From NCBI GenBank assembly GCA_903877885.1, contig CAIRFN010000006.1, forward strand, positions 86,054-150,053: a stretch of DNA of 64,000 nucleotides, in the 5' to 3' direction. Position 1 is the stretch's first letter, and every line of letters begins with the position of its first letter. The DNA comes from an uncultured Candidatus Berkelbacteria bacterium. GTDB taxonomy: Bacteria; Patescibacteriota; UBA1384; UBA12157. Shown one piece after another: positions 1-64,000 of this stretch. Position numbers and translations under genes: made by a program. The notes beneath the pieces were generated by a model, which was not told the origin of the DNA, made no database searches, and saw only the letters and a list, made by a program, of their open reading frames with translations.

Positions 1-651
1 TTTTTATTTACTAGAACAAAATATAAAAGAGCAATTGAATTTAATCCGGAAGGCGATACGATTCCACTTTTGTATGACGAATATGATCGTTGCGCCGCAG
101 ATTATCTAAATCCGCCAGCTGGCGGAGATACTGATATGGCCAGGGCATTTTTTTTCACGGAAACAGATTTAGAGAAAGATTTACCGCAATATTATTTACG
201 ATTTTCCAAAATTGCTAATTTCTTGCAAATGCCGCGAATAGATATCTTAACTTATGCCAAAGAAGAAAAAACATCAGATTTAACTGAAGTTGAAAAAGTC
301 GAAATTGAAAATCGCATTGAAGTGGCCAAAAAATGGCTGGCCGATTATGCGCCGGAATCGGTTAAATTTACGGTCCAAGAAAATTTGCCAGAAATTACCA
401 AAAATTTAACTGAAACTCAAAAAAACTATTTACACCAATTGGCTGATGTTATTTCAAAACAAGAAAAATGGACTGGTGAAGATTTGCATAAAGCGATTCA
501 TGATTTGAAAAATGAGACTGCAATTGCACCAAAAGATGCTTTTTCCGCGATTTATATAACAATCTTAGGAAAAGATTCCGGCCCGCAGGCCGGTTGGCTA
601 CTTGCTAGTTTAGACCATGATTTTGTAGTTGAGAGATTGAGAGAAATATAA
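1..651 (+). CDS. Lysine--tRNA ligase, class I (LysK-type), C-terminal part; gene starts upstream of window
   Basis: Frame 1 is open from nt 1. C-terminal motif '...AIYITILGKDSGPQAGWLLASLDHDFVVERL' resembles the class-I LysRS C-terminal helical domain. Confidence 0.55.
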   Translation, partial: FLFTRTKYKRAIEFNPEGDTIPLLYDEYDRCAADYLNPPAGGDTDMARAFFFTETDLEKDLPQYYLRFSKIANFLQMPRIDILTYAKEEKTSDLTEVEKVEIENRIEVAKKWLADYAPESVKFTVQENLPEITKNLTETQKNYLHQLADVISKQEKWTGEDLHKAIHDLKNETAIAPKDAFSAIYITILGKDSGPQAGWLLASLDHDFVVERLREI

Positions 652-672
652 AATCCATCGGAGGGGTGATAA

Positions 673-903
673 TTGAGAATCGAGATAGATCAAAGCGGGA
701 AAATTGAATATACAAATAAGCCGACAATTGTGGCTTATTCCAAAAAGAGTAAAGATGTTTCAATTTTTACAACACAAATTGGGAAAAAATCAAGAGCACA
801 TGATTTAGCTTGGAAAGAGTTTCAAGATAAAACACATAAAACAGTTCAAAGAATTAGTGCGGGAGAGATAATTAAAATAATTAAAAAATCGGGGAATGTT
901 TAA
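673..903 (+). CDS. hypothetical small protein (76 aa)
   Basis: ORF with RBS-like GGAGGGG upstream; no recognisable motif. Confidence 0.3.
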   Translation: MRIEIDQSGKIEYTNKPTIVAYSKKSKDVSIFTTQIGKKSRAHDLAWKEFQDKTHKTVQRISAGEIIKIIKKSGNV

Positions 904-1012
904 GCGCCGAATGGTTACGGCGGGTCGACACCCTACCCGATCATGAGTAAATTATAACGTATTTTATCGAGTTTGTCAAGTTCAAGAATATTTTAATCAA
1001 GAGGAAAAAACA

Positions 1013-2251
1013 ATGTTAGATATCAAATTTGTTCGAGAAAATTTAGACGAAGTTAAAAAATCTTTAAGCAAAAAAGGTCATGAATACGATTTGGAAACAG
1101 TCTTAAAACTCGACGATCAAAAACGTGATTTACAAAATCGAATTGAACTGTTGCAGGCCGAAGCCAACAAACTCGCCAAAGAAGGCCAGCGTTCCGATCG
1201 AGCTGTGGAAATCAAACAAATGCTCAAAGATTTGGAACCGCAATTAATTGAAGCCAAAGAAAAATTATTTGTCGAATTAGCTCAAATTCCAAACTTACCA
1301 GCTGAAGATGTACCGACCGCCGAAGAAGGGGACAAGGAAACCTACAAATGGGGCGAGATTCCTAAATTTGATTTTGAAGTCAAAGATCATTTGGAGTTGG
1401 GTGAAGCGCTCGATTTAATTGATATGGAGCGTGGCGCTCGGGTTTCTGGTGCCAGGTTTTATTACTTAAAAAACGAACTGGTTTTGCTGGAATTTGCTTT
1501 AATTCAATATTTGGCCGGAAAATTAACCAAAAAGGGTTTTACGCCAATGATTGTGCCAGATTTGGTTAAAGAAGAGGCGATGTTTGCGACTGGTTTTTTT
1601 CCGGCTGAAAAAAATGAAATTTACCACGTTAATCCTGATGAAGACAATCTCTATTTAATTGGCACAGCTGAAGTGCCACTGGCCTCTTATCACGCTGGTG
1701 AAACCTTAACTTATGAAGAATTACCGAAAAAATATTTTGGCTTTTCCAGTTGTTTTCGTCGTGAAGCAGGAAGCTATGGTCGTGATACCAAGGGGATTAT
1801 TCGTGTTCATCAGTTTGATAAAGTGGAAATGTTTGTTTTTGCTCGACCGGAAGAGGCTTGGCAGATTTTCGAAGAACTTTATATGATCAACCGCGAAATC
1901 TTTGAGGAATTGGGACTTCCCTACCATCAAATCAATATTAATGCTGGCGAACTGGGCGCGCCAAATACTAAAAAAATTGATACTGAAGTTTGGATTCCGT
2001 CGCAAAATACTTATCGTGAGCTAACTTCTTGTTCCAATGATTCTGATTATCAAGCCCGTCGGATGAATTGCCGCTATAAAACTAAAGAAGGTAAAACCGA
2101 ATTTGTTCATACCTTGAACGACACGGCGATCGCAGTGGCTCGAACACTCGTTGCGATTATGGAAAATTATCAACAAGCCGACGGCTCGATTAAAGTGCCA
2201 GAGGTTTTGGTGAAGTATACGAATTTCGATGTAATCAAGGAGAAAAAATAA
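1013..2251 (+). CDS. serS: Seryl-tRNA synthetase
   Basis: N-terminal coiled-coil arm, class II motifs (FRRE..., GSG..R), 412 aa; RBS AGAGGAAAA precedes ATG. Confidence 0.92.
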   Translation: MLDIKFVRENLDEVKKSLSKKGHEYDLETVLKLDDQKRDLQNRIELLQAEANKLAKEGQRSDRAVEIKQMLKDLEPQLIEAKEKLFVELAQIPNLPAEDVPTAEEGDKETYKWGEIPKFDFEVKDHLELGEALDLIDMERGARVSGARFYYLKNELVLLEFALIQYLAGKLTKKGFTPMIVPDLVKEEAMFATGFFPAEKNEIYHVNPDEDNLYLIGTAEVPLASYHAGETLTYEELPKKYFGFSSCFRREAGSYGRDTKGIIRVHQFDKVEMFVFARPEEAWQIFEELYMINREIFEELGLPYHQININAGELGAPNTKKIDTEVWIPSQNTYRELTSCSNDSDYQARRMNCRYKTKEGKTEFVHTLNDTAIAVARTLVAIMENYQQADGSIKVPEVLVKYTNFDVIKEKK

Positions 2252-2252
2252 T

Positions 2253-2579
2253 ATGACGATTCAAATCACTGGTCACAATGTTGAATTAAATGATGATTTA
2301 AAAAGTTATACTGAAGAAAAAGTCTTGAAATTCGTTGATTTAATTGAAGAGCCGGCTTCTTGCAATATTTTCTTATCCAATGAGTTCGGTCCTAAAGGTG
2401 GCGAAGACAAATTAGTCAGATTAACCTTATCACTGCCTGGTGAAAAAAATCCGATTCATGTCGAAGCCCAAACCGACGATTTCTTTGGTTCGATTGATTT
2501 AGCCCAAGAAAAGCTTGAACAACAGATTTTAAAATACAAGGAACAGGTTAAAATCGGCGACCGTCATATTGAGGAATAA
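2253..2579 (+). CDS. hpf: Ribosome hibernation promoting factor / RaiA family
   Basis: 'MTIQITGHNVELNDDLKSYTEEK' is the typical HPF N-terminus; 108 aa. Confidence 0.8.
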   Translation: MTIQITGHNVELNDDLKSYTEEKVLKFVDLIEEPASCNIFLSNEFGPKGGEDKLVRLTLSLPGEKNPIHVEAQTDDFFGSIDLAQEKLEQQILKYKEQVKIGDRHIEE

Positions 2580-2826
2580 AAATGAACGAATTACTAACTA
2601 AAAAAGAAGCAGTTGATTTTCTTGTGCTGAAAGAGCAAATAACAGAGGCCGTTTTTACTTTGAGAAAGAAAAACTTCAAAAATGGATTGATGATTTTCAT
2701 TGGAGAACAATTGAGCTAAATCTTGCTGATTATCAACTTTGTCTTGACTTTGCTTTAGCTCAACATTTTAGAGGTTATGTTGTTTCCGATTGGGGTACTG
2801 CAAGACAGAGAGAATTTGGTCAAAAG

Positions 2827-3369
2827 TTGACCAATTGGATCAAAGGTCAATTAGCAGAAGTTGCTGTAAAAAAGTTTTTTAAGAATGAGTTTGGTGTTGA
2901 AATTGAATTAGATTTTAGGATTTATGATCAAATAGTTCCACAGGATATCATCGGAGTTAAAATAAAAGACAAGATTAGACAACCAAAAATTGGAATAGGA
3001 ATAAAAGCTTCCAAACCCAAAAGTGCTTATCTTATTTTAGGTGAAAATGAAATCAGTATTCCGGAACGAAGGTCAGATTTTTATATTTATTGTAGACCAG
3101 ATATTCCTGATGATCATCTTCTGCGGTTAACTAGAAATGAAATTATTAAAGCTGTTAAAAATGAGCAACATTTTTCGACATATAAAGATAAAATTCCTTA
3201 TTTTGTACCAATAAAATGCGAAATAGTAGGTTTCTGTGCGATCAATGAACTCGAAAAGGTGTCTAGTATTGAAGGGCAAGTGTTTGATAATGGTTATAGG
3301 TTTGTCCGCAAGTCAGGCAAATTACATCGATCCAGAGAAGATTGGGAAGGCTTGTTGGGTCGGTTGTAA
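2827..3369 (+). CDS. Putative type II restriction endonuclease (C-terminal segment). The frame is continuous upstream through a TAA at 2716-2718 to an ATG at 2581
   Basis: Convergent and overlapping with the C5-MTase gene. No housekeeping homology. The upstream 246 nt in the same frame have only the single TAA. Confidence 0.4.
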   Translation: MTNWIKGQLAEVAVKKFFKNEFGVEIELDFRIYDQIVPQDIIGVKIKDKIRQPKIGIGIKASKPKSAYLILGENEISIPERRSDFYIYCRPDIPDDHLLRLTRNEIIKAVKNEQHFSTYKDKIPYFVPIKCEIVGFCAINELEKVSSIEGQVFDNGYRFVRKSGKLHRSREDWEGLLGRL

Positions 3370-4467
3370 AGAAAAATCAATTTTGTCAGTTTTTTTATAG
3401 ATTTGAATATTCGATTTTACACTTTCATATTTAACACCGGCAAATGTTTTTAATATCGCCTCGAATATTTCTTGTGCAACTTTTGGTGGAACGGCCATGC
3501 CAATTTGTTTGCGAACTTGCTCTTTAGAACCTTCGAATTGAAAATTATCAGGAAAAGTTTGAATTCTAGCACGTTCGCGATTTGTAAGTGCTCTATTCTC
3601 CTCCCAATGGTAAACATGCGTTCCGCCGCCGCCGCTTCCGGTAATTGTATATGATGGTTTTTCCGGGTGTAATCTTTTATATATTTGGCTCATCTTGGCG
3701 CCTTTTACATTCATTTGTAAATGACTAGGAATCCCTTTATACCATGCATTTTCGCCAGCTGGGATAAATTTAAGTCTTTCAATAACTAAATCGGATTGTT
3801 TTGTAATCTCATTATTAAATGCATTCTCAGGAATTGGCGGATTTTCTATTGCTGATTTTGCCGAAATAAAATCGTTCTTTGTAATTGGTGCTGGAATATC
3901 AAATTTTAACTGTAAATCTTTTCGGATTCCAACAATTACTATTCGATGCCTTGTTTGCGGCACACCATATTCTTCAAATTTATACAGGTTTACCGTAATT
4001 TCATAACCTTTACCTGCAATTTCTAAATCAGAAAGAATTTTTTCAAAAGCTTTTCCGTTATTTGCACTTTGTAAACCACTTACGTTTTCTGCAATAAACC
4101 ATTTTGGGTTTTTTGCTTCGATAGCTTTAATGCCATATGTATACAATGGTCCGAATTTACCGTTGAAACCTTTCTGTTTGCCAACTAAACTAAAATCGTT
4201 GCAAGGAAAACCAAAAGCTAAAGCGTCAAAATCCGGTACCTTATTAAAATCTATTTCTTCGACGGGTTTGCAAATTACAGCTTTTGGATTTTCTGGATGA
4301 ATATTTTTAATATAAGTTTGGCATGTAGATTCATCGTAATCGTTTGCCCAAATCGGGTTTATCGAAAGAATAGTATCTTCGGTTTTAATGTTTGATTTAA
4401 GTGCTCCTAAAGCTAATCCGCCAGGTCCGCAAAAAAGTTCAGCCAAGCGGAAAGTTATTTTTTTCAT
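3322..4467 (-). CDS. DNA (cytosine-5)-methyltransferase
   Basis: Motif I 'LFCGPGG', motif IV 'GFPCNDFS', motif VI 'ENV', motif X near C-terminus; 381 aa. Confidence 0.92.
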   Translation of the reverse strand: MKKITFRLAELFCGPGGLALGALKSNIKTEDTILSINPIWANDYDESTCQTYIKNIHPENPKAVICKPVEEIDFNKVPDFDALAFGFPCNDFSLVGKQKGFNGKFGPLYTYGIKAIEAKNPKWFIAENVSGLQSANNGKAFEKILSDLEIAGKGYEITVNLYKFEEYGVPQTRHRIVIVGIRKDLQLKFDIPAPITKNDFISAKSAIENPPIPENAFNNEITKQSDLVIERLKFIPAGENAWYKGIPSHLQMNVKGAKMSQIYKRLHPEKPSYTITGSGGGGTHVYHWEENRALTNRERARIQTFPDNFQFEGSKEQVRKQIGMAVPPKVAQEIFEAILKTFAGVKYESVKSNIQIYKKTDKIDFSLQPTQQAFPIFSGSM

Positions 4468-4671
4468 ATATTTTCCTATGCGTTATTATTTTTTTATTAT
4501 CTATATCTATTATATTACAAATAATTAAAATGTCACTGTGGATAACTCGAACAAAAAACGAACATAAAATATTTATTACTTTTTCAATAGTTTATTATTA
4601 AAAATGACTAGATTTATTCAACCGATCTGGTATACTTTAGTTAGTCCAAGTTAACGCAAGAAAGGCACAAA

Positions 4672-7236
4672 ATGCTGGATTTTTTAGGTAAAATGTTTGG
4701 TTCAAACCAAGGCGTAATTAATCAACTCCAACCAATAGTTGATTCGATTAATGCACTCGAACCAGATTTTGGAAAATTAACCGATGAAGAATTAAAAAAT
4801 AAAACTCAAGAATTTAAAGAACGGTTGGTAAAAGGTGAAACGCTCGATGATCTTCTACCTGAAGCCTTTGCAGCCGTGAGAGAAGCCTCAAAACGCACCA
4901 TTGGCCAGCGTCATTTTGACGTTCAATTAGTTGGTGGCATTGTCTTGCATCAGGGTAAAATCGCTGAAATGCGCACTGGTGAAGGTAAGACCTTGGTTGC
5001 GACTTTACCACTTTACTTAAATGCGCTCGAAGGAAAAGGTGTTCATCTTATTACTGTCAACGATTATTTGGCGCGGTTTCATTGCGCCTGGATGGGCCAA
5101 ATTTATCATAAATTAGGATTATCAACCGCGGTTATTAATCACGAATCATCATTTGTCTATAATCCGATCAAAAGTGATCCAGATGCCGATCCGGTTAATA
5201 TTGAATACGAAAATTTGCAAGCCGTTTCCAGACAAGACGCTTACAATGCCGATATTACCTATGGCACTAATAACGAATTTGGTTTTGATTATTTGCGCGA
5301 CAATATGGTCCAAAGTTTGGAGCAAATGGCTCAACGCGAACAGCATTTTGCTATTGTTGATGAAGTTGACTCTATTTTAATTGATGAGGCGCGCACTCCT
5401 TTAATTATTTCAGCGCCCGCCGAAGAATCGGCCGGACTTTACCGTCAATTTGCTCAAATGGTGCCAAAATTAGAAGAAACAACCGATTACACCATTGATG
5501 AAAAAATGCGTGCTGTCAGTTTGACTGAAATTGGTATGGATAAGGTTGAGAAACTACTGGGTATTGAAAATATCTATGAAGCTAAATCGATCGAACTAGT
5601 CCATCATCTGGAGCAAGCTTTAATCGCCAATGTGCTTTACAAAAAAGATAAAGATTATGTGGTCAAAGATGGTGAAGTGGTGATCGTCGATGAATTTACC
5701 GGCCGATTAATGCCCGGTCGCCGTTACTCTGAAGGTTTACATCAAGCCATTGAAGCTAAAGAAGGGGTGGAAGTTCAGCGCGAATCAAATACTTTGGCGA
5801 CGATTTCTTTTCAGAATTTGTTTCGCATGTATAAAAAGCTTGCCGGTATGACTGGAACGGCCGCTACTGAAGCTGAAGAATTTTACAAAATTTACAAATT
5901 GGATGTGGTGGAAATTCCAACCAATAAAGATAATATTCGCAAAGATTTGCAAGATTTAATTTACAAATCTGAAGAAGCCAAATTTCTAGCCGTGGTCGAA
6001 GAAGTTAAGCGTCGCAATGCGCTTGGTCAGCCAGTTTTGGTTGGCACAATTAGCATTGAAAAATCAGAGAAATTATCCCAAATGCTAAACCGCCGAGGGG
6101 TCAAACACGAAGTTTTAAATGCTAAGCACCATGAACGTGAAGCCAAGATTATTGAACAAGCCGGCCGCGCCGGCGCGGTTACAGTGGCCACAAACATGGC
6201 TGGTCGCGGTGTTGATATTTTGCTTGGCGGCGCGCCAATGAACACCGAAAAACGCGAAGAAGTGGCTGTTCTAGGCGGACTTCATATTATTGGAACCGAG
6301 CGACATGAATCTCGTCGAATTGATAATCAGCTCCGCGGTCGCGCCGGTCGTCAGGGTGATCCAGGTTCAAGTCAATTCTATGTTTGTATGGACGATGACT
6401 TAATGCGCATTTTTGGTGGCGACAGGATGAAAAGTTTGATGGACACCTTAAAGTTACCCGATGATATGCCAATTGAGCATTCTCTAATTTCCAAGTCAAT
6501 TGAGTCAGCTCAACGCAAAGTTGAAGGTCATAACTTTGATATTCGAAAACAACTTGTTGAATATGATGATGTGGCCAACAAACATCGCCAAGCAATTTAC
6601 GCCAAACGCAAACATATTTTGGAAGCGGATAGTATTCATCAAGATATTTTAGATTTGATGGACGATGAGGCTCAAACAGAATATCAAGCCAAGTATGACA
6701 AAATTGGCGCTGAGCCAATGGATCAAATTGAAAAAATGGTTTATTTGCGTTCAATCGATACGATTTGGGTTGAGCATTTGAATGCGCTCGACGTTTTGCG
6801 CGAAGGCATTGGTTTACGAGGTTATGGTCAACGCGACCCGTTAGTCGAGTACAAAGCCGAAGCTTACAATCTATTTCAACGTTTAATGACCAGTATCGAC
6901 GCTCAAGTGGTGGATTTTCTGCTTAAAGCCGAAATCAAAGTTGGTCCGCAAAATTTATCGATTGAGCAAGCGCCGCAGAGAAATATGCGTCTTCAAGGCG
7001 CCGATGAAAGTCTAGCCGGCGGGGCAATTCAAAAACAAAAAAATGATGTCATTTCGAGTGGTAGCGAGAAATCTATAAAAAATAATAAAGTGGAAGTCAC
7101 GGTTCGTAAGCGTCCATCAACTGACTCTGATTCTGAATCACCAAAATCCGCGCCTAGTCCATTCGGCCAAGTCGGTAGAAATGACCCTTGCCCCTGCGGT
7201 TCGGGCAAGAAGTTCAAAAAATGCCATGGGAAATAA
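4672..7236 (+). CDS. secA: Preprotein translocase ATPase SecA
   Basis: DEAD motor motifs and the C-terminal zinc finger '[14 protein letters not shown]'; 854 aa. Confidence 0.95.
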
Positions 7237-7240
7237 TATA

Positions 7241-7303
7241 GTAAAGGACTGTCCTTCCAGGTTCAACAGTACCAGGTTAAGGACTGTCCTTAAGTAATAG
7301 GTG
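7241..7303. repeat. REP/BIME-like 63-bp element: two AAGGAC-T-GTCCTT hairpins flanking CCAGGTTCAACAGTACCAGGTTA
   Basis: Perfectly identical copy at 8870-8932; single-hairpin variant at 7881-7904. Confidence 0.75.
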
Positions 7304-7308
7304 GTGAC

Positions 7309-7878
7309 ATGGGTGTATTAAAATATAAAGAATCGGCGCCAAATACATATTATCATTTGTATAATCGAGGGAATAAAAAGAAGGAAATTTTTCTTGATAA
7401 AACTGATTATCGAATTTATCTTAATCGGTTATTAAAAGCTAGTAAAAAATATAACTTTTCAATTATTGCTTATTGCCTAATGCCGAATCATTTCCATCTA
7501 ATTGTAAAGCAAAACGATTTATCCTCACCTGCGAATTTAATGGCATCAGTTAATACTAGCTACTCGATGATTTTTAATCTAAAATATAAAACAGTTGGTC
7601 ATTTATTTCAGGATCGATATAAGCAGAAAATAATCAAAGATGATCAATATATACTAAATTTAATTGCTTATATTCATTTTAATCCAGTTAATGATAAATT
7701 ATGCGTTTTCCCTAAAGAGTATTGTTGGAGTAGTTATCTGGAATATGCCGGGTTAGTGAAAAATTGGTTATGTGATAAACAGCTAATGGATAGTTTTAAT
7801 CTAAAAGGACAGTCCTTTGAGGATTATATTCGTTCGTCTTACGAAATCAGTCCGTATGATGCATTTGATCAAGATTAA
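7309..7878 (+). CDS. REP-associated tyrosine transposase (RAYT, IS200/IS605 Y1 HUH family)
   Basis: 'YHLYNRGNKKKEIF', HUH motif 'MPNHFHLIV', catalytic Tyr region 'AYIHFNPV'; flanked by REP hairpins. Confidence 0.8.
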   Translation: MGVLKYKESAPNTYYHLYNRGNKKKEIFLDKTDYRIYLNRLLKASKKYNFSIIAYCLMPNHFHLIVKQNDLSSPANLMASVNTSYSMIFNLKYKTVGHLFQDRYKQKIIKDDQYILNLIAYIHFNPVNDKLCVFPKEYCWSSYLEYAGLVKNWLCDKQLMDSFNLKGQSFEDYIRSSYEISPYDAFDQD

Positions 7879-7880
7879 TA

Positions 7881-7904
7881 GTAAAGGACTGTCCTTAAGT
7901 AATA
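7881..7904. repeat. Single-hairpin REP variant (gtaaAGGACtGTCCTTaagtaata)
   Basis: Identical to the two ends of the 63-bp repeat fused together. Confidence 0.65.
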
Positions 7905-7914
7905 AAGTAATAGG

Positions 7915-8397
7915 ATGAAATTTAAAAATATCATAGGGAATAATTATATGGAAAACAAAATTAATCAAGAACAATTTATAGAAATTGTCGAAAATATTGC
8001 AAAAGAAACAACAAAAATGTCCCAAAAGATAATTGGAGATATTTTCCCAATAAAATCATTAACAATATTTGCGCATAGCGGAAAAGAATTTGATCAATTG
8101 GTAGAAATATTATCGGAAATGGGCAAACAATATAACTATAATAATGGTCCAAGAATTGAGCTGTTCGAGCCGATTGAAGTCGAAAATAATAATGTAGAAT
8201 ATATAAGAATTAGAAAACCAGATATTGAGCGTCCGCAAATTGGTTGTAATGATTTTGAAACAAACTACGAAGATTTCAAGGAAAAATACTTATCTAAATA
8301 TCCAAATAATCTTTTTCTTATTGAGAGAACAGATTACGAGATGATTGAAATGAAAGATAAAGATTTTGATGTTTTGGCTTATGTGGTTTCTAATTAA
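7915..8397 (+). CDS. hypothetical protein (likely true start at MENK..., 7948)
   Basis: ORF inside the REP-bounded cassette; no recognisable motif. Confidence 0.4.
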   Translation: MKFKNIIGNNYMENKINQEQFIEIVENIAKETTKMSQKIIGDIFPIKSLTIFAHSGKEFDQLVEILSEMGKQYNYNNGPRIELFEPIEVENNNVEYIRIRKPDIERPQIGCNDFETNYEDFKEKYLSKYPNNLFLIERTDYEMIEMKDKDFDVLAYVVSN

Positions 8398-8414
8398 TAA
8401 ATTTTTTTAAATTT

Positions 8415-8855
8415 ATGGGAAATAAAATGAAAATTATGATTTGCGGGAGTATGAGTTTTGCTAAAGAAATGATCGAGCTTCAAAAGAAGCTTGAGGATTT
8501 TGGTCATGAAGTTTCTATTCCTTGTGATACCGATTTACATGTTGAAAAACCGGAATTTATTGACGATCTGGACAAAGACCGCGAACATTTGATTGCCAAT
8601 AATGTGATGAAAAAATGTTTTAAACTTTTAGCTAACAGCAAAACCGTTATTTTTCTTAATTTACCAAAAAATAAAATTGAAGGTTATATTGGAACATCTT
8701 CTTTGATGGAAATGGGATTGGCTTATTATTTAGGCAAAAAAATTTATTTAATGTATCCATTTCCTGATCCAAAAAACCATCGTTGGGCGCACGAAGTCGC
8801 GTCATTTATGCCAATAATTTTAGATGGTAAAATTGAAACTTTTAAAATAAATTAA
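8415..8855 (+). CDS. Nucleoside 2-deoxyribosyltransferase / DNPH1-like (SLOG-related Rossmann fold) protein
   Basis: 'MKIMICGSMSF...' N-terminus and 'GYIGTSSLMEMGLAYYLGKKIYLM' resemble the NDT/Rcl 'GT..E.G.A...GKP' motif. Confidence 0.45.
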   Translation: MGNKMKIMICGSMSFAKEMIELQKKLEDFGHEVSIPCDTDLHVEKPEFIDDLDKDREHLIANNVMKKCFKLLANSKTVIFLNLPKNKIEGYIGTSSLMEMGLAYYLGKKIYLMYPFPDPKNHRWAHEVASFMPIILDGKIETFKIN

Positions 8856-8869
8856 TTAAAAAATGAACA

Positions 8870-8932
8870 GTAAAGGACTGTCCTTCCAGGTTCAACAGTA
8901 CCAGGTTAAGGACTGTCCTTAAGTAATAGGTG
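8870..8932. repeat. REP/BIME-like 63-bp element (second perfect copy)
   Basis: Identical to 7241-7303. Confidence 0.75.
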
Positions 8933-8950
8933 ATAATTTGAAAGGGCAAA

Positions 8951-9928
8951 ATGACTGAACAAGATTCAACTAACAAAATTCCACAAGACCAAAGAGAATT
9001 TACAGCGCCGCCGACTGGTGAGGTGAAATCAAAGTTAGAGGATGCTTCATCAATATTAAATAATATTGTGTCTGCTGAATTTTTAGCCAAATGCACTATT
9101 TCTTGGTCAGGAATTTCAGGAAGTAATACCAAAGAAACGTTTGAAAACTTGCTCGAATCTATCGACTATTATATTAAACTGGGAAATCGGGACGAGCAGG
9201 CTGAGGCTGGTCATTTATTAAACTTTTTGCGGCAGGCAGATCAGGTAGATTTTGACGCACTTGGAATCCAAGATGGCTCGAGTCTAACCACTGAAATACA
9301 AAAAATTTGGGAACCTGGTGGACGAATTGCAAATATTATCTGGAAACAAAAAACGGAATCTGGACCAGCAACATCAACTTCGCAAAAAGTAGAAACAGCC
9401 GTTGATACGAAGGAAGTAGAACCTCAATTTACGGTTCCGGCCCGAGTTTCTGAAATGGGTAAACTTACTACTTGGCCTAGAAATGAATATGGAAATTTCG
9501 GGGAGAAAGATGAATATTCTTCAGGTGTTTATGCGGTTGTTTTTAGTGATAAATTTAAAGAAAGAGAATCTCTTAATGGTAAAACATTTGTGGCCACTGA
9601 TTATATCTCACCAGACGCTATAAAATATGAGCCAAAGGGATTTGTTATTATCTGTCATAAAATGACTGGAAATCCTGTAGTAAGAGATAGGCATGGTGGC
9701 ACCAGAGCTTTCGATCGGCTAAGGACAATTGCTTTTACACCAGAAGAAATTTCTCAAGCGGGTGGTAAAGAAGCATTAATACAACAGTTAGATCAAATGG
9801 GAATTTGGGAAGATAGTTCTGGTCTTTGGTCTACAGCTAATGATGAAAAAAATCCGGAAGATATCGTGCGAGCAACTCCAAGTGTTGATGAAATAGTTTT
9901 ACAGAAAAATTTTCAGGAGGAGAAATGA
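8951..9928 (+). CDS. hypothetical protein (325 aa)
   Basis: Long ORF with no recognisable motif; stop overlaps the start of the next ORF (ATGA). Confidence 0.5.
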   Translation: MTEQDSTNKIPQDQREFTAPPTGEVKSKLEDASSILNNIVSAEFLAKCTISWSGISGSNTKETFENLLESIDYYIKLGNRDEQAEAGHLLNFLRQADQVDFDALGIQDGSSLTTEIQKIWEPGGRIANIIWKQKTESGPATSTSQKVETAVDTKEVEPQFTVPARVSEMGKLTTWPRNEYGNFGEKDEYSSGVYAVVFSDKFKERESLNGKTFVATDYISPDAIKYEPKGFVIICHKMTGNPVVRDRHGGTRAFDRLRTIAFTPEEISQAGGKEALIQQLDQMGIWEDSSGLWSTANDEKNPEDIVRATPSVDEIVLQKNFQEEK

Positions 9929-10098
9929 TTAAAAAAGAAGGATCAAAGTGGGTGCTTTACACCCACGATGGTGAAAAAATTTTAGGCACGCATAAAACTA
10001 AAAAAGAAGCAGTAGCCCAGGAAGTGGCAATCAATATCAGCAAAGCTCAAGCAGCTGTTCATATTGTTTCTAAAAGAAAATCAATTAAACAAAAATGA
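9925..10098 (+). CDS. small hypothetical protein (57 aa, 'KKEGSKWVLYTHDGEKILGTHKTKKEA...')
   Basis: RBS AGGAGG upstream; ATGA overlaps on both sides, translationally coupled to its neighbours. Confidence 0.4.
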   Translation: MIKKEGSKWVLYTHDGEKILGTHKTKKEAVAQEVAINISKAQAAVHIVSKRKSIKQK

Positions 10099-10646
10099 AA
10101 CCAATTACAACTTTTACAACTAAATCCGGCAGAGAGGTTCAAATTATTGAACCGACGACGGAATGGCTGGATGAAATTACTCGCTGGACTAATATTATTG
10201 CCAAGGAAGATACATTTTTAACTTTTGATCCGGGTAAAGTCATTATCAAAGAAGATGAAGAAAAGTGGCTAAAGCACCAAATTGTTTGCAAAGAAAAAGG
10301 TACAGGCCTATTATTTTGGGCAATTTACAATAATCAGATTATCGGTTCAGTCGATATTCATCGCGGTTCTTCGATTCGCGATTATCATATTGGCACGGTT
10401 GGTTTGATTGTGGATCAAAATTTTCGCAACGATGGTTTAGGAAAGTTTTTGTTAAATTTGATTTTAGAAAAAGCCACAGAATTAGGAATTCGCACTGCTA
10501 TTTTACAGGTTTTTTCTGACAATGAAACGGGTCTGGCACTTTATCAAAAGGCCGGATTTATTGAATACGGCAAATTGCCAGATGGACTCTGGCGCAAAAA
10601 TCATTTTTCTGACGATATTTTTATGTATAAACATTTGTTAAAATGA
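10095..10646 (+). CDS. GNAT family N-acetyltransferase
   Basis: Acetyl-CoA binding region 'IGTVGLIVDQNFRNDGLGKFLLNLILEKA...LYQKAGF'. Confidence 0.7.
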   Translation: MKPITTFTTKSGREVQIIEPTTEWLDEITRWTNIIAKEDTFLTFDPGKVIIKEDEEKWLKHQIVCKEKGTGLLFWAIYNNQIIGSVDIHRGSSIRDYHIGTVGLIVDQNFRNDGLGKFLLNLILEKATELGIRTAILQVFSDNETGLALYQKAGFIEYGKLPDGLWRKNHFSDDIFMYKHLLK

Positions 10647-10653
10647 GGGGCAA

Positions 10654-12366
10654 ATGACAAATAAAGAAATTGCGCATACTTTAAATCAAATTGCTAAAAT
10701 TTTGGAAATTACTGATGTACTAAAGAATCGTTTTCGGGTAATTGCCTATCAACGCGCGGCGGAAAATATTGGTAATATGACCGAAGATTTGTCGACGCTT
10801 TATCATGAAAAAGGTCGCGAAGCGCTCGATGATTTGCCTGGTGTCGGCGAATCAATCGCTCAAAAAATCGAAGAGCTCTTAAACACCAAAAAGCTTAAAT
10901 ATTTGCAAGAACTCAAAAAGGAAATTCCGGTTGCTGAAGCCAATTTCTTAGATATTCCCGGCGTTGGTCCTAAAATGGCAGTTAAAATTGCTAAAGTTTT
11001 TAAAGCCAAAGACATTGACGATCTTAAAAAACGCTTAGAAGCGGGCGATGGTCAAGATATTTTTCAAGACAAAACACGCCGCAATTTGTTGCGCGGCATT
11101 GAAGTGATGGCCAAATTAACCGGTCGACTTTTGACTACCGAGGCCTTACCGATTGCCGAAGAAGTGACCAAGCGAGTCAGGAATATGAAAGAAACAATTC
11201 AAGCCGATTTTGTCGGAAGTTTGCGTCGATCAAAAGAAACGATTGGCGATCTTGATATTGTGGCTACAAGCAAGGAACCTAAAAAAATCATTGATAAATT
11301 TGTCAGACTTCCTTTTGTCGATCATATTATTACTCAAGGTCAAACCAAATCAACGATTATTCATTGGCAAGGTGTGCAAATCGATTTGGAAATCGTGCCC
11401 GAAGACGAATATGGTTCGCTTTTACAACATTTTACTGGTAGTAAAGAACATAATGTTGCTTTGCGAACTTTTGCTCAAACTCAAAATAAATCTGTTTCCG
11501 AGCATGGCATCAAAAGCAAAAACAAATTGCATAAATTTAAAACTGAAAAAGGTGTCTATAATTTTTTGGGACTTGATTATATTGAACCGGAATTGCGTGA
11601 AAATCGCGGTGAAATTGAAGCGGCTAAAAATCATACTTTGCCAAAACTAATCACCCTTTCCGATATCAAAGGCGACTTGCATGTTCATTCCGATTGGTCT
11701 GATGGCTTGATGTCCATCGAGGAAATTGCCACTCATACCGAAAAGATGGGTTATGAATATGTGGCCATTTCCGACCATACGGTTGGTTTGGGAATTGCCA
11801 ATGGTCTGGACGAGCAGGATTTAGTGGATCGCCAAAAGGAAATTGATAAGGTTCAAAAAAATCATAAGATTAAATTATTGTCGGCCGTGGAAGTGAATAT
11901 TAAAGCTAATGGTCAACTAGATATTAAAGACGAGATGCTCTCCAAACTGGATTTAGTTGTGGCTTCGGTTCACGCCAGTTTTCATCAAGAAAAAGAGGTG
12001 ATGACCGCCAGAATTTTGAGCGCGATTAACAATCCTAATGTGGATATTATTGGTCATCCGTCAGGTCGAATCATTGGTCAACGCGAAAGCTATGAAGTCG
12101 ATTGGCCACAAATTTTCGAAGCCTGCGCTAAAACCAAAACTGCTTTGGAAATTTCCGCCTTTCCTAATCGCCTTGACTTGATGGATTATTTGGTTCAAAC
12201 CGCAAAAAAAGCTGGGGTCAAATTTGCTATTTCAACAGATGCCCACCACACCAACCATTTTGATCTAATGCGTTATGGCATTGCCGTCGCCCGCCGCGGT
12301 TGGTTAGAAAAAGACGATGTGATAAATACCGGGTCTTTATCTGATCTAATCAATAAAAAATATTAA
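10654..12366 (+). CDS. polX: DNA polymerase X family protein with C-terminal PHP phosphoesterase domain
   Basis: N-terminal HhH and pol-beta nucleotidyltransferase region; PHP 'HVHSDWSDG'; 570 aa. Confidence 0.85.
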   Translation: MTNKEIAHTLNQIAKILEITDVLKNRFRVIAYQRAAENIGNMTEDLSTLYHEKGREALDDLPGVGESIAQKIEELLNTKKLKYLQELKKEIPVAEANFLDIPGVGPKMAVKIAKVFKAKDIDDLKKRLEAGDGQDIFQDKTRRNLLRGIEVMAKLTGRLLTTEALPIAEEVTKRVRNMKETIQADFVGSLRRSKETIGDLDIVATSKEPKKIIDKFVRLPFVDHIITQGQTKSTIIHWQGVQIDLEIVPEDEYGSLLQHFTGSKEHNVALRTFAQTQNKSVSEHGIKSKNKLHKFKTEKGVYNFLGLDYIEPELRENRGEIEAAKNHTLPKLITLSDIKGDLHVHSDWSDGLMSIEEIATHTEKMGYEYVAISDHTVGLGIANGLDEQDLVDRQKEIDKVQKNHKIKLLSAVEVNIKANGQLDIKDEMLSKLDLVVASVHASFHQEKEVMTARILSAINNPNVDIIGHPSGRIIGQRESYEVDWPQIFEACAKTKTALEISAFPNRLDLMDYLVQTAKKAGVKFAISTDAHHTNHFDLMRYGIAVARRGWLEKDDVINTGSLSDLINKKY

Positions 12367-12438
12367 ACTTGAATTCCATTCCTAATTCGGTTACGATAGA
12401 GACTGGAAGTTACTTTAAAGCTCTCTAAAGGAGATGGG

Positions 12439-13116
12439 TTGATTGAAGTTATTGGATTAAGTAAACAATATGGGAATATTTTGGCGGTCGACAATATCAA
12501 TGCCAAAATTGAACGCGGCGAATTCGTGTTTTTAGTTGGGCCTTCCGGCGCTGGCAAATCTACTTTGATTAAATTGCTGGTTTGCGAAGAACGACCGACT
12601 TCAGGCAAAATTATTGTGGCCGAACGAAATATCGCCAAACTTTTGCCTTCCGAACTACCATATTACCGCCGCAAAGTCGGCGTTGTTTTTCAGGATTTTA
12701 AACTTTTACCGCAAAAAACCGTTTATGAAAATGTCGCTTTCGCTTTGGAAGTATGTGACGCCACTCGCGCTGAAATCGAAGATAAAGTCCCCAAAATTTT
12801 AGATTTAGTCGGAATGCTTAAACGCCGAAATAACTTACCAAGCGAACTTTCCGGCGGCGAACGCCAACGCGTTAGTATCGCCCGGGCCATGATTCATAAT
12901 CCGAAAATTCTAATTGCTGATGAACCGACTGGTAATCTCGATCCAGTTAATGCTTGGGAAATCGTCGATTTACTGGAACGCGTTAATAATTTAGGTACAA
13001 CCATTATTTTTGCCACCCATAATAAAAGTATTGTCGATCGCTTAAAGCGCCGCGTGATTTTAATGAAAGGCGGCAAAATTGTGTCCGACCGAATTAAGGG
13101 AGGCTACGCCATATGA
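12439..13116 (+). CDS. ftsE: Cell division ATP-binding protein FtsE
   Basis: Walker A 'GPSGAGKST', ABC signature 'LSGGERQR'; followed by ftsX. Confidence 0.9.
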   Translation: MIEVIGLSKQYGNILAVDNINAKIERGEFVFLVGPSGAGKSTLIKLLVCEERPTSGKIIVAERNIAKLLPSELPYYRRKVGVVFQDFKLLPQKTVYENVAFALEVCDATRAEIEDKVPKILDLVGMLKRRNNLPSELSGGERQRVSIARAMIHNPKILIADEPTGNLDPVNAWEIVDLLERVNNLGTTIIFATHNKSIVDRLKRRVILMKGGKIVSDRIKGGYAI

Positions 13117-14027
13117 GAGCAGAATCATCGCGAAGAATTATTAAATTGGGGCTCACTAATTTCTGGCGTAACCGTTGGTTAAGCTTTACCGCCACTTTGA
13201 TTATGACTTTGACTTTGTTGATTGTCAGTTTTTTTGCGATTTCTAATTTAGCAATTAGTCGGGAAACTAAAACCATTCGCGAAAAAATGGATGTCAGTGT
13301 TTATTTTAATGATTCGGCCTCAACGACTCAAATTACGGACATGCAAAAACAATTGGCCAGTAGAACCGATATCCGTCAGATTGCCTATGTTTCTAAAGAA
13401 GAGGCTTTAGTTGCCTGTAAAAAAGACATTGTTTGCAATCGAACAATCACGGCCAATAACTCGACCGAAAATCCGTTACCACGAAGTTTACAAATTAAAC
13501 CCGATCAGGCTGAAAGTCTGCCTCAAATCGCCGATTTCTTAAAGCAAGAGCAGTTCAAATCAATTGTTCAAAAAATCAGTTATCAGGACAATAGCCAAAT
13601 TGTTGATCGATTAGTTGGTATTACTTCGTTTACGCGCGAATTTGGTTGGTTGGTTTGTCTGGTTTTTATTTTTATTTCCATTTTGGTAGTTATTAATACG
13701 ATTCGTTTAACGATGTTTACCAGACGTGACGAGATTGAAATTATGCGACTGGTTGGCGCCAATGACGCGTTTATCAAAATTCCTTTTTTGATTGAAGGTT
13801 TGATTTATGGTATTTTGGCGACAATTCTCGCCGTTGGCTTGGTTTGGGCAGGAGTAGCTTTAATTTTACCTCGGGTTAGTCACTATCTTGGTGCAACTAG
13901 CAGTATTGCGTTGATGACTTTTTTCTATAATAATTTTTGGTTAATGTTTGGCTTAGAATTAATTGTTGGCGTGGCTATTGGCATTTGTTGTAGCTTGATT
14001 ATTATTCGCAAACATTTGAAATTTTAA
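13113..14027 (+). CDS. ftsX: Cell division permease FtsX
   Basis: Overlaps ftsE stop; large periplasmic loop plus 4 TM segments; 304 aa. Confidence 0.85.
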   Translation: MRAESSRRIIKLGLTNFWRNRWLSFTATLIMTLTLLIVSFFAISNLAISRETKTIREKMDVSVYFNDSASTTQITDMQKQLASRTDIRQIAYVSKEEALVACKKDIVCNRTITANNSTENPLPRSLQIKPDQAESLPQIADFLKQEQFKSIVQKISYQDNSQIVDRLVGITSFTREFGWLVCLVFIFISILVVINTIRLTMFTRRDEIEIMRLVGANDAFIKIPFLIEGLIYGILATILAVGLVWAGVALILPRVSHYLGATSSIALMTFFYNNFWLMFGLELIVGVAIGICCSLIIIRKHLKF

Positions 14028-15224
14028 ATGAAAACAAGGTTATATCAACTTATTTTGGTTTTACTAATGCTGGCTGTTGCCGGTGTTAGTTTTCCTTATA
14101 GTGCTAAAGCTAATGCCATTGATGATAAGAAAAAGCAGATCGCCGATTTACAACAGCAAATTCAATCAACCCAAGCCACCTTATCACAAAAATCAGAACA
14201 GGTTCAATCGCTTCAGGGCCAAATTGAGACTATGAATACGCAAATTCATCAGACCGAATTACAGATTTCGCAAACTCAAGATCAAACCGATCAAACCCAA
14301 TTAGAAATAAATGATCTAACGACGCAAATTTCTGCTCAAGAAGCAGATTTGGTGACTAAAAAAGCCGATTTAGCCGAAATCGCCCGTCAGGTTTATGAAG
14401 CTGGCACACCTTCAACTTTGGAAATTATTGTTGGTTCAAATTCGCTCTCGGAAATTATGGATAAAACTCAATATATGGATTCGATTAATCAACAAGTTCA
14501 AGATAAAATTGCCGAAATTAATCAGATTAAAACCGATTTAGAAACAAAAAAAGCTGATCAAGAACAGAAAAAGCAAGATTTAGGCCAACTTCTATCGCAA
14601 CAAAAAGAGTTTCAATCCGGTCTTGATTCGCAAAAAGCCAATAAAGCTGATCTTTTAACTCAAACTAAAGGTCAACAAGCAGAATATCAAAAAATTCTGG
14701 CTCAAAAACAAGCCGAATGGGATCAATCCAATGCTGAACTACGTCAAATGGAAGGTGGCACGATTGGTGTGGCCGGTGCCTACAAATTACTTTTTTGGCC
14801 AATGCTTGGTCGACTTGGTGTGCCATTTGGCGCTTGCGGCTGTCAAGCTTATTTTTGTGGCAAGTGTCATACCGGAGTGGATATTATCGCTCCCTATGCT
14901 ACGCCAATTAAAGCGGCTAAAGACGGTATTGTGGTTGATGTAGTCAATGGTTGTCGCGATCATATTGGCCTAAATGTACCTTATAGTATGATTATTTGTG
15001 GCGGTGGTTATGGTAATCATGTTAAAATAAAATCGAGCGATGGCTATAGCGAAATTTATGGTCATATGACGCCAGGTTCACTTAAGGTTTCTGTCGGTCA
15101 ATCGGTTAAAGGCGGAAAAACTGTTTTGGGTAACGAAGGTTCTTCTGGTTATTCGACCGGTTATCATTTGCATTTTGAAATTCGTAGTCCGGCCAATGTG
15201 CCAGTCGGCCCATCATTACCGTGA
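14028..15224 (+). CDS. Coiled-coil M23 family metallopeptidase (EnvC/murein hydrolase activator-like)
   Basis: Signal peptide, Q-rich coiled coil, C-terminal M23 motif 'GYHLHFEIR'. Sits directly after ftsEX. Confidence 0.8.
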   Translation: MKTRLYQLILVLLMLAVAGVSFPYSAKANAIDDKKKQIADLQQQIQSTQATLSQKSEQVQSLQGQIETMNTQIHQTELQISQTQDQTDQTQLEINDLTTQISAQEADLVTKKADLAEIARQVYEAGTPSTLEIIVGSNSLSEIMDKTQYMDSINQQVQDKIAEINQIKTDLETKKADQEQKKQDLGQLLSQQKEFQSGLDSQKANKADLLTQTKGQQAEYQKILAQKQAEWDQSNAELRQMEGGTIGVAGAYKLLFWPMLGRLGVPFGACGCQAYFCGKCHTGVDIIAPYATPIKAAKDGIVVDVVNGCRDHIGLNVPYSMIICGGGYGNHVKIKSSDGYSEIYGHMTPGSLKVSVGQSVKGGKTVLGNEGSSGYSTGYHLHFEIRSPANVPVGPSLP

Positions 15225-15237
15225 GAAAGAGGTAAAA

Positions 15238-15456
15238 ATGTCTATTCTACTTATAATCTATTTTATTTTTCTGTTCTGCTACATTATTTTTAATGTTTAT
15301 GCGATTCTAAGAGTTCGGTCAATGCGACTTGAGGGCGATAAAACTAATACTTTTCTAGCAATTTATTCTATTGTTTTAGTAATCATTATTTTAATTTCTT
15401 TGATCACTATTTTAGGTTTAAATTGGTCGACAAATTTAAATTTACCGATTAATTAG
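15238..15456 (+). CDS. small membrane protein
   Basis: Two hydrophobic segments; RBS-like AGAGGTAAAA before the ATG. Confidence 0.3.
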   Translation: MSILLIIYFIFLFCYIIFNVYAILRVRSMRLEGDKTNTFLAIYSIVLVIIILISLITILGLNWSTNLNLPIN

Positions 15457-15467
15457 AAAGTTTTTTT

Positions 15468-16292
15468 ATGGCTTTTATTAAAAATCCTATTCCAGGACAT
15501 GAAAATGATCAAATTATAATTTTTGCTCGCCGGCATTTTGCCTCGATGATTGGTACGGTATTTATAATTTTGATTATGATTATTATTCCAATTTTTTTAA
15601 TGAATGGTATAAAAGTTGCTAGTCCAAAAATTCTTTCCACAATTGCAGCCAATTTTATTTTTGTGATTGGTTCAATTTACTATTTAGTTTTAGCTGCTTT
15701 TGTTTTTATGCAGTGGGTTAGTTATTATTACGATATTTTAATTGTGACCGATAAAGAAGTTTTGGATATTAAACAAATTGGACTTTTTGACCGTCAAATC
15801 ACGGAAATTTCCTTACTTCGAATTCAAGATGTTTCTGCTCAAGTCAACGGTTTTTGGCCAACTTTGTTTAATTACGGCGATGTCGTTGCTGAAAGCGCTG
15901 GGGAAAATAGTCGGACTTACGTGATTGAAAATATCGGTAATCCGATTAAAATTGCTAATCAGATTTTACAATTGCATACCGAACATATTGATAAAGAGGA
16001 TCGCGCGGCCGAAATAATTGTGGCTGAAGGTGATTTACGTGGTGGCTATCGAAGTACTCCATCTTGTCCGCCTTGCGAACCTTGCCAACCAGCTACATCA
16101 TCAAGTTCGTTTGCATCTTCCGAGCCATTGACCGAGATTCAACCAAATGTGACTGTTAAAACTCCATTTGGATCATCGTCGCAATCGCCAGTAGAAAATC
16201 AATCACAACCAACATATCAAACTGAAGATCAAGCCGAACAAGGTGATATTTCTAAAGATGATTTAGACAAAGGCGGCGAGGTCAAACTTTAG
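15468..16292 (+). CDS. membrane protein with bacterial PH (bPH_2/YdbT-like) domain and Cys/Pro/Ser-rich C-terminal tail
   Basis: TM hairpin followed by 'YYYDILIVTDKEVLDIKQ...ISLLRIQDV'; tail 'CPPCEPCQPATSSSS'. Confidence 0.45.
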   Translation: MAFIKNPIPGHENDQIIIFARRHFASMIGTVFIILIMIIIPIFLMNGIKVASPKILSTIAANFIFVIGSIYYLVLAAFVFMQWVSYYYDILIVTDKEVLDIKQIGLFDRQITEISLLRIQDVSAQVNGFWPTLFNYGDVVAESAGENSRTYVIENIGNPIKIANQILQLHTEHIDKEDRAAEIIVAEGDLRGGYRSTPSCPPCEPCQPATSSSSFASSEPLTEIQPNVTVKTPFGSSSQSPVENQSQPTYQTEDQAEQGDISKDDLDKGGEVKL

Positions 16293-16302
16293 GACTTAAA
16301 AG

Positions 16303-18147
16303 ATGTCGGATTCGTTCAAGCGTCTTTTGATTTTTATTTTATTTTTTAGTTTCGTTCTCTTTTTTGGCTTACAAAAAGTTCAGGCCTCTGATTCTGATAT
16401 TGTGATTAATGAAGTAATGGTGCATCCATCATCTCCTCAAGATAAAAATGAATGGATCGAGCTTTACAATAACAGTTCTAAAGATATTGATATCAATGGT
16501 TGGACACTTAAATGCGGCAGCTCTTCAGAAAAAACAATAATCGATACAGAAACAATTATTGCTGGTCACGACTATTTAATTTTAGCTCGTGATAAAACAA
16601 TTTTTCATGGTTTTCCAGTAATCCAAGTTGATATGGGACGAGGCTTAACTGATGGAGGAAGTAGTGTAATACTTGCTAATAATGATGGGAATAGTAGTGT
16701 TTTTACTTGGTCCAAGGATAGCAAAATCGATTATTCATGGGAGAGAATATCGCCTGAAGAATCAGATATACAAGAAAGTTATATTAGCGATGGTACACCG
16801 GGAGAGGAAAATTCTAGTAAAAAAGATATTCCAGCGCCGCTGGCTGCGACAGATTTAAAAACTGATATTACTGGTCCAAATTCGGTTGATTTTTCTTGGG
16901 AAAATACTGACAAGCAAAAATTAAGTTTTACTTTATTATTGTGGCAAAACGAGGATAAATCTGATCAACAAGAAATCGATTGTTCAACCACTAAAAGTTA
17001 TTCAGCTAAAAATCTGGAATATGGAGATTATCATTGGCAAATAACATCAGCGAATGAAAATGAAGATACTACTTCCGACATTCAAACTTTTACTTTAGAA
17101 AAACCAGATTATTCTAAAAACATTATTATCAATGAAATTTCACCACATCCAGGAACTGGAACAGATGACGAATTTATCGAACTAACAAATACTGGCGATG
17201 ATGAAGTTGATTTAACTGGCTGGTTTTTAGACGATGCTGAAGGTGGTAGCACTCCTTATGAAATTCCATCTGGAAATAAAATTGGTCCAGATGAATTTTT
17301 GGTTTTTTATAAAATCGATACAAAATTATCTTTGAATGACGCGGGCGATTCGGCGCGATTGCTTTTTCCCGACGAAACCGTGGCGTCAAGTCAAAGCTAT
17401 ACTGACGCGCCAACCGATCAATCTTGGGCGAGAGATGTAAAAAACGTGTGGAGTTGGACGGAAAAAATAACACCAAAGGCCACCAATATTATTTATTTAA
17501 CACCAAAACCAGTAGCTGTAACTACCGAAGAAGATGTGGTAGTTATTAATAAAACGCCAATTAAAATCAAAACTGGAAAAACAAAAAATTATAAAAATAA
17601 ATTAGTCGAAGTCGAAGCTACAGTGGTGGAAACTTCTGGCCGAACTTTTTATCTTGACGATGGTTCTGGTAAAGCTAAAATTTACATTCAGACGCAAACG
17701 AAAATTCAAAAACCACCAATGCATAAAGGTGATATTTTTGGGCTAATTGGCGTGGTTAATTTATATCGCGAAACATGGCGAATTTTGCCGCGCGATCAAG
17801 AAGATATTTGGTTAATTGAATCAGCTACCAAAAAATCAGTGGCATTAGCTAAAACAACGCCAAAAAAAATTGCATCGACTTCCAACGAAGAATCGACTGA
17901 TGTTTCAGCGAAAACTAACCAAGCCCGGGCGCCAAATTTATTAAATCCAATTGGCGAGGTTAAAGCGGCGGAAGCGGCAAATATAATATCAACCGAAAAT
18001 AATGCGACTAATACTCCGTGGTGGCTCAATTTAATCGAGACCTTGATTGGACTTGCGATTATTTTTATGGTAATATTAGTTATTAAAATAAAACAACGAC
18101 CACATTTTAAAGTGATCGGAGGAAATTTTGGTAACGACGACACATGA
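16303..18147 (+). CDS. Lamin-tail-domain (LTD) repeat surface protein with C-terminal TM anchor
   Basis: Two LTD-like segments ('IVINEVMVHPSS...NEWIELYNNS...INGWTL' and 'IIINEISPHPG...DEFIELTNTGDDEVDLTGWFL'); signal peptide; C-terminal TM. Confidence 0.6.
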   Translation: MSDSFKRLLIFILFFSFVLFFGLQKVQASDSDIVINEVMVHPSSPQDKNEWIELYNNSSKDIDINGWTLKCGSSSEKTIIDTETIIAGHDYLILARDKTIFHGFPVIQVDMGRGLTDGGSSVILANNDGNSSVFTWSKDSKIDYSWERISPEESDIQESYISDGTPGEENSSKKDIPAPLAATDLKTDITGPNSVDFSWENTDKQKLSFTLLLWQNEDKSDQQEIDCSTTKSYSAKNLEYGDYHWQITSANENEDTTSDIQTFTLEKPDYSKNIIINEISPHPGTGTDDEFIELTNTGDDEVDLTGWFLDDAEGGSTPYEIPSGNKIGPDEFLVFYKIDTKLSLNDAGDSARLLFPDETVASSQSYTDAPTDQSWARDVKNVWSWTEKITPKATNIIYLTPKPVAVTTEEDVVVINKTPIKIKTGKTKNYKNKLVEVEATVVETSGRTFYLDDGSGKAKIYIQTQTKIQKPPMHKGDIFGLIGVVNLYRETWRILPRDQEDIWLIESATKKSVALAKTTPKKIASTSNEESTDVSAKTNQARAPNLLNPIGEVKAAEAANIISTENNATNTPWWLNLIETLIGLAIIFMVILVIKIKQRPHFKVIGGNFGNDDT

Positions 18148-18562
18148 CCAAATGGAAACAATTGAATTGGCCCAAAAGCTGGCTAAAAAACTGGTTGGTG
18201 GGAAAGTTTTGGCTCTTCATGGCGATTTAGGTGGTGGCAAAACCACTTTCACCAAAGGCTTAGCCGAAGCTTTAAAAGTTGAAGAAATAATTACTTCGCC
18301 AACTTTTGTCATGCTTAAAAATTATCCAGCCAAATTATCTGATGGTAAAAAAATCGAGTTAGTTCATATTGACGCTTATCGGGCGGAAACTATTGACGAT
18401 ATTAAATCAGTCGGCATTGAAGACTTTTTAAACCGTGATGATGTGGTAATGGTGGTCGAGTGGGCGGAAAAAATCAGCGAAATATTACCTAAAAATATGA
18501 TTAATATTAATTTTAAATTTATTGACGAGAACACTCGCGCCATTGAAATTGAGGATAAATGA
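18128..18562 (+). CDS. tsaE: tRNA t6A37 biosynthesis protein TsaE
   Basis: 'GDLGGGKTTFTKG' P-loop and 'SPTFV' motif. Confidence 0.8.
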   Translation: MVTTTHDQMETIELAQKLAKKLVGGKVLALHGDLGGGKTTFTKGLAEALKVEEIITSPTFVMLKNYPAKLSDGKKIELVHIDAYRAETIDDIKSVGIEDFLNRDDVVMVVEWAEKISEILPKNMININFKFIDENTRAIEIEDK

Positions 18563-18927
18563 TTCTAATAATTAGCACACTGAATCGATACGATTTTTCA
18601 CTTGGCTTATTTGACGACCAATTAATTATGGAAACGTTTGATACTCAAGATCAATCCCAAGATTTATTACCGCAAATCGATTTATTTTTGAAAAATAACA
18701 AAATTACTTTACAAGATCTGACCGCCATTTTTGTTGATTTGGGACCCGGTTCATACACCGGGATTCGCGTTGGCGTCACCATTGCTAATACTTTAGCTTG
18801 GTCTTTAAATATTCCAGTATATGGCTTTAAAACCGAAGAACTAAAAAAATCTTTGGTAGAAACAAAAATCTCTGACAATTTTACCCATCCGGTCTTGCCT
18901 TTGTATCAAGATAAAAAAATGATATAA
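18559..18927 (+). CDS. tsaB: tRNA t6A37 biosynthesis protein TsaB (short form)
   Basis: 'DLGPGSYTGIRVGVTIAN' YeaZ-family motif; 122 aa, shorter than canonical. Confidence 0.65.
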   Translation: MILIISTLNRYDFSLGLFDDQLIMETFDTQDQSQDLLPQIDLFLKNNKITLQDLTAIFVDLGPGSYTGIRVGVTIANTLAWSLNIPVYGFKTEELKKSLVETKISDNFTHPVLPLYQDKKMI

Positions 18928-18967
18928 TAATTGAAGATTAAGGGGATGTTTTTAATTTAAGGAAAAA

Positions 18968-20368
18968 ATGTCATATCGAAGAAAAACGGTTGTTGGTTTT
19001 ACTCGATCGAACGCCACTACTGTTCGTTGGCTCTTTTTTGCGGCTGTGGTATTGGTGATTTGTGTTGGCGCTTGGCTAGGCAGCTTATTTTTTAATTCGA
19101 TTGGTAAAGCCACGGCTGATTCGGGTAAAAATTCTTTACTTTCGATCTTTTCAAGTAAAATTCAAGGCGAAGCTGAAGGCCGCACCAATATTTTGATTTT
19201 AGGTCAAGGTGGCGACAATCATCCTGGCGGCAACTTAACCGATACTATTGAAGTAATGTCGATCGATTGGACTGATAAAAAAGTAGCAATGATTTCACTC
19301 CCGCGGGATTTATGGGTTCAAATTCCTGGCGGTGGTTATACTAAAATTAATGGCATTGAGTATTACGGTGGTCTTAATTCTAAAAAAACTGGTCTTAGTG
19401 GTGGAAAAGCAATTTCGCAAACCGTTAGTCAAGTTTTAGGTATTCCGATTCAATACTATGTCGAGATTGATTTTACTGGTTTTAAAGAAATTGTGGATAA
19501 ACTTGGTGGCGTGGACATTTATGTGGACAAAGCAATTTCCGATCCGTTTTATCCAGCCGCGGATATGATTCATTACGATCCTTTTTATATCACTGTTGGT
19601 TGGCATCATATGGACGGCGCTTTGGCATTAAAATACTCGCGATCGCGCGAAACTACTTCTGATTTTGACCGCGCTCGCCGCCAACAACAGGTTATTGCTG
19701 CGATTAAAACAAAACTAGCTTCAGCTCAAACATTAGCCAATCCTTTAAAAATCACCGATCTTTTAGGAATTGTTGGTAATCGTATTAAAACCGATTTTTC
19801 AGCCGGTGAAATCAAATCTTTATGGGATAAAATCCAGGGGATCGATCAGGCTAATGCGATTAGTTATGTTTTTGATACTAATCCTCAAGGACCGCTGGTG
19901 GCGACTCAAGATGAGCGCGGTTACATTATTATCCCAAGAAAAGGAATTGGTAAATATGACGATTTACAATATATTGCCAAAAACATCTTTGTTTTAACGC
20001 CAGATCAAATTAATCAAGGTTATACTTTAAGTCCAGCCGCCCAAGCGGAAATCAAACCAAAAGCCTCACCGAGTCCAAGTATCGCGGTAGTAAAACCAAA
20101 AATCGAAATTTTAAACGCCAGTAATACAAAAGATGCGGCTGTAAAACTAGCCACTACTTTAGAAACTCAAGGTTATAATATTCTTTCAAACGGCAATACT
20201 AATGATAGTTACCGCCAAACTACTGTTTTTAGTTGTGATAATTCACTGAATATTAATACACTCCAAATTGCTAAAACTTTAGCCAGTCAACTTAAGGCTG
20301 TAGCTAAATCAAAATCTAGTTGTAGCGGCTATGATATTCAAATTATTATTGGTCAAAGTGGTACTTAA
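18968..20368 (+). CDS. LytR-CpsA-Psr (LCP) family protein with LytR_C domain
   Basis: N-terminal TM, 'ILILGQGGDNHPGGNLTDTIEVMSID...ISLPRDLWV' LCP core; C-terminal LytR_C-like 'IEILNASNTKDAA'. Confidence 0.85.
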   Translation: MSYRRKTVVGFTRSNATTVRWLFFAAVVLVICVGAWLGSLFFNSIGKATADSGKNSLLSIFSSKIQGEAEGRTNILILGQGGDNHPGGNLTDTIEVMSIDWTDKKVAMISLPRDLWVQIPGGGYTKINGIEYYGGLNSKKTGLSGGKAISQTVSQVLGIPIQYYVEIDFTGFKEIVDKLGGVDIYVDKAISDPFYPAADMIHYDPFYITVGWHHMDGALALKYSRSRETTSDFDRARRQQQVIAAIKTKLASAQTLANPLKITDLLGIVGNRIKTDFSAGEIKSLWDKIQGIDQANAISYVFDTNPQGPLVATQDERGYIIIPRKGIGKYDDLQYIAKNIFVLTPDQINQGYTLSPAAQAEIKPKASPSPSIAVVKPKIEILNASNTKDAAVKLATTLETQGYNILSNGNTNDSYRQTTVFSCDNSLNINTLQIAKTLASQLKAVAKSKSSCSGYDIQIIIGQSGT

Positions 20369-20370
20369 AT

Positions 20371-20982
20371 ATGACTAAAGATCATTGGTTTTGGCAAATA
20401 AAAGTTATTTTGGGTTTATTTTTGGCTGCCGCGATTTACGGTTTCTTTTATTTTGAAACTTCAAATTTACTAAATATAATTGTTGCTATTATTGCAGTTG
20501 TAACTTACGCCTGGGCGATTTTTCAAAAAACCGAGGTGCCGGCGGCGGCCAGTAAAAGAGAAATAGCAATTCTCTTTACGCTCTATTTAGGTTTTTACAG
20601 TTTATACAATTTACTTTATGGTGTTGGCGCTCAATTAGCTTTAGTTATGCTTGCTGTCTGGCTTTTAGTCAGTGTTCTTTTTATTATTCTGCTAATTCTT
20701 GATAAAATTAATACAATTTTGGCTCATCCCCTGTTTTGGACTTTTTCCGCACTGATTGGTCTAATTATTTTGGAAATTTTCTTAAGTTTGTCTTTTTGGC
20801 CAATTGATCCAAAGATTAAAAGTCTGATTTTAGTAGTAATATTTTATTTAACTACAAACCTGATTTACTTGTATACGCACAATATGTTAAAATTTAAAAA
20901 GATTATAGGATTTTTAATTGTCAGCTTTTTGATTTTAGGTTTATTTATTTTGAGTCTGTGGCTTAGTCTCAAAGGAGGGTAA
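20371..20982 (+). CDS. polytopic membrane protein, hypothetical
   Basis: Six hydrophobic segments. Confidence 0.4.
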   Translation: MTKDHWFWQIKVILGLFLAAAIYGFFYFETSNLLNIIVAIIAVVTYAWAIFQKTEVPAAASKREIAILFTLYLGFYSLYNLLYGVGAQLALVMLAVWLLVSVLFIILLILDKINTILAHPLFWTFSALIGLIILEIFLSLSFWPIDPKIKSLILVVIFYLTTNLIYLYTHNMLKFKKIIGFLIVSFLILGLFILSLWLSLKGG

Positions 20983-21914
20983 TGGGAATTTTAGGAATTT
21001 TAAAACAATTAGGATTAAATTTATTAAACCGTTTGAAACCGCGGGCAACTTTTCGCTGGATTTTTTCTGCGGTGATTTGGATTTTAATTTTGATTTATCT
21101 TGGATACGGCATTTATTTTAGCTTCCAAATCTATAAATACGAAAATGAATCTCGAGTAATTAAACTTTCAACCTACATCTATCCGTTTCCAGCTGCGGTC
21201 GTAAACGGCAAAATTGTTTGGGCCAGTTCTTATTATCAACAGTTAACTTATATCGAACAATTTTATTCGGCTTTACAAAAACCAATTGATAAAACAGATT
21301 TGAAAGCTAAAATTATCGATAAATTGGCTGAAAACCAGATTATCGAGTTTCAAGCTCTGCGTTATAATGTTCATGTTTCTAATCAGGAATTTGCTGATGC
21401 TTATCAACAAGTTGTCGACCAGGCTGGTGGCGAAGTTAATTTAAAAAAAGTTTTAAATACTCAATATGGTATGAGTGAACGAGAATTTAAAGCTTTGGTA
21501 ATGATCGGAGTACTCAAAGAAAAAATTCAAAATAATTTAATGGTTCAGGTTAAAGTTGCTCATATTTTAATTAAAAATGAGAAAACCGCCAATGATGTTT
21601 TTGCTCAAACTAAAACCAATAATAATTTTGGCGATTTAGCTAAAAAATATTCTGAAGATTTGAAATCTCGTGATGCTGGCGGCGAACTTGGGTGGTTAGG
21701 CAAAGGTCAATTGGTGGTAGACGGCAATCCTTTAACCGAATTTGATACTGCCGCTTTCGCGGCTAAATCTGGTGATATTGTTGGCCCAATTAAAACAACG
21801 GCTGGTTTTGAAATTGTTAAAATTGAAGATAAAAAAGGCGTGATTGATGATAGCTTTGATCATTGGCTCTCAATTCTAAAATCCCAAGCCAAAGTTTGGA
21901 AGTGGATAAAATAA
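20982..21914 (+). CDS. PpiC-type (parvulin) peptidyl-prolyl isomerase with SurA-like N-terminal region
   Basis: 'VAHILIKNEKTANDVFAQ...GGELGWLGKGQLV' rotamase motif; N-terminal TM. Confidence 0.75.
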   Translation: MGILGILKQLGLNLLNRLKPRATFRWIFSAVIWILILIYLGYGIYFSFQIYKYENESRVIKLSTYIYPFPAAVVNGKIVWASSYYQQLTYIEQFYSALQKPIDKTDLKAKIIDKLAENQIIEFQALRYNVHVSNQEFADAYQQVVDQAGGEVNLKKVLNTQYGMSEREFKALVMIGVLKEKIQNNLMVQVKVAHILIKNEKTANDVFAQTKTNNNFGDLAKKYSEDLKSRDAGGELGWLGKGQLVVDGNPLTEFDTAAFAAKSGDIVGPIKTTAGFEIVKIEDKKGVIDDSFDHWLSILKSQAKVWKWIK

Positions 21915-21954
21915 AAGTATCTGACTAAAAGGCTATTGAAAGAGTTAGTATTTT

Positions 21955-22701
21955 ATGGTAGAATTAATTCACGGAGGAGAGTTGGATTTGAGAGAAAACA
22001 CATGTAATAACAAGAGAAATGTTTGTTACGTGGATGAAAATTTCTTTAAAAATTGGACGCCAGAAATGGCCTATGTTCTAGGATTTTTTGCAGCCGATGG
22101 TTGTTTAACAGTTAATCATAAAAGAGGAAATAAATATATTGAGTTTACTTCCACTGATTATGACATAATAGAAAAAATCAAAACTGCTTTAAAATCAGAT
22201 CATAAAATCGGGATCAGACTTGGTAAGAAAAATTGTAAAACCGCTTATAGATTGCAAATCGGTAGCAAGGAAATATTTGACGATTTGATAGCTTTAGGTT
22301 TTACTCCGACAAAAAGTTTGGTAATGAAATTTCCAATAATTCCTACAAGATATTTAGCACATTTTGTAAGAGGTTATTTTGATGGCGATGGTCATAGTAA
22401 TTTTTGCCGATTTTATAGAAAAGATCGTTTAACTTACGGTAAATTTCTTCAATCTGGTTTTACTTCTGGGAGCAAAATTTTTTTAGAAAAATTACAGTTG
22501 ATTTTAAAAGAGAATATCAATTTAAAATTAGGAACGTTATATTCTCATTCTGGTTTTAGATTAAATTACTCTTCAAAAGATAGTAAAAAATTATTTGATT
22601 TTATTTACAAAGATTGCAGTAACACAATATATTTAGTCAGAAAATATTTGAAATTTAAAAATGAAATAGAAAAATTTTGGGGTTGTAGCTCAGTTGGTTA
22701 G
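21955..22701 (+). CDS. LAGLIDADG homing endonuclease (two-motif, single chain)
   Basis: 'LGFFAADGCL' and 'RGYFDGDGH' motifs; 3' end overlaps tRNA-Asp by 23 nt. Confidence 0.7.
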   Translation: MVELIHGGELDLRENTCNNKRNVCYVDENFFKNWTPEMAYVLGFFAADGCLTVNHKRGNKYIEFTSTDYDIIEKIKTALKSDHKIGIRLGKKNCKTAYRLQIGSKEIFDDLIALGFTPTKSLVMKFPIIPTRYLAHFVRGYFDGDGHSNFCRFYRKDRLTYGKFLQSGFTSGSKIFLEKLQLILKENINLKLGTLYSHSGFRLNYSSKDSKKLFDFIYKDCSNTIYLVRKYLKFKNEIEKFWGCSSVG

Positions 22702-22752
22702 AGTAATTGCCTGTCACGCAATAGGTCGCGGGTTCGAGTCCCGTCAACCCCG
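22679..22752 (+). tRNA. tRNA-Asp(GTC)
   Basis: Manual cloverleaf: acceptor GGGGTTG/CAACCCC, anticodon loop CTGTCAC, T-loop GGTTCGAGTCC; CCA encoded to 22755. Confidence 0.9.
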
Positions 22753-22764
22753 CCAATTAAAAAT

Positions 22765-22789
22765 GCCCGAGTTTATCTCGGACTTTTTT
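22765..22789 (+). terminator. rho-independent terminator after tRNA-Asp
   Basis: CCGAG-tttat-CTCGG hairpin followed by a T-run. Confidence 0.5.
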
Positions 22790-22817
22790 AATTGTAAATA
22801 ATATTTCTTCCAAAAAT

Positions 22818-22846
22818 TTGACAACAAAATAATATCATAATATAAT
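22818..22846 (+). promoter_or_regulatory. near-consensus sigma70-like promoter (TTGACA-17-TATAAT)
   Basis: Exact hexamers with a 17-bp spacer upstream of a structured leader and the ORF at 22951. Confidence 0.45.
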
Positions 22847-22950
22847 TAAATAAAGATACCGGTCGAGAGACCGCCGAAGCTCTAGAAGCTCGAACAAATT
22901 TTGTTACGAGTTTTTTTAAATTAAAAAAATAATAAAAAAAGGAGAAAAAC

Positions 22951-23367
22951 ATGCCTATTGAAGTTAATAAGGAAGTAACTACCACGAGTACCGGTCCTGC
23001 TCGTGATCAAGTTAGTCAAACGGCCACATCGACGAGAGTGCCAACAAATACTGAATCAAGAGATGACTATTCGGATAGAGGAAACGCGTGGGTTTGGTAC
23101 GTTGTGGGAATAATCGATTTTTTACTTTTGTTAAGAATTTTGTTCCACTTATTCGGTGCTCGAGCAGTCGGATTTACTAATTTTCTCTACAGTCTCACCG
23201 GCTTTTTCACTATGCCTTTTCAGGGTATTTTCCCTAATCCCAATATAGAAGGAGCTTATTTTGATATGGCTGCCCTTACAGCGATTATCGTCTACTTATT
23301 GCTTGGCTGGATGATTGTTGGCTTAATTGATTTGGCTACCCGGCCAGCTGACAGTAAAAAAGTTTAA
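22951..23367 (+). CDS. hypothetical membrane protein
   Basis: RBS AAGGAGAAAAAC; three hydrophobic helices. Confidence 0.4.
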   Translation: MPIEVNKEVTTTSTGPARDQVSQTATSTRVPTNTESRDDYSDRGNAWVWYVVGIIDFLLLLRILFHLFGARAVGFTNFLYSLTGFFTMPFQGIFPNPNIEGAYFDMAALTAIIVYLLLGWMIVGLIDLATRPADSKKV

Positions 23368-23376
23368 GGAAATAAA

Positions 23377-23700
23377 ATGGATTTAAATACATTTTTTCAA
23401 ATCTCTGTCAGTATTTTCTGTATTGTGGCTACCGTTTTCATGCTGATATTATTTGTCTGGATATTTATACTTCATGCACAACTATCTAAATTGATTAAAA
23501 AGATTGAAGAAATTTCAGAAATTGCCAAGATTACAGCAGAAGAAATTAAGGATTTTGTCGAAAGGATTATTCAATCAATAGAAATATTTAAAAAAAGCAT
23601 TTTTACATTTGAGTTTATTCGTAAAATTACAGCTGAAATTATAGGATTTATTAAAAATAATAATAACTCGAAAGGAGTTGAAGATGGACAAGCAGAATAG
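23377..23700 (+). CDS. hypothetical membrane protein
   Basis: One TM plus a coiled region. Confidence 0.35.
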   Translation: MDLNTFFQISVSIFCIVATVFMLILFVWIFILHAQLSKLIKKIEEISEIAKITAEEIKDFVERIIQSIEIFKKSIFTFEFIRKITAEIIGFIKNNNNSKGVEDGQAE

Positions 23701-24016
23701 TGGGATGGGTAAAGGAATTTTAATTGGAGCTTCAGTCGGTGTTTTAGCTGGTGCTATTGCCGGAGTATTATTCGCGCCGCAATCTGGCAAAGAAACTAGA
23801 GCCAATATCGCCAACTATATTCATGAAATGAAAGACAAAATTGCCGAGGAATTGATGAATGTCGAAGAAGTGACTAAAGAAAAATACAATGAAATTGTTG
23901 AAAAAATCGTTAAAGTTTATGAATTAGAAAAGAAAATTACTGTCGAAGAAGCTCAAGACATTAAAGAAAAACTTGACGCTAATTATGACGAAGTGGTTAA
24001 GGTTATTAAAAAATAA
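23678..24016 (+). CDS. YtxH-like (DUF948) membrane-associated protein
   Basis: 'GILIGASVGVLAGAIAGVLFAPQSGKETR' YtxH signature. Confidence 0.55.
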   Translation: MKMDKQNSGMGKGILIGASVGVLAGAIAGVLFAPQSGKETRANIANYIHEMKDKIAEELMNVEEVTKEKYNEIVEKIVKVYELEKKITVEEAQDIKEKLDANYDEVVKVIKK

Positions 24017-24043
24017 TAAATACAAAATAAAAAAGGAGGTGGG

Positions 24044-24997
24044 ATGAAAACATTTAGAAACATTTTATTCGTTTTACTGGTCGCTATATTCATATTTGCT
24101 ACGACCGGTCAAGCTAGAGCGGCAACTAATATTGGGCTTGGCGCGGCTGCCGGTTATGCCGTACTCGCTGGATCTGGTATTACCAATACTGGTCCAACAA
24201 CTGTGGCTGGAGACACTGGATCATCGCCGACGCACACAGAAACTGGATTTGGCCCTGGCGCTAATGCTATTACTTTTGCTAGTGGCGTAAATCACAATAG
24301 TGCTGATCCAAATGACGCAACGACCCAACAAGCTCAAGTGGATTTAACTACAGCCTATAATAATGCGGCGGGACAATCTTCGATATCAGACTTAAGCGGC
24401 CAAGATTTGGGCGGAATGACATTGACAGCTGGTGTTTATACTTTTAGTTCTTCAGCTCAACTTACAGGAACATTAACGCTAAATGGTCAAGGAAATGCTG
24501 ATGCTGTTTTCATTTTTCAGATTGGTTCAACTTTAACTACCGCCTCGGCTAGTTCGGTTTTGTTAACAAATAGTGCCCAATCCTGCCATGTCTTTTGGCA
24601 AATTGGCAGTTCTGCCACACTCGGTACAACTACCTCATTTATCGGTAATATTATGGCGTTAACCAGTATTACCTTAAATACCGGCGCCACAGTAGACGGT
24701 CGAGTTTTGGCTCGAAACGGTGCAGTTACACTTGATACTAATACTATTACCGCTTCGGTTTGCGCTACTACAACTTCTTCGTCATCGTCATCGTCGTCTT
24801 CTTCTTCTTCGACTACCTATGCCGAGCGCGCAGCTGCGAGAGCCAAAAAAACTGCCACGCCAACACCAGCACCGGCCTTACCAGAAACTGGAGTTGCAAC
24901 TCAAGAAAAAGGTAATCTCTGGTATATTGCCAACCTGATTGGTATTACGGTATTTTTGATTTCAGCCTATTTCATTAGCAAAAAACAAACTACATAG
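24044..24997 (+). CDS. Ice-binding-like (DUF3494) beta-helical surface protein with LPXTG sorting signal
   Basis: Signal peptide, T/G/S-rich beta-solenoid repeats typical of DUF3494, poly-Ser linker, 'LPETG' plus TM plus KKQTT tail. Confidence 0.7.
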   Translation: MKTFRNILFVLLVAIFIFATTGQARAATNIGLGAAAGYAVLAGSGITNTGPTTVAGDTGSSPTHTETGFGPGANAITFASGVNHNSADPNDATTQQAQVDLTTAYNNAAGQSSISDLSGQDLGGMTLTAGVYTFSSSAQLTGTLTLNGQGNADAVFIFQIGSTLTTASASSVLLTNSAQSCHVFWQIGSSATLGTTTSFIGNIMALTSITLNTGATVDGRVLARNGAVTLDTNTITASVCATTTSSSSSSSSSSSSTTYAERAAARAKKTATPTPAPALPETGVATQEKGNLWYIANLIGITVFLISAYFISKKQTT

Positions 24998-25000
24998 TAT

Positions 25001-25624
25001 ATGTTAGTGAAAACTATGTCACGACGAACATCAATAGTTATTATCCTTACAGGATTAGCGGTTTTCTTAAATCTATTTTTCTATTTTGTTTCGAAGAATG
25101 CAGTTCAAAATGACTTAAGTCGATCGACAGAAAAAAGCGTTTTGGCTGCAAAACAATCAGAAAATTACGGGTTGCCAGTCCGAATTAAAATCCCTCGGAT
25201 TGGTGTAGATGCCGCTATTGAGTCTGTTGGTCTTACCACTAATGGAGCCATGGAAGTACCAAATGGTCAAAACAATGCGGCGTGGTTTAGTCTTGGACCG
25301 CGTCCGGGCGATATCGGCAGTGCAGTTATTGATGGTCATTATGGCATCTGGAAAAATGGTAAAGAAACAGTCTTTAATGATTTAGATAAATTACGTCAAG
25401 GTGACGAAATATCTATTGAAGAAGATAATGGCGTCACAGTGTCTTTTGTCGTACGTGAAACTCAAATTTATGATTCCAAAGCAGATGCTTCAAAAATATT
25501 TACTTCAGTTGATGGGAAATCACATCTTAATTTGATTACTTGCGAAGGGACTTGGAACCAAGTTTCCAAAACGTATCCCAGACGGCTAATTGTGTTTGCT
25601 GATCGTATGATTGCTAACCTTTAA
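25001..25624 (+). CDS. Sortase (class E/F-like transpeptidase)
   Basis: N-terminal TM; 'HYGIWKNG', catalytic 'LNLITCEGTW' (TLXTC) and Arg near C-terminus. Confidence 0.8.
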   Translation: MLVKTMSRRTSIVIILTGLAVFLNLFFYFVSKNAVQNDLSRSTEKSVLAAKQSENYGLPVRIKIPRIGVDAAIESVGLTTNGAMEVPNGQNNAAWFSLGPRPGDIGSAVIDGHYGIWKNGKETVFNDLDKLRQGDEISIEEDNGVTVSFVVRETQIYDSKADASKIFTSVDGKSHLNLITCEGTWNQVSKTYPRRLIVFADRMIANL

Positions 25625-25627
25625 TTT

Positions 25628-27220
25628 TTGACATATGATGAACTCATGGAAAAAGAAAATTATACACCCGAAATGCAAAAGTTTTTGGATGAATTTATTG
25701 CGATTGGTGATAAAGATAAAAACCTAAATTCTGGCAATGACAAGATGTTGCATACCGCTCTTTGGTATGAAAAGTTTCGTCGCGCGATGGAAGATCAGGA
25801 AGATCATCTGATTTTTAAAAATGCCATCAGCCGAATTGTCAGACGTCGTTATGCTTTGGCTTTTTCCAATACCGTCGAATCGCTTTTTGATGGTTTGATG
25901 AATGAACTGGCTTGGGCCGATTACATTAATTTGGACAGTCTGACTGACGAGCAAGTGACTGAAATAAAATCAATCATCGGCCGTTATATTGTTTTGTTAA
26001 ATAGTGTTAAGTCGCATTCTTTGGAAAATGATGCCAGCAAAATTATTATTGGCTGGATGGCATGCGAAATCGATGAACTTTTGTTTTGTCACAAGCGCCA
26101 AGAATTAATTGTGGATTTTGCTTATAATTGTTTGCGTGAAAATTTACAGTTTGGCCCGGGCAATTTTAATCAAAAAGAAATTGAAATTCAACTAAAGCTG
26201 GCGATTTTAACTTTAGTTTTTAAGCCGGATTATAATTATGCCCAGTTTTGGCTCACCAAAAAGATTTTTCCTGAGTTTAGTAATTTTAATTTGACTCAAG
26301 CACAGGAAATTGGTTTCCATTTTGAAAATATTATTAGTCAAATCAATAAAGTTTTTAAAAATATCCACAGTAAAGATTATCTTTTATATGCCAAAAGACA
26401 AATTGCGCCTTTTATTTTAATTAAAGAATTACCAAATTATCAGAGTAATTTAACGGCCATTAGCAAAGATCCGATAAAGTTAAGAGATGCTTTGGTTGAT
26501 GTTTATGATTCGTTGTTAATGAAAACAAGAGATAAAGTCTGGCGGGGGACAATTCGGGCTTTTATTTTCATTTTCCTTACTAAAATTTCGCTAGCTTTTA
26601 TTATTGAAATGCCTTTTGACCAATATTTGCGCGGTTCGATCGATTATATTCCTTTGATTATTAATATTGGTTTCCCACCGGTTTTAATGTTTTTATCTGG
26701 CATTTCGGTTAAAACTCCACCTTCAAGCAACCACCAAATTGTGATCAATGCGATTAATAATCTTATTACTTATCAACGAATTGATTCAAAGCCTTTTTAT
26801 ATTGGCATTAAACACCGATCAACTGGCGAGAAAATTTTTGATTTCCTGTATTTAGTTTTTAATTTTGGTATTGTAATTGGTGTGATTCTTTTGCTTCGTA
26901 AAATCGGGTTTAACTTTGTCAGTATTTTATTATTCTTTACCTTTGTGTCAGCAGTTAGTTTCTTTGCTTTTCGAATTAGAAATGTGGCGCTGGAACTTTT
27001 GATGCGAGTTAGTCGCGATAATTTTCTAGTTTCTTTAATTGAATTTGTTTTTTTACCTTTTATTTTGATTGGAAAAATTATTTCATCGGCCATCACCAAA
27101 TCGAATCCTTTTACGATTACTCTGGATTTTCTAATTGAAGCGCCGCTTAAAACTATTATTAAAATCAGCAATTCCTGGTTAAGATTTGTCAGGCAGAAAA
27201 AAGAAGATTTAGATATTTAA
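25628..27220 (+). CDS. hypothetical protein with C-terminal membrane region (530 aa)
   Basis: Long ORF; several TM segments in the C-terminal third. Confidence 0.4.
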   Translation: MTYDELMEKENYTPEMQKFLDEFIAIGDKDKNLNSGNDKMLHTALWYEKFRRAMEDQEDHLIFKNAISRIVRRRYALAFSNTVESLFDGLMNELAWADYINLDSLTDEQVTEIKSIIGRYIVLLNSVKSHSLENDASKIIIGWMACEIDELLFCHKRQELIVDFAYNCLRENLQFGPGNFNQKEIEIQLKLAILTLVFKPDYNYAQFWLTKKIFPEFSNFNLTQAQEIGFHFENIISQINKVFKNIHSKDYLLYAKRQIAPFILIKELPNYQSNLTAISKDPIKLRDALVDVYDSLLMKTRDKVWRGTIRAFIFIFLTKISLAFIIEMPFDQYLRGSIDYIPLIINIGFPPVLMFLSGISVKTPPSSNHQIVINAINNLITYQRIDSKPFYIGIKHRSTGEKIFDFLYLVFNFGIVIGVILLLRKIGFNFVSILLFFTFVSAVSFFAFRIRNVALELLMRVSRDNFLVSLIEFVFLPFILIGKIISSAITKSNPFTITLDFLIEAPLKTIIKISNSWLRFVRQKKEDLDI

Positions 27221-27268
27221 AAAATTGTCTTCCTTTTTCAGGGAAAAATTGCTATAATAAGTTAAATT

Positions 27269-27339
27269 GCAGATATGGTTTAGTGGCAGAACATATCCTT
27301 CCCAAGGATAGGATGCGGGTTCGATTCCCGCTATCTGCT
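27269..27339 (+). tRNA. tRNA-Gly(CCC)
   Basis: Acceptor GCAGATA/TATCTGC, anticodon loop TTCCCAA, T-loop GGTTCGATTCC. Confidence 0.85.
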
Positions 27340-27343
27340 CGGT

Positions 27344-27380
27344 GCCGATGTAGCTCAGGGGTAGAGCAACTCTTTCGAGA
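27344..27380 (+). other. tRNA 5' fragment (acceptor GCCGATG plus D-arm plus anticodon-region remnant), Thr-like
   Basis: 'GCCGATGTAGCTCAGGGGTAGAGCAACTCTTTCGAGAAG' is near-identical to the 5' half of the adjacent tRNA-Thr; no 3' half follows it. Confidence 0.5.
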
Positions 27381-27402
27381 AGTTACACTTTCTTTTTTCT
27401 TA

Positions 27403-27474
27403 GCCATCTTAGCTCAGTGGTAGAGCAACTCTTTCGTAAAGAGTAGGTCCCGAGTTCAAGTCTCGGAGATGGCT
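27403..27474 (+). tRNA. tRNA-Thr(CGT)
   Basis: Acceptor GCCATCT/AGATGGC, anticodon loop TTCGTAA, T-arm CCGAGTTCAAGTCTCGG. Confidence 0.85.
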
Positions 27475-27489
27475 CAGAAAAAAGAAAAA

Positions 27490-27526
27490 GAAGAGATCAG
27501 CGGTTCGAATCCGCTCATCGGCTCCA
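27490..27526 (+). other. tRNA 3' fragment (T-arm AGCGG-TTCGAAT-CCGCT, acceptor CATCGGC, T, CCA)
   Basis: Its 3' acceptor strand is perfectly complementary to the 5' fragment at 27344-27350. Confidence 0.5.
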
Positions 27527-27543
27527 AAATAAAATTATTCAAA

Positions 27544-27864
27544 ATGTTTCAAAGTATTTGGCGACAAATAAAATATTTTTTCGTAAATCCTTTCTGGCTT
27601 TCAGGAGCGGTTTTAATATTAATGGTTTTTGCCATTTTAATTAACGCTGCAATTTGGTATCTTTATATTAAGAACTATCGTGATTTAATCGGTATAGTTC
27701 AAATCGGTTATTCATCAGCAGTGCTAATCTTGAACATTTTGCTTGGTAATATTGTTTTTCGAAAAGAAAAACTAATTAGTATAATTTTATTAAGTGCCGG
27801 ATTAATTATTCAAATTCTATTTATTATATTTTTAAGATTCTTTGCAATGACTCAAGCATTTTAA
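27544..27864 (+). CDS. small membrane protein (ORF track start at 27469 overlaps the tRNA fragments; ATG at 27544 more plausible)
   Basis: Three hydrophobic segments. Confidence 0.35.
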   Translation: MFQSIWRQIKYFFVNPFWLSGAVLILMVFAILINAAIWYLYIKNYRDLIGIVQIGYSSAVLILNILLGNIVFRKEKLISIILLSAGLIIQILFIIFLRFFAMTQAF

Positions 27865-27882
27865 TTTAGCAAACGGAGTAAA

Positions 27883-29376
27883 GTGAAAAAATCATTTTTG
27901 TGGCGATCTCTGGAAATTTTACCTGGTGCTTTGATTTGGTTTTCTTTTATTGCACCAATTATTTTGTCATTCTATATTCCAGCCTGGGTCGCCACCTATA
28001 TTTTACTTCTTGATCTTTATTGGCTTTATCGATCGCTTATTATCGGTGTTAATTTGGTGATTGGCTATCGGAACTTAAAACATGATTCTCGCGTTGACTG
28101 GATGAAAAAATTGGAAGCGCTTGAACCAACCGAAATAATCAAAGATTGGAAAAAGATTTATCAGGTTGTGACTTTAGCTACTTACAAAGAAAGTTTTGAA
28201 ACTTTGGATACTTCGATTCAAGCAGTCGCAGATGCTCAATTTCCAACAAAACGAAAAATTTTGGTTTTAGCCACTGAAGAGCGCGATAAAATTAATGCCA
28301 GAGAACTTGCTAGTCGTCTTCGCGAAAAATATGAATATAAATTTTTTAAATTTTTAGTCACTGAACATCCTGATGGGATTATTGGCGAGCACAAAGCCAA
28401 AGGTGCGAATGTGACTTGGGCAACTAAAAAATTACGACTTTTTCTTGATGAGAAAAAAATCGAATATGATAATGTGATCGTAACCACGGCTGATGCTGAC
28501 ACGCGAATTCATAAACAATATTTGGCTTGTCTTGCTTATAATTATTGTATTGAACCAAATCGCGATCGCCGGAGTTTTCAACCAATTACGCTTTACTCAA
28601 ATAACATTTGGCAAGCGCCGGCAATTTGCCGAATTATTGCTTTTGGAAACTCATTTTGGCAAATGATTGAGGCGAGTCGCCCTTGGCGTTTAGTTAATTT
28701 TGCGACTCATGCCATGAGTATGAAAATGTTGATCGAGATTAATTATTGGGAAGTTGGTGTGGTTAATGAAGATTCTCGTCAATTTTGGCGTGCCTATTTT
28801 ACTTTCAATGGCGATCACAAAGCCGTACCGCTTTTTGTACCGGTTTATATGGATGCGGTTTTGGCTTATTCATTTTGGAGTACAATTAAAAATCAATATT
28901 TACAAAAACAGCGTTGGGCCTATGGCGTAGAACATGTCCCATATGTAGTAATTGAATCATATAAAAACTGGAAAATTCCGTTTTGGGATAAAACAGTCAA
29001 AATCTATCGATTATTGGAAGGCAATTATTCTTGGGCTACCGCTTCGATTTTTATTGCGGTGATGGATTGGTTTCCTTTACTTTTGGGTCCAGGTTTTAGC
29101 CACACAGTTTTAGGTGTAAATCTTTTAACTTTGATTCGGACAATCATGGCTTTCACTTGGATTGGTATTGTGATTTCGGTTTGGATTTCACTACTGCTTT
29201 TGCCACCGCGACCAGCTCAATATAAAAAAGGCAAATTTGTGGAAATGATTTTACAATGGGTTTTAGTACCGGTTCAAGCCGTTCTTTTCTCCAGTTTTCC
29301 AGCCATTGATGCTCAAACCAGATTGATGCTTGGTAAATACATGACTTTCCGCGTGACAGAAAAAAAGGCAGTTTAA
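27883..29376 (+). CDS. Membrane-embedded family 2-like glycosyltransferase (putative)
   Basis: N- and C-terminal TM bundles around a cytoplasmic domain with 'VIVTTADADTRIH' DXD-like motif and 'Q.RWA.G' ('QKQRWAYG'). Confidence 0.5.
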   Translation: MKKSFLWRSLEILPGALIWFSFIAPIILSFYIPAWVATYILLLDLYWLYRSLIIGVNLVIGYRNLKHDSRVDWMKKLEALEPTEIIKDWKKIYQVVTLATYKESFETLDTSIQAVADAQFPTKRKILVLATEERDKINARELASRLREKYEYKFFKFLVTEHPDGIIGEHKAKGANVTWATKKLRLFLDEKKIEYDNVIVTTADADTRIHKQYLACLAYNYCIEPNRDRRSFQPITLYSNNIWQAPAICRIIAFGNSFWQMIEASRPWRLVNFATHAMSMKMLIEINYWEVGVVNEDSRQFWRAYFTFNGDHKAVPLFVPVYMDAVLAYSFWSTIKNQYLQKQRWAYGVEHVPYVVIESYKNWKIPFWDKTVKIYRLLEGNYSWATASIFIAVMDWFPLLLGPGFSHTVLGVNLLTLIRTIMAFTWIGIVISVWISLLLLPPRPAQYKKGKFVEMILQWVLVPVQAVLFSSFPAIDAQTRLMLGKYMTFRVTEKKAV

Positions 29377-29559
29377 GTTGATTTATGGTTTGTTTTTTGC
29401 TATAATCAAATAGAATTTAATTTTAGATATTTATAAAACCCATGATTCATGCTTCATGATACATGATTCAATTTTTGTCGGGGATTGGTGCTTTACCTAA
29501 AGGCAGCTGGTTTACAGATGTCTGACGACATCATAGAGCGCCAAGTATTTTTTATCTGT

Positions 29560-29632
29560 CGGGGTGTGGCTCAGTTGGTAGAGCGCCGCTTTTGGGAAGC
29601 GGAGGTCGTGAGTTCGAGTCTCGCCACCCCGA
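29560..29632 (+). tRNA. tRNA-Pro(TGG)
   Basis: Acceptor CGGGGTG/CACCCCG, anticodon loop TTTGGGA, T-loop GTTCGAGTC. Embedded in a 19-bp extended flanking helix. Confidence 0.8.
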
Positions 29633-29652
29633 CAGATAAAAAATACAAATAT

Positions 29653-29716
29653 AGAGCGGAGGTTGTGACGATTACTTTGGTAATCGGATAGCGTTCGAGT
29701 CTCGCCACCCCGACCA
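29653..29716 (+). other. Partial duplicate of the tRNA-Pro 3' half with a 28-nt hairpin insertion, ending in CCA
   Basis: 'GAGCGGAGGT' plus insertion CGATTAC-tttg-GTAATCG plus 'GTTCGAGTCTCGCCACCCCGACCA'. Confidence 0.55.
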
Positions 29717-29762
29717 CTTTAGTTTTTAGTAATTAGTATTTAGAAATTAGAATTTAATCCCT

Positions 29763-29833
29763 GCGGGTATAGCTCAATGGTAGAGTACAAGTTTTCCAAA
29801 CTTGCTACGCGGGTCCGATTCCCGCTACCCGCT
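29763..29833 (+). tRNA. tRNA-Gly(TCC)
   Basis: Acceptor GCGGGTA/TACCCGC, anticodon loop TTTCCAA; CCA encoded. Confidence 0.85.
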
Positions 29834-29969
29834 CCAAGTAAAATTCCTTTCTGTAAAATGGATTACATCCTATTCTTACAGAAACGTCATCACTTGGCAC
29901 AGCCAGATTGATAGAGAATTTTACGCAGTCCCGTGATCACCGCAGTGATTTTATGGGACAATTATCATT

Positions 29970-30042
29970 GCCCTCGTAGTTCAATGGATAGAACAGCGGC
30001 GTTCTAAGCCGCGTGTTGGGGGTTCGATTCCCTCCGAGGGCG
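29970..30042 (+). tRNA. tRNA-Arg(TCT)
   Basis: Acceptor GCCCTCG/CGAGGGC, anticodon stem GCGGC/GCCGC, loop GTTCTAA; CCA encoded. Confidence 0.85.
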
Positions 30043-30127
30043 CCAAAATCAGGGGGTTCGCCTTTAGGTAAAGTATCCCTCCTGGGGCACCAAAAATTAT
30101 CAAATATTTATATTTAGAGAGGGAATC

Positions 30128-31153
30128 ATGCGTACAAAAATTGTTTGCACTATTGGTCCTAACACCGAATCTGATGAAAAAATTAAAGAACTCATCGAAA
30201 ATGGCATGAATGTTGCCAGGCTTAATTTTTCGCACGATACTCATAAAAATCATGCTAAAAGAATTAAAACCATTCGAAAATGGGCAAAGCGTTTAAAGAA
30301 AAACGTGGCTATTTTGTGTGATTTGCAAGGTCCAAAAATTCGCACTGCTGATTTTCCTAATCCGCCACGCAAATTACGCGATGGCCAGAACGTTGTTTTA
30401 ACCAGTTCTGTTTGCGAAAAATGTAAGGCCAACGAAATCATGATTATGGATCCTTATATTCATACTGATGTGAAACCAAAAGATACTATTCTAATCGATG
30501 ATGGCGCGATTGAATTGATTGTGGTTAAAATTGTAGAACATCAAATTTTCTGTAAAGTTCTACATGGCGGCGATGTTTATCCGAAAAAAGGCGTGAACTT
30601 GCCACTGACAAAAACCACGACTAATTCCTTAACCGATAAAGATAGAATTGATTTGGAATTTATTTTAACTCAAGAACCAGATTGGATTGCTATTTCCTTT
30701 GTTCAAACCGCTAATGATGTGGAAGTTTTAAGAGAATTGATGGGTAAATCCAAAGCTAAGGTTATGTGCAAAATCGAAACGGCAGTGGCGATTGATAATC
30801 TCGATCCAATTATCCGCGCTTCCGATGGTATTATGGTTGCGCGCGGCGATTTGGGCGTAGAAATGCCAATTGAAAAATTGCCTTTGATCCAAAAACAAAT
30901 TATCAAACGTTGTAATTATGATGCCACTCCGGTGGTGACTGCGACTCATATGCTTTCAAGTATGACTCATTCGCCATTTCCAACCAGAGCAGAAGTGACC
31001 GATATTGCTAATGCTGTTTTTGACGGCACTGACGCGGTAATGCTTTCTAATGAAACTACGATTGGTAAATATCCGGTTGAAGCCTTGAAAACCATGCGCA
31101 AGATTGTCGAAGAAACCGAAAAATATTTATACAAAAGAGAAAACGATCTCTAA
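30128..31153 (+). CDS. pyk: Pyruvate kinase (short form lacking the C-terminal regulatory domain)
   Basis: 'MRTKIVCTIGP...ARLNFSHD' N-terminus; 'MVARGDLGVE' active-site region. Confidence 0.8.
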   Translation: MRTKIVCTIGPNTESDEKIKELIENGMNVARLNFSHDTHKNHAKRIKTIRKWAKRLKKNVAILCDLQGPKIRTADFPNPPRKLRDGQNVVLTSSVCEKCKANEIMIMDPYIHTDVKPKDTILIDDGAIELIVVKIVEHQIFCKVLHGGDVYPKKGVNLPLTKTTTNSLTDKDRIDLEFILTQEPDWIAISFVQTANDVEVLRELMGKSKAKVMCKIETAVAIDNLDPIIRASDGIMVARGDLGVEMPIEKLPLIQKQIIKRCNYDATPVVTATHMLSSMTHSPFPTRAEVTDIANAVFDGTDAVMLSNETTIGKYPVEALKTMRKIVEETEKYLYKRENDL

Positions 31154-31199
31154 ATTTTCTTGAATTTTAATCTGTTTTATGGTAAGATAAGGTTGATAT

Positions 31200-31273
31200 G
31201 GCGGCTGTAGCTCAGTTGGTAGAGCAATTGGTTGTGGTCCAATCGGTCGCGCGTTCGAATCGCGTCAGCCGCC
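31200..31273 (+). tRNA. tRNA-His(GTG) with G-1
   Basis: Extra 5' G pairing with discriminator C; anticodon loop TTGTGGT; CCA encoded. Confidence 0.85.
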
Positions 31274-31404
31274 CCATATAGAAGATGGAATTATCAAAAA
31301 ATCAGGCCAAAAGCCTGGTTTTTTGTATTCAAAAAATTCTGTAATTAACCTGAAACCAATTTTTCCCTTGACGATTTTAAAAATAAAGTGTAAAATATAG
31401 TTTC

Positions 31405-32694
31405 GTGTCCTTGAACAATCAAAAATCAACTACCCTCAAAGGAGAGACTGATATGAGCCCAAACGCGAAAATGATGCTTGAAGAAGCCATTCGTCGAACT
31501 GTTGTATGCATCCTTGCCGGCGGCAAGGGCGAACGACTTTTACCACTGACTGCCCATCGAGCCAAGCCGGCCGTACCATTCGGTGGAAAATACCGAATGA
31601 TCGACTTTGTGATGTCCAACTGCGTTAATTCCGGACTAAATAAAATCTATGTATTTCCCCAGCATCTGAATCAATCACTGAACGAACATTTATTGGCGGC
31701 TTGGGATATTTTCCATGCCGACCGCGATCAATTTTTACGAATTGTCTCGCCACAAGGCCGAGTAACTGACTCCTGGTATTCAGGCACAGCCGCATCAGTT
31801 CATGAAAATTTCCATTCAATTAAGCGTGATCATCCAAAATATGTAATTGTTCTATCATCAGATCAAATTTACGAAATGGATTATCGCGAACTCATATTGT
31901 CGCATATTGAATCAAATGCTGATTTAACCATCGTCGGTATTCCCACTCCTAGGTAAGAGGCCCACCGCTTTGGCGTAATGGAAATTGATAAAACCAGGAA
32001 ATTGACTGGTTTCAAGGAAAAACCGAAAGATCCAGTATCAATTCCTGATCGCGAAGATGAAGCACTTATTTCCGGTGGTATGTATATGTTCACCGCGCCA
32101 GCTATGGTTGACGCTTTAAATTTAGATATGACAATCAAAAGCAGTAAGCATGATTTTGGAAAAAATGTGATTCCGCGAATGTTGCGCAAAAAAAAGCAGA
32201 TTTATGTTCATCTGTTCCAGGATGAACAGGGAGCGCCTAAACATTGGTGTGATATTGGTTTGCCGGATGCTTATTTTGAAGCCAATATGGATTTGGTTTC
32301 AGTTAATCCGAAATTCAATCTTCATAATCCCGATTGGCCGTGGCGGACATTGAATACATCGACGTTTCCATTTAAAATCGTATTTCATTTGGAATGTCGA
32401 AGTTCGATTATCAGTGATGGTTGCATATTTGATGATTGCCGACTTTATCATGCTGTGATTGGTTCTGGTGTGAGAATCGGCTCAAATGTTGATGTCTCGG
32501 ACGCTGTGATTATGGACGATGTGGAAATTAAAAACAATGTTCGTATTCATCGGGCGATTATCGATAAAGGAAATATCATTCCTGAAGGTTCTGTCATTGA
32601 TGCTAATTGTATGAATTACGATGGCGAATATGAAATTACCGAATCTGGGGTTGTCATAATCGCCAGAAACTATGAACCATGGACTGGTGAATAG
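31405..32694 (+). pseudogene. glgC: Glucose-1-phosphate adenylyltransferase (glgC) interrupted by an in-frame TAA at 31954-31956
   Basis: N-terminal part 'ILAGGKGERLLPLT...KPAVPFGG' and C-terminal part 'EAHRFGVMEID...' are in the same frame. Only the TAA separates them, and it falls inside the conserved IP.P.EEAS.FGVM block. Confidence 0.7.
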
Positions 32695-32839
32695 TTAAAT
32701 ATACTCCCGCAGAGAAATTTGCGGGTTTTTTAATATCTGGTTTTAAGGTTTTGGGTTGACAAACCGCTAAAAAAAGAGTATTATTTAACCATTAGTCACA
32801 AAAGACGCGATGCGTCACAAACTCTAGTTTGGAAGAAAA

Positions 32840-34654
32840 TTGAATATTCGAAACGTTGCTATCATTGCCCACGTCGATCATGGTAAAACTACTTTAGTTG
32901 ACGGGTTATTAAAACAATCTCACACTTTCCGTGAAAACGAAGCCGCTATGGGGCAGGTTTTGATTATGGACTCAAACGATCAAGAACGCGAACGCGGTAT
33001 TACTATTTTAGCCAAGAATACTGCTGTAAACTTTAACGATGTTAAAATTAATATTATTGATACTCCTGGTCACGCTGATTTTGGCGGTGAGGTTGAACGA
33101 ACTCTAAATATGGCTGATGGCGCGATTTTGGTGGTTGACGCTCAAGAAGGGCCAATGCCGCAAACCAAGTTTGTGCTTAAAAAAGCGATGGAAATTGGTC
33201 TGAAAGTAATTGTGGTTATCAATAAAATTGATAAAAAAGATGCTAATATTCAAACTACGATTAGCCGAATTTATGATTTATTTTTGGATTTAGCTATTAC
33301 CGATGATCAGCTCGATTTTCCAGTTTATTATGCTATTGGTCGCGAAGGTAAAGCTTGGCCCCAAATGCCAGCCGATCCAACCGCCGATGCCGATTTAACC
33401 TGTATTTTTGAAGCGATTTTAGAATATGTGCCAGCCCCAAGTCAAGATGATGCCGCTCCTTTCCAGATGTTAGTCAGCGCTCTTGATTGGGACAATTTTC
33501 AAGGTAAATATGCGATGGGCCGCATTAAACGTGGTATTGTCAAACCTGGCTTAAATGTCGCTTTGATTAATAAAGACGGCGAAATTGAAACCACTCGGAT
33601 TGATAAAATTTATTCATATCAAGGTCTAAAACGAATGGAGTTACCAGTCGCTTATTCTGGTGATATCGTTTCGATCACTGGTGTTAAAAACGCTTCAATT
33701 GGGGATACGATTGCTGATGCCGCTAACCCTGAAGCCTTGCCGATTATTAAAATTGAAGAACCAACTTTGAAAATGGCTGTTTCGGCTAATACCTCGCCAT
33801 TTGCTGGCCGCGAAGGTCAGTTTGTGACCGGTCGTCAGATTTTGGAACGAATTAAAAAAGAATTGCAGACCAACGTGGCTTTGCGTTTGGAAGAAAAAGC
33901 TGGTGAGTTTGTTCTGTCCGGTCGCGGTGAACTTCATTTGTCGGTTTTTATCGAAACTTTGCGTCGTGAAGGTTATGAATTGCAAGTTGGCAAACCTCAA
34001 GTTATTAATAAAATGATCGATGGCGTTCTTTCTGAACCAGTCGAAGAATTAACTATCGATGTTGATTCTAACTATGTTGGCGCGGTTGTTTCTGAAGTTG
34101 GTCGTCGCAAAGGTATTATGCTTAACCAAGAAGAAAATGCTGATGGTTCAACTCGGTTAATTTTTGAAATTATTACTCGTGGATTATTAGGACTTCGTAA
34201 TCAGCTTTTGACGCTTTCTAAAGGTACAGCGATTATGAACTCAATTTTCTTGCGTTTTGAACCAGTTAGCGCTGATATTCCAAAACTTCGCAATGGTGTT
34301 TTGGTTGCTTCTGGTCCAGGTAAAGCTATGACTTATGGCTTGGATATTGCTCAAGGTCGCGGTATTACTTTTATTCCACCGCAGACCGAGGTCTATGAAG
34401 GTATGATTATCGGTCAAAATGCCCGCGAAGATGATATTGAAATCAATGTGGCTAAAGAGAAAAAACAAACCAATGTTCGAGCATCTAGCTCTGATTTTGC
34501 GACAATTTTAACGCCGCCAACTGTTTTCAGTCTGGAACAATCATTAGATTTTATTGAAGATGATGAATATTTGGAAGTCACTCCTAAGAGTTTGCGACTT
34601 CGCAAAAAAATCTTGAACGGTTCCGCTCGCGCCAAACAAACCAAGAACTCCTAA
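32840..34654 (+). CDS. typA: Translational GTPase TypA/BipA
   Basis: 'IAHVDHGKTTLVD' G1, 'DTPGHADF' G3, 'NKID' G4; 604 aa. Confidence 0.9.
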   Translation: MNIRNVAIIAHVDHGKTTLVDGLLKQSHTFRENEAAMGQVLIMDSNDQERERGITILAKNTAVNFNDVKINIIDTPGHADFGGEVERTLNMADGAILVVDAQEGPMPQTKFVLKKAMEIGLKVIVVINKIDKKDANIQTTISRIYDLFLDLAITDDQLDFPVYYAIGREGKAWPQMPADPTADADLTCIFEAILEYVPAPSQDDAAPFQMLVSALDWDNFQGKYAMGRIKRGIVKPGLNVALINKDGEIETTRIDKIYSYQGLKRMELPVAYSGDIVSITGVKNASIGDTIADAANPEALPIIKIEEPTLKMAVSANTSPFAGREGQFVTGRQILERIKKELQTNVALRLEEKAGEFVLSGRGELHLSVFIETLRREGYELQVGKPQVINKMIDGVLSEPVEELTIDVDSNYVGAVVSEVGRRKGIMLNQEENADGSTRLIFEIITRGLLGLRNQLLTLSKGTAIMNSIFLRFEPVSADIPKLRNGVLVASGPGKAMTYGLDIAQGRGITFIPPQTEVYEGMIIGQNAREDDIEINVAKEKKQTNVRASSSDFATILTPPTVFSLEQSLDFIEDDEYLEVTPKSLRLRKKILNGSARAKQTKNS

Positions 34655-34676
34655 TAAATTAAATCGTTTAACCTTA

Positions 34677-34707
34677 AAGTACACCCCCGGGGTGTACTTT
34701 GGTTTTA
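34677..34707 (+). terminator. rho-independent terminator after typA
   Basis: AAAGTACACCCC-GG-GGTGTACTTT stem followed by GGTTTT. Confidence 0.65.
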
Positions 34708-34762
34708 GTACTATTTTACAGATGATATTTGTGAGATAATCAATATATCAATAAATAACAAA

Positions 34763-34856
34763 TGTCATTCTCGAGCCGAGTGGTAACTCGACATCAAGAA
34801 TCCAGAATAATTTTCCTGGATTCCAGATCTAGGTTGCCAACCTGTCTGGAATGACA
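34763..34856. repeat. MITE-like element, 94 bp, terminal inverted repeats TGTCATTC...GGAATGACA
   Basis: Homologous copy at 35640-35761; internal hairpins. Confidence 0.5.
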
Positions 34857-34874
34857 AAATTAAAAAGGAGAAAA

Positions 34875-35549
34875 ATGGAACAAAATCAAACTTCGAACTC
34901 GCCAAAATGGCTGTGGATAACTTTAATTGTTGTCGTCTTAATCGCGGCTGGATTTTTCACTTGGTTTCTTTTAATACAAAATAAACCAACTGTTTTACCT
35001 ATTGTAACACCGATTTCTACTCCAGCCACAATCGCACCGTCTGTCTTGCCATCCGCTTCTTCTTCGCCAATCTCCACCGCCGACTGGAAGACGTATACAA
35101 ATATTTTTTATAAAATTTCTTTTAAATATCCCGATAATATGTCTGCAAAAGTGTATTCTCCTGTTAAGGCAAATATGCTTAGTCCAATATCTGCTAGTCA
35201 AGAGGATCCAGATGTTTATATTTTTGAATCTGGTAAGACGACGGATCCCATTTTTGGTTTTCTATCTCAAGGTGAAACAACGGTAAATAAAGAGATAGGA
35301 AATTTAGAAACGACTAATAATCTAAATAAAAACGATGTAATTATCAACAGTAATCTTTTTATTGCTGGAAAAGTTGCTACAAAGGTGTCTGTCCCTGCTG
35401 GGAAATTGAAAGATTCTCAAGAAGCTTATGATTTTTATTTTATTCCAGTAAGCATGACACCAAACATTCAAGAAATATATCAAATAAAGATAAAAACAAC
35501 TAGCTCTATTGCCAATCAAATACTTTCCACCTTCCAATTCACCCCGTAA
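34875..35549 (+). CDS. hypothetical secreted/membrane-anchored protein
   Basis: RBS AAAGGAG; N-terminal TM then a P/S/T-rich linker. Confidence 0.45.
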   Translation: MEQNQTSNSPKWLWITLIVVVLIAAGFFTWFLLIQNKPTVLPIVTPISTPATIAPSVLPSASSSPISTADWKTYTNIFYKISFKYPDNMSAKVYSPVKANMLSPISASQEDPDVYIFESGKTTDPIFGFLSQGETTVNKEIGNLETTNNLNKNDVIINSNLFIAGKVATKVSVPAGKLKDSQEAYDFYFIPVSMTPNIQEIYQIKIKTTSSIANQILSTFQFTP

Positions 35550-35607
35550 AATTCACTCCATTCATCACGGGGCAGGCCAAATAAAATCAAAATCTAACTT
35601 CCAAAAA

Positions 35608-35637
35608 AGACTCAAGAGAACAACGAGTCTTTTTTTG
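35608..35637 (+). terminator. rho-independent terminator
   Basis: AAGACTC...GAGTCTT hairpin followed by TTTTTTT. Confidence 0.5.
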
Positions 35638-35639
35638 TT

Positions 35640-35761
35640 TGTCATCCTGGAGCCGGAGGTTACTCCGACATTCAGGATCCAGGAATAGTTCTCGACAAGC
35701 TCGAACAATAACTGGATTACACTGGATTCCAGATCTCGAGCCTCTCGGGTCTGGAATGACA
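35640..35761. repeat. MITE-like element, 122 bp, same TIRs (TGTCATCC...GGAATGACA)
   Basis: Ends and an internal hairpin conserved with the copy at 34763-34856, with compensatory changes. Confidence 0.5.
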
Positions 35762-35849
35762 TGACGATCTAACCAAAACTTAACACCTACGATGTGTTAA
35801 AAACGGTTAAGTTGCAATTTTATTCAGTTGTTTATATAATAGGTTTATT

Positions 35850-36473
35850 GTGAAAAACTTCTATTTTATTTTAGGATTAATTTTAATTATCGTGTGTTTT
35901 TGGGGTTTTGGCTCACAGAAAAAGACCGAGCAAAAAGTTGCCGGTCAAAAATCTGTGGCAGAGCCACAAACTCAAATCACACCACAGAAAGAGGAAAAAG
36001 TGAGTCAGTACAAATTCCCCGGTATTTTATCGGACGAAAAAATCAAAGGCAAAAAGGCGATCGTAAAAACTTCCAAAGGCACAATTGAATTTACTTTGGA
36101 CAATGTCCAATCGCCAAAAACCGTCAGTAATTTCGTTTATTTAAGCGAACTTAATTATTACGACAATCTAACTTTTCACCGGGTTGTCCCTGGTTTTGTG
36201 ATTCAAGGCGGCGATCCGACCGGGACTGGTTCGGGCGGACCTGGATATCAATTTGAAGATGAAAAAGTGACCTCGGACTACAAAGCGGGGACAGTAGCCA
36301 TGGCCAATGCCGGTCCGAACACTAATGGTTCGCAATTTTTCATTTGCTTAGATGATCAACCATCTTTACCAAAACAATACAATGTTTTTGGTCAAGTAAC
36401 TGTTGGCATGGACGTGGTTAAACAAATTCAAGTTGGCGATAAAATCGAATCGATTAAAATCGAAAATCAGTAA
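35850..36473 (+). CDS. ppiB: Cyclophilin-type peptidyl-prolyl cis-trans isomerase (membrane-anchored/secreted)
   Basis: 'FHRVVPGFVIQGGDPTGTGSGGPGY' and 'GTVAMANAGPNTNGSQFFI'. Confidence 0.85.
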   Translation: MKNFYFILGLILIIVCFWGFGSQKKTEQKVAGQKSVAEPQTQITPQKEEKVSQYKFPGILSDEKIKGKKAIVKTSKGTIEFTLDNVQSPKTVSNFVYLSELNYYDNLTFHRVVPGFVIQGGDPTGTGSGGPGYQFEDEKVTSDYKAGTVAMANAGPNTNGSQFFICLDDQPSLPKQYNVFGQVTVGMDVVKQIQVGDKIESIKIENQ

Positions 36474-36493
36474 AAAATCAAAAAGGAGTTAAA

Positions 36494-36928
36494 GTGGATT
36501 TATCAATTATCCGTGAACGCATGGGCCAATTAGAAACTTTTAAACAAGAAAATAAAGTCGGTCGTGAAGCGCTTCGCAATGAATTAGAAAATAATCAGGA
36601 ATATTTGGCAGTTTGCGAAGAAATTAAAGCTTTAAATTTAAAGAAAAAAAGAATTAAAGATTCGCTTTTAGCCAAGCCAGAAACTCAAAAATTAATGTCT
36701 GACATTAAAGAAAATAACGAGGAACTGACGATTCTTGATGAAATTTTATCTTCGGAATTAACCGAATATTATACTGAAAAAAAGACCGATGAAATTGAGG
36801 ACAAAGATGGTGACTTGCGAAAATTCAAATTAGTGGCAAAAATTATGCCAAAAAAAGATAAGTACGATGATCGTGATGACGAAGGAAAATACGCAAAAAT
36901 CGATCAAAATATTGTTGGAAAAAATTAA
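36494..36928 (+). CDS. hypothetical charged coiled-coil protein
   Basis: ORF with RBS AAAGGAG; no recognisable motif. Confidence 0.35.
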   Translation: MDLSIIRERMGQLETFKQENKVGREALRNELENNQEYLAVCEEIKALNLKKKRIKDSLLAKPETQKLMSDIKENNEELTILDEILSSELTEYYTEKKTDEIEDKDGDLRKFKLVAKIMPKKDKYDDRDDEGKYAKIDQNIVGKN

Positions 36929-36931
36929 GTT

Positions 36932-37573
36932 CTAAAAAAATTTTAGCGGATCAATCCAATTGGAAAGTTCCGCTTTTTGTTGAACATAGCCAAGTAAATC
37001 AATTCGATTATTAGACAAAATAGCTAGGTGAAGATGGCGGCGCTCACCATCGGTTTCAGTGCTATAACCGGTTCCCAAAAGTCCAATTTGTTGGCCAGCC
37101 TTAACGGTTTGGTCAATTTTTGGTAAACTTGATGGTCGGATATGACCATATAAAACCGAATGGGCGACATTATCGATTTTAGTTTCTTCAATAATAACAC
37201 CGCCATAACCAGAGGCAGTCCGAGCTAATTTAATTGTACCGTCAGCGATAGCAACGACTGGCACATCGGTTGTGATATCTTGATATTCGGCGTCAGTACC
37301 AGTGTGATAACCGGTAAAACGTTCAGGCTGAACAGGCGAATTTTTGGGTGTAACATAAATTCCAAATGGTTTTTTAGTTACTCGTGCTTTAAAGTTTTTG
37401 ACAGGCTCAATAAAAATCTGGCTAGTTGTGGATATTGTTGGTGATAGATTTATGATAATAGGATTTGCTGATTTAGTAATTGCAGAATTTGTTTTTGAAA
37501 ATTTAACAAAAATAAAAATGCCAATGCTGACTAATATTATTAAAATAATTAACCACAAATAGATTTTTTTCAT
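36932..37573 (-). CDS. M23 family metallopeptidase
   Basis: N-terminal TM; 'HTGTDAEY', 'GYGGVIIEE', 'HLHLAI' M23 motifs. Confidence 0.7.
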   Translation of the reverse strand: MKKIYLWLIILIILVSIGIFIFVKFSKTNSAITKSANPIIINLSPTISTTSQIFIEPVKNFKARVTKKPFGIYVTPKNSPVQPERFTGYHTGTDAEYQDITTDVPVVAIADGTIKLARTASGYGGVIIEETKIDNVAHSVLYGHIRPSSLPKIDQTVKAGQQIGLLGTGYSTETDGERRHLHLAILSNNRIDLLGYVQQKAELSNWIDPLKFF

Positions 37574-38568
37574 GTCTCTTTTTTGAATTTGCCGACTAAA
37601 ATTGGCAAATAATTATTAATTAAATAAATAATTGGTACTAAAATAATTAGCGTGATAATTGTCTCTACAAAGGCAAATAACAGGCTGATTTTTGGGAAAA
37701 TATTTAAAACATAATGGAAAAAATCCGAAACATAATAATAAAAAACTGTATGCAAACACAAAATAATCAATGAATTTTGGCCTAAAAATTCCCACAAATT
37801 TGTTTTAGTAAAAATCGTTTGTTTTAAAATTCTAGCTAAAACCAAAAAACCTAAAGTACCGCAAATGCCGGTTAAAATAAAAATCCATTCGACTCCATAA
37901 ATTCGATAATACATACTAATTTGTAAACCTTGCCAGCGGGCGAGGAAAAAGTCGATCAAAATAAGCGCTAGGCCGATTGGTGCGATCCAGGTTTTAGAAA
38001 CCATTTTAAAATCATCTTTGTAAGATTTGACCATAAAACCTAAATAATAATAAATGATGGCGAAAAGGGCAATATCCAGATTCCAAAATAATCTAAGGCC
38101 CCGGCGTTCTAAATAAATGCCCAAAAAGAGTGAGGCCAAAACTGCTAAAAATAGCCAAAACTTTTTCAAATATTTTTGTAAAATATGGAAATAAATTTCC
38201 AACATAAATAAGCAAGTCAAGAACCAAAGCGGAATAAATGGTGCTGAAAGTTTGGCCGAATAAAGCATTTGCCAAATTGGTTCAAAATATTGTTTCGAAT
38301 TAAAATAGAAAATCCAATAAATAAAATTAATTAAAAAGAAAACTAAATATGGCCAAAGTAAAGTCGCGGCTTTCTTTTTTAGAAACAGCCACCAGCTTTG
38401 ATATTTTTCCGGATTGTATAAGTAACCGGACAAGAAAAAGAAAAATGGCATATGAAAGGAAAAAATAAAAACAAGCCAAGAGTATGGCAAAATGGTGTGA
38501 CCCAAAACAACTAGAAAGATACAAAGGCCGCGGGCGGTGTCGATCCAAGCAATGCGATTTTTGGGCAT
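37570..38568 (-). CDS. Acyltransferase family 3 (OatA-like) membrane protein
   Basis: 'RIAWIDTARGLCIFLVVLGHT' signature; 10 TM segments. Confidence 0.75.
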   Translation of the reverse strand: MPKNRIAWIDTARGLCIFLVVLGHTILPYSWLVFIFSFHMPFFFFLSGYLYNPEKYQSWWLFLKKKAATLLWPYLVFFLINFIYWIFYFNSKQYFEPIWQMLYSAKLSAPFIPLWFLTCLFMLEIYFHILQKYLKKFWLFLAVLASLFLGIYLERRGLRLFWNLDIALFAIIYYYLGFMVKSYKDDFKMVSKTWIAPIGLALILIDFFLARWQGLQISMYYRIYGVEWIFILTGICGTLGFLVLARILKQTIFTKTNLWEFLGQNSLIILCLHTVFYYYVSDFFHYVLNIFPKISLLFAFVETIITLIILVPIIYLINNYLPILVGKFKKET

Positions 38569-39284
38569 TATTGGCCTGCCATTCTAATAATTAAATCAAG
38601 CACAGCCATACCTAAAATTGTCATCGAAGTGGTGTAAAAAGTCGGATGTTGGTGATGACTTTCAGGAATTAAGTCACTAGCGCCAATGTAGAAAAAAAGT
38701 CCGGCAAAGATTGCCAAGCAAAGGCCTAAAACCGGTTCAGAAATATTGATAAATAAAGCAGTCATCACACCAATGGCCGGTGCTAACGCATCGAAAACTA
38801 GCCAAGTGATGGCGGTTTTTTTATTGCCATGGCTCTTTAAAATCATATTGACTGTGTTAATGCCATCGGAAAAATCGTGGGCCAAAACCGCGGCGGCCAC
38901 AATCCAACCAACAGCTGGGGAAACTTTGAAAGCTAAACCAATGCCCAAACCATCAAGAAAACTATGAATACACAAAGTTAAAGCGCCAAGTTTGCCATTA
39001 TGTTTTGGGTTTTCGCAATGATCATCATGACCGTGAATCACAAAAAACCGATCGAATAACATATAGATAATAAAACCGACCGCAAAAAGCAGAGTGACGG
39101 TACGAATATCATAGGCCGATTTTGCAAGTGTAATTGCTTCCGGCGCTAAATCAAAAAAAGCGACGCCAACGACTGCGCCAGCGGAAAAACCTAAGATCAA
39201 ATGCAATTTATCCTTAAATTTTAACGCGAATAAACCGCCTAAAAACGTACTAATAATAGTAATTAAACTGATAATTAAAGCCAA
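38568..39284 (-). CDS. ZIP family metal cation transporter (ZupT-like)
   Basis: 'HSFLDGLGIG' and 'LAHDFSDG' ZIP motifs. Confidence 0.8.
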   Translation of the reverse strand: MALIISLITIISTFLGGLFALKFKDKLHLILGFSAGAVVGVAFFDLAPEAITLAKSAYDIRTVTLLFAVGFIIYMLFDRFFVIHGHDDHCENPKHNGKLGALTLCIHSFLDGLGIGLAFKVSPAVGWIVAAAVLAHDFSDGINTVNMILKSHGNKKTAITWLVFDALAPAIGVMTALFINISEPVLGLCLAIFAGLFFYIGASDLIPESHHQHPTFYTTSMTILGMAVLDLIIRMAGQ

Positions 39285-39286
39285 TT

Positions 39287-39715
39287 TTAACCTTTCCGAA
39301 TTAAATCTTCCAATAATTTACTTTGTTTTAAAAGCTCGCGATCTTGGCTATCTAAATGCGTCAAAATTTGTTCAATGTCATGGTAGCTTGATTTTGTAGT
39401 CTTATATTCTTCATCGGAGCGAATTTCAGCATGGCGATTTTGAATATTTTGACCGACCATAATTAACGGCATTAAAAGTAATTGAACAATATTGCCCATA
39501 AACAATAAAAAGGCAAACGGATATGGATCGAATGGCTGACTGGAAAACTTGGTTTGCCAGAGCATCCAGCCGGCCATAGCTAAAGCAAAAAAATAAACCG
39601 CATACATTGTACCAATCGCAGTTGTAATAGCTAAAGCGATTTTGTCTTGCAAACCTAACGACGCCTTGTGTAATTTGTTAACATTTTGTGGTTCGTGATG
39701 AATTTCATCTTGCAT
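39287..39715 (-). CDS. DUF1003 family membrane protein
   Basis: Two TM segments plus 'LLFMGNIVQLLLMPLIMVGQN' pattern; RBS AAAGGAG before ATG (MQDEIHH). Confidence 0.5.
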   Translation of the reverse strand: MQDEIHHEPQNVNKLHKASLGLQDKIALAITTAIGTMYAVYFFALAMAGWMLWQTKFSSQPFDPYPFAFLLFMGNIVQLLLMPLIMVGQNIQNRHAEIRSDEEYKTTKSSYHDIEQILTHLDSQDRELLKQSKLLEDLIRKG

Positions 39716-39927
39716 AAAATCTCCTTTATTCATATTGTAATTACTCTAGAAGCAAAAAGCAATCTTAAACTCTTTACATTCAACTCAATTTGTGCTACAC
39801 TATACTTTAGTCAAAGTAATTGCTCTCGTTGATTTCCGAAATATTAAATTAATTTCGATGTTCAATTTAGCGCAATTTCGAAATTAATTAATCGCGCAAT
39901 TTTTTTTGTGCACAAAAAGGAAATCTG

Positions 39928-41187
39928 ATGCAAAGAAACAATTCTCGCAGCAGCTTTGGTCGTAACCGAAGCTCAAACTTTAGATCAAACAGCGGTACAA
40001 CCACTCCAAGACCGTCTTTTCATGGTTCTGGAAATCGTGGTAATTTTGGTGGTGGTCGCAAATTTCGTGGTGAACGAATCGATATTTCCAAATTTATTAG
40101 AAAAGCGGTTATTCGTCCAGTTGTAGAAACCGTGGAAATTAAAAATACATTTTCTGATTTTGCGCTTTGTGCTCCGCTTTTGGACAACTTAAAACAAAGA
40201 AATTATTTAACGCCAACGCCAATTCAAGATCAATCGATTAACCATATCTTGGAAGGTCGCGACATTATTGGACTAGCTAACACTGGAACCGGTAAAACGG
40301 CTGCCTTTTTATTACCTTTAATCAACAAAGTTTTTTTAGACCCAAGCCAAAAAGTTTTAATTATCACTCCAACACGAGAATTAGCTTTTCAAATTGAAGA
40401 AGAATTACGCAAATTCTCTTGGGGAATGCGCATCTTTTTTGCTTGTTGTGTTGGTGGCGCGCCAATTTATAAACAAATTGGAAATTTACGCCGTAATCCA
40501 AATTTTGTCATCGGTACGCCCGGTCGTTTAAATGATATGATCGATCGTCACCAAATTCGTTTAAACGAATTTAACAATATTGTTTTGGACGAAGTTGATC
40601 GGATGTTGGACATGGGTTTTATTAATGTTATTACCGAAATGCTTAAAGCCATGCCAGCCGAACGACAATCCTTATTTTTCTCGGCTACTTTGCCGCTTAA
40701 AATCCGTGGTTTTATTGGTCAGTTTTTAAATAAGCCAGTGATGGTCGAAGTTAAAACCGGCGACACAGCCGAGCATGTTGATCAAGATGTTATTCGCTAT
40801 GAACGCGAAGAAACTAAATTGGATCACTTATCAAACTTACTGAAAGATCCAGAATTTAGTCGAGTTTTAATTTTCGCGGAAACAAAAATGGAAGTCGAGA
40901 AACTAACTTCCAGCCTTTTGTATGGTGGTTTCAAAGCCGAATCAATTCATTCTAATAAAAATCAATCTCAACGCTCCAGAACTTTGAGTCAATTTAAAAC
41001 TGGCGCAATTAATATTATGGTTGCCACTGACGTGGCCGCTCGAGGCTTAGACATCAAAGACGTTACTCATGTTATTAATTACACTATTCCGCAAACTTAT
41101 AATGATTATATTCATCGAATCGGTCGAACCGGTCGGGCCGACCGTATGGGCAAGGCCTTGACCTTCGTCCCACAAAACGTTTACTAA
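39928..41187 (+). CDS. DEAD-box ATP-dependent RNA helicase (DEVD variant) with RG-rich N-terminus
   Basis: Q-motif 'PTPIQ', Walker A 'ANTGTGKT', 'DEVD', 'SAT', 'HRIGRTGRA'. Confidence 0.9.
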   Translation: MQRNNSRSSFGRNRSSNFRSNSGTTTPRPSFHGSGNRGNFGGGRKFRGERIDISKFIRKAVIRPVVETVEIKNTFSDFALCAPLLDNLKQRNYLTPTPIQDQSINHILEGRDIIGLANTGTGKTAAFLLPLINKVFLDPSQKVLIITPTRELAFQIEEELRKFSWGMRIFFACCVGGAPIYKQIGNLRRNPNFVIGTPGRLNDMIDRHQIRLNEFNNIVLDEVDRMLDMGFINVITEMLKAMPAERQSLFFSATLPLKIRGFIGQFLNKPVMVEVKTGDTAEHVDQDVIRYEREETKLDHLSNLLKDPEFSRVLIFAETKMEVEKLTSSLLYGGFKAESIHSNKNQSQRSRTLSQFKTGAINIMVATDVAARGLDIKDVTHVINYTIPQTYNDYIHRIGRTGRADRMGKALTFVPQNVY

Positions 41188-41197
41188 GAAATAAAGC

Positions 41198-41242
41198 AAA
41201 CCAATAAAAAACCAACCTCCGGGGTTGGTTTTTTATTGGTTT
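41198..41242. terminator. bidirectional rho-independent terminator with a perfect 20-bp stem
   Basis: AAACCAATAAAAAACCAACC / GGTTGGTTTTTTATTGGTTT between convergent genes. Confidence 0.7.
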
Positions 41243-41251
41243 AAAATATTT

Positions 41252-42715
41252 TTAAATTTTTCCGAGATCTAAAACATCATTAAATTTTATTTGGGCGACA
41301 AAGTCGGGCATGTGACTAACCATGATTACAGTACCGGAAAAATCATTAATAGCTTTGGCAATGACTGGCAAATGTCTAAAGTTGATGTGGTTAGTTGGTT
41401 CATCTAAAATCAAAAGTCCCGGTTGCATTAAAACGAGTCGAGCAAAACTCAAAAGTCCTTTTTGTCCTTCAGAGAGCTCACTGATTTTTCGGCCCATCAA
41501 ATCGCCAGTGATTAAAAAGCCGGCGGCGACCGATCGAAGTGTCTGTTCGTCAGTACCTTCAAGCAAAATTGAAGTTAAGGACTCAAAAACGGTTTGGTCA
41601 AAATCTAAATTGGAAAAATCTTGGCTGTAATAACCAACGCGAACTCCGTCTAAAATTTTAGCGTGTTCGTTTTTGCCACTGACCAAACTGCGTAAAAATG
41701 TGCTTTTGCCAACGCCGTTTGGACCAGCGACTAAAAGATGCATTTTCTTACGTAATTTAAGATCAACCTTTTTCATCTGTGGCTCGTGATTGCGAATGAC
41801 TTTGATGGCATCAATTTCCACAATATTACCAACAATGTCTTGGACTTCAATGTCAAAATTTCGAATGGTGCGATCTTCGCGACGGACATCCACCATATTT
41901 TCTTCCATATCGGCCGCTTCGTCTTTGAGTTTTTTAGCCAGCTGGCGCATTTTTCCACCTTTGTGGGCGAAAAAGTTAACCTTCTCTTTACGGTCGATAA
42001 TCGAACGGTGCAGTTGAGCATTTTTCATTTGTTCGCGCTCAATTCGCTTGGTGATTTCCAAGACGACGGAATAATAATCGCCAACATAGGTTTCAATTTT
42101 GTGAGTAAAATTATCCAAATAAATAACACCTTCGGTAAAACAATTCAAAAAGTCAGCGTCATGAGAAATCACAATCACGGTTTTTGGGTACATGACCAAA
42201 AATTCAATCAAATGGTCGATGCCGGCTTGATCTAAATTATTGGTCGGCTCGTCGAGTAATAAAATATCGGAATTTTGAATTAAGGCAAATGAAAGTAATA
42301 ATCGCGCTTGTTGACCACCGGAAAGTTCACCAACTTTTCGTTCGGTCGGGACATCTAAGTTAACCGCAGTCATCACCTTATACATTCGGCTTTGCAAATC
42401 ATTTGGAGTTTCGTCAAAGGCTTTGGTAAAATATTCGGTGACGGTTAAATCTAAATCTTCGCGAGCTACAACCTGACGGGCAGTCGCAATTGAAGCGTGA
42501 TTAGTGACGGAAACTTGACCGGCTTTAGGTTTTAATTCGCCAGTGATTAATTTAAATAGAGAACTTTTGCCAGCGCCATTTTGGCCCATCAAAGTAATTT
42601 TGGCTGATTGGCGCACCGAAAAACTAGCGCCACTTAAAATTGGCTTGTCATGAACATATTCAAAATCAACTTCGTCGAATCGTAAAATTACTTCTTCTGG
42701 CATGGTTTTTGTCAT
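41252..42715 (-). CDS. ABC-F family ATPase (tandem ABC domains, no TMD)
   Basis: Two Walker A sites (GQNGAGKSS, GPNGVGKST) and two signature motifs (LSGGQQAR, LSEGQKGL). Confidence 0.8.
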   Translation of the reverse strand: MTKTMPEEVILRFDEVDFEYVHDKPILSGASFSVRQSAKITLMGQNGAGKSSLFKLITGELKPKAGQVSVTNHASIATARQVVAREDLDLTVTEYFTKAFDETPNDLQSRMYKVMTAVNLDVPTERKVGELSGGQQARLLLSFALIQNSDILLLDEPTNNLDQAGIDHLIEFLVMYPKTVIVISHDADFLNCFTEGVIYLDNFTHKIETYVGDYYSVVLEITKRIEREQMKNAQLHRSIIDRKEKVNFFAHKGGKMRQLAKKLKDEAADMEENMVDVRREDRTIRNFDIEVQDIVGNIVEIDAIKVIRNHEPQMKKVDLKLRKKMHLLVAGPNGVGKSTFLRSLVSGKNEHAKILDGVRVGYYSQDFSNLDFDQTVFESLTSILLEGTDEQTLRSVAAGFLITGDLMGRKISELSEGQKGLLSFARLVLMQPGLLILDEPTNHINFRHLPVIAKAINDFSGTVIMVSHMPDFVAQIKFNDVLDLGKI

Positions 42716-42829
42716 TGCGATCCGCCGGCTGGCGGAGTGGCAATCCTTCAATTAAATAAAATGGCGTATTCTTTACGCCAATAAAAATAGTATATCATAA
42801 AAATCGTCGAAAGTCCAGCTTTAAGTAAT

Positions 42830-42863
42830 AAAAAACCGCTTATTGCTAAGCGGTCTGATTTTT
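42830..42863 (-). terminator. rho-independent terminator closing the radical-SAM operon
   Basis: Minus strand CCGCTTAGCAATAAGCGG followed by TTTTTT; overlaps the stop codon of 42846..43466. Confidence 0.55.
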
Positions 42864-43466
42864 ATTGAATGGTAGTTGTTCTAATAGCTGTTCGTGAATT
42901 TTAGTATGCCTCAACCAGATTATTTTTTTAATAATTAATGGTAATTTCTTGGTTTTTAAGAAGAAAAGATTCTGCCATGTTTGGGCTGAAATCATTTCTT
43001 CCAGATGACCTTGGATTAAATCAACTTGGTAGAAATTAGCAAAGCCAAACAAAGTTTCGGTGATTGAGCTAATACTGGCTCTAATCTCTGGTTCTGGTCC
43101 TGGTTCATCTTGATCGGCTAAGCGTCGAATTTTTTCACTTTGTTCGATCAGTGAGAAAAATCGAGTCAACGGGTCAAAACTTTCGGTGGAAACAATATTG
43201 ACAGTTTCCGGAAAATCTAACTCATTAATATAACAAAACCGAATCAAGACAAAGAGGATATCGGAAAGTTCATCGACTAATTTGTGTCGAGATTTTTGTC
43301 CATGGCGATATTTTTCCCAAATTGTCAGCATTCTTCCAAGCGAACCGATCTCTGTGACTAATTCCAAAAAAGTGGTGTCATTGGTCCAGATTCTCGGTTC
43401 AATCTTGTCAAAACCTTTGATCGTTGGGATCGAAGCTTCGATTAGTTGATCGATGTTAATGGTCAT
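42846..43466 (-). CDS. MazG-like all-alpha NTP pyrophosphohydrolase superfamily protein (divergent, tentative)
   Basis: 'W...FLELVTEIGSLGRMLTIWEKY...KLVDELSDILFVLIRFCYINELDF' resembles the MazG 'E.GEL...ELaDvl..l' pattern, but the first EExxE is degenerate. Confidence 0.4.
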   Translation of the reverse strand: MTINIDQLIEASIPTIKGFDKIEPRIWTNDTTFLELVTEIGSLGRMLTIWEKYRHGQKSRHKLVDELSDILFVLIRFCYINELDFPETVNIVSTESFDPLTRFFSLIEQSEKIRRLADQDEPGPEPEIRASISSITETLFGFANFYQVDLIQGHLEEMISAQTWQNLFFLKTKKLPLIIKKIIWLRHTKIHEQLLEQLPFNKNQTA

Positions 43467-44733
43467 TTTTTTCTCCTAACAAATCGACAAAGCAGTAAGG
43501 ATCTTCGCCATTTAGTTTGCCGGTGGCAAAATAGGCGCCGATTGGGCAGGTGCCAAAGCACTTTTTAGTCCAATATTGGCAAGAGAAACATTTTTCCGGT
43601 TTACAGGATTTAAGTTGGCGATAATTCTGCCAGGTTGGTGACTCGTGCCAGATTTTCAGCAGGCTTTCTTCAAGCAAATTACCAGCCACAAACAAGCTTT
43701 TTTCTAAGTCTGTTAGCAACTCCATTTTTTGGACTGGAGCGACTTCACAAGGAAAAACATTGCCTTGTGGTGAAACAAAAGCAAATTCTCGGCCCGCCGG
43801 ACAAGCGTGAATTCTGGGTACAATCGGGTGGGCCGGCAGATTTTCAGTGGACAATAAATCAAAATCCATTACCACTTTAGCTTTAGGATATTTTTTGCGC
43901 CAACCTTCAACCAGTCGATTGAATTCGAGTGTTTCGGCCGCGGTCAACATTTGCTTCTGAACTTCTTCATTGGCACCGCGGCCGAATGGCCTTGGATGAA
44001 TAAAATCGATCAAAAGTAAATCTAATTGCTGACAGAGTGCTAATAGTGGCTCGACTGATTGATAATTAAGACGGGACAAAACCGTGTTGATTCTGACTTT
44101 GGGAATTCCCGCCGCTTTCAAACGGCTGATTGTTGCCACAGTCTGGTCATACGATCCGCCGGGCCGGAAATTGTCATTAATCTTTTTCGGGCCGTCGAGC
44201 GAAATAATCACATCGTCGATTTGGCGTTTGCAAATTTCATGAGTTAATTCATCAGTCCAAACGCCATTACTGGCTAGGCTGGTGTAAAAACCCAATTCAA
44301 TGGCATAGTCCAAAATCTCCAAAAAGTCTGGTCGCATAGTTGGTTCTCCGCCAGTTAAACGCGCTTCGAACACGCCGACGCGATGCATCTCATCCAGAAC
44401 TTTTTTCCAGTCTTCGGTGGTCATTTCGTTTTCCAAGGCTTGACCCGCCCCGTTGTAACACATTTTGCAACGCAGGTTACATTTACGAGTTAAAACCAAG
44501 TAAAGGCGATTTGGTGCCATAATGGTTTGACTGGGATACACTCCTTGAAAAGTCTGGTGAGAGTCGCTGTTTGAATCTCCGGCTTGACAGAAAAAGCAGT
44601 TGTCTTGGTTTAGGAATGTTTCTGCCTCTTCGCTTGAGCAAGTGAAAAATCGGCGACTGACTGCATCAAATACAGTGAAATAGGAACTAATAGCCAGTTC
44701 TTGTCTGGCTCGATATCGTAGTTTACTCATCAT
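43456..44733 (-). CDS. Radical SAM / SPASM-domain enzyme with an ~85-aa N-terminal extension (RRE-like)
   Basis: 'CNLRCKMC' CX3CX2C; C-terminal Cys-rich SPASM ('CPAG...C...CFSCQYWTKKCFGTCP'). Confidence 0.8.
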   Translation of the reverse strand: MMSKLRYRARQELAISSYFTVFDAVSRRFFTCSSEEAETFLNQDNCFFCQAGDSNSDSHQTFQGVYPSQTIMAPNRLYLVLTRKCNLRCKMCYNGAGQALENEMTTEDWKKVLDEMHRVGVFEARLTGGEPTMRPDFLEILDYAIELGFYTSLASNGVWTDELTHEICKRQIDDVIISLDGPKKINDNFRPGGSYDQTVATISRLKAAGIPKVRINTVLSRLNYQSVEPLLALCQQLDLLLIDFIHPRPFGRGANEEVQKQMLTAAETLEFNRLVEGWRKKYPKAKVVMDFDLLSTENLPAHPIVPRIHACPAGREFAFVSPQGNVFPCEVAPVQKMELLTDLEKSLFVAGNLLEESLLKIWHESPTWQNYRQLKSCKPEKCFSCQYWTKKCFGTCPIGAYFATGKLNGEDPYCFVDLLGEKNDH

Positions 44734-45620
44734 ACGCTCACTTTCTCGAGTTGGTCGATAAACCAGGCCTCGAAGTCCAGCGCGGCCGAACTGCCGCTTT
44801 CCACTGCCACGTCCAGTAAATGATCTAAATACTGGTCGTAGGTTGTGGCATTGTATTCTTCCAGAGTTTTACAAAAACTCAAACCGAAAACTTCGGCCGC
44901 GCCAAATTTGAAATTGGCGTTGTTGGGAAAAGATTTAATCCGCGGTAAAACATAGGTGACTCCATTGTAAAACAACGGATTATACGGTCTGTCAATCTGG
45001 CATATAGTGTTAAAAACTTGGTTTTGACCGATTCGATCAATGGTGGAAATTTCCATAATTTGAATCGGAAAATCCAGTCGCCTGATGGTCAAATGCGGAT
45101 TAGTGTAGGCGATTCCAGTTATTTCGTTTTTAATTGCTGGTAAACCGTTTTCCACAAAAATTGATTGAGCGTGAAAATGAGGTTCAAAACTGGCGCCAGA
45201 ATTTTTCATATTGCAAAACACACTTGAACCGCATTGAGTTGAAAATTCTCTCAGAAATCGGAAGTCTTTGACTTTTGGATTCGGTCGATGCTCGTCAGTC
45301 AAAATTAAATAATGACAAATCGCCGAGCAACGGGGATGAAGCAGAAATGTCATATGATCGGATTTCGCGGTTTTAATTAAACCCGAGCCGGTTTCTTCCG
45401 GATCGCAGAGAAAACAGATTTGCTTACCGTTAGCGTCAAATTGTGGTATTGCTTGGGTTAAATACCATTTTTCAATATTTTGCGAATAAATTACGGTCAA
45501 ATATTGTCTTTTTGTCGGATCTTCTGGCCGCAAGATTTTGCGCTTGCAGACATCGTCTTTCATGGTTTGACCATGAACTTGTTCCCAGGTTTCGCGTAGA
45601 ACCGTATTTAAATCTGGCAT
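44730..45620 (-). CDS. GalT-family (HIT superfamily) nucleotidyltransferase/phosphorylase-like protein
   Basis: Zn-site-like 'QICFLCDPEE' and active-site-like 'SFEPHFHAQ' (compare GalT 'CFLC', 'SNPHPHGQ'); RBS GGGGGA before MPDLNTV. Confidence 0.6.
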   Translation of the reverse strand: MPDLNTVLRETWEQVHGQTMKDDVCKRKILRPEDPTKRQYLTVIYSQNIEKWYLTQAIPQFDANGKQICFLCDPEETGSGLIKTAKSDHMTFLLHPRCSAICHYLILTDEHRPNPKVKDFRFLREFSTQCGSSVFCNMKNSGASFEPHFHAQSIFVENGLPAIKNEITGIAYTNPHLTIRRLDFPIQIMEISTIDRIGQNQVFNTICQIDRPYNPLFYNGVTYVLPRIKSFPNNANFKFGAAEVFGLSFCKTLEEYNATTYDQYLDHLLDVAVESGSSAALDFEAWFIDQLEKVSV

Positions 45621-45746
45621 TTTCGTTTCCCCCTGATTGTTAAGGTATCTCATCCTGATTCCAATCTTCAATTTTAATTCAAGATTGGAATAAAAACCGG
45701 AGAACTTTGAAAGTCTCCGGATCTCTAAATTTACTTCAGAGATTGA

Positions 45747-47120
45747 TTAAAGATATTTTTTGTAGCAGTAAGGGTCCTGGCCATAGAGTTTGCTATTTTC
45801 GATTCGGCCACCGTTGGCAATAACCATTGCTCGGCATTTGCCTTCGCATTGCTTCATATAGAATCGACAACCGTGGCAACCGACCTTCTTGGTATTGCGG
45901 AAGTGTTCCATCGATGGGTGAAGCCAGGCTTCTTGAACTGAAGTATCGATTAAGTTCGGTCCTTTAAATTCCGGTTCATCCATCAGGAAACTGCAGGCGT
46001 TGACCGAGCCGTCAGGGCAAAGCCCAAAACCGGTTGAAAGCGCGCCGCAATCCGAATAATTGAATGGGTAAGGCAGCTCGCTTTTATCCGGGTAGTCGGG
46101 TGAGAAGCAATCCATGTTCTTGTGGATAATTTTGATACCCGATTCGCGGATGAACGTCGTTTCTCTTGTTTGTTGAACCGCTCGGCAAAATTCCATATAT
46201 TCCTCGGTGCTCAACATGGTGTCGGGAAGCCCCGTGGTACTGCGACCATATGGCCGCAGAGGCACAAAGTTCAGGTTATAACCATGCTGTGCGGCTAAAC
46301 TGGCGACATAAGGCATTTCTATTGCGTTATCGCGAGCTACGGTCATATTGATAGTGACACCGATGGTTTTCTGGTGACAACGGTTATAGTGATCCAGAAA
46401 ATCGAAAGTCCACATGATTTTGCTAAACGTGCCGAGATTGCGACGTTTGTCATTGGTTTCTTCAGTGCCTTCCAGGGAAATGATGACTTCGTCGACTCCG
46501 GCATCAGTAATATCTTTGGCTACTTGCTCGCTCCAACAGCCGTTGGTATTGAGCATCACGGCCATGCCTAAACTTTTGGCATAAGCAATAGCTTGGGGTA
46601 AGTCGTCGCAAGAAGTCGCTTCGCCGCCGGTAAAACGCCATTCCATGGTGCCAGCGAGATAAAATTTATCCATAATCTGCATTGTTTGTCCTAATGTTCG
46701 CCGGTGACTGTCAGCATTTTTGCTGGCCGCCAAACAACATTGGGGGCAATCCAGATTGCATTGTCGAGTGTAAGTGTCATAGACGCGAAGCGGGGCACTC
46801 AAACAATGTTGGGGGATAATTGGGTTTCGAACTAATCGGGTTTTGCCATTGTAAACACAGTTAACATAATCGTTATCCATGATTTCCAAGGCACCCATAT
46901 CCACAAAGCGCATAATTTCGGCGCGATCATAACCATATTTAATTAAATCTGGTATGTGTACGCCGTATGATCCGCAATGTTTAGTGATATGATCAGCTTG
47001 CAATATTTCCGCTACCATTTTATAGGTTCTGTCATCCAAAACATCGCAGCGGATTTTTTGAGCATCATGTAAGATGCCACCGAAATACTCTTTTCGAAGG
47101 GTAAAGCGCGTAGTTATCAT
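45747..47120 (-). CDS. Radical SAM / SPASM-domain enzyme with N-terminal RRE-like (PqqD-type) extension
   Basis: RBS AGGAGGTG before 'MITTRFTLRKEYFGGIL...'; 'CNLDCPQC' CX3CX2C; C-terminal SPASM cysteines. Confidence 0.8.
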   Translation of the reverse strand: MITTRFTLRKEYFGGILHDAQKIRCDVLDDRTYKMVAEILQADHITKHCGSYGVHIPDLIKYGYDRAEIMRFVDMGALEIMDNDYVNCVYNGKTRLVRNPIIPQHCLSAPLRVYDTYTRQCNLDCPQCCLAASKNADSHRRTLGQTMQIMDKFYLAGTMEWRFTGGEATSCDDLPQAIAYAKSLGMAVMLNTNGCWSEQVAKDITDAGVDEVIISLEGTEETNDKRRNLGTFSKIMWTFDFLDHYNRCHQKTIGVTINMTVARDNAIEMPYVASLAAQHGYNLNFVPLRPYGRSTTGLPDTMLSTEEYMEFCRAVQQTRETTFIRESGIKIIHKNMDCFSPDYPDKSELPYPFNYSDCGALSTGFGLCPDGSVNACSFLMDEPEFKGPNLIDTSVQEAWLHPSMEHFRNTKKVGCHGCRFYMKQCEGKCRAMVIANGGRIENSKLYGQDPYCYKKYL

Positions 47121-47130
47121 GGTCCACCTC

Positions 47131-48117
47131 CTACAGTGTCCAGTTCGGGTCTTTGGCAAAGAGTTTATCAATCAAGACTTGATAGCTGGAAAACCAGCTT
47201 TCTTTAGTCGCCAGGCAAATACCGCAACAAGCTAAGTCGGCATGGCCATCTAAACTTGATTGGCGAATCGCTTGGAATTTGTCGTTTTGCCAAATTCTGG
47301 CAATCGTCTGGTCAGGATCATTTAAATCTCCAACCAGATCGTGATCAGCCCAATCATTGAAACAAGCGTTAACTTGTCCCCAGGGATTGATGGAAAATCT
47401 TGTCCAAAGTTGTGCACAAGGCACAACTTTACTTCTGTCTTGATCGCCAATTGGCGCCAACCGTCCACCATAGGTATGGTAGGGACGAACAATTGTCATA
47501 TCGGCCAGCTTATTCCAGTAATTCAAAAAAGTTTCTTTCTCTTCCTGGAATTCCGGACAATCAACGGCCGAAACAATAATGCGGGTTTGATAACCACCGC
47601 TGTTACGCAACCGAATTAAATTAATGGCATTTTTAACTACCGTTTGAAAATAATTCGTGCCACGAAACTGTTGGTACAATTTTTCGCTAGCCGCATCAAT
47701 GCTTAATTCCAGTAGATCGATGCCAGTATCCAGAAGATTTCTGGCATAGGTGTCGTCCAAAAGGATTACATTGGTAAAACTAGTAACTCTTTTTACACCG
47801 GCTTTTTTGGCATACTTAGCCATATCAATGTAATGCGGGTGCATTAGTGGTTCGCCTCGGCCGTGAAAACGGAGAATTGACCACGGGTATTTTGCAATCT
47901 CGTCAGCGATTTTGGGAAAGAGTTTCCATGGAAAAAATGCCTTTTTCCGGGGATCGAATTCTCCAGTTTTATCTTGTCCCATTTGACCGCGGCGAGACAG
48001 TCCCACCGGGCATTTAAGACAATTGCTGTTGCAAATGTAATGCTCTAAAGCAATTTGAACGACAACAGGAAATTCCTGCTCTTCACTGGTTTGAAAACCA
48101 TAGCTGAAATCTTTCAT
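47131..48117 (-). CDS. Radical SAM enzyme with SPASM/twitch-like C-terminal cysteines, no N-terminal extension
   Basis: 'CNSNCLKC' CX3CX2C at residue ~28; C-terminal 'C...C...CCGIC'; RBS AAAGGAGG. Confidence 0.7.
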   Translation of the reverse strand: MKDFSYGFQTSEEQEFPVVVQIALEHYICNSNCLKCPVGLSRRGQMGQDKTGEFDPRKKAFFPWKLFPKIADEIAKYPWSILRFHGRGEPLMHPHYIDMAKYAKKAGVKRVTSFTNVILLDDTYARNLLDTGIDLLELSIDAASEKLYQQFRGTNYFQTVVKNAINLIRLRNSGGYQTRIIVSAVDCPEFQEEKETFLNYWNKLADMTIVRPYHTYGGRLAPIGDQDRSKVVPCAQLWTRFSINPWGQVNACFNDWADHDLVGDLNDPDQTIARIWQNDKFQAIRQSSLDGHADLACCGICLATKESWFSSYQVLIDKLFAKDPNWTL

Positions 48118-48128
48118 CTCAACCTCCT

Positions 48129-49406
48129 TTAGCGGTTGTCTGGTAACGTTTGGGCCCAGCTTCGTTGGAGTTTTCGCTCCATGGTCTCGATGACCAAATC
48201 ACGCCAAACCTCCACATCCTGTGGTGTAAAATATTCGGTTTGGACAACATAACAAGTGCTCCTGCCTCGACCGACTTGAATATATTTACTGTAATCGCGG
48301 TCAATTGTGGCGCCATATGCCTCGGGATTTTCCCAGACTGCTGTTCCCGGATAGGGAATAAACGGATAAACCACGAATTCATCAAACGGACAATTTTTTA
48401 ATCCTTCAATAGATTCGTAGATAGTTTCTTCTGTTTCACCAGGAAAACCAACCAGAATATAAATTCTAACTTTTAATCCGGCGGCTTTGGCGTTTTGAAT
48501 GGCTTTTAGATTAGTCTCGGCTCGAGTTTGTTTTCCCAAAATAGAAAGCATTTTATTAGACATACTTTCCACACCAATAGCGACATGACGACAACCACTT
48601 TGAGCTAACTGCTCGCAGGCGGTTGAGTTTAAGTTATTGGCTCTGGCAAAAACTCGATAGAGAATATCTAGCGGCGCAATTGCTTTGGTCATTTCGGTAA
48701 TACGATGCGGCGAAAAGGTAAATAAGTCATCACTAAAACGGAAATTGGTTGTGCCGAAATTCGCGTTTAAACTTTGAATTTCAGTGACAACATTTTCCGG
48801 TGAGCGAAATCTTAATTGACCTCGACTAAACACCAGGCTGTTACAAAATTTGCAATTGTATGGACAACCCCGGCTAGAAATCAAACTAATACTTGGTTTT
48901 GTCTCTACAATTCGATTGTAACTAGCTAAATCGGTCAAATCATAATTTGGAAAAGGTAATCGATCTAAATCCTGAAGTGGTTGACCAACTAAAATACCTT
49001 TGGCTAGATAGCCATTGGCTTTGTAATTGGTAATTACTTCAGGAAAAGTTTGATCAGCCTCGCCAGTAATAATTAAATCAAAATCTTTGGCCGATTCGAC
49101 AGCAAGCGCACTAACATGCGGCCCGCCAGCAATAGTTAAAGCTTGCGGGTTAATATTTTGCAATATTAAATTTTTTATTTCCAAAGTTCGCGCGTAAGTT
49201 ACCGAATAAGTCGAGAAAGCATAAATTTTAGCGGCAGGGATTTGTTCGAGCCACTTGGTTGAGTCGAGGCCTGACAGATCGCAGATCTGACAAGAAATGC
49301 CCATTTTTTGAACAAGAGTGGCCAGGTAAAGAATGCCGAGTGGCGCTTCAAGCCGATCGTCATTTAATTCCGGGCACGGTGTGTTGACGAAAACTACGTC
49401 ACGCAT
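48129..49406 (-). CDS. B12-binding-domain radical SAM enzyme (class B)
   Basis: N-terminal Rossmann-like B12-binding region; 'CPYNCKFC' CX3CX2C; RBS GGGGGA. Confidence 0.75.
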   Translation of the reverse strand: MRDVVFVNTPCPELNDDRLEAPLGILYLATLVQKMGISCQICDLSGLDSTKWLEQIPAAKIYAFSTYSVTYARTLEIKNLILQNINPQALTIAGGPHVSALAVESAKDFDLIITGEADQTFPEVITNYKANGYLAKGILVGQPLQDLDRLPFPNYDLTDLASYNRIVETKPSISLISSRGCPYNCKFCNSLVFSRGQLRFRSPENVVTEIQSLNANFGTTNFRFSDDLFTFSPHRITEMTKAIAPLDILYRVFARANNLNSTACEQLAQSGCRHVAIGVESMSNKMLSILGKQTRAETNLKAIQNAKAAGLKVRIYILVGFPGETEETIYESIEGLKNCPFDEFVVYPFIPYPGTAVWENPEAYGATIDRDYSKYIQVGRGRSTCYVVQTEYFTPQDVEVWRDLVIETMERKLQRSWAQTLPDNR

Positions 49407-49460
49407 TTGTTCCCCCTTCGACCCTTAAGCTTTTAAGGTTCATCGAAATTGAACACCTTC

Positions 49461-49488
49461 AGTATAGTCTCTTTTGTCAATCTGTCAA
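49461..49488 (-). promoter_or_regulatory. sigma70-like promoter (TTGACA-16-TATACT) upstream of the B12-rSAM gene
   Basis: Read on the minus strand in the 146-bp gap; -35 hexamer is duplicated (TTGACAgaTTGACA). Confidence 0.45.
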
Positions 49489-49539
49489 GAGGGTAAAGTT
49501 AAAAATTAAAAGTGTTTATTGTGAAATCGACGGATATTA

Positions 49540-49570
49540 AAAAAAGCGGTGTTTAGCCGCTTTTGGTATT
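49540..49570 (-). terminator. terminator-like hairpin overlapping the stop of the RNB gene
   Basis: Minus strand AAAGCGG-CTAAACA-CCGCTTT followed by TTTT. Confidence 0.45.
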
Positions 49571-50716
49571 GTCGATTTTTTGGTTAATGAGATTGCATAT
49601 ACCAGTTGCCGCTGATTTTCTTGCTAAGTTTTGTTGAGCTAAGCGTCTGGTTTTATACTGAAGTTTTTCTCCCATGAAAAGCATTTGACACTCACCGATA
49701 AAGAATCTGTCTTCAGGTTTGACGTGAATCTTGGGAATGGGGACTTGATGAGCTCTGCACCATTTTGATAGAGTTTCGATGGTATCAGTCTCAATGACTA
49801 TTCTTTTATACTCGCGAAGGTCATCTTCTGGTTTGTTTAAAACTTTTGTATTAAGTCTTTGCAAAAGTTCCGATAAATTTTCTTCATTGTAATAATTGTT
49901 CTGGTTCGTTAAGGTTGAAATTAATATTCTTTGATTTACTAAATCGCTAAAACGTCTAATTGGTGATGTAGCCCTAAGATAATAGTCGATTTTCATGTCT
50001 TCGTGTTTTTCTGGAGTAATTGAATAATTAGCAATAGACAAAACCTCGGTTTTCTTATGAACACGATAAAGTGCTGGTATACCAAGGTTTTTTAAATATT
50101 GAGCTACTAAGAGATTAAAAAGAATACTAAATTCAGTTATGATTATATGACCTTCTGTCTCGATTGAGTCACAAGCGAGACGCTTGCCGTCATCGTCGAA
50201 AATTATTCCTTCGCAAACATCTTCTCTAGAGATTTTTCTTTCAGGGAATCTTTTTCTCATAAGCTCCAGTGCCAGGTCAAAAGCTTGATTTATCATGGGA
50301 AAAATTTCGTCATGATTATTTCGTAACAACCAATGTATATCGGAGTAAAAAAGCTTTTTGATACTTCTAAAAATGGACTGGACAAATCGGGGTGTTCCAA
50401 GCAAATTGTAATCTTTGTCGAAAGAAATAACCATGGTTAGCGCTTGTCTGGTTTGACTTGGTAGAAAACTCGCTGTGCATTCAGCAATATTTTTTGGAAG
50501 CATATGCTTAATGGCAGTGCCATTTAAACGATAAACAGACTCTATTTGCTCATAAGCATTTATATCAAGTTCTGATCCTATTGGTATAATTGACGCGACT
50601 TCCGAAACAGAAATATTCAGTTTAAATATATCGTCTGTTCTTGTGAGCCAAAAACCGTCGTCTAAATCCATTGATGACGGTCGATCAATCGTAACTCCTG
50701 TCAAATTACATCTCAT
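49553..50716 (-). CDS. RNB-domain (RNase II/R catalytic domain) exoribonuclease without CSD/S1 domains
   Basis: Motif I 'TIDRPSSMDLDDGFWL' (D..D.DD) and 'YYLRATSPIRRFSDLVNQR' (compare 'HFTSPIRRY.DL..HR'); RBS AAGGAGGTG before ATG at 50716. Confidence 0.65.
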   Translation of the reverse strand: MRCNLTGVTIDRPSSMDLDDGFWLTRTDDIFKLNISVSEVASIIPIGSELDINAYEQIESVYRLNGTAIKHMLPKNIAECTASFLPSQTRQALTMVISFDKDYNLLGTPRFVQSIFRSIKKLFYSDIHWLLRNNHDEIFPMINQAFDLALELMRKRFPERKISREDVCEGIIFDDDGKRLACDSIETEGHIIITEFSILFNLLVAQYLKNLGIPALYRVHKKTEVLSIANYSITPEKHEDMKIDYYLRATSPIRRFSDLVNQRILISTLTNQNNYYNEENLSELLQRLNTKVLNKPEDDLREYKRIVIETDTIETLSKWCRAHQVPIPKIHVKPEDRFFIGECQMLFMGEKLQYKTRRLAQQNLARKSAATGICNLINQKIDNTKSG

Positions 50717-50754
50717 GGTAACCACCTCCTTGAGTTTGTTAATGTTCTTTGACC

Positions 50755-50783
50755 ACTATACCTTAAAAGAGAAGTTATGTCAA
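50755..50783 (-). promoter_or_regulatory. near-consensus sigma70-like promoter (TTGACA-17-TATAGT) driving the RNB gene and the operon
   Basis: Minus-strand TTGACAtaacttctcttttaaggTATAGT about 35 nt upstream of the RBS. Confidence 0.5.
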
Positions 50784-51036
50784 TGAAAAATAGGGGACGA
50801 AATTGGGGACGGTTCTGCCTGCCTGCCGGCAGGCAGGTTTTGACCTGAAGATTAGGCTTTTTGGGATTTTTTAAAATATTAAAAATAAATACAAAAAAAT
50901 CCACCAAATGATTTTTGTAAATCATCTCGCGGATTTCTGATTTTTGGTAGACTTAATGCACTTTCCTTCGAACACCTTTTGAAATGGCTCGATCAAATTA
51001 TGAGAGCATGTCTACTACCCAAGGATCAGGATAAAT

Positions 51037-51252
51037 TTATATCTTGATCTCTTTTATTTTTAAAACTTCCTTAACTTCTCGTACCTTTTCAACTGACGGA
51101 TTAACCTCGTCTCGCTCCATCTGGGCATAGTAGTTAGTGCTGATATCGGCTTTCTCGGCTACCTCCAATTGGGTCAGGTGAAGTTTTTCCCTGGCTGCCT
51201 TGAACTGTTCGCCGATTGTTTGATTCGATTTTGTAGAATTATCAGTACCCAT
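51037..51252 (-). CDS. XRE-family helix-turn-helix transcriptional regulator (71 aa)
   Basis: 'LTQLEVAEKADISTNYYAQMERDE' HTH_3 pattern. Confidence 0.7.
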   Translation of the reverse strand: MGTDNSTKSNQTIGEQFKAAREKLHLTQLEVAEKADISTNYYAQMERDEVNPSVEKVREVKEVLKIKEIKI

Positions 51253-51306
51253 ACCGTTATTTTAGCAGATTTTACGCCTTATGACCAGTGGTCTGAAACT
51301 TTAAGA

Positions 51307-51525
51307 CTATTTGTCCGCCTGATCGCTCTGTGGGCCGCCGGATTCCAAGACATCAAGAAGTCGTTTCAACCATTCTTCTTTACCAATTTCGTCAATCATC
51401 TTGGCGTTAGCCTTGACCCAAGTTTCCTTTGAAACCATAGTCTCATGCTCCAAGCAAAGCGCCGGCAAAATATTGATAGCGTAAAACGGGTTGGCAAACA
51501 TTTCTTCAAGTTCTTTTTCATTCAT
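51307..51525 (-). CDS. hypothetical small protein upstream of the HTH gene
   Basis: 72-aa ORF co-oriented with the HTH gene, 54 nt gap. Confidence 0.35.
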   Translation of the reverse strand: MNEKELEEMFANPFYAINILPALCLEHETMVSKETWVKANAKMIDEIGKEEWLKRLLDVLESGGPQSDQADK

Positions 51526-51600
51526 ATTATTCCTTTCATATTACAAGGCGAGTATAACACAAAGTCTCGATCAATATCAAAATAAATTAAGGAGGTCACA

Positions 51601-52326
51601 ATGTTACGACAATCACCGGCATATAGACAACATTTAACAAATATCCAAAATGAAGTCGATGCCAAAAAATTAAAACAAATGCAAAAAGGCAATCTTTTTA
51701 ACGAGAAGAGCTTTTATCAAGCATTTGTTAAAGATATGTTGGCTGCCAAAAAAGAAGTAGTGATTTACAGTCCGTTTGTATCGAAGTTCCGATCGGAGTT
51801 CTTTAGACGAACTCTTATCGAGCTTCGAAAGAGAAATATACCTGTTTTTATCTTTACCAGACCGCTTGAAGAGCATGATTATTTTATGAAAGCCGAAATT
51901 TCCTGCGCCTTAAAGGATTATGAAGAATCCGGCGCCTATATCACCTATCTACCAGGGTTTGTTCACGAAAAATTAGCTATCATTGATCGCGAAATTCTTT
52001 GGGAAGGGAGTTTAAATATTCTTTCGCAAAGGCAAAGCCGAGAAATGATGAGACGAATCTCGGATGAGATATTGGTGCAAGAAACGATGTCTTATCTGGG
52101 GCTGAACAAAAAACTGGCTGAAGCTTATAAATTTCAGTATGAACGGCTGTATCGCAATACGGCCAAGAATCTTGAAGAGAATAAACTGGCTAAGATCAAA
52201 TTGTTCTTTTCGGGAGTAATTGTTCCGTTTCTTGCCTGGTGGCTATTTGCCGTCGCTAAAGTATTAATAGTATCACTGAAAGGAGCAAAACTTGTTTTTG
52301 GTTTGATAAATTTTCTTTACAAATAA
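51601..52326 (+). CDS. Phospholipase D-like (HKD) domain protein with C-terminal TM
   Basis: Single HKD 'HEKLAIIDREILWEGSLN'; C-terminal hydrophobic helix. Confidence 0.55.
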   Translation: MLRQSPAYRQHLTNIQNEVDAKKLKQMQKGNLFNEKSFYQAFVKDMLAAKKEVVIYSPFVSKFRSEFFRRTLIELRKRNIPVFIFTRPLEEHDYFMKAEISCALKDYEESGAYITYLPGFVHEKLAIIDREILWEGSLNILSQRQSREMMRRISDEILVQETMSYLGLNKKLAEAYKFQYERLYRNTAKNLEENKLAKIKLFFSGVIVPFLAWWLFAVAKVLIVSLKGAKLVFGLINFLYK

Positions 52327-52386
52327 AAGTGTGATTTTGTCATACTAAGCTTTCTGTGAAATATGGACTTTTTGAATTAATAATTT

Positions 52387-52623
52387 ATGACTTTCTGGTA
52401 TAATCAAGATATGGATATTAATGAATTTAAAACTGTTGCCGGATGGTACAAAAAAATGAAAGCAGATGGCTATACAGTGCCGCTGGCTCTTTATTTTACA
52501 TTGGAGCGAATGGTCAAGGAAAAGAAGATGACTTTTCAACAAGCTTTTAACGAGTTGCAAACCAAAAATCGAATTCAAATAAATAACAAAAATATAAGTT
52601 TTTCCCTAAACGAGATTAAATAA
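52387..52623 (+). CDS. hypothetical small protein
   Basis: ORF only. Confidence 0.3.
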   Translation: MTFWYNQDMDINEFKTVAGWYKKMKADGYTVPLALYFTLERMVKEKKMTFQQAFNELQTKNRIQINNKNISFSLNEIK

Positions 52624-52627
52624 AAAA

Positions 52628-53227
52628 ATGACACAACAAATTTTAATGATTCACGGCGGAAATGCGTTTAAAACCCATGAAGAATACATCAGCTATTTAC
52701 AGAACAAAGAATTTACCTTGAAGGAATTGAAATTCAAAGATTGGAAAGCAAATTTGGCGGAAGATTTGGGTAGTGGCCATGAAGTTTTTACACCTCGAAT
52801 GCCTAACTCTCAAAATGCGCGATACGCAGAATGGAAAATTTGGTTTGAAAAAGTTCTCTCGCTTTTGGATGACAATCTAATTTTAATCGGTCACTCATTG
52901 GGCGGAATTTGTATTGCAAAATATCTTTCGGAAAACACATCTGCCAAAAAAATTAAAGCAACTTTTTTAGTGGCCGCGCCTTTCAACACGGCCGGCAAAC
53001 ATCCATTAGTGGATTTTATTATTTCTAATGATATTTCAGGATTGGCCGATCAGGTCGGCCAAATTTTTCTTTACCACAGTGAGGACGATAAAGTTGTGCC
53101 ATACTCAAACTTCAAAGATTATACGAAAGCCTTACCAATGGCAGAGGGCAAGATATTTATTGATGCCGGTCATTTCCATCAAACTCATTTCCCGCAATTA
53201 GTCGAGGATATCAAATCATTAAATTAA
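52628..53227 (+). CDS. Alpha/beta hydrolase, YdeN/RBBP9-like serine hydrolase
   Basis: 'MIHGGNAF' start, nucleophile elbow 'GHSLGG', 'DDKVVPY' and His near C-terminus. Confidence 0.6.
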   Translation: MTQQILMIHGGNAFKTHEEYISYLQNKEFTLKELKFKDWKANLAEDLGSGHEVFTPRMPNSQNARYAEWKIWFEKVLSLLDDNLILIGHSLGGICIAKYLSENTSAKKIKATFLVAAPFNTAGKHPLVDFIISNDISGLADQVGQIFLYHSEDDKVVPYSNFKDYTKALPMAEGKIFIDAGHFHQTHFPQLVEDIKSLN

Positions 53228-53229
53228 AA

Positions 53230-53700
53230 GTGATCGAGGAAAATATGAAAATATACCTTCGAGAAATTGAACTGCAAGACTTTGAAATATTTGAAAAATA
53301 TACTGACGATGAAGAGCTACACAAATACAATTCTTTTGACATTTACAAAAAAGCCAAAGAAGTTGGGTTTGAGAACTTTCTAAAAGACAAGGACGAAACA
53401 CGTTATGCAATCTGCTTGAAAGATACTGGAGAAATAATTGGTGATATCGGGGAAAGAATTGTGCTTGATTCTTCTGATATTAAATTTGGTCTGACAATCT
53501 TTAGGAAAGATCTCTGGGACAAAGGCTTTGGATACCAAGCAGTGATGCAATTACTCGAAAAATTAAAGGTAAGGGGTGTCGAAACAGTTGTTTTAGATGT
53601 GGACAAGCGCAACAAACGCGCTCTGCGCTTATATGAGAAAATTGGATTTACTACTTATGAGGAAAGTGACAAGAAGTATCATATGTCAAAGAAACTATAG
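53230..53700 (+). CDS. GNAT family N-acetyltransferase
   Basis: 'RNKRALRLYEKIGF' motif A/B region. Confidence 0.6.
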   Translation: MIEENMKIYLREIELQDFEIFEKYTDDEELHKYNSFDIYKKAKEVGFENFLKDKDETRYAICLKDTGEIIGDIGERIVLDSSDIKFGLTIFRKDLWDKGFGYQAVMQLLEKLKVRGVETVVLDVDKRNKRALRLYEKIGFTTYEESDKKYHMSKKL

Positions 53701-53760
53701 TTTGGTCAACTCATTCGCTCTCATTTATTCGGCTCATTTCTTCAACCGGAACCAAAAATT

Positions 53761-54282
53761 TTATGGTTCTCTGTATTCTACTGGTATTTCTAATCCAAAT
53801 TTCTTACAAAGAGCTATAATATCTTCCGCATCATGTTTAGCTATTTCATGGTCTAACCTAAATTTGATCGCATATTCAAGAGAAACGCATTTTACTTCTT
53901 GACCGTTAATTTTGCCAATGCCCCCGAATGAATCAGCTGGGTTCATCTCGTTATTTTCGGCAGGACCAAAAATACCATCGCCTTTTTCGTCAAAGTGAAT
54001 AGCGGTGATATCAATTTCATGACCTTTGCCGTCGGACATATGAAAATAGTTATCGGCTAAATCATCGCGTTGCAAAATCTTGTAATTTTGATCGCCAAGT
54101 AACTCTTTAATTTGTGTGACATCTTTTTCTTGGATAATAATATCTAGATCGCCATGCGGTCGAGTCAGCTCGCCGATCAAAGCGTCAATTCCCCAACCGC
54201 CATCTATCCAGGCGTCGATCTTATTGTCGTTTAATTGGGAATAGATATCCACGACATCTTTTGCCGTCATTTCTTGTTGCAT
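53761..54282 (-). CDS. Pol-beta-fold nucleotidyltransferase of the ANT(2'')/Lnu (aminoglycoside/lincosamide nucleotidyltransferase) family
   Basis: 'AWIDGGWGIDALIGELTRPHGDLDIII' closely matches the ANT(2'')-Ia/Lnu signature 'WI.GGWAIDA..G..TR.H.DID'. Confidence 0.6.
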   Translation of the reverse strand: MQQEMTAKDVVDIYSQLNDNKIDAWIDGGWGIDALIGELTRPHGDLDIIIQEKDVTQIKELLGDQNYKILQRDDLADNYFHMSDGKGHEIDITAIHFDEKGDGIFGPAENNEMNPADSFGGIGKINGQEVKCVSLEYAIKFRLDHEIAKHDAEDIIALCKKFGLEIPVEYREP

Positions 54283-54300
54283 AATTTTGATTCCTTTTGG

Positions 54301-54810
54301 CTATGAAATAGCGTATTCAATAACTTTGACTGGAATACCTTTTTCTCTCGCTTTATTGATCGTGTCTTGCACGCCGTCACTTCCGTTTACATGGAAAGCC
54401 AGGAGTTCATCGGCCGCATTGACGACTTGCATATTTCTTTCAAAGTAGGTAGTTTTATCGACGATCTTGTTGATTTTGTTCTCGATTATAGATTCTGGAT
54501 TTATTTCTTTTAGCCTTGATAACTGCGCAATTAATTCTTCTGCTTGGTCATGAGTAATTACACCTTCATCTGCTCTTTTTCGATAATGTGCCGCGTAAAT
54601 GTCCAGTGTGGTCGGTAGAAATATTTTAATCTGCTTGAAATCTTTGTTTAATTTCATCGCTTCGTCGGTGGCAAAATAATCAACATTAAGAGCACCGCCG
54701 GAAACAATACCATCGCCGTCTTTAATAATATCGGCGACTTCCTTGCGGACATCACTTTCAACTTTTTCGCTGGTTAGACGCCAACTACCACTAATTGCGA
54801 TCCATTTCAT
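54301..54810 (-). CDS. DUF2493 / SLOG-superfamily (DprA-like Rossmann) protein
   Basis: 'IVSGGALNVDYFATDEA' and 'ERNMQVV...LLAFHVNGSDGVQDTINKAREKGIPVKVIEY' match the DUF2493 pattern. Confidence 0.5.
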   Translation of the reverse strand: MKWIAISGSWRLTSEKVESDVRKEVADIIKDGDGIVSGGALNVDYFATDEAMKLNKDFKQIKIFLPTTLDIYAAHYRKRADEGVITHDQAEELIAQLSRLKEINPESIIENKINKIVDKTTYFERNMQVVNAADELLAFHVNGSDGVQDTINKAREKGIPVKVIEYAIS

Positions 54811-54955
54811 ATTAGAACCTTTTCCATACTCAGAACTTACTCCAAACTATAATTCCAAAATATTTGCTTTTTGTTTCATTGCTTCAAGAACGATTCCAAT
54901 ATGCTTATCCAGATCAATTCCAAGATCAGCTGCGCCCTCGACAATATCTTCGCGG

Positions 54956-55264
54956 CTAATTGCTGCCGAGAAACGGATTTTTCTCATGGTGATCTTGGCG
55001 TTTGGCGATATCCAAGGTTTGACCCCAATCAGCCAGGATCAAGCCAATAGTTGTTGCTTGCACTGCGCGCAAGCTAATTCCCGGCGGCAGCTCAAATTGC
55101 CGCACATCAACACTGTTTTGACCATAGGTAATCGCTAAGTCTGATTGGGCTGGTATTTTTACCAACGAATCCGCTTGCGGCAGTTGCGACATCAGATTAG
55201 TTGAAAACGCCAGCGATATCTGCGCAACAAAGACGATAAACCCGACTACGACTAAAAGCTTCAT
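54956..55264 (-). CDS. small secreted protein, hypothetical
   Basis: RBS AGGAGAGGAAG; signal peptide 'MKLLVVVGFIVFVAQISLAFS'. Confidence 0.35.
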   Translation of the reverse strand: MKLLVVVGFIVFVAQISLAFSTNLMSQLPQADSLVKIPAQSDLAITYGQNSVDVRQFELPPGISLRAVQATTIGLILADWGQTLDIAKRQDHHEKNPFLGSN

Positions 55265-55423
55265 CTTCCTCTCCTTTAACTGATTTACCGAATAATCAAT
55301 CTTAGCACTGAAATCGCCAAATGTCAAGAGAGAACCACTCGACTCTTGCATATTTTCCTTTTTTATGATATTTATGCTTTATGCCACGGACCTTAACATC
55401 TGATGGCAAACAAAGGGGAAAAC

Positions 55424-56503
55424 ATGGCTAAGCAATTGGCATTAATTTCCGGACCTTCCGGTACCGGAAAAGGTCCAGCTCTAGACGAAGTCCTAAAAAG
55501 ACTGGCTAGCACTATTCAGGTTGGCCGGATTGTGCTTTACACAAGTCGGCCGATGCGAGCGGGCGAAATTCCCGATGTCACCTTTCACTATCTGACAGCC
55601 GAGCAAATCAAAAATCTGGACCCAAATCGATACATTATCGGTCAAGTCCGGCTCGACTGGCAAGCTATTGACTTGGAAGAAGTAAAAACCGTCCTGGCCA
55701 ATTTCGATTTAGTTATCGTCGAGGTCTACCCAACGCTCGGCCAAAAATTATTGGAATGGCTGAAACTTCACCAGGAGTTTGATTCCTTTGAAGTTAAAAC
55801 TATTGCCATGGTGCCGATGAGTAATGAAGAAATGGCTGTGGCCGCCCTTATTTGTGGCACAACCATGGAAAACGCTCTTTATCTGACAATGCGTGGCAAA
55901 CTCGAACGACGCGCCAGCAAATCGGATACGCCCGAACAGATCCAAAGCCGCGCTTCTTTAGCCTACACTGAAATCCAGATGATGAAGGACTACCAACACC
56001 ACATCGTCAACCATATCGGCGAAGACAACAAAATCGGCTGGTCAAAACCGCTCTGTATTGAAGCTGATCGAGTGGTTCAAGAACTGGTTTCGGTTATCCA
56101 ACACGTTGAACCAAACCACTACCGAATCAGTTGGCATGATTACGAAGACGGTTGTAGTTTAAACAAAATTATTGAGGTCAAAAAGGGTGATGATCCGGAG
56201 CAAGCCGCCGAAAATCATCTTCGCCACTATCTTAAACCGAACATGTATGAACTGGAAGCCGTCACTCTGATTGATTTGACAAAGAAAGATAATCCAATCA
56301 AGAAATGGCGAATTGAAGTCGGACCGGTGTTTGAAGGGCCAGGCCCGGGCGACGGCAGCGATGCGTCGTTCGATGTGGTGATTTTCGTCGGCACAAAAGA
56401 AGAAATGAAACAAAAAGCCGAAGCGATGTGCCTGGTTTATTCTGGTTACAACCCAGATATCGGGCATTGCACAACTTCCTATTCGGCCACAATCGAAGAC
56501 TAA
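55424..56503 (+). CDS. P-loop nucleotide kinase-like N-terminal domain (guanylate-kinase-like 'ISGPSGTGKG') fused to an unknown C-terminal domain
   Basis: RBS AAGGGGA; P-loop at residues 6-15; gene looks clearly more GC-rich by eye than its neighbours. Confidence 0.5.
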   Translation: MAKQLALISGPSGTGKGPALDEVLKRLASTIQVGRIVLYTSRPMRAGEIPDVTFHYLTAEQIKNLDPNRYIIGQVRLDWQAIDLEEVKTVLANFDLVIVEVYPTLGQKLLEWLKLHQEFDSFEVKTIAMVPMSNEEMAVAALICGTTMENALYLTMRGKLERRASKSDTPEQIQSRASLAYTEIQMMKDYQHHIVNHIGEDNKIGWSKPLCIEADRVVQELVSVIQHVEPNHYRISWHDYEDGCSLNKIIEVKKGDDPEQAAENHLRHYLKPNMYELEAVTLIDLTKKDNPIKKWRIEVGPVFEGPGPGDGSDASFDVVIFVGTKEEMKQKAEAMCLVYSGYNPDIGHCTTSYSATIED

Positions 56504-56516
56504 TTAAGAACTATAT

Positions 56517-56550
56517 CTCCCGCTAAAAAATTAGCGGGTTTTTTATTTTT
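56517..56550 (+). terminator. rho-independent terminator
   Basis: CCCGCTAAAAAATTAGCGGG followed by TTTTTTATTTTTT. Confidence 0.65.
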
Positions 56551-56730
56551 TAATTTTAGCGAGTACGGGATTTACGGACAGCTCGGAAACCCACGGTTTT
56601 CCGACGTCCGGCATAAATGTCGGACTGCCTTCCTCTAGCGGTAAACCTCTGGTTTCCCGACCCCTTCCTGGTCCGAATCCCAAATCTACATTAAAGCAAA
56701 AAATTCACCGAAATGGTGAATCCTTTGCTT

Positions 56731-56804
56731 TAGCGCGTGCGGGATTCGAACCCGCGATCTACAGAATGAAAATCTGTTATCCTAGGCCTCTAGACGAACG
56801 CGCC
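56731..56804 (-). tRNA. tRNA-Glu(TTC)
   Basis: Minus strand: acceptor GGCGCGT, classic Glu D-arm 'TTCGTCTAGAGGCCTAGGA', anticodon loop TTTTCAT, T-loop GGGTTCGAATCCC. Followed by a hairpin plus T-run terminator (56700-56730). Confidence 0.85.
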
Positions 56805-56808
56805 ACAT

Positions 56809-57066
56809 CTATATTGTTAAGCTATCTCCGATATTTTCCTTTAAAAAATCTCTTTGCCCACCTTTTTTCTTAAGATTGATTTCTCTTCGACGAGCATCTT
56901 TCTCGGATAGATACGCCTCGTAATAAATCAATTTGTAAGGTTTATGCTTATTTGTGTAATTTACTTTTCCTAAGTTGTGTTCGATTAATCGTCTTTTAAT
57001 GTCATTACTATAACCAGTATAAGTGGTGTTGTCTCCAATACTTTTAATCAAATAGACGTAATACAT
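56809..57066 (-). CDS. GIY-YIG nuclease family small protein (UPF0213/YhbQ-like)
   Basis: 'YYVYLIKS...TYTGYSNDIKRRLIEHN' GIY...YIG motif; 85 aa. Confidence 0.8.
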   Translation of the reverse strand: MYYVYLIKSIGDNTTYTGYSNDIKRRLIEHNLGKVNYTNKHKPYKLIYYEAYLSEKDARRREINLKKKGGQRDFLKENIGDSLTI

Positions 57067-57067
57067 T

Positions 57068-57125
57068 TCAGGCCTCTAGCCCGCTAACCGCGGGTCCGCG
57101 TATAGCGGAACGAACGCGCCACATC
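57068..57125 (-). other. Duplicated tRNA-Glu 5' segment (acceptor plus D-arm start) interrupted by a 30-nt twin-hairpin insertion
   Basis: Plus strand 'ggcctctag[cccgctaaccgcgggtccgcgtatagcgga]acgaacgcgccacatcta' against tRNA-Glu 'ggcctctagacgaacgcgccacatcta'. Confidence 0.55.
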
Positions 57126-57265
57126 TAAAAATATTATATCATATTTTATCTCAATTGTCTATAACTTCTCAGTCTTGAAAGCTTGATTTTATGTTGAATT
57201 TTTGATACGATTAGTATGAAATGTATGAATTTAATTAAAATTATAAAAGGATAAAAAGTTCTAAT

Positions 57266-57886
57266 ATGAAAAAAAATCTCTTTCAAAACAAATCAATCGT
57301 ATCTGTAATTATTATTTTACTAATTGTTGCCATTATCGGTGGTTACCTCTTTTGGCAAAAAATTAATTCCACGGTGGCTATTGATACGGCTCAAATTTCC
57401 GCACCGCAAATGAATTTAATTTCCGCTAATGGTGGAACTTTGAAAGAGGTTTTTGCCCAGGAAGGCGATGTTTTACCGCCTAATTCCTTGATTGCTCGGG
57501 TGGATAACGAAATTATTAAAACTCGAACTGGCGGTGAATTGATTAAACTTAATGATGGCGTTGGTCGGGCTGTGAGCAAAGGCGAAGCAATTGCGACAAT
57601 TATTAGTCCTGGCGATTTGCAAGTTGTTGGTAAAATCGCTGAAAATAAAGGGTTGGATTCGATTCATGTTGGCCAAAACGCTTATTTTACAGTCGACGCC
57701 TTTGGCTCACAAAAGTTCTATGGCACGGTTAGCGAAATCGGCGCCACGGCCGACGTTGGTGCTTTAACATTCAATATTTCCGACAAACGAACTCAACAGA
57801 ATTTTGATGTTAAAATCAGTTATGATGTTAACGCCTATCCGGATTTGAAAAATGGTATGTCAGCTAAGATTTGGATTATCAAATAA
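57266..57886 (+). CDS. HlyD-family membrane fusion protein (short, EmrA-like)
   Basis: N-terminal TM, biotinyl/lipoyl-like 'ARVDNEIIKT', beta-barrel C-terminus. Confidence 0.55.
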   Translation: MKKNLFQNKSIVSVIIILLIVAIIGGYLFWQKINSTVAIDTAQISAPQMNLISANGGTLKEVFAQEGDVLPPNSLIARVDNEIIKTRTGGELIKLNDGVGRAVSKGEAIATIISPGDLQVVGKIAENKGLDSIHVGQNAYFTVDAFGSQKFYGTVSEIGATADVGALTFNISDKRTQQNFDVKISYDVNAYPDLKNGMSAKIWIIK

Positions 57887-57910
57887 ATTTGAAATTACGA
57901 AAGTTCTAAA

Positions 57911-59410
57911 ATGACTATTGGTAAAAAAAACGTCGATATGAAATGGATTGTTCTTTTGACCGTTATCATCGGGACTTTTTTGGGTCGACTTGATCAGACT
58001 ATTGTGGGTTTGGCCACTCCGAAAATTATTCAAGATTTTGGCATTACGATTTCTTCGGCCGGTTGGATTTCCACCGCCTACATTATTGCCAATGCGATTT
58101 TTGTACCGATTTGGGGAAAACTTGGTGATCTAATTGGTCGGCGCAAAGTTTATATTACCGGTTTTGTGGTTTTTATTATTGGTTCAGTTCTGGCTGCTTT
58201 TGCTTGGAATTTGGGCTCAATGGTGGTCTTCCGGGTGATTCAAGCCATCGCCGGTTCGGCTGATTATCCAACTGCGATGTCGATTTTATATTTTACTTTC
58301 AAAGATGAAAAAGAACGCAATCAAGCCTTGGGTATTTGGTCAGCGTCGTTTGCTGCGGCCGTGGTTTTTGGACCACTGATTGGTGGGCCGCTGATCGATA
58401 ATTTTGGTTGGCCATCGGTTTTTATGTTAAACTTGCCGGTCGGTATTCTTGGTTTAGCTATGGCCTATATGTTTATTCAGGAATCGCGATCTGAAGAAAA
58501 AATTGTCAATTTTGACTGGTTTGGCGCTTCATATTTAGGCATTGTCTTAGCCTCTCTAGTTTTAGTTTTGGACAAAGGTTTGAGCTGGGGCTGGTTTTCT
58601 CTAAATAGTGTAATTGCTTACACCAGCATTATTGTCTTTTTGATTGCGTTTATTAAAGTCGAAACAAGTCACCCTGAACCGATTGTGGATTTAAAATTTT
58701 TCAAAAACAGTATTTTAGTTAACACAATGGTAAACAATTTTATTACTTTTATGGGTATGATGATGTTGATTTTTTTAATTCCGATTTTTGTTCAAACTTA
58801 TTTAGGTTTCGATGCAACTAAAACCGGTTTTCTCTTTTTACCAATGGCTTTTGGCATGCTTTCCACTGCGCCCTTGGGTGGTGCTTTGAAGGGAAAAATT
58901 CAAGCCCGATTTATTATTATGGCCAGCTCTTTTGTGGCGGCCATTGGCATGTTTATGTTTATCGGACTGGATGCTAAATCTGGACCGTTAGATATTGGTT
59001 TACCATTATTTATCATGGCTGCAGGCATGGGTTTTGGGATGGCACCACGCACTAGTATCGTTGCTTCAGCTGTGCCGGCGCATGAAATCGGTAGTGCGTC
59101 TTCGCTTTTGGCCTTGGTTCGTAATATTTCCGGCGCTTTTGGCATTGCTATTGCCGGCACAATTTTAAATAACGGGGTTGAAAGTAAAATCGCTGATTTA
59201 ATGCAAAATAGCAGTTTTACTCTGCCATCAACTCCGGCGCTCCAAGGCGCTTATACTCAAATTTTCGCTGGTTTGGTTCAACTTCGAGCTCAAATATTAA
59301 CTTTCCGTGAAATTTTTGTTTTCGCCGCTGTCATTTCTTTGATTGGTGGCATTGCCGCTTACTGGATTCGAGTGGAAAAAGAATCCGATCTCAAAGTCAT
59401 TGTGGAATAA
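57911..59410 (+). CDS. MFS transporter, DHA2 (EmrB/QacA, 14-TMS) family
   Basis: 14 hydrophobic segments; 'GRLDQTIVGLATPKI' and 'LGDLIGRRKV' MFS motif A. Confidence 0.85.
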   Translation: MTIGKKNVDMKWIVLLTVIIGTFLGRLDQTIVGLATPKIIQDFGITISSAGWISTAYIIANAIFVPIWGKLGDLIGRRKVYITGFVVFIIGSVLAAFAWNLGSMVVFRVIQAIAGSADYPTAMSILYFTFKDEKERNQALGIWSASFAAAVVFGPLIGGPLIDNFGWPSVFMLNLPVGILGLAMAYMFIQESRSEEKIVNFDWFGASYLGIVLASLVLVLDKGLSWGWFSLNSVIAYTSIIVFLIAFIKVETSHPEPIVDLKFFKNSILVNTMVNNFITFMGMMMLIFLIPIFVQTYLGFDATKTGFLFLPMAFGMLSTAPLGGALKGKIQARFIIMASSFVAAIGMFMFIGLDAKSGPLDIGLPLFIMAAGMGFGMAPRTSIVASAVPAHEIGSASSLLALVRNISGAFGIAIAGTILNNGVESKIADLMQNSSFTLPSTPALQGAYTQIFAGLVQLRAQILTFREIFVFAAVISLIGGIAAYWIRVEKESDLKVIVE

Positions 59411-59448
59411 AATCATTTACAAAAAAAGGACCGATAAATCAGTCCTGG

Positions 59449-60639
59449 TTAGTAGGTTGCAAACGAAATCGGTCCGAGTGGCATTTGACCGGTTTTTTGG
59501 TAAAATTTTTCGCTATAGTGATAAAGTGTTGAATAGTCTGAACCAATTTGCGAATTTAGATGTTGATGGTAAATTTCCAAACTCAATTTAGCATAATTTT
59601 TTGAAGTCTCATCTTTTTGGGCGAGCGCGAATTCCCAGAAGGCAGCCAAATCCATATCGGAAGTATCTCCACCTAAAAGCTGATATTCAAAGACCGATTT
59701 TTCAAAAACTTCAGTGTTAATGATTTGTCTTAAATATGCTTCTTCTAAAAGACTAAACGCTGGTGAATATCGGGAATAATTGGTTAAATCAAAAGCTACA
59801 GCCACAGCCGAATTCGGACTGGTAACAGCATAGGCAATTGTTGCTTCGTGCCAAGTTTGGGGATAAATCACTGTAGTAAAATAAAAATTATCGAATTTTT
59901 CAGGGTAGAGTTTTTTAAGCGTCTGGCTAAAATAAACCATCGTTTCGGCAAAGTGACGGCAGACACTTTCATGCTTGTCGATCAAAAGTTCGTCGACTGG
60001 TTCATTATCAGCGGAAAAAATTGCCCGAACAGGATTTGTTTTACTAATTTTAATAAAATCGCGGCCGTTTTGACGGTTTTGCCAGGCTTTGGTGGCCGGA
60101 TCATAAGTTAAATGTTTGCTACAAATTTCAGCCGTGACCTGACAAAATGCGGCAAAATCTCCCTGATTAAATCGATCAGCAATAAACGAATTCTTTTGAA
60201 AAATTAAATTAGCTTCAGTTCTAACAAAATTTTCAAATCGTTGTTCATCTTTCGGTGGTTTTAAAAACGACAGTCCGGGTTTAATTAGAGTTTTAAGAAT
60301 CGGACTGGCTAAGTTAATTTTTGAGCCAGAACTAATAATTTGTCGTGGGAAATAACCGAATCGGATTGTGGTTTTAGGATTAGTAAATTCTAGTAAACCA
60401 TTCGTCCGACAGTCTGGAAAGGAACTAGTATTAATAGAATTGGGATCAATAATCATAGGTGATTGGTAGCTGACTTTAGCTCGATCATTTTTAAATAAAT
60501 AAAAAGTGATTTTTGGATTATACATTAGATATTTGTTCCAGATATAAAATCCAAAAATGATGGTAAAAAAGACGCTTACCAGCCAGATCGGAATTTTCCA
60601 ATACCATTTCATTTTTCGGCGGTTAGCTTTAGTTTTCAA
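59449..60639 (-). CDS. hypothetical membrane-anchored protein (possible transglutaminase-like Cys/His/Asp core, weak)
   Basis: N-terminal TM; 'ESVCRHFAETMVYF...H' weakly resembles the transglutaminase-like cysteine protease motif. Confidence 0.35.
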   Translation of the reverse strand: MKTKANRRKMKWYWKIPIWLVSVFFTIIFGFYIWNKYLMYNPKITFYLFKNDRAKVSYQSPMIIDPNSINTSSFPDCRTNGLLEFTNPKTTIRFGYFPRQIISSGSKINLASPILKTLIKPGLSFLKPPKDEQRFENFVRTEANLIFQKNSFIADRFNQGDFAAFCQVTAEICSKHLTYDPATKAWQNRQNGRDFIKISKTNPVRAIFSADNEPVDELLIDKHESVCRHFAETMVYFSQTLKKLYPEKFDNFYFTTVIYPQTWHEATIAYAVTSPNSAVAVAFDLTNYSRYSPAFSLLEEAYLRQIINTEVFEKSVFEYQLLGGDTSDMDLAAFWEFALAQKDETSKNYAKLSLEIYHQHLNSQIGSDYSTLYHYSEKFYQKTGQMPLGPISFATY

Positions 60640-60813
60640 GTTGCACCTCCTCGATGGATCAACTCGGAATTTTTATATTGTACCAGAAAATCTGGGGAAA
60701 GGAAAGGGAAATCAAATTCAACTAGACCTGGTGAAGTTTTTATGTTACAATTTAAGAGAAATAAGTCATTGCGAACAAAGCAAGCCCCTATAAGCAAAGC
60801 TTGTAGGTTTATA

Positions 60814-60886
60814 GCCCCTATAGCTCAGCGGATAGAGCGTACGGTTCCGGTCCGTAAGGCCAGAGGTCCGAGTCCTCTTGGGGGCA
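60814..60886 (+). tRNA. tRNA-Arg(CCG)
   Basis: Acceptor GCCCCTA/TGGGGGC, anticodon loop TTCCGGT; CCA encoded. Confidence 0.85.
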
Positions 60887-60914
60887 CCACTTATTTTATT
60901 TAGAAATTATATAT

Positions 60915-60986
60915 GCCCCTGTAGCTCAACGGATAGAGCACGAGCCTTCGAAGCTCGTGGTGCGGGTTCGATTCCTGCCGGGGGCA
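60915..60986 (+). tRNA. tRNA-Arg(TCG)
   Basis: Acceptor GCCCCTG/CGGGGGC, anticodon stem CGAGC/GCTCG, loop CTTCGAA; CCA encoded. Confidence 0.85.
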
Positions 60987-61017
60987 CCATTTAAAATTTT
61001 TACAACGAGGGCCGGCA

Positions 61018-61071
61018 TCCAGACCTCCGGTCATAACCAGACCTCCGGTCATAACCAGACCTCCGGTCATA
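61018..61071 (+). repeat. 18-bp tandem direct repeat x3 (CCAGACCTCCGGTCATAA) embedded in tRNA-Lys 5'-fragment copies
   Basis: Three contiguous units; the third ends ...CATAG and runs into a TAGCTCAGTGG D-arm copy. Confidence 0.7.
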
Positions 61072-61204
61072 GCTCAGTGGTATACAAATCTAGTATTCCG
61101 GTCATAGAGCAGCATATTAAAATATTTGGGCCAGTAGCTCAGTGGTATACAGACGCTTCCGCGTCATAGAGCATCGCCTCTTAAAATTTTCAATACAGTA
61201 TGGA

Positions 61205-61276
61205 GGGCCGGTAGCTCAGTGGTAGAGCAGCTGACTCTTAATCAGCTTGTCGTGAGTCCGATCCTCACCCGGCCCT
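61205..61276 (+). tRNA. tRNA-Lys(CTT)
   Basis: Acceptor GGGCCGG/CCGGCCC, anticodon stem GCTGA/TCAGC, loop CTCTTAA; CCA encoded. Confidence 0.85.
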
Positions 61277-61313
61277 CCATGGGGTGTTGAAAATTTCAGA
61301 CACGGGTAGCAAT

Positions 61314-61346
61314 TTGTCGTGAGTCCGATCCTCACCTGGCCCTCCA
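61314..61346 (+). other. Duplicate of the tRNA-Lys 3' end (33 nt, 1 mismatch) about 37 nt downstream of the gene
   Basis: 'TTGTCGTGAGTCCGATCCTCACCTGGCCCTCCA' against the tRNA '...CACCCGGCCCTCCA'. Confidence 0.6.
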
Positions 61347-61399
61347 AAAAATCACCAAATTTTATCTGGTGATTTTTTGTGTATTTGAGTTCTTATTTT

Positions 61400-62617
61400 T
61401 TACTCATATCTTAAGGCATCGATTGGGTTAAGTTTGGCGGCGCGTTGCGCCGGATAGTAACCAAAGATAATTCCAACTAAACTGGAAACGCCAACCGCAA
61501 TCGCTACCGCTGAAAAATTAATAATGAACGGGATTTTAATTAAAAAGGCGGCAATATACGAAAGGCTGACGCCAACGATAATTCCAACAAGGCCGCCGGC
61601 AATAGTCAAAACCAGGGCTTCGATTAAGAACTGTCTTAAAATATCTCTTTTTTTAGCACCAATCGATTTTAACAAGCCAATTTCTTTGGTTCGTTCGGTC
61701 ACGGTCACTAACATAATATTCATAATACCAATGCCGCCGACTACCAGAGAAATTCCAGCAATTCCCGCTAACATCAATGTTAATAAACCTGTCACCGTGC
61801 TCAAAGCGGAAATCGCATCTTTACTGGTGGCTAAATGAAAATCCGCTTTTGTTGGGTCGGTAATTTTATGATTGTCTAAAATCAGTTGAGTAATGTCGGC
61901 TTCGGTCTGACCGTTTAGATTAGCATCAACTGTTTGGACAAATAAAATCGATAAATAATCGCGACCAAAAACCAACTTTGAACCAGTTTCCAATGGAATA
62001 AAAACGCCGGTGTCTGGACTGGAAAATCCTGATGAACCTTTAGGCTTAGTCACGCCAACAACATGAAAAGTTTTATTGTTAATCGTAATTGTCTTACCAA
62101 TCACGGCGCTACCTTCGCCAAAAAGATCGGTGGCCACTTGTGCCCCCAAAACAGCGACTCGGCTTAGGCTGGTATTATCGTCATCGGTAAAAAAACTACC
62201 TTGATCGATTTCCAGTTGGTTGACAGAAAAATAAGCCGCAGTTGTGCCAGTGATACTGTAAAATCCGGATTGATCGTTGGCGGCAACTGTTTCGGTTTGT
62301 AGTAGATCAGGCGCGACAGCTAAAATATTATTAATCTTATTTTTGTTTGTTAAACTAGTTGCATCAGCAATTGTTAAGGTGTCTTGGCGGCTAGCGGCGC
62401 GTTGAGCTAAATTTTGGGCGCCCGGAGCGATAATAATTAAGTTTGTGCCAAAGGAAGAAATCTGATTAGTAATCGAAGCAGTGGCACCATTACCAATAGA
62501 AATAATAATAATGACTGAGCCAACACCAATGACAATGCCCAGCATGGTGAGTAATGTCCGCATTAGGTTATTTTTAAGAGCGCTAAAGGCTAAAAAGATT
62601 AGTTCTCGAAGACTCAT
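61400..62617 (-). CDS. ABC transporter permease, MacB/FtsX-like
   Basis: N-terminal TM, large periplasmic domain, C-terminal 3 TM with FtsX-like pattern; ends '...IDALRYE'. Confidence 0.8.
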   Translation of the reverse strand: MSLRELIFLAFSALKNNLMRTLLTMLGIVIGVGSVIIIISIGNGATASITNQISSFGTNLIIIAPGAQNLAQRAASRQDTLTIADATSLTNKNKINNILAVAPDLLQTETVAANDQSGFYSITGTTAAYFSVNQLEIDQGSFFTDDDNTSLSRVAVLGAQVATDLFGEGSAVIGKTITINNKTFHVVGVTKPKGSSGFSSPDTGVFIPLETGSKLVFGRDYLSILFVQTVDANLNGQTEADITQLILDNHKITDPTKADFHLATSKDAISALSTVTGLLTLMLAGIAGISLVVGGIGIMNIMLVTVTERTKEIGLLKSIGAKKRDILRQFLIEALVLTIAGGLVGIIVGVSLSYIAAFLIKIPFIINFSAVAIAVGVSSLVGIIFGYYPAQRAAKLNPIDALRYE

Positions 62618-63324
62618 CTGGCCTCCTGTCTTTGAGAGTTTTGTCGATCAGAAACAATCAAGCCGTCTTTTAGTTCGATGATGCGGTGAGCGTGAGCGGC
62701 AATATCTGGTTCGTGAGTAATAATTACAATGGTGTGGCCTTGGCGATTAATTTCTTGCAAAATACCAATAATCTCGTATGAGGTTTTACTGTCCAAATTG
62801 CCAGTTGGTTCATCGGCCAAGATAATCGCCGGATTCATCACTAGCGCTCTAGCAATTGCCACCCGCTGAATTTGACCACCAGAAATACGATTAGACAAAC
62901 TTTTGGCTTTGTCAGCGATTTTCACTTTGTCCAAAGCGGTCATGGCCCGATTAAAACGGTCTTTGGCGCCAATACCGGCGTACATCATTGGCCGCATTAC
63001 ATTGTTTAGAACCGACGTTCTAGCTAGTAAATTAAATGATTGAAAAACAAAGCCAATTTCTTGATTGCGAATTTCAGCCAAAGCATCATCATTATAAGTA
63101 TTAATTTCTTTGCCTTTTAGAAAATATTTGCCTGAAGTTGGTGTATCCAGCGCGCCCATAATGTGCATGGTGGTAGACTTGCCAGAACCGGAAGCGCCGA
63201 TAATGGCCACAAATTCACCGGCATTGATATCAAAAGAAATGCCTTTCAAGGCAGTGTAAACTTCATCATTTTCCAAAGGAAAGCTCTTGGTTACGTTCTG
63301 AAAAGAGATGAGCGGCGAAGCCAT
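62614..63324 (-). CDS. ABC transporter ATP-binding protein (MacB/LolD type)
   Basis: Walker A 'GASGSGKST', signature 'ISGGQIQRVAIARAL', Walker B 'ILADEPTGNLD'. Confidence 0.85.
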   Translation of the reverse strand: MASPLISFQNVTKSFPLENDEVYTALKGISFDINAGEFVAIIGASGSGKSTTMHIMGALDTPTSGKYFLKGKEINTYNDDALAEIRNQEIGFVFQSFNLLARTSVLNNVMRPMMYAGIGAKDRFNRAMTALDKVKIADKAKSLSNRISGGQIQRVAIARALVMNPAIILADEPTGNLDSKTSYEIIGILQEINRQGHTIVIITHEPDIAAHAHRIIELKDGLIVSDRQNSQRQEAR

Positions 63325-63340
63325 AAAAACCTTTCAAGTT

Positions 63341-64000
63341 TTAGTTAGTCGTTGCGCCGGTAAGTGGGTTAGTGCTTTTAGGTTGAGTTGTCAAAATAAC
63401 TTGTTGGCCTTCGGTTAAGCCGTTGGTAATTTCAGTTCGGTCCGTACCCTTAAGTCCAACTTGAACCGGGACATAAACTAAGGTTTTAGATTTTGAGCCA
63501 GCTGGTGGCAGAATTTGAACGGCTTTTCCATTTTGATAAGGTTTGATGGCGGAATTAGCCACAGTTAAAACATTCTCGTGTTTTTCAGTTTCAATATCGA
63601 CGTTACCACTCATTGCCCCGCGTAGCCCTTGATCAGGATTATTAATCGAGAAATAAACGCCGTAAGAAATCACACCAGAAGTGTTAGTACCGATTTGGTC
63701 AATTTTAGTAATTTTACCATCAAAAGTTTTACCTTTAATTGCGTCAATGGTAATAGTAGCTGCGGCGTCTAATTTAAGTTTGGGAATATCAATTTCATTA
63801 ATTTGAGTTTTGAAAACTAAAGTTGATGACTTGGAAATAATTAAAACCGGCGAAATAGTGGTGCCAGAAACTCCAGTGGCGCTCACTTTATCACCAATCG
63901 AAAAACCTAAATTACTTACCATACCGGAAGTTGGCGCTTTGACTGTTAAATTACTTTTGCCGTCATAGGCGAGTTGAGCCGAATCAGCTGTTGCTTGAGC
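63341..64000 (-). CDS. Efflux periplasmic adaptor (HlyD/MacA family), C-terminal part; gene continues past the window end
   Basis: Frame is open to nt 64000; beta-barrel/MPD-like C-terminus; sits upstream of the MacB-like ATPase and permease. Confidence 0.55.
   Translation of the reverse strand, partial: AQATADSAQLAYDGKSNLTVKAPTSGMVSNLGFSIGDKVSATGVSGTTISPVLIISKSSTLVFKTQINEIDIPKLKLDAAATITIDAIKGKTFDGKITKIDQIGTNTSGVISYGVYFSINNPDQGLRGAMSGNVDIETEKHENVLTVANSAIKPYQNGKAVQILPPAGSKSKTLVYVPVQVGLKGTDRTEITNGLTEGQQVILTTQPKSTNPLTGATTN

Follow-up and report, generated by a model that had tools for sequence, protein, structure and literature searches.

A horizontally mobile six-gene radical SAM operon from a Candidatus Berkelbacteria bacterium, with RRE-like N-terminal modules and a possibly nucleotide-linked substrate

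Two radical SAM/SPASM enzymes, designated here rSAM-A and rSAM-B, are encoded in the 64,000-nucleotide stretch of DNA that we analysed (the window) from an uncultured Candidatus Berkelbacteria bacterium. A preliminary description had taken them for maturase-like enzymes carrying peptide-binding RRE domains, with no cognate precursor nearby. What, then, do they act on: a peptide encoded elsewhere, or a substrate that is not a peptide?

Both enzymes belong to an operon of six genes, self-contained and horizontally mobile, which is transcribed from the minus strand in the order B12-rSAM, rSAM-C, rSAM-A, DUF4922 protein, rSAM-B and MazG-like pyrophosphohydrolase. Radical SAM genes account for four of the six, where two had been mentioned before. 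The operon and its signals are as follows.

49564-49542: terminator of the upstream RNB gene
49461..49488 (-): sigma-70-like operon promoter (TTGACA, 16 nt, TATACT; 11/12 match)
49399..49443 (-): 14-codon ORF MNLKSLRVEGGTNA, in the 5′ UTR and running over the start codon of the B12-rSAM gene
48129..49406 (-): B12-rSAM, a 425-aa class B (cobalamin-binding) radical SAM enzyme (Pfam B12-binding and Radical_SAM)
47131..48117 (-): rSAM-C, 328-aa radical SAM enzyme with a SPASM/twitch-like C-terminus
45747..47120 (-): rSAM-A, radical SAM/SPASM enzyme of 457 aa, RRE-like domain at the N-terminus
45621..45746 (-): structured spacer inside the operon, folding into three hairpins (MFE -38.7 kcal/mol, z = -3.3)
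44730..45620 (-): DUF4922 protein, 296 aa (Pfam DUF4922 score at the cut-off)
43456..44733 (-): rSAM-B, radical SAM/SPASM enzyme of 425 aa, its RRE-like module truncated
42846..43466 (-): MazG-like (all-alpha) nucleoside-triphosphate pyrophosphohydrolase, 206 aa, final gene
42833..42856 (-): intrinsic terminator closing the operon (10-bp stem, then a T run)

The six genes are bounded by this promoter and this terminator. Because the operon stops at 42856-42833, the ABC-F gene downstream lies outside it; a promoter-like site at 42817-42789 belongs to that gene. The six ORFs are all intact, and they have ribosome-binding sites and coupled starts; start and stop codons overlap among the DUF4922, rSAM-B and MazG genes, the rSAM-B start overlapping the DUF4922 stop and its end overlapping the next gene by 11 nt. 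The GC content of the cassette is 42.9%, versus 38.1% for the window.

The main elements of rSAM-A and rSAM-B were then located.

46896..47108 (-): rSAM-A RRE-like domain, residues 5-75 (AlphaFold, alignment invariants, Foldseek to SuiB, hhalign)
46830..46889 (-): rSAM-A second small three-stranded sheet (residues 78-97), after the RRE-like domain and ahead of the core
46737..46760 (-): rSAM-A CX3CX2C cluster motif (C121, C125, C128), cysteines invariant in 64 homologs
45765..46049 (-): rSAM-A SPASM region, seven conserved Cys (358, 376, 415, 418, 425, 429, 452)
44587..44715 (-): rSAM-B truncated RRE-like module, residues 7-49 (predicted structure)
44458..44481 (-): rSAM-B CX3CX2C motif (C85, C89, C92)
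43492..43803 (-): rSAM-B SPASM region, seven conserved Cys (311, 329, 382, 385, 392, 396, 414)

The long N-terminal extensions announced in the preliminary description were found in both proteins: 120 residues precede CX3CX2C in rSAM-A (about 105 of them ahead of the first core strand) and 84 in rSAM-B (about 70), and the N-terminal motifs quoted there fall at residues 5-19 and 5-23, respectively. Pfam Radical_SAM and SPASM matches were obtained for both, and the C-terminal SPASM clusters, also as described, contain seven cysteines each, spaced as CX17C (358-376), CX2CX6CX3C (415-429) and C452 in rSAM-A, and grouped as C311-C329, C382-C396 and C414 in rSAM-B. The rSAM-A start is an ATG preceded by an AGGAGG ribosome-binding site; a longer ORF with a TTG start at 47171 overlaps the upstream gene. 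Public gene callers give rSAM-B 424 aa.

Are these extensions RRE domains? For rSAM-A, AlphaFold predicts with high confidence (pLDDT 93.6) strands at 6-11, 14-19 and 24-28 and helices at 30-46, 56-61 and 66-75, i.e. the complete three-strand, three-helix RRE topology. With Foldseek, the whole protein was aligned with SuiB (~480 columns), and it also aligned with CteB and SkfB, the RRE-bearing RiPP maturases, versus only ~370 columns with PqqE and anSME, which have no RRE. Among 1.84 billion proteins, the extension profile picked out a protein related to the KxxxW/streptide maturases (E = 9e-4; 96.4% with hhalign), whose gene adjoins an MFS transporter gene. In the homolog alignment, R9, E11, F13, G14, G15 and D19 are invariant, as is R95 in the second sheet. 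The invariant residues of the module sit in the hairpin between strands 1 and 2, not in strand 3 or helix 3. That R9, E11, G14, G15 and D19 never vary in proteins with 40% overall identity indicates purifying selection on the motif; the catalytic and cluster-binding residues are invariant in at least 60 homologs.

In rSAM-B the predicted module consists of strands 7-11, 18-23 and 28-33, helix 34-41 and strand 46-49, followed by a low-confidence or disordered linker (54-65). By hhalign (97.3%) this module is a homolog of the one in rSAM-A, and in the window's protein it is predicted to lack RRE helices 2 and 3; the orthologs have 20-30 additional residues there, the window's version being the shortest. 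The predictions support an RRE-like domain in rSAM-A and weaken the assignment to a truncated module in rSAM-B; neither extension matched PqqD (PF05402) or PDB sequences.

The nearest folds for both AlphaFold models in Foldseek were SuiB, SkfB and CteB, and the top sequence-family matches were MftC and PqqE, with WgkB lower in the lists. All of these act on peptides, a point against a small-molecule substrate. No such N-terminal domain is known in sugar- or nucleoside-tailoring SPASM/twitch enzymes (BtrN, DesII, BlsE), another point against it. Our reading is that rSAM-A and rSAM-B derive from RiPP-type maturases and have kept the RRE-like domain, complete in the former and truncated in the latter. 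In this operon the domain probably has a structural or docking role and does not bind a leader peptide.

A precursor was looked for in the two gaps of the operon, whose sizes had been given exactly: 146 bp at 49407-49552 and 126 bp at 45621-45746. The first holds the promoter and the 14-codon ORF already noticed; this ORF is probably not a precursor, and no counterpart is present upstream of the orthologous cassettes L006, L061 and L001. In the second, three hairpins fold instead of the two proposed, the middle one being terminator-like (CCGGAGA...UCUCCGG, then U5), and the spacer is not conserved (19-160 bp in orthologous cassettes). As stated in the preliminary description, no plausible precursor ORF was found in the operon, nor in the 64-kb window, where the ORFs between genes contain few Cys and lack conservation. 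The other cassette versions gave the same answer: neither a small ORF of ≥30 aa nor an intergenic coding signal is conserved in or next to any of them. The search covered 64 kb of this genome, whose contigs reach 445 kb, with ORF screens that could miss very short precursors (under 10-30 aa). Neither a peptidase nor an exporter goes with the cassette in ~8 orthologous and 6 diverged versions. The predicted folds support the maturase-like reading in part; the missing precursor, peptidase and exporter and the constant nucleotide enzymes speak against a classical RiPP pathway.

The other genes point towards nucleotides. The DUF4922 protein is, by its sequence, a HIT-superfamily nucleotidyltransferase/phosphorylase of the GalT/Apa2/GDPGP1 branch: it has a CxxC at 69-72 and an HxHxQ at 148-152, its profile retrieved HIT proteins as well as Ap4A phosphorylase 2 (4i5t, E = 0.009), and its orthologs bear PF09830, PF16269 or PF26216 (ATP_transf or GDPGP1_C). 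The last protein has no Pfam match; the profile of its orthologs retrieved the nucleotide pyrophosphohydrolase 5ie9 (E = 6e-5), YpjD (2gta, E = 1.7e-4) and also dCTP pyrophosphatase 1. The B12-rSAM enzyme, kept in all cassette versions, matched NCBIfam models (ApyD, PhpK, HpnJ) under their cut-offs in every case. rSAM-C has no N-terminal extension (CX3CX2C at residue 29) and is 57-64% identical to its orthologs in group-1 cassettes; in L070 it is fused with the rSAM-B homolog.

The cassette recurs in MAGs of several bacterial and archaeal phyla. All six genes are together in L001, L006, L022 and L023, and part of them in L021, L050 and L061; the radical SAM proteins of the recurring cassettes are 50-64% identical, and the source MAGs differ in taxonomic label. 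This recurrence and the GC contrast fit a mobile module, one whose substrate would have to be universal or self-encoded. In diverged versions, DUF4922 is kept (L068, L069, L070, L071) or, in L066, gives way to a cytidylyltransferase-like domain that forms one protein with the rSAM-B homolog; a sugar-1-phosphate NTP_transferase is present in L068 and L072, and MazG is swapped for HD in L070 and L072 and for NUDIX plus HD in L069. L002/L011 have a split B12 gene and neither nucleotide enzyme. Relatives of rSAM-A at 38-48% identity (~40 loci) keep the same invariant N-terminal motif; their neighbours are enzymes of sugar or nucleotide small-molecule metabolism, among them Gfo/Idh/MocA-like, ComB-like phosphatase, APH-like kinase, class II RNR-like and HIT proteins and glycosyltransferases, a context suggesting that the homologs may act on non-peptide substrates.

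Could the operon still serve to make a RiPP or to modify a protein, with the substrate gene located elsewhere in the genome? In rSAM-A, and perhaps in rSAM-B, the RRE-like domain would bind a leader peptide or protein tail, and the enzymes would install crosslinks; the B12 enzyme would methylate the peptide, and the HIT-like and MazG-like enzymes would nucleotidylate it or process a nucleotide conjugate, as happens in peptide-nucleotide products. The fold of rSAM-A and its full-length alignment with SuiB, CteB and SkfB, the full 7-Cys SPASM regions of both enzymes, leading family matches (MftC, PqqE) that modify peptides, and the module shared with the KxxxW-maturase relative beside a transporter all argue for it. 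Moreover, several paralogous radical SAM enzymes of the L068 cassette bear the N-terminal motif, the pattern expected if several enzymes recognise one leader peptide. However, no precursor-like ORF exists in the window and none is conserved in ~14 cassettes from several phyla, and a cassette moved without its substrate gene would be non-functional after transfer. Peptidase and exporter are absent, the constant partners are nucleotide enzymes, the window's rSAM-B module lacks helices 2 and 3, the ones that make up the canonical peptide groove, and the invariant residues lie away from strand 3 and helix 3. We regard a peptide or protein substrate encoded elsewhere as possible, though rather unlikely.

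A role on nucleic acids or nucleotide pools appears improbable, be it base or sugar modification of tRNA, rRNA or DNA, or an anti-phage module like prokaryotic viperins that turns NTPs into toxic or chain-terminating analogues, with the winged-helix-like N-terminal domains as binders of nucleic acid or nucleotides. In its favour are the raised GC of the cassette and the MazG, HD and NUDIX enzymes, which work on NTP pools. The flanks also recall mobile elements or defence islands, with integrases, a TIR-domain protein and Fic around L001 and Fic, SNase and an Apyc1-like protein around L069, and PLD-family, HTH, RNB and nucleotidyltransferase genes lie nearby in the window. Flanking genes differ from locus to locus, however, and no nucleic-acid-binding or glycosylase/transglycosylase partner is present. 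Weak PADLOC matches to pVip models and to the candidate PDC-M51A are limited to the generic radical SAM core, the score with the NCBIfam viperin model is 45 bits where the cut-off is 180, viperins have no SPASM domains, and 4-8 radical SAM enzymes are far above any known defence or nucleic-acid modification module. Finally, the short rSAM-B module and the reduced L002/L011 cassettes might suggest decaying extensions in a non-functional relic of horizontal transfer. We hold this to be very improbable, given the six intact, coupled ORFs, an identical protein on at least 16 contigs from independent samples, and the invariance of catalytic and cluster residues and of the selected N-terminal motif.

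The operon is more likely to make a nucleotide-linked small molecule than a modified peptide, because nucleotide-handling enzymes always accompany it (7 of 8 cassette types have a nucleotidyltransferase, and 5 of 8 have a nucleotide phosphohydrolase). From this association we infer the nature of the substrate and all the chemical steps, and tentatively favour, at a little under even chances, an uncharacterised pathway in which enzymes of RiPP-maturase ancestry tailor a nucleotide-tethered small molecule. The HIT-like enzyme would load a phosphorylated substrate onto an NMP or NDP, or exchange one. Radical C-H chemistry on the tethered molecule would then fall to the cobalamin enzyme together with rSAM-A, rSAM-B and rSAM-C, the SPASM/twitch members of the operon; it could consist of methylation, ring formation or contraction, C-C or C-heteroatom coupling, or dehydrogenation. 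The MazG-like enzyme would cut the phosphoanhydride to release the product, or remove an NTP analogue. By analogy, two known pathways may serve as precedents for the logic of such a nucleotide handle. In fosfomycin synthesis, cytidylylation by Fom1 is followed by methylation by the B12-rSAM enzyme Fom3 and hydrolysis by FomD (PMC8158854), and in the oxetanocin pathway, the B12-rSAM enzyme OxsB and the HD phosphohydrolase OxsA act on dAMP, dADP or dATP (PMC7074753).

The region between positions 43456 and 47120, which the preliminary description had presented as two RRE-bearing, maturase-like radical SAM/SPASM enzymes with no precursor nearby, was found to hold three genes on the minus strand: rSAM-A, a DUF4922 gene and rSAM-B. 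They belong to a six-gene operon, referred to as the cassette, with the following features:

49488-49461, minus strand: strong sigma-70-like promoter, 5′ limit of the six-gene unit
49406..48129, minus strand: B12-binding radical SAM enzyme (Pfam B12-binding and Radical_SAM)
48117..47131, minus strand: rSAM-C, 328 aa, SPASM/twitch radical SAM enzyme without the N-terminal extension
47120..45747, minus strand: rSAM-A, 457 aa, ATG start preceded by AGGAGG
45620..44730, minus strand: DUF4922 protein, 296 aa
44733..43456, minus strand: rSAM-B, 425 aa
43466..42846, minus strand: 206-aa protein, final gene of the operon
42856-42833, minus strand: intrinsic terminator, 3′ limit of the six-gene unit

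A longer ORF for rSAM-A, starting at a TTG, runs into the upstream gene. The start and stop codons of the DUF4922, rSAM-B and 206-aa genes overlap. The operon consists of four radical SAM enzymes, the DUF4922 protein and a MazG-like protein, and nothing else. Its GC content is 42.9%, against 38.1% for the window, and a value of 38% for the latter is in line with a small and streamlined genome. Both intergenic gaps, as well as the promoter and a 14-codon ORF, were present as previously described. The second gap (45621-45746) is indeed structured, but folding gave three hairpins instead of the two reported, one of them terminator-like. This last hairpin, located between rSAM-A and the DUF4922 gene, was not found in orthologous cassettes; it could attenuate expression of the three distal genes. 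An Rfam scan detected no riboswitch in the 5′ UTR or in the spacer, tRNAs being the sole matches. Eleven tRNA genes lie, singly or in small groups, within 22679-31276 and 56730-61279, and an 18-nt tandem repeat in three copies, one frame of which reads TSGHNQ, is found at ~61000-61060 between tRNA-Arg(tcg) and tRNA-Lys(ctt).

Directly upstream of the operon, the gene for an RNB-domain protein (49553-50725, minus strand; 390 aa, RNase II/R catalytic domain only) ends in a terminator of its own. Genes for a 71-aa XRE-type HTH protein (51037-51252, minus strand) and a 72-aa acidic protein (51307-51525, minus strand) stand ahead of it, and none of these three genes accompanies the cassette at other loci. 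Downstream lies the gene of an ABC-F ATPase (41252-42715, minus strand; 487 aa), whose best models are ribosomal-protection-like ABC-F, below cut-offs. This gene is served by a promoter-like site and a terminator of its own, and the protein has no transmembrane domain; a bidirectional terminator with a 20-bp stem (41198-41242) is common to it and to a convergent DEAD-box helicase gene. As a separate transcription unit that is not conserved with the cassette, the ABC-F gene was rejected as the cluster's self-resistance gene.

Both flagged proteins have, as had been noticed, an N-terminal extension followed by CX3CX2C (C121/125/128 in rSAM-A, C85/89/92 in rSAM-B) and C-terminal SPASM cysteines, seven per protein in the SPASM pattern and invariant across more than 60 homologs, which we take to be two auxiliary [4Fe-4S] cluster sites. 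Pfam Radical_SAM was matched with E = 1.7e-12 by rSAM-A and 1.7e-26 by rSAM-B, and Pfam SPASM was above cut-off in both. At the sequence level, the top matches of this radical SAM and SPASM core are PqqE and MftC (for rSAM-B against PqqE 6c8v, E = 1e-28). Neither protein reached the curated NCBIfam cut-offs of peptide-maturase families, and the equivalog cut-offs of these two were far above the scores: 170 bits for rSAM-B and 84 for rSAM-A with the MftC model (TIGR03962, cut-off 265), 144 and 70 with the PqqE model (TIGR02109, cut-off 381). In PqqE and MftC systems the RRE is a protein of its own (PqqD, MftB) and the precursor (PqqA, MftA) is encoded adjacently, whereas the cassette has none of these, and no pqqA-D or mftA/B/D/E/F gene was found among the operon and flanking genes. 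The viperin_w_prok model of NCBIfam scored 45 bits for a cut-off of 180, and PADLOC pVip matches were limited to the core; the pVip architecture is devoid of SPASM, while rSAM-A and rSAM-B both have it.

The proposal that the extensions are RRE-like finds reasonable support for rSAM-A, in predicted fold and remote homology, and partial support for rSAM-B, where the domain is truncated. In the AlphaFold model of rSAM-A (pLDDT 93.6, 64-sequence alignment), strands are predicted at residues 6-11, 14-19 and 24-28, then helices at 30-46, 56-61 and 66-75, a modelled order which is that of the RRE/PqqD topology; an additional small sheet (residues 78-97) stands ahead of the barrel. Foldseek against the PDB returned SuiB as the top match of rSAM-A, aligned along the entire protein, then CteB and SkfB, these alignments covering 416-480 columns; those to PqqE and anSME, both devoid of an RRE, were shorter (about 372-379 columns). 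For rSAM-B (pLDDT 89.8), the top fold matches were likewise SkfB, SuiB and CteB, and the predicted N-terminus comprises three strands, a short helix, a strand and a disordered linker, helices 2 and 3 being missing.

A profile of the rSAM-A extension matched neither the PqqD Pfam (PF05402) nor any PDB chain. Against 1.84 billion cluster representatives it matched 41 proteins, meaning that the module is rare. One of these, P0286, is encoded next to an MFS transporter gene and is related to the KxxxW/streptide maturases, with 224 bits for the model TIGR04080 (cut-off 500); compared to the extension profile, it gave an hhalign probability of 96.4%, with R-x-E-Y-F-G-G, a motif of strands 1 and 2, in common. 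The extensions of rSAM-B and rSAM-A are themselves homologous (hhalign 97.3%). The sequence link to known families came solely from this profile search and hhalign. Residues R9, E11, G14, G15 and D19 are invariant in rSAM-A relatives at 38-48% identity. In RRE structures, the leader binds at strand 3 and helix 3; the invariant residues map to the hairpin of strands 1 and 2, off strand 3 and helix 3. In the reading favoured below, the RRE-derived module would be kept as a structural or docking element. At L068, one of the diverged cassettes described below, 4 of the 5 rSAM paralogs compared at the N-terminus have the short N-terminal motif of this module.

That no plausible precursor is encoded nearby held for the operon, for the 64-kb window, and for every orthologous or diverged cassette. 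An all-vs-all comparison of ORFs of at least 30 aa from 62 loci yielded no conserved small ORF beyond shadows of larger genes. Among intergenic ORFs of at least 20 aa in the window, nothing Cys-rich and nothing conserved was detected, micro-ORFs that precede the first gene of the cassette lacked conservation, and tblastx of 204 intergenic segments gave solely near-identical duplicates and one non-coding repeat. No leader peptidase or exporter was present in any cassette.

Several precursor candidates were discarded. The three tandem small ORFs at 50713-51525, upstream of the operon, include one XRE-type HTH and one ORF without a ribosome-binding site, and none is conserved beside other cassettes. 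The 14-codon ORF was considered as a precursor of the PqqA or MccA type, but nothing equivalent to it was found upstream of three other cassettes (L001, L006 and L061). An 83-aa gene upstream of the diverged L066 cassette represents the SPASM end of a longer gene truncated at the contig border. Conserved intergenic segments after rSAM-A homologs do not encode a peptide either: conservation extends to all six frames, with stop codons, as expected of a non-coding repeat. This element, possibly a small RNA or a repeat of intergenic regions, lies directly 3′ of the rSAM-A homolog at L029:11324-11439, L030:7413-7528, L047:950-1065, L031:6873-7679, L034:11321-11707, L012:7133-7640, L013:1138-1661 and L037:11324-11798, and recurs elsewhere on the same contigs (e.g. 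L030:718-1354).

The partners of the radical SAM enzymes appear to act on nucleotides. In the DUF4922 protein, CxxC and HxHxQ are invariant; its matches to HIT proteins and to Ap4A phosphorylase 2 of yeast are weak, and the precomputed domains of its orthologs are ATP_transf, DUF4922 or GDPGP1_C. Together these assign it, within the HIT superfamily, to the GalT/Apa/GDP-hexose phosphorylase branch. For the 206-aa protein Pfam gave no match, and a profile of five of its orthologs matches MazG-type pyrophosphohydrolases (5ie9 with E = 6e-5, YpjD, dCTP pyrophosphatase 1). From sequence, then, the former is a putative nucleotidyltransferase/phosphorylase and the latter a MazG-like hydrolase.

For rSAM-A, 129 full-length homologs were detected (38-59% identity), none with a functional name; source labels, where given, include Patescibacteria group, Parcubacteria, Nealsonbacteria and Omnitrophota. 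Neighbourhoods were compared at 61 fetched loci. In group 1 (at least 50% identity), the six genes of the cassette were found together at L001, L006, L022 and L023, and partial cassettes sit on short contigs. Group 1 contigs belong to MAGs labelled as different phyla, and their flanks are unrelated between loci, with frequent mobile-element genes. In group 2 (about 40 loci, rSAM-A relatives at 38-48% identity) the gene neighbours are different. They encode an APH-like kinase, a ComB-like 2-phosphosulfolactate phosphatase and a 485-aa protein whose N-terminus is Gfo/Idh/MocA-like; a gene for a class II RNR-like protein is transcribed divergently, and HIT proteins or glycosyltransferases are sometimes present. 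For this second conserved unit (e.g. L043:1418-6333; also L015, L017, L019, L042 and L059), the 15 loci that come from genome collections show it in Levybacteria and Pacebacteria MAGs and in several labelled Gammaproteobacteria. Its RNR-like protein is about 575 aa long and below the NrdJ cut-off, and its 485-aa protein is unannotated, with many invariant His and Arg.

Diverged cassettes, found with distant rSAM-B homologs (30-40% identity), contain a B12-rSAM gene, an rSAM-C-like gene and 1 to 5 more SPASM rSAMs, along with these nucleotide enzymes:

Nucleotide enzymes of the diverged cassettes (locus: nucleotidyltransferase-type; phosphohydrolase)
L066: cytidylyltransferase-like domain fused to the rSAM-B homolog; none
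L068: NTP_transferase and DUF4922/GDPGP1_C; none
L069: DUF4922-like; NUDIX and HD
L070 (Promethearchaeota; rSAM-C fused to rSAM-B): DUF4922; HD
L071: DUF4922; none
L072: NTP_transferase; HD

With the types of the window and of the decayed L002 copy included, 7 of 8 cassette types have a nucleotidyltransferase and 5 of 8 a nucleotide phosphohydrolase; the B12-rSAM gene is in every version. Two gene fusions support a functional linkage: a 739-aa rSAM-C/rSAM-B protein (L070:8001-10220, Promethearchaeota MAG), and a 601-aa protein joining the rSAM-B homolog to a cytidylyltransferase-like domain (CTP_transf_like, PF01467; L066:1707-3512). On a Bathyarchaeota-assigned contig (L002/L011:11394-12675), the B12-rSAM is split into ORFs of 319 and 92 aa, and the DUF4922 and MazG-like genes are missing; possible causes are decay of this copy of the cassette and a frameshift in the assembly.

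In genome mining, RRE-bearing SPASM rSAMs are routinely read as markers of RiPP clusters. The conserved, cross-phylum cassette departs from this pattern, with no precursor in any locus and nucleotide-activating and -hydrolysing enzymes as partners instead. Since the defining feature, a precursor in the cluster, is missing, rSAM-A and rSAM-B should not be filed as RiPP maturases. The reading that we favour, at somewhat less than even chances, is a pathway acting on a small molecule tethered to a nucleotide. It draws on three points. A cassette that crosses phyla without a substrate gene must use a universal substrate; apart from the rSAMs it encodes solely a nucleotidyltransferase/phosphorylase and a hydrolase of NTP or NDP-X, and in diverged versions analogous enzymes take the place of both; and by analogy its content is in keeping with the logic of the nucleotide-handle pathways of fosfomycin and oxetanocin. 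A serious, though less likely, rival is a trans-encoded substrate, either a RiPP or a protein: fold, ancestry and top family matches are all peptide-related, and the precursor search of the host genome covered 64 kb. If the substrate were such a trans-encoded peptide or protein, the cassette would amount to a peptide-nucleotide RiPP system of an unusual type. It is improbable that we are dealing with a nucleic-acid-modifying or anti-phage nucleotide system, whose support is generic: PADLOC matches were confined to the generic core, and annotation as an anti-phage system was rejected on this ground. Decay of the genes is also unlikely, as the ORFs are intact, the identical protein occurs in many samples, and the motifs are strongly conserved.

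Within the favoured nucleotide-tethered pathway, a bolder and fairly unlikely proposal is that RiPP-type rSAM/SPASM enzymes came to use a nucleotide handle in place of a peptide leader, forming a hitherto unrecognised biosynthetic line. The HIT-like transferase would tether a small molecule to a nucleotide; several rSAMs, each with an RRE-derived N-terminal module, would recognise this handle and remodel the cargo; and the pyrophosphohydrolase would free the product. If so, the product would be nucleoside-, sugar- or cofactor-like, of a new kind, and common in uncultivated bacteria and archaea, among them Patescibacteria and the MAGs of Promethearchaeota and Bathyarchaeota. More broadly, a nucleotide-linked small-molecule product would widen the substrate range of this enzyme lineage, and the meaning of 'RRE' with it. 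It would also mean that organisms with very small genomes maintain a costly pathway, with four to eight rSAMs. Literature searches found no publication describing the cassette. What is new here is the embedding of RiPP-maturase-like SPASM enzymes in a nucleotide-enzyme cassette, with a nucleotide-tethered small molecule as the candidate substrate.

The substrates of BlsE, DesII, MoaA and viperin are nucleosides, nucleotides or NDP-sugars, the class proposed for the cassette, and these enzymes are not known to have an RRE-like domain. They have the radical SAM core in common with rSAM-A and rSAM-B and are among the Foldseek/PDB matches (BlsE 7vob, DesII 8hzv), but below the peptide maturases, with shorter alignments (about 300-360 columns) that leave the N-terminal domain uncovered. 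The closest architecture, going by the predicted folds, is that of the RRE-bearing radical SAM/SPASM RiPP maturases SuiB (5v1q), CteB (5wgg/5why) and SkfB (6efn): an N-terminal RRE-like domain, the CX3CX2C barrel, and a seven-Cys SPASM domain with two auxiliary-cluster sites. They are the top Foldseek matches of both proteins, with the N-terminal domain covered and E of about 1e-16 to 1e-20. Differences are a sequence identity of 14-20%, the truncated module of rSAM-B, and loci with nucleotide enzymes as partners in place of an adjacent precursor, protease and exporter.

In fosfomycin biosynthesis, cytidylylation by Fom1 is followed by methylation of the CMP-tethered substrate by the B12-rSAM Fom3, then by hydrolysis by FomD (PMC8158854). 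The kinds of enzymes in common with the cassette are a nucleotidyltransferase, a cobalamin rSAM and a phosphoanhydride hydrolase. The likeness is one of logic, the enzymes not being homologous save for the generic B12-rSAM class, and the cassette has three SPASM-type rSAMs in addition and no PEP mutase or other phosphonate gene. For oxetanocin A, the B12-rSAM OxsB and OxsA, a phosphohydrolase of the HD type, act together on phosphates of deoxyadenosine (PMC7074753). The cassette of the window differs by its MazG-like enzyme, which is not HD, and by the presence of a HIT-like transferase and three SPASM enzymes; the likeness drawn here is the pairing of a cobalamin rSAM with a nucleotide phosphohydrolase, and in several diverged cassettes this hydrolase is HD instead of MazG.

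Follow-up and report, generated by a model that had tools for sequence, protein, structure and literature searches.

A GIY-YIG nuclease gene lodged in a bacterial tRNA-Glu gene: a probable minimal selfish cassette with a conserved double hairpin

In the 64,000 nucleotides of DNA analyzed here (the window), which come from an ultra-small, Patescibacteria-like bacterium, a tRNA-Glu gene is directly preceded by the gene for an 85-residue GIY-YIG nuclease, itself preceded by a broken second copy of the 5' part of the same tRNA. How did a nuclease gene come to lie between two copies of part of a tRNA, and is the arrangement the mark of a mobile element? An earlier note on this DNA read it as the footprint of a mobile GIY-YIG cassette that had inserted into the tRNA gene and duplicated its 5' part. 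Here, we find that a minimal selfish endonuclease cassette, settled in the 5' part of the tRNA-Glu gene, explains the arrangement best, and we consider this reading probable. Neither cleavage nor transfer has been shown, and the mobility of the copy in the window is inferred from sequence comparisons rather than shown directly.

The locus is a single unit on the minus strand, running from a promoter through the first part of a tRNA stub, a double hairpin, the second part of the stub, the GIY-YIG ORF and the intact tRNA-Glu to a terminator-like hairpin that closes the transcription unit (Table 1). The promoter is the native tRNA-Glu promoter, now driving the whole unit: alignment shows it conserved before tRNA-Glu in three related loci (L097, L100 and L101), and promoter scoring found nothing comparable between the ORF and the tRNA. 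Positions 57127-57110 are an exact 18-nt direct repeat of 56811-56794, and 57079-57070 an exact 10-nt repeat of 56793-56784; both parts are collinear with tRNA-Glu and stand exactly 30 nt apart (57109-57080), the insertion point falling in the 5' strand of the D-stem. All elements of the arrangement described in the earlier note were thus found in place, with two corrections. The duplication itself is real, but instead of the first ~27 nt of the tRNA it comprises 28 nt, namely a 7-nt leader (a stretch that includes the ORF's own stop codon) and tRNA nt 1-21, and the gap between the stop codon TAG (56811-56809) and the tRNA is 3 nt by ARAGORN or 4 nt by Rfam, not 5. The two tRNA copies are identical (28/28), and neither the 28-mer nor the 30-mer occurs again in the 64 kb. 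AGAGG (57077-57073) lies 6 nt ahead of the ATG, at the Shine-Dalgarno position, and its role as the ribosome-binding site of the ORF is inferred; L085, L089 and L093 all keep CTAGAGG directly ahead of their ATG but diverge in the bases that follow it. Because four metagenome contigs encoding the identical protein carry the identical locus, it is not an assembly artefact of one sample.

Table 1. Features of the tRNA-Glu unit, listed from promoter to terminator.
Feature	Position in window	Strand	Details
Sigma-70-type promoter	57133..57161	-	TAGACA, 17-nt spacer, TATAAT, with upstream TG; 11/12 hexamer matches
Upstream partial copy, part 1	57110..57127	-	Leader TAGATGT (7 nt) plus tRNA-Glu nt 1-11 (GGCGCGTTCGT)
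Double-hairpin element, 30 nt, G+C-rich	57080..57109	-	Between tRNA nt 11 and 12 of the upstream copy
Upstream partial copy, part 2	57070..57079	-	tRNA-Glu nt 12-21 (CTAGAGGCCT)
GIY-YIG nuclease ORF, 85 aa	56809..57066	-	Catalytic domain only; Pfam PF01541
Intact tRNA-Glu, anticodon UUC	56730..56805	-	ARAGORN; Rfam RF00005 at 56731-56804, 60.9 bits
Terminator-like hairpin	56692..56732	-	Core ATTCACC-ATTTC-GGTGAAT, then TTTTTT; inverted repeat

tRNA genes are well-known sites of integration, an event that duplicates part of the tRNA, and the locus could therefore be read as the scar of an integrase-type island or prophage that used tRNA-Glu as its attachment site. Integrative elements that target tRNA genes do share with the locus an insertion in a tRNA, direct repeats and, presumably, an element-borne copy that restores the lost segment, but they use a tyrosine integrase, take the 3' side of the tRNA as their target and span kilobases. 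The insert here is about 316 bp long, has the GIY-YIG gene as its sole ORF and no integrase or recombinase gene, has an HlyD-like/MFS pair and a guanylate-kinase-like gene as its neighbors, and duplicates the 5' rather than the 3' end of the tRNA; this explanation is close to excluded. A phage origin was rejected as well, with only 5 relatives, all weak, among 2.9 million viral contigs. An intron in the tRNA gene, whether group I or archaeal, was likewise rejected, as the downstream tRNA is complete by itself and a search of 56000-58000 at E up to 1 gave no intron family.

To compare this site across related genomes, loci were collected by scanning for the 5' 27-mer of tRNA-Glu; synteny through the neighboring 366-aa gene was dropped, its best relative apart from the identical protein being only 54% identical and on a 2.2-kb contig. 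One relative, L101, is empty, with a homologous TAGACA...TATAAT-type promoter directly before a tRNA-Glu identical to that of the window, and five further loci (L095, L096, L098, L099 and L107) are likewise unoccupied. In L097, where 132 nt of upstream spacer are 72% identical to the window and the promoter and leader are the same, an HNH endonuclease ORF (phrog_2255, E 8e-34) takes the place of the GIY-YIG gene, and in L100 the insert has no ORF and carries a 5' tRNA copy of nt 1-22. L092 (HNH) and L093 (GIY-YIG with double hairpin) share the same tRNA and 3' flank, while L089 carries cassettes in series: tRNA copy with hairpin, GIY-YIG, tRNA copy with hairpin, HNH, tRNA. Judged by these alignments, there is a presence/absence polymorphism at one site, with GIY-YIG, HNH, ORF-less and empty states behind a homologous promoter. 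The case for an orthologous locus depends on homologous stretches of only 45-132 nt together with the tRNA, and the 3' flanks differ. Global alignments gave no convincing homology outside the promoter and tRNA parts that would make the inserts of L100, L102, L104 and L108 deletion derivatives of GIY-YIG cassettes.

The association with tRNA genes extends well beyond tRNA-Glu. In 21 of 80 loci from genomes that encode a homologous ~85-aa GIY-YIG protein, a same-strand tRNA begins between -22 and +24 nt from the GIY-YIG stop codon, where 0.25 would be expected (P about 4e-33), and nine tRNA isotypes are involved. Most tRNA-linked loci have as their 5'UTR a partial copy of the adjoining tRNA broken by a G+C hairpin, an arrangement seen at Ser, Trp, His, Val, Cys, Glu, Leu and Ala genes; hairpins occur in 16 of the 22 tRNA-linked 5'UTRs as against 4 of the 56 others. 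The family as a whole spans many phyla and 22,709 clusters at 50% identity, a phylogenetic spread that binning errors in metagenome-assembled genomes (MAGs) could inflate. Both checks proposed in the earlier note support its reading of a mobile GIY-YIG cassette: relatives at tRNA-Glu occur with and without the ORF, including empty and HNH-occupied alleles, and GIY-YIG ORFs abut tRNA genes in other genomes far more often than expected. There is no second GIY-YIG/tRNA pair in the window, which does contain other tRNA fragments without ORFs; fragments bearing hairpin inserts lie at 27351, 29655, 61063, 61128 and 61314, and tRNA debris surrounds 4 of the 11 tRNA genes.

These distributions also bear on whether the gene need be mobile at all. 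A housekeeping nuclease of the UPF0213 type might simply reside upstream of tRNA-Glu and be co-transcribed with it, the stub being an old local tandem duplication that has decayed and received a palindromic insertion. This would agree with UPF0213 genes being single chromosomal genes in Bacillus and Enterococcus (PDB 1zg2, 1ywl), with the ORF-less tRNA fragments elsewhere in the window, and with selection on the ORF, since codon comparisons (dN/dS 0.08-0.21, synonymous sites saturated) indicate that the protein is under purifying selection. The same gene also stands at tRNA-Glu in four of four diverged relatives (the window, L085, L086 and L089), again with saturated dS. It would not account, however, for 21 of 80 loci at nine isotypes, where each locus carries a copy of its own tRNA, nor for alleles that are empty or HNH-occupied, the presence of one unit twice in a single genome (below), or the conservation of the hairpin module, and we regard a resident, non-mobile gene as very improbable. 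Part of this evidence nevertheless weighs on the cassette reading too, because occupancy in all four members of the lineage at saturated dS also fits long vertical inheritance, and purifying selection is unlike a decaying parasite and leaves a benefit to the host possible.

The encoded protein is a bare nuclease domain. It matches Pfam PF01541 over residues 1-71 (54.4 bits against a cut-off of 22.6, E 1.6e-14), and Y5, Y16, G18, R26, H30 and E62 are invariant across 60 homologues. An AlphaFold2 model (pLDDT 96.2) places strands at residues 2-9, 15-20 and 44-52 and helices at 23-32 and 55-67, a predicted fold that meets the GIY-YIG criterion of a three-stranded sheet flanked by helices (beta-beta-alpha-beta-alpha), and Foldseek matched the model to GIY-YIG domains only. 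Profile searches against solved structures returned 1zg2 (E 9e-14), 1ywl (4e-8) and 7wme (0.003); Foldseek gave 1zg2, 7wme and Slx1 at E 3e-4 to 2e-2, with I-TevI at 0.7 and UvrC at about 1, and 7wme and Slx1 superpose on the model with TM scores of about 0.67-0.70. The best solved relatives are the UPF0213 protein BH0048, At-HIGLE and Slx1, and the SLX1/At-HIGLE/UPF0213 group (YhbQ, BH0048, EF2693) gives the best matches in both sequence and fold, with the same catalytic residues. By sequence and model, the protein is a member of the SLX1/UPF0213 (YhbQ) branch, of structure-specific type, its own cleavage activity being inferred. It differs from SLX1, which requires SLX4 and has a RING/PHD domain, and by both Pfam and the model its catalytic domain fills the chain, without a DNA-binding domain. 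NCBIfam has no named family for the protein, and PADLOC found no match to a defense system. To our knowledge, UPF0213 proteins have no link to tRNA genes or to mobility, and none was found in the full-text literature searched.

The 30-nt insertion in the stub, first taken for a twin hairpin that breaks the tRNA copy, is indeed present, but it is a conserved module of 15+15 nt with compensatory changes rather than a random break. Positions 57109-57080 fold as two 15-nt hairpins, TCCGC-TATAC-GCGGA and CCCGC-GGTTA-GCGGG, with stems of 5 bp each; an alternative fold is one long hairpin of -19.1 kcal/mol. Perfect twin G+C hairpins are rare (8 in the 621 kb of all sequence collected), and the window has no other copy in its 64 kb, which gives no sign of a repeat dispersed through this genome. 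The double hairpin recurs at the same site in L085, L089 (twice), a pseudo-tRNA of L086, and L093, and the site between nt 11 and 12 of tRNA-Glu is occupied in six copies, including the two in L089 and the one in the L086 pseudo-tRNA. Its sequence is conserved across the window, L085, L086 and L089 despite saturated dS. In an alignment of seven elements, 95% of cells are paired and 5 of 12 pairs have changed on both sides, a result equaled by none of 500 shuffles. This covariation supports a double hairpin maintained by compensatory changes, and hence under selection. The double hairpin is the likeliest partner of the nuclease, although its role is not established.

One role that the double hairpin could have does not involve DNA mobility. 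Stub and double hairpin may mainly form a structured 5' leader that shields or insulates the nuclease mRNA once the tRNA-containing precursor has been processed, or that prevents the stub from mispairing with the downstream tRNA. Across the family, the distance from the end of the hairpins to the ATG is 13-29 nt, which puts them immediately before the presumed ribosome-binding site. The ORF lacks its own promoter, and where inverted repeats surround the ORF its 5' and 3' ends would pair, which would protect an mRNA excised from a longer transcript. G-T (G-U) pairs in some stems might also suggest an RNA, but they are equally frequent in the antisense strand (11 sense, 12 antisense), leaving the strand test uninformative on an RNA role. 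Moreover, an intergenic double hairpin in L060 (5527-5556), the only dispersed copy seen, is 27/30 identical to the L007 element yet lies far from any GIY-YIG gene, double hairpins also occur in pseudo-tRNAs downstream of the tRNA (L086), and HNH cassettes at the same position do without one. We consider a purely RNA-level device quite unlikely.

A further possibility is that the GIY-YIG protein acts as a structure-specific 'transposase' in hairpin-directed transposition, nicking stem-loop or branched DNA. Its substrates could be the tRNA gene, which can form a cloverleaf, the double hairpin or, in other members, the bracketing inverted repeats. On this view, widely staggered nicks would have left the long, variable tRNA duplications (7-72 nt) as target-site duplications, and the hairpins would be the ends of the element. 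Enzymes of the SLX1/HIGLE/UPF0213 type cut branched DNA, and the absence of a DNA-binding domain would suit such a role. Several features of the family point the same way: in at least 23 of 73 loci the ORF is closely enclosed by inverted repeats of 17-27 bp; one MAG has, at two loci, a 307-bp unit with inverted repeats at its ends, the two being 95% identical; on both sides of the repeat-bounded ORFs of L012, L030 and L044 lie direct repeats of 6-9 nt from the tRNA acceptor strand; and duplications begin at -11 to +1 of the tRNA in 19 of 21 loci while their internal ends vary. The identity of the two copies in the window is also as expected of a fill-in duplication. The window cassette, however, has no terminal inverted repeats (score below 20 in an inverted-repeat scan), its double hairpin lies inside the upstream copy instead of at an end, and in L100 and L104, which have no ORF, the duplication is present but G+C double hairpins are not. 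In addition, the upstream and downstream tRNA copies are heterologous in L092, L009, L069, L034 and L053, and those of L092, L009 and L034 cannot be fill-in duplications. We know of no GIY-YIG transposase, and none was found in the full-text literature searched. Transposition of this kind seems to us unlikely, if still a serious possibility. The heterologous copies in several related loci imply that a cassette can carry its own piece of tRNA, and on this comparison the duplicated segment need not be a target-site duplication. In L034 and L053 the upstream copy does not match the adjacent tRNA, which weakens the idea that the tRNA-matching segments are guide-like.

We therefore return to the selfish endonuclease cassette, for which the mechanism of insertion and the role of the hairpin are inferred. 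In this model, a break made by the nuclease in a tRNA gene would let the cassette enter by recombination in a homing-like manner, with short conserved tRNA sequence providing the homology for movement between genomes. The tRNA would keep its function through the full 5' part downstream of the ORF, either brought by the cassette or duplicated at insertion, while the displaced or duplicated 5' part would stay joined to the native promoter. Since that part is still on the native promoter, we infer that the nuclease gene rides on the transcription of an essential tRNA, the AGAGG of the D-loop serving as its putative ribosome-binding site, and an imprecise deletion of the nuclease gene would kill the tRNA, so that the cassette would not be lost in that way. 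A nuclease consisting of only the catalytic domain probably reads a DNA shape (hairpin, cruciform or branched) and not a long sequence. The model meets an objection in that the intact downstream tRNA holds every base of the presumed target, and a nuclease specific for that sequence would cut its own host allele. The 85-aa protein also lacks the DNA-binding domains of proven GIY-YIG homing enzymes, with I-TevI only a weak structural match, and the identical window copies give no sign of a foreign downstream 5' part.

By analogy, the closest counterparts are the mobile endonuclease ORFs (mORFs) of fungal mitochondria together with mitochondrial double-hairpin elements (DHEs). mORFs supply a substitute for the gene end that they displace, whose native version persists as a remnant, as in the 'gene hybrids' of Allomyces macrogynus atp6 and Glomus atp6, atp9, cox2 and nad3 (PMC3630166). 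As the window cassette is read here, a free-standing endonuclease ORF lies in a gene that remains functional because the displaced end is copied, with the remnant beside it; the native end and the inserted one may be heterologous, all of it is transcribed together, and double hairpins occur in such genomes too. The window cassette differs in lying on a bacterial chromosome, in targeting a tRNA instead of a protein-coding gene, in replacing the 5' and not the 3' end, and in encoding an 85-aa SLX1/UPF0213 catalytic domain and nothing more; the Allomyces enzyme has been shown to cleave, the window protein has not. DHEs of chytrid and fission-yeast mitochondria are described as intergenic and within RNA genes and as suspected of mobility (PMC10085805, citing Paquin et al. 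2000). They share with the window element a short, G+C-rich sequence in an A+T-rich genome, two adjacent stem-loops and conservation across species, whereas the window element is bacterial and a fixed 15+15-nt module at one position of a tRNA copy before a GIY-YIG gene, and no homology is expected. Other systems are more distant. Phage T4 SegB, a free-standing homing endonuclease, cleaves a related genome in its tRNA gene region and is inherited along with the DNA on either side (PMC2330249), which gives another GIY-YIG gene among tRNA genes, but Seg proteins exceed 200 aa, have DNA-binding domains, are phage-borne and come without tRNA duplication or hairpin module. IS200/IS605-type elements are likewise very small with hairpin ends or leaders, and their TnpB nuclease, by cutting vacant sites, is reported to favor retention or spread (PMC10690162); they differ in having a Y1 transposase and a RuvC-like TnpB with a guide RNA, with no homology to the cassette, for which no guide RNA has been shown. 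A search of the full-text literature, which does not cover most subscription-journal papers, found no prior description of bacterial GIY-YIG cassettes at tRNA genes.

The recurrence of the same layout at many tRNA genes points, as far as sequence comparison can, to a widespread family of minimal mobile elements. A bolder extension, which we put forward only as a speculation and rather doubt, is that ~85-aa SLX1/UPF0213-type GIY-YIG proteins may be an unrecognized class of minimal (about 300-bp) autonomous bacterial mobile elements, targeted by nucleic-acid structure or homology without a protein DNA-binding domain. The sole protein of such an element would be a bare structure-specific nuclease domain, and the double hairpin or inverted repeats together with flanking tRNA-matching segments would choose the target, perhaps even as a guide-like scaffold. 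tRNA genes would be preferred as conserved, cloverleaf-forming and highly transcribed, and the debris at 4 of the 11 tRNA genes in the window would be footprints of these elements.

If the cassette reading is true, the logic of mitochondrial mORFs (invade a gene, carry a spare for the displaced end, ride on host transcription) would extend to bacterial chromosomes and to tRNA genes, with the smallest nuclease yet implicated in such a role. It would also explain the thousands of scattered mini-genes annotated 'GIY-YIG nuclease family protein' in Patescibacteria and other phyla, as well as the fragments around tRNA genes and the mosaic-looking tRNA genes of these lineages. In metagenome-assembled genomes, stubs and cassettes of this kind can mislead the annotation of tRNAs as well as any phylogeny or binning based on them. 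The pairing of a structure-specific, SLX1-like nuclease with a defined double-hairpin DNA or RNA module offers a testable link.

The tRNA-Glu locus of the window has the layout of a single minus-strand transcription unit, in which a strong sigma-70-type promoter is followed after about seven bases by a partial tRNA-Glu copy (the stub), a small GIY-YIG open reading frame (ORF), a complete tRNA-Glu, and a closing hairpin. The two parts of the stub repeat the downstream tRNA exactly and in order, first the leader with nucleotides 1-11 and then nucleotides 12-21; with the insert between them, this copy of the tRNA front end is thus interrupted within the 5′ strand of its D-stem. The earlier note had described this arrangement of GIY-YIG ORF, intact tRNA-Glu, and 5′ copy interrupted by a 30-nt twin-hairpin insert, and it stands with small corrections: the ORF does adjoin the tRNA, but the tRNA begins 3-4 bases past the TAG stop rather than 5, and the duplicated front end is not ~27 nt of tRNA but 28 nt comprising a 7-nt leader and nucleotides 1-21. 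The insert folds into two 15-nt hairpins, TCCGC-TATAC-GCGGA and CCCGC-GGTTA-GCGGG. Neither repeat nor insert occurs again elsewhere in the 64 kb window, and no promoter of comparable quality was found between ORF and tRNA. The whole locus is identical in four metagenome contigs encoding an identical protein.

Positions of features in the window and at compared loci (L handles) from other genomes or metagenomes
Feature	Position	Strand	Details
Transcription unit	57161-56692	minus	
Sigma-70-type promoter	57161-57133	minus	TAGACA, 17-nt spacer, TATAAT, with TG before TATAAT; 11/12 hexamer matches
Stub part 1	57127-57110	minus	18-mer TAGATGT GGCGCGTTCGT; 7-nt leader and tRNA-Glu nt 1-11; exactly repeats 56811-56794
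G+C-rich insert	57109-57080	minus	30 nt, between stub parts
Stub part 2	57079-57070	minus	10-mer CTAGAGGCCT; tRNA-Glu nt 12-21; then GAA; exactly repeats 56793-56784
GIY-YIG ORF	57066-56809	minus	85 codons; stop TAG
Complete tRNA-Glu	56805/4-56730	minus	anticodon UUC; ARAGORN; Rfam 60.9 bits
Hairpin and T run	56732-56692	minus	end of unit; inverted repeat and sequence reading
Spacer	56545-56690	minus	G+C-rich, 150 nt; tRNA-Glu terminator to neighboring gene
Copy of tRNA-Thr nt 8-34	27351-27377		25 nt upstream of tRNA-Thr
Copy of tRNA-Pro nt 39-74	29655-29714		24-nt hairpin insert; 22 nt downstream of tRNA-Pro
Two tRNA-Lys 5′ copies	61063-61113; 61128-61184		upstream of tRNA-Lys; 21-24-nt insert in each D-loop
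Copy of tRNA-Lys nt 43-75	61314-61346		downstream of tRNA-Lys
Tandem repeat	61019-61071		perfect, 18-nt unit CCAGACCTCCGGTCATAA, 2.9 copies
HNH cassettes	L092 387-842; L097 163-648; L089 3374-3805		L092 and L097 in oriented coordinates
Tandem tRNA-Glu units	L102/L103 10180-10416		oriented coordinates
Pseudo-tRNA-Glu	L086 2420-2570		
Twin hairpin	L060 5527-5556		intergenic
307-bp unit	L041 2973-3279; L068 2973-3279		

Partial copies of three further tRNA genes of the window (Thr, Pro, Lys) lie next to the genes themselves, without an ORF; including Glu, tRNA debris is found at 4 of 11 tRNA genes. One of the tRNA-Lys 5′ copies contains the hairpin GACGC-TTCC-GCGTC in its insert, and a tandem repeat extends into the distal one. 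The spacer beyond the tRNA-Glu terminator folds as one long rod (-49 kcal/mol, z -1.85), has no Rfam match, and may be an uncatalogued small RNA.

A scan of metagenome contigs with the 27 nt that open the window tRNA-Glu located 17 loci, among them alternative alleles of this site. At L095, L096, L098, L099/L106, and L107, non-coding promoter-like sequence stands directly before the tRNA, without an insert. The tRNA of L101 is identical to that of the window, and the 44 bases upstream align with the window promoter, not with the ORF end (83% over 53 nt); judged from its sequence, L101 is an unoccupied allele. The refuting case named by the earlier note, this GIY-YIG gene in all relatives and no empty-site alleles, does not hold. 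L097 shares 132 nt of upstream spacer with the window (72% identity) and an identical promoter and leader (TATAATATTTTTAGATGTGGCGCG), followed by a degenerate stub and a 143-aa HNH endonuclease gene (phrog_2255, E 8e-34) that ends 4 nt before the tRNA, while L100 has the same promoter, an unbroken copy of tRNA nucleotides 1-22, and a 115-nt ORF-less spacer before its tRNA. L092 and L093 have tRNA and 3′ flank in common and carry different cassettes: in L092 an HNH cassette follows a stub, heterologous to the tRNA downstream, that reaches nucleotide 43, and in L093 a distant GIY-YIG gene (~40% identity) follows a stub whose double hairpin sits at precisely the window's site, between tRNA nucleotides 11 and 12. 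L089 carries both types in series (stub with hairpin, GIY-YIG, stub with hairpin, HNH, tRNA-Glu). A second endonuclease family, HNH, follows this strategy at tRNA-Glu as well.

The HNH ORFs of L092, L097, and L089 (143-144 aa; phrog_2255, E about 1e-32) end 4-6 nt before tRNA-Glu, and each is preceded by a partial tRNA-Glu copy that extends to the anticodon arm, none with G+C hairpins. In L102/L103 the intact tRNA-Glu is preceded by two tandem units of ~115 nt, each made of tRNA-Glu nucleotides 1-22, a hairpin-rich spacer with TCCGCGGCC, and the leader TTTAAATTAGGAATGT; the unit is single in L100, L104, and L108. The tRNA-Glu genes of L092-L108 are alike in their first 27 nt, and read by eye their anticodon-stem and T-arm variants are reassorted, the anticodon stem ACAGA, for example, being paired with T-arms GCGGG, AGGGG, and ACGGG in different genes, which suggests recombination within the tRNA gene.

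The reading of the locus as a mobile cassette, put forward in the earlier note, is supported both by these empty, HNH-bearing, and ORF-less alleles and by recurrence in other genomes. Homologous small GIY-YIG proteins were compared at 80 genome loci, most of them from Patescibacteria and the rest from Verrucomicrobiota, Omnitrophota, and other groups; 21 of these loci have a same-strand tRNA starting -22 to +24 nt from the stop codon, against 0.25 expected from the tRNA density of the same loci (Poisson P about 4e-33), and these tRNAs represent nine isotypes. At most tRNA-linked loci the 5′UTR of the ORF is a partial, at times nearly full, copy of the adjacent tRNA, with one or two G+C hairpins interrupting it and tRNA sequence then continuing for 7-20 nt up to the ATG; depending on lineage, the break lies in the D-stem, D-loop, anticodon loop, or T-loop. 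G+C hairpins of this kind occur in 16 of 22 tRNA-linked 5′UTRs versus 4 of 56 others, and a neighbor-joining tree groups the proteins by tRNA isotype and architecture. The tRNA copies are heterologous in L092, L009, L069, L034, and L053. The layout is mirrored in L011, L045, and L020, with an intact tRNA-Gly upstream and an acceptor-stem mini-hairpin downstream, and in L049 and L061 (Verrucomicrobiota-type MAGs) tRNA-Gln is convergent with the ORF and the duplicated piece consists of the tRNA 3′ end and its flank (an exact 68 nt in L049). The related L066, L070, and L074 have 27-bp palindromic arms (CCGCGTAAAAGGCTTCGCCTCACGCGG).

The 85-aa product of the ORF hits the profile of the GIY-YIG catalytic domain (PF01541, E 1.6e-14), and its AlphaFold2 model is very confident (pLDDT 96). 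By sequence profile and fold, its closest solved relatives are two bacterial UPF0213 proteins, BH0048 and EF2693, together with two structure-specific nucleases, At-HIGLE and Slx1; matches to UvrC and to the homing enzyme I-TevI are much poorer. Y5, Y16, G18, R26, H30, and E62 are invariant among 60 homologues, and dN/dS against the nearest relatives (L085, L086, and L089; 68-75% identity) is 0.08-0.21, with synonymous sites saturated. Based on the domain match, the invariant residues, and the low dN/dS, we infer a maintained and probably active nuclease consisting of the catalytic domain alone. The large family to which it belongs comprises 22,709 clusters (50% identity, E up to 0.001), mostly of 85-125 aa, and is nearly missing from viral contigs and defense-system models.

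A size of 15+15 nt is common to the double hairpins of the window, L089b (the second of L089), L093, L007, L022, and L060. Across seven elements, pairing is kept in 95% of cells, versus 78% in shuffles and 29-52% with slid partners; 5 of 12 pairs changed on both sides, a covariation matched by none of 500 shuffles. The hairpin sequence hardly varies within the tRNA-Glu clade (TCCGCTAWACGCGGA and CCYGCGGYTAGCRGG; compensated CCTGC/GCAGG in L089b), in contrast to the saturated synonymous sites of the adjoining ORF. Six tRNA-Glu copies hold a double hairpin at the window's site, including a pseudo-tRNA of L086 that directly follows an intact, functional tRNA-Glu(CUC) and has two such inserts, one in the D-stem with a hairpin nested in its loop and one in the T-loop. 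The twin hairpin of L060 lies 45 nt past a stop codon and far from any GIY-YIG gene, and its reverse complement is identical at 27 of 30 positions to the L007 element inside a tRNA-Ser copy of a different genome. G-U pairs in the double hairpins gave no strand signal. Together with its absence from the HNH cassettes examined, this covariation, near-constancy, and site occupancy indicate, at the level of sequence comparison, that the module is under selection and tied to GIY-YIG cassettes in tRNA copies. The module might serve a structure-specific nuclease as DNA substrate, protect or insulate the 5′ end of the mRNA, or be a small mobile element in its own right.

In a second architecture, seen in at least 23 of 73 loci, the ORF is closely bracketed by inverted repeats of 17-27 bp (scores 26-54; at most 21 in reversed-sequence controls). 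A 307-bp unit, a GIY-YIG ORF between ~22-bp inverted repeats (CCCGGTAGTA..CAAATTCAAAT), occurs on two contigs of one MAG (L041 and L068) with 95% identity and unrelated flanks, the similarity ending precisely at the outer limits of the inverted repeats; the right flank in L068 repeats the left-end sequence. In L012, L030, and L044, inverted-repeat units lie just past the tRNA acceptor strand, flanked by direct repeats of 6-9 nt. We read the two-locus unit and these repeat-flanked units as direct signs of mobility in the family. The main rival to break and repair as the origin of the window cassette is a transposition-like process through structure-specific nicking, in which the duplicated tRNA segment would represent a long target-site duplication; we consider it unlikely. 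Terminal inverted repeats are absent from the window cassette.

Beyond the observed anatomy, alternative alleles, recurrence, selection on protein and hairpin, and heterologous tRNA copies at some loci, we propose as most likely a break-repair mechanism that remains inferred. The nuclease would break the tRNA gene, and repair from a cassette-bearing copy would use tRNA sequence as portable homology, leaving a complete tRNA behind the ORF while the other 5′ part stays on the native promoter. With the promoter kept ahead and the tRNA behind, the ORF would be cotranscribed with an essential tRNA and freed by RNase P processing, and the AGAGG of the D-loop would serve as its ribosome-binding site. 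All four tRNA-Glu cassettes of GIY-YIG type keep AGAGG ahead of the ATG, and the bases after it diverge. Break and repair accounts neither for how the intact downstream tRNA escapes cutting nor for the function of the hairpin, and leaves unexplained the identity of the window copies, which would reflect either fresh duplication or gene conversion.

Among systems already described, three come closest: the mobile endonuclease ORFs of fungal mitochondria, which enter atp6, atp9, cox2, or nad3 with a foreign copy of the gene end while the native one stays behind as a remnant (PMC3630166); the double-hairpin elements, rich in G+C, of mitochondria in chytrids and fission yeasts (PMC10085805); and phage T4 SegB, a GIY-YIG homing enzyme within a tRNA gene cluster (PMC2330249) that is much larger and creates no duplication. 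A full-text literature search turned up no description of small GIY-YIG cassettes located at tRNA genes of bacteria. We rate the strategy as already known, and as new its host, its target at the tRNA 5′ end, its nuclease of bare SLX1 type, and its double-hairpin module of fixed form. With its mechanism and hairpin function only inferred, the window locus is best seen as a well-preserved example of a widespread family for which we found no description.
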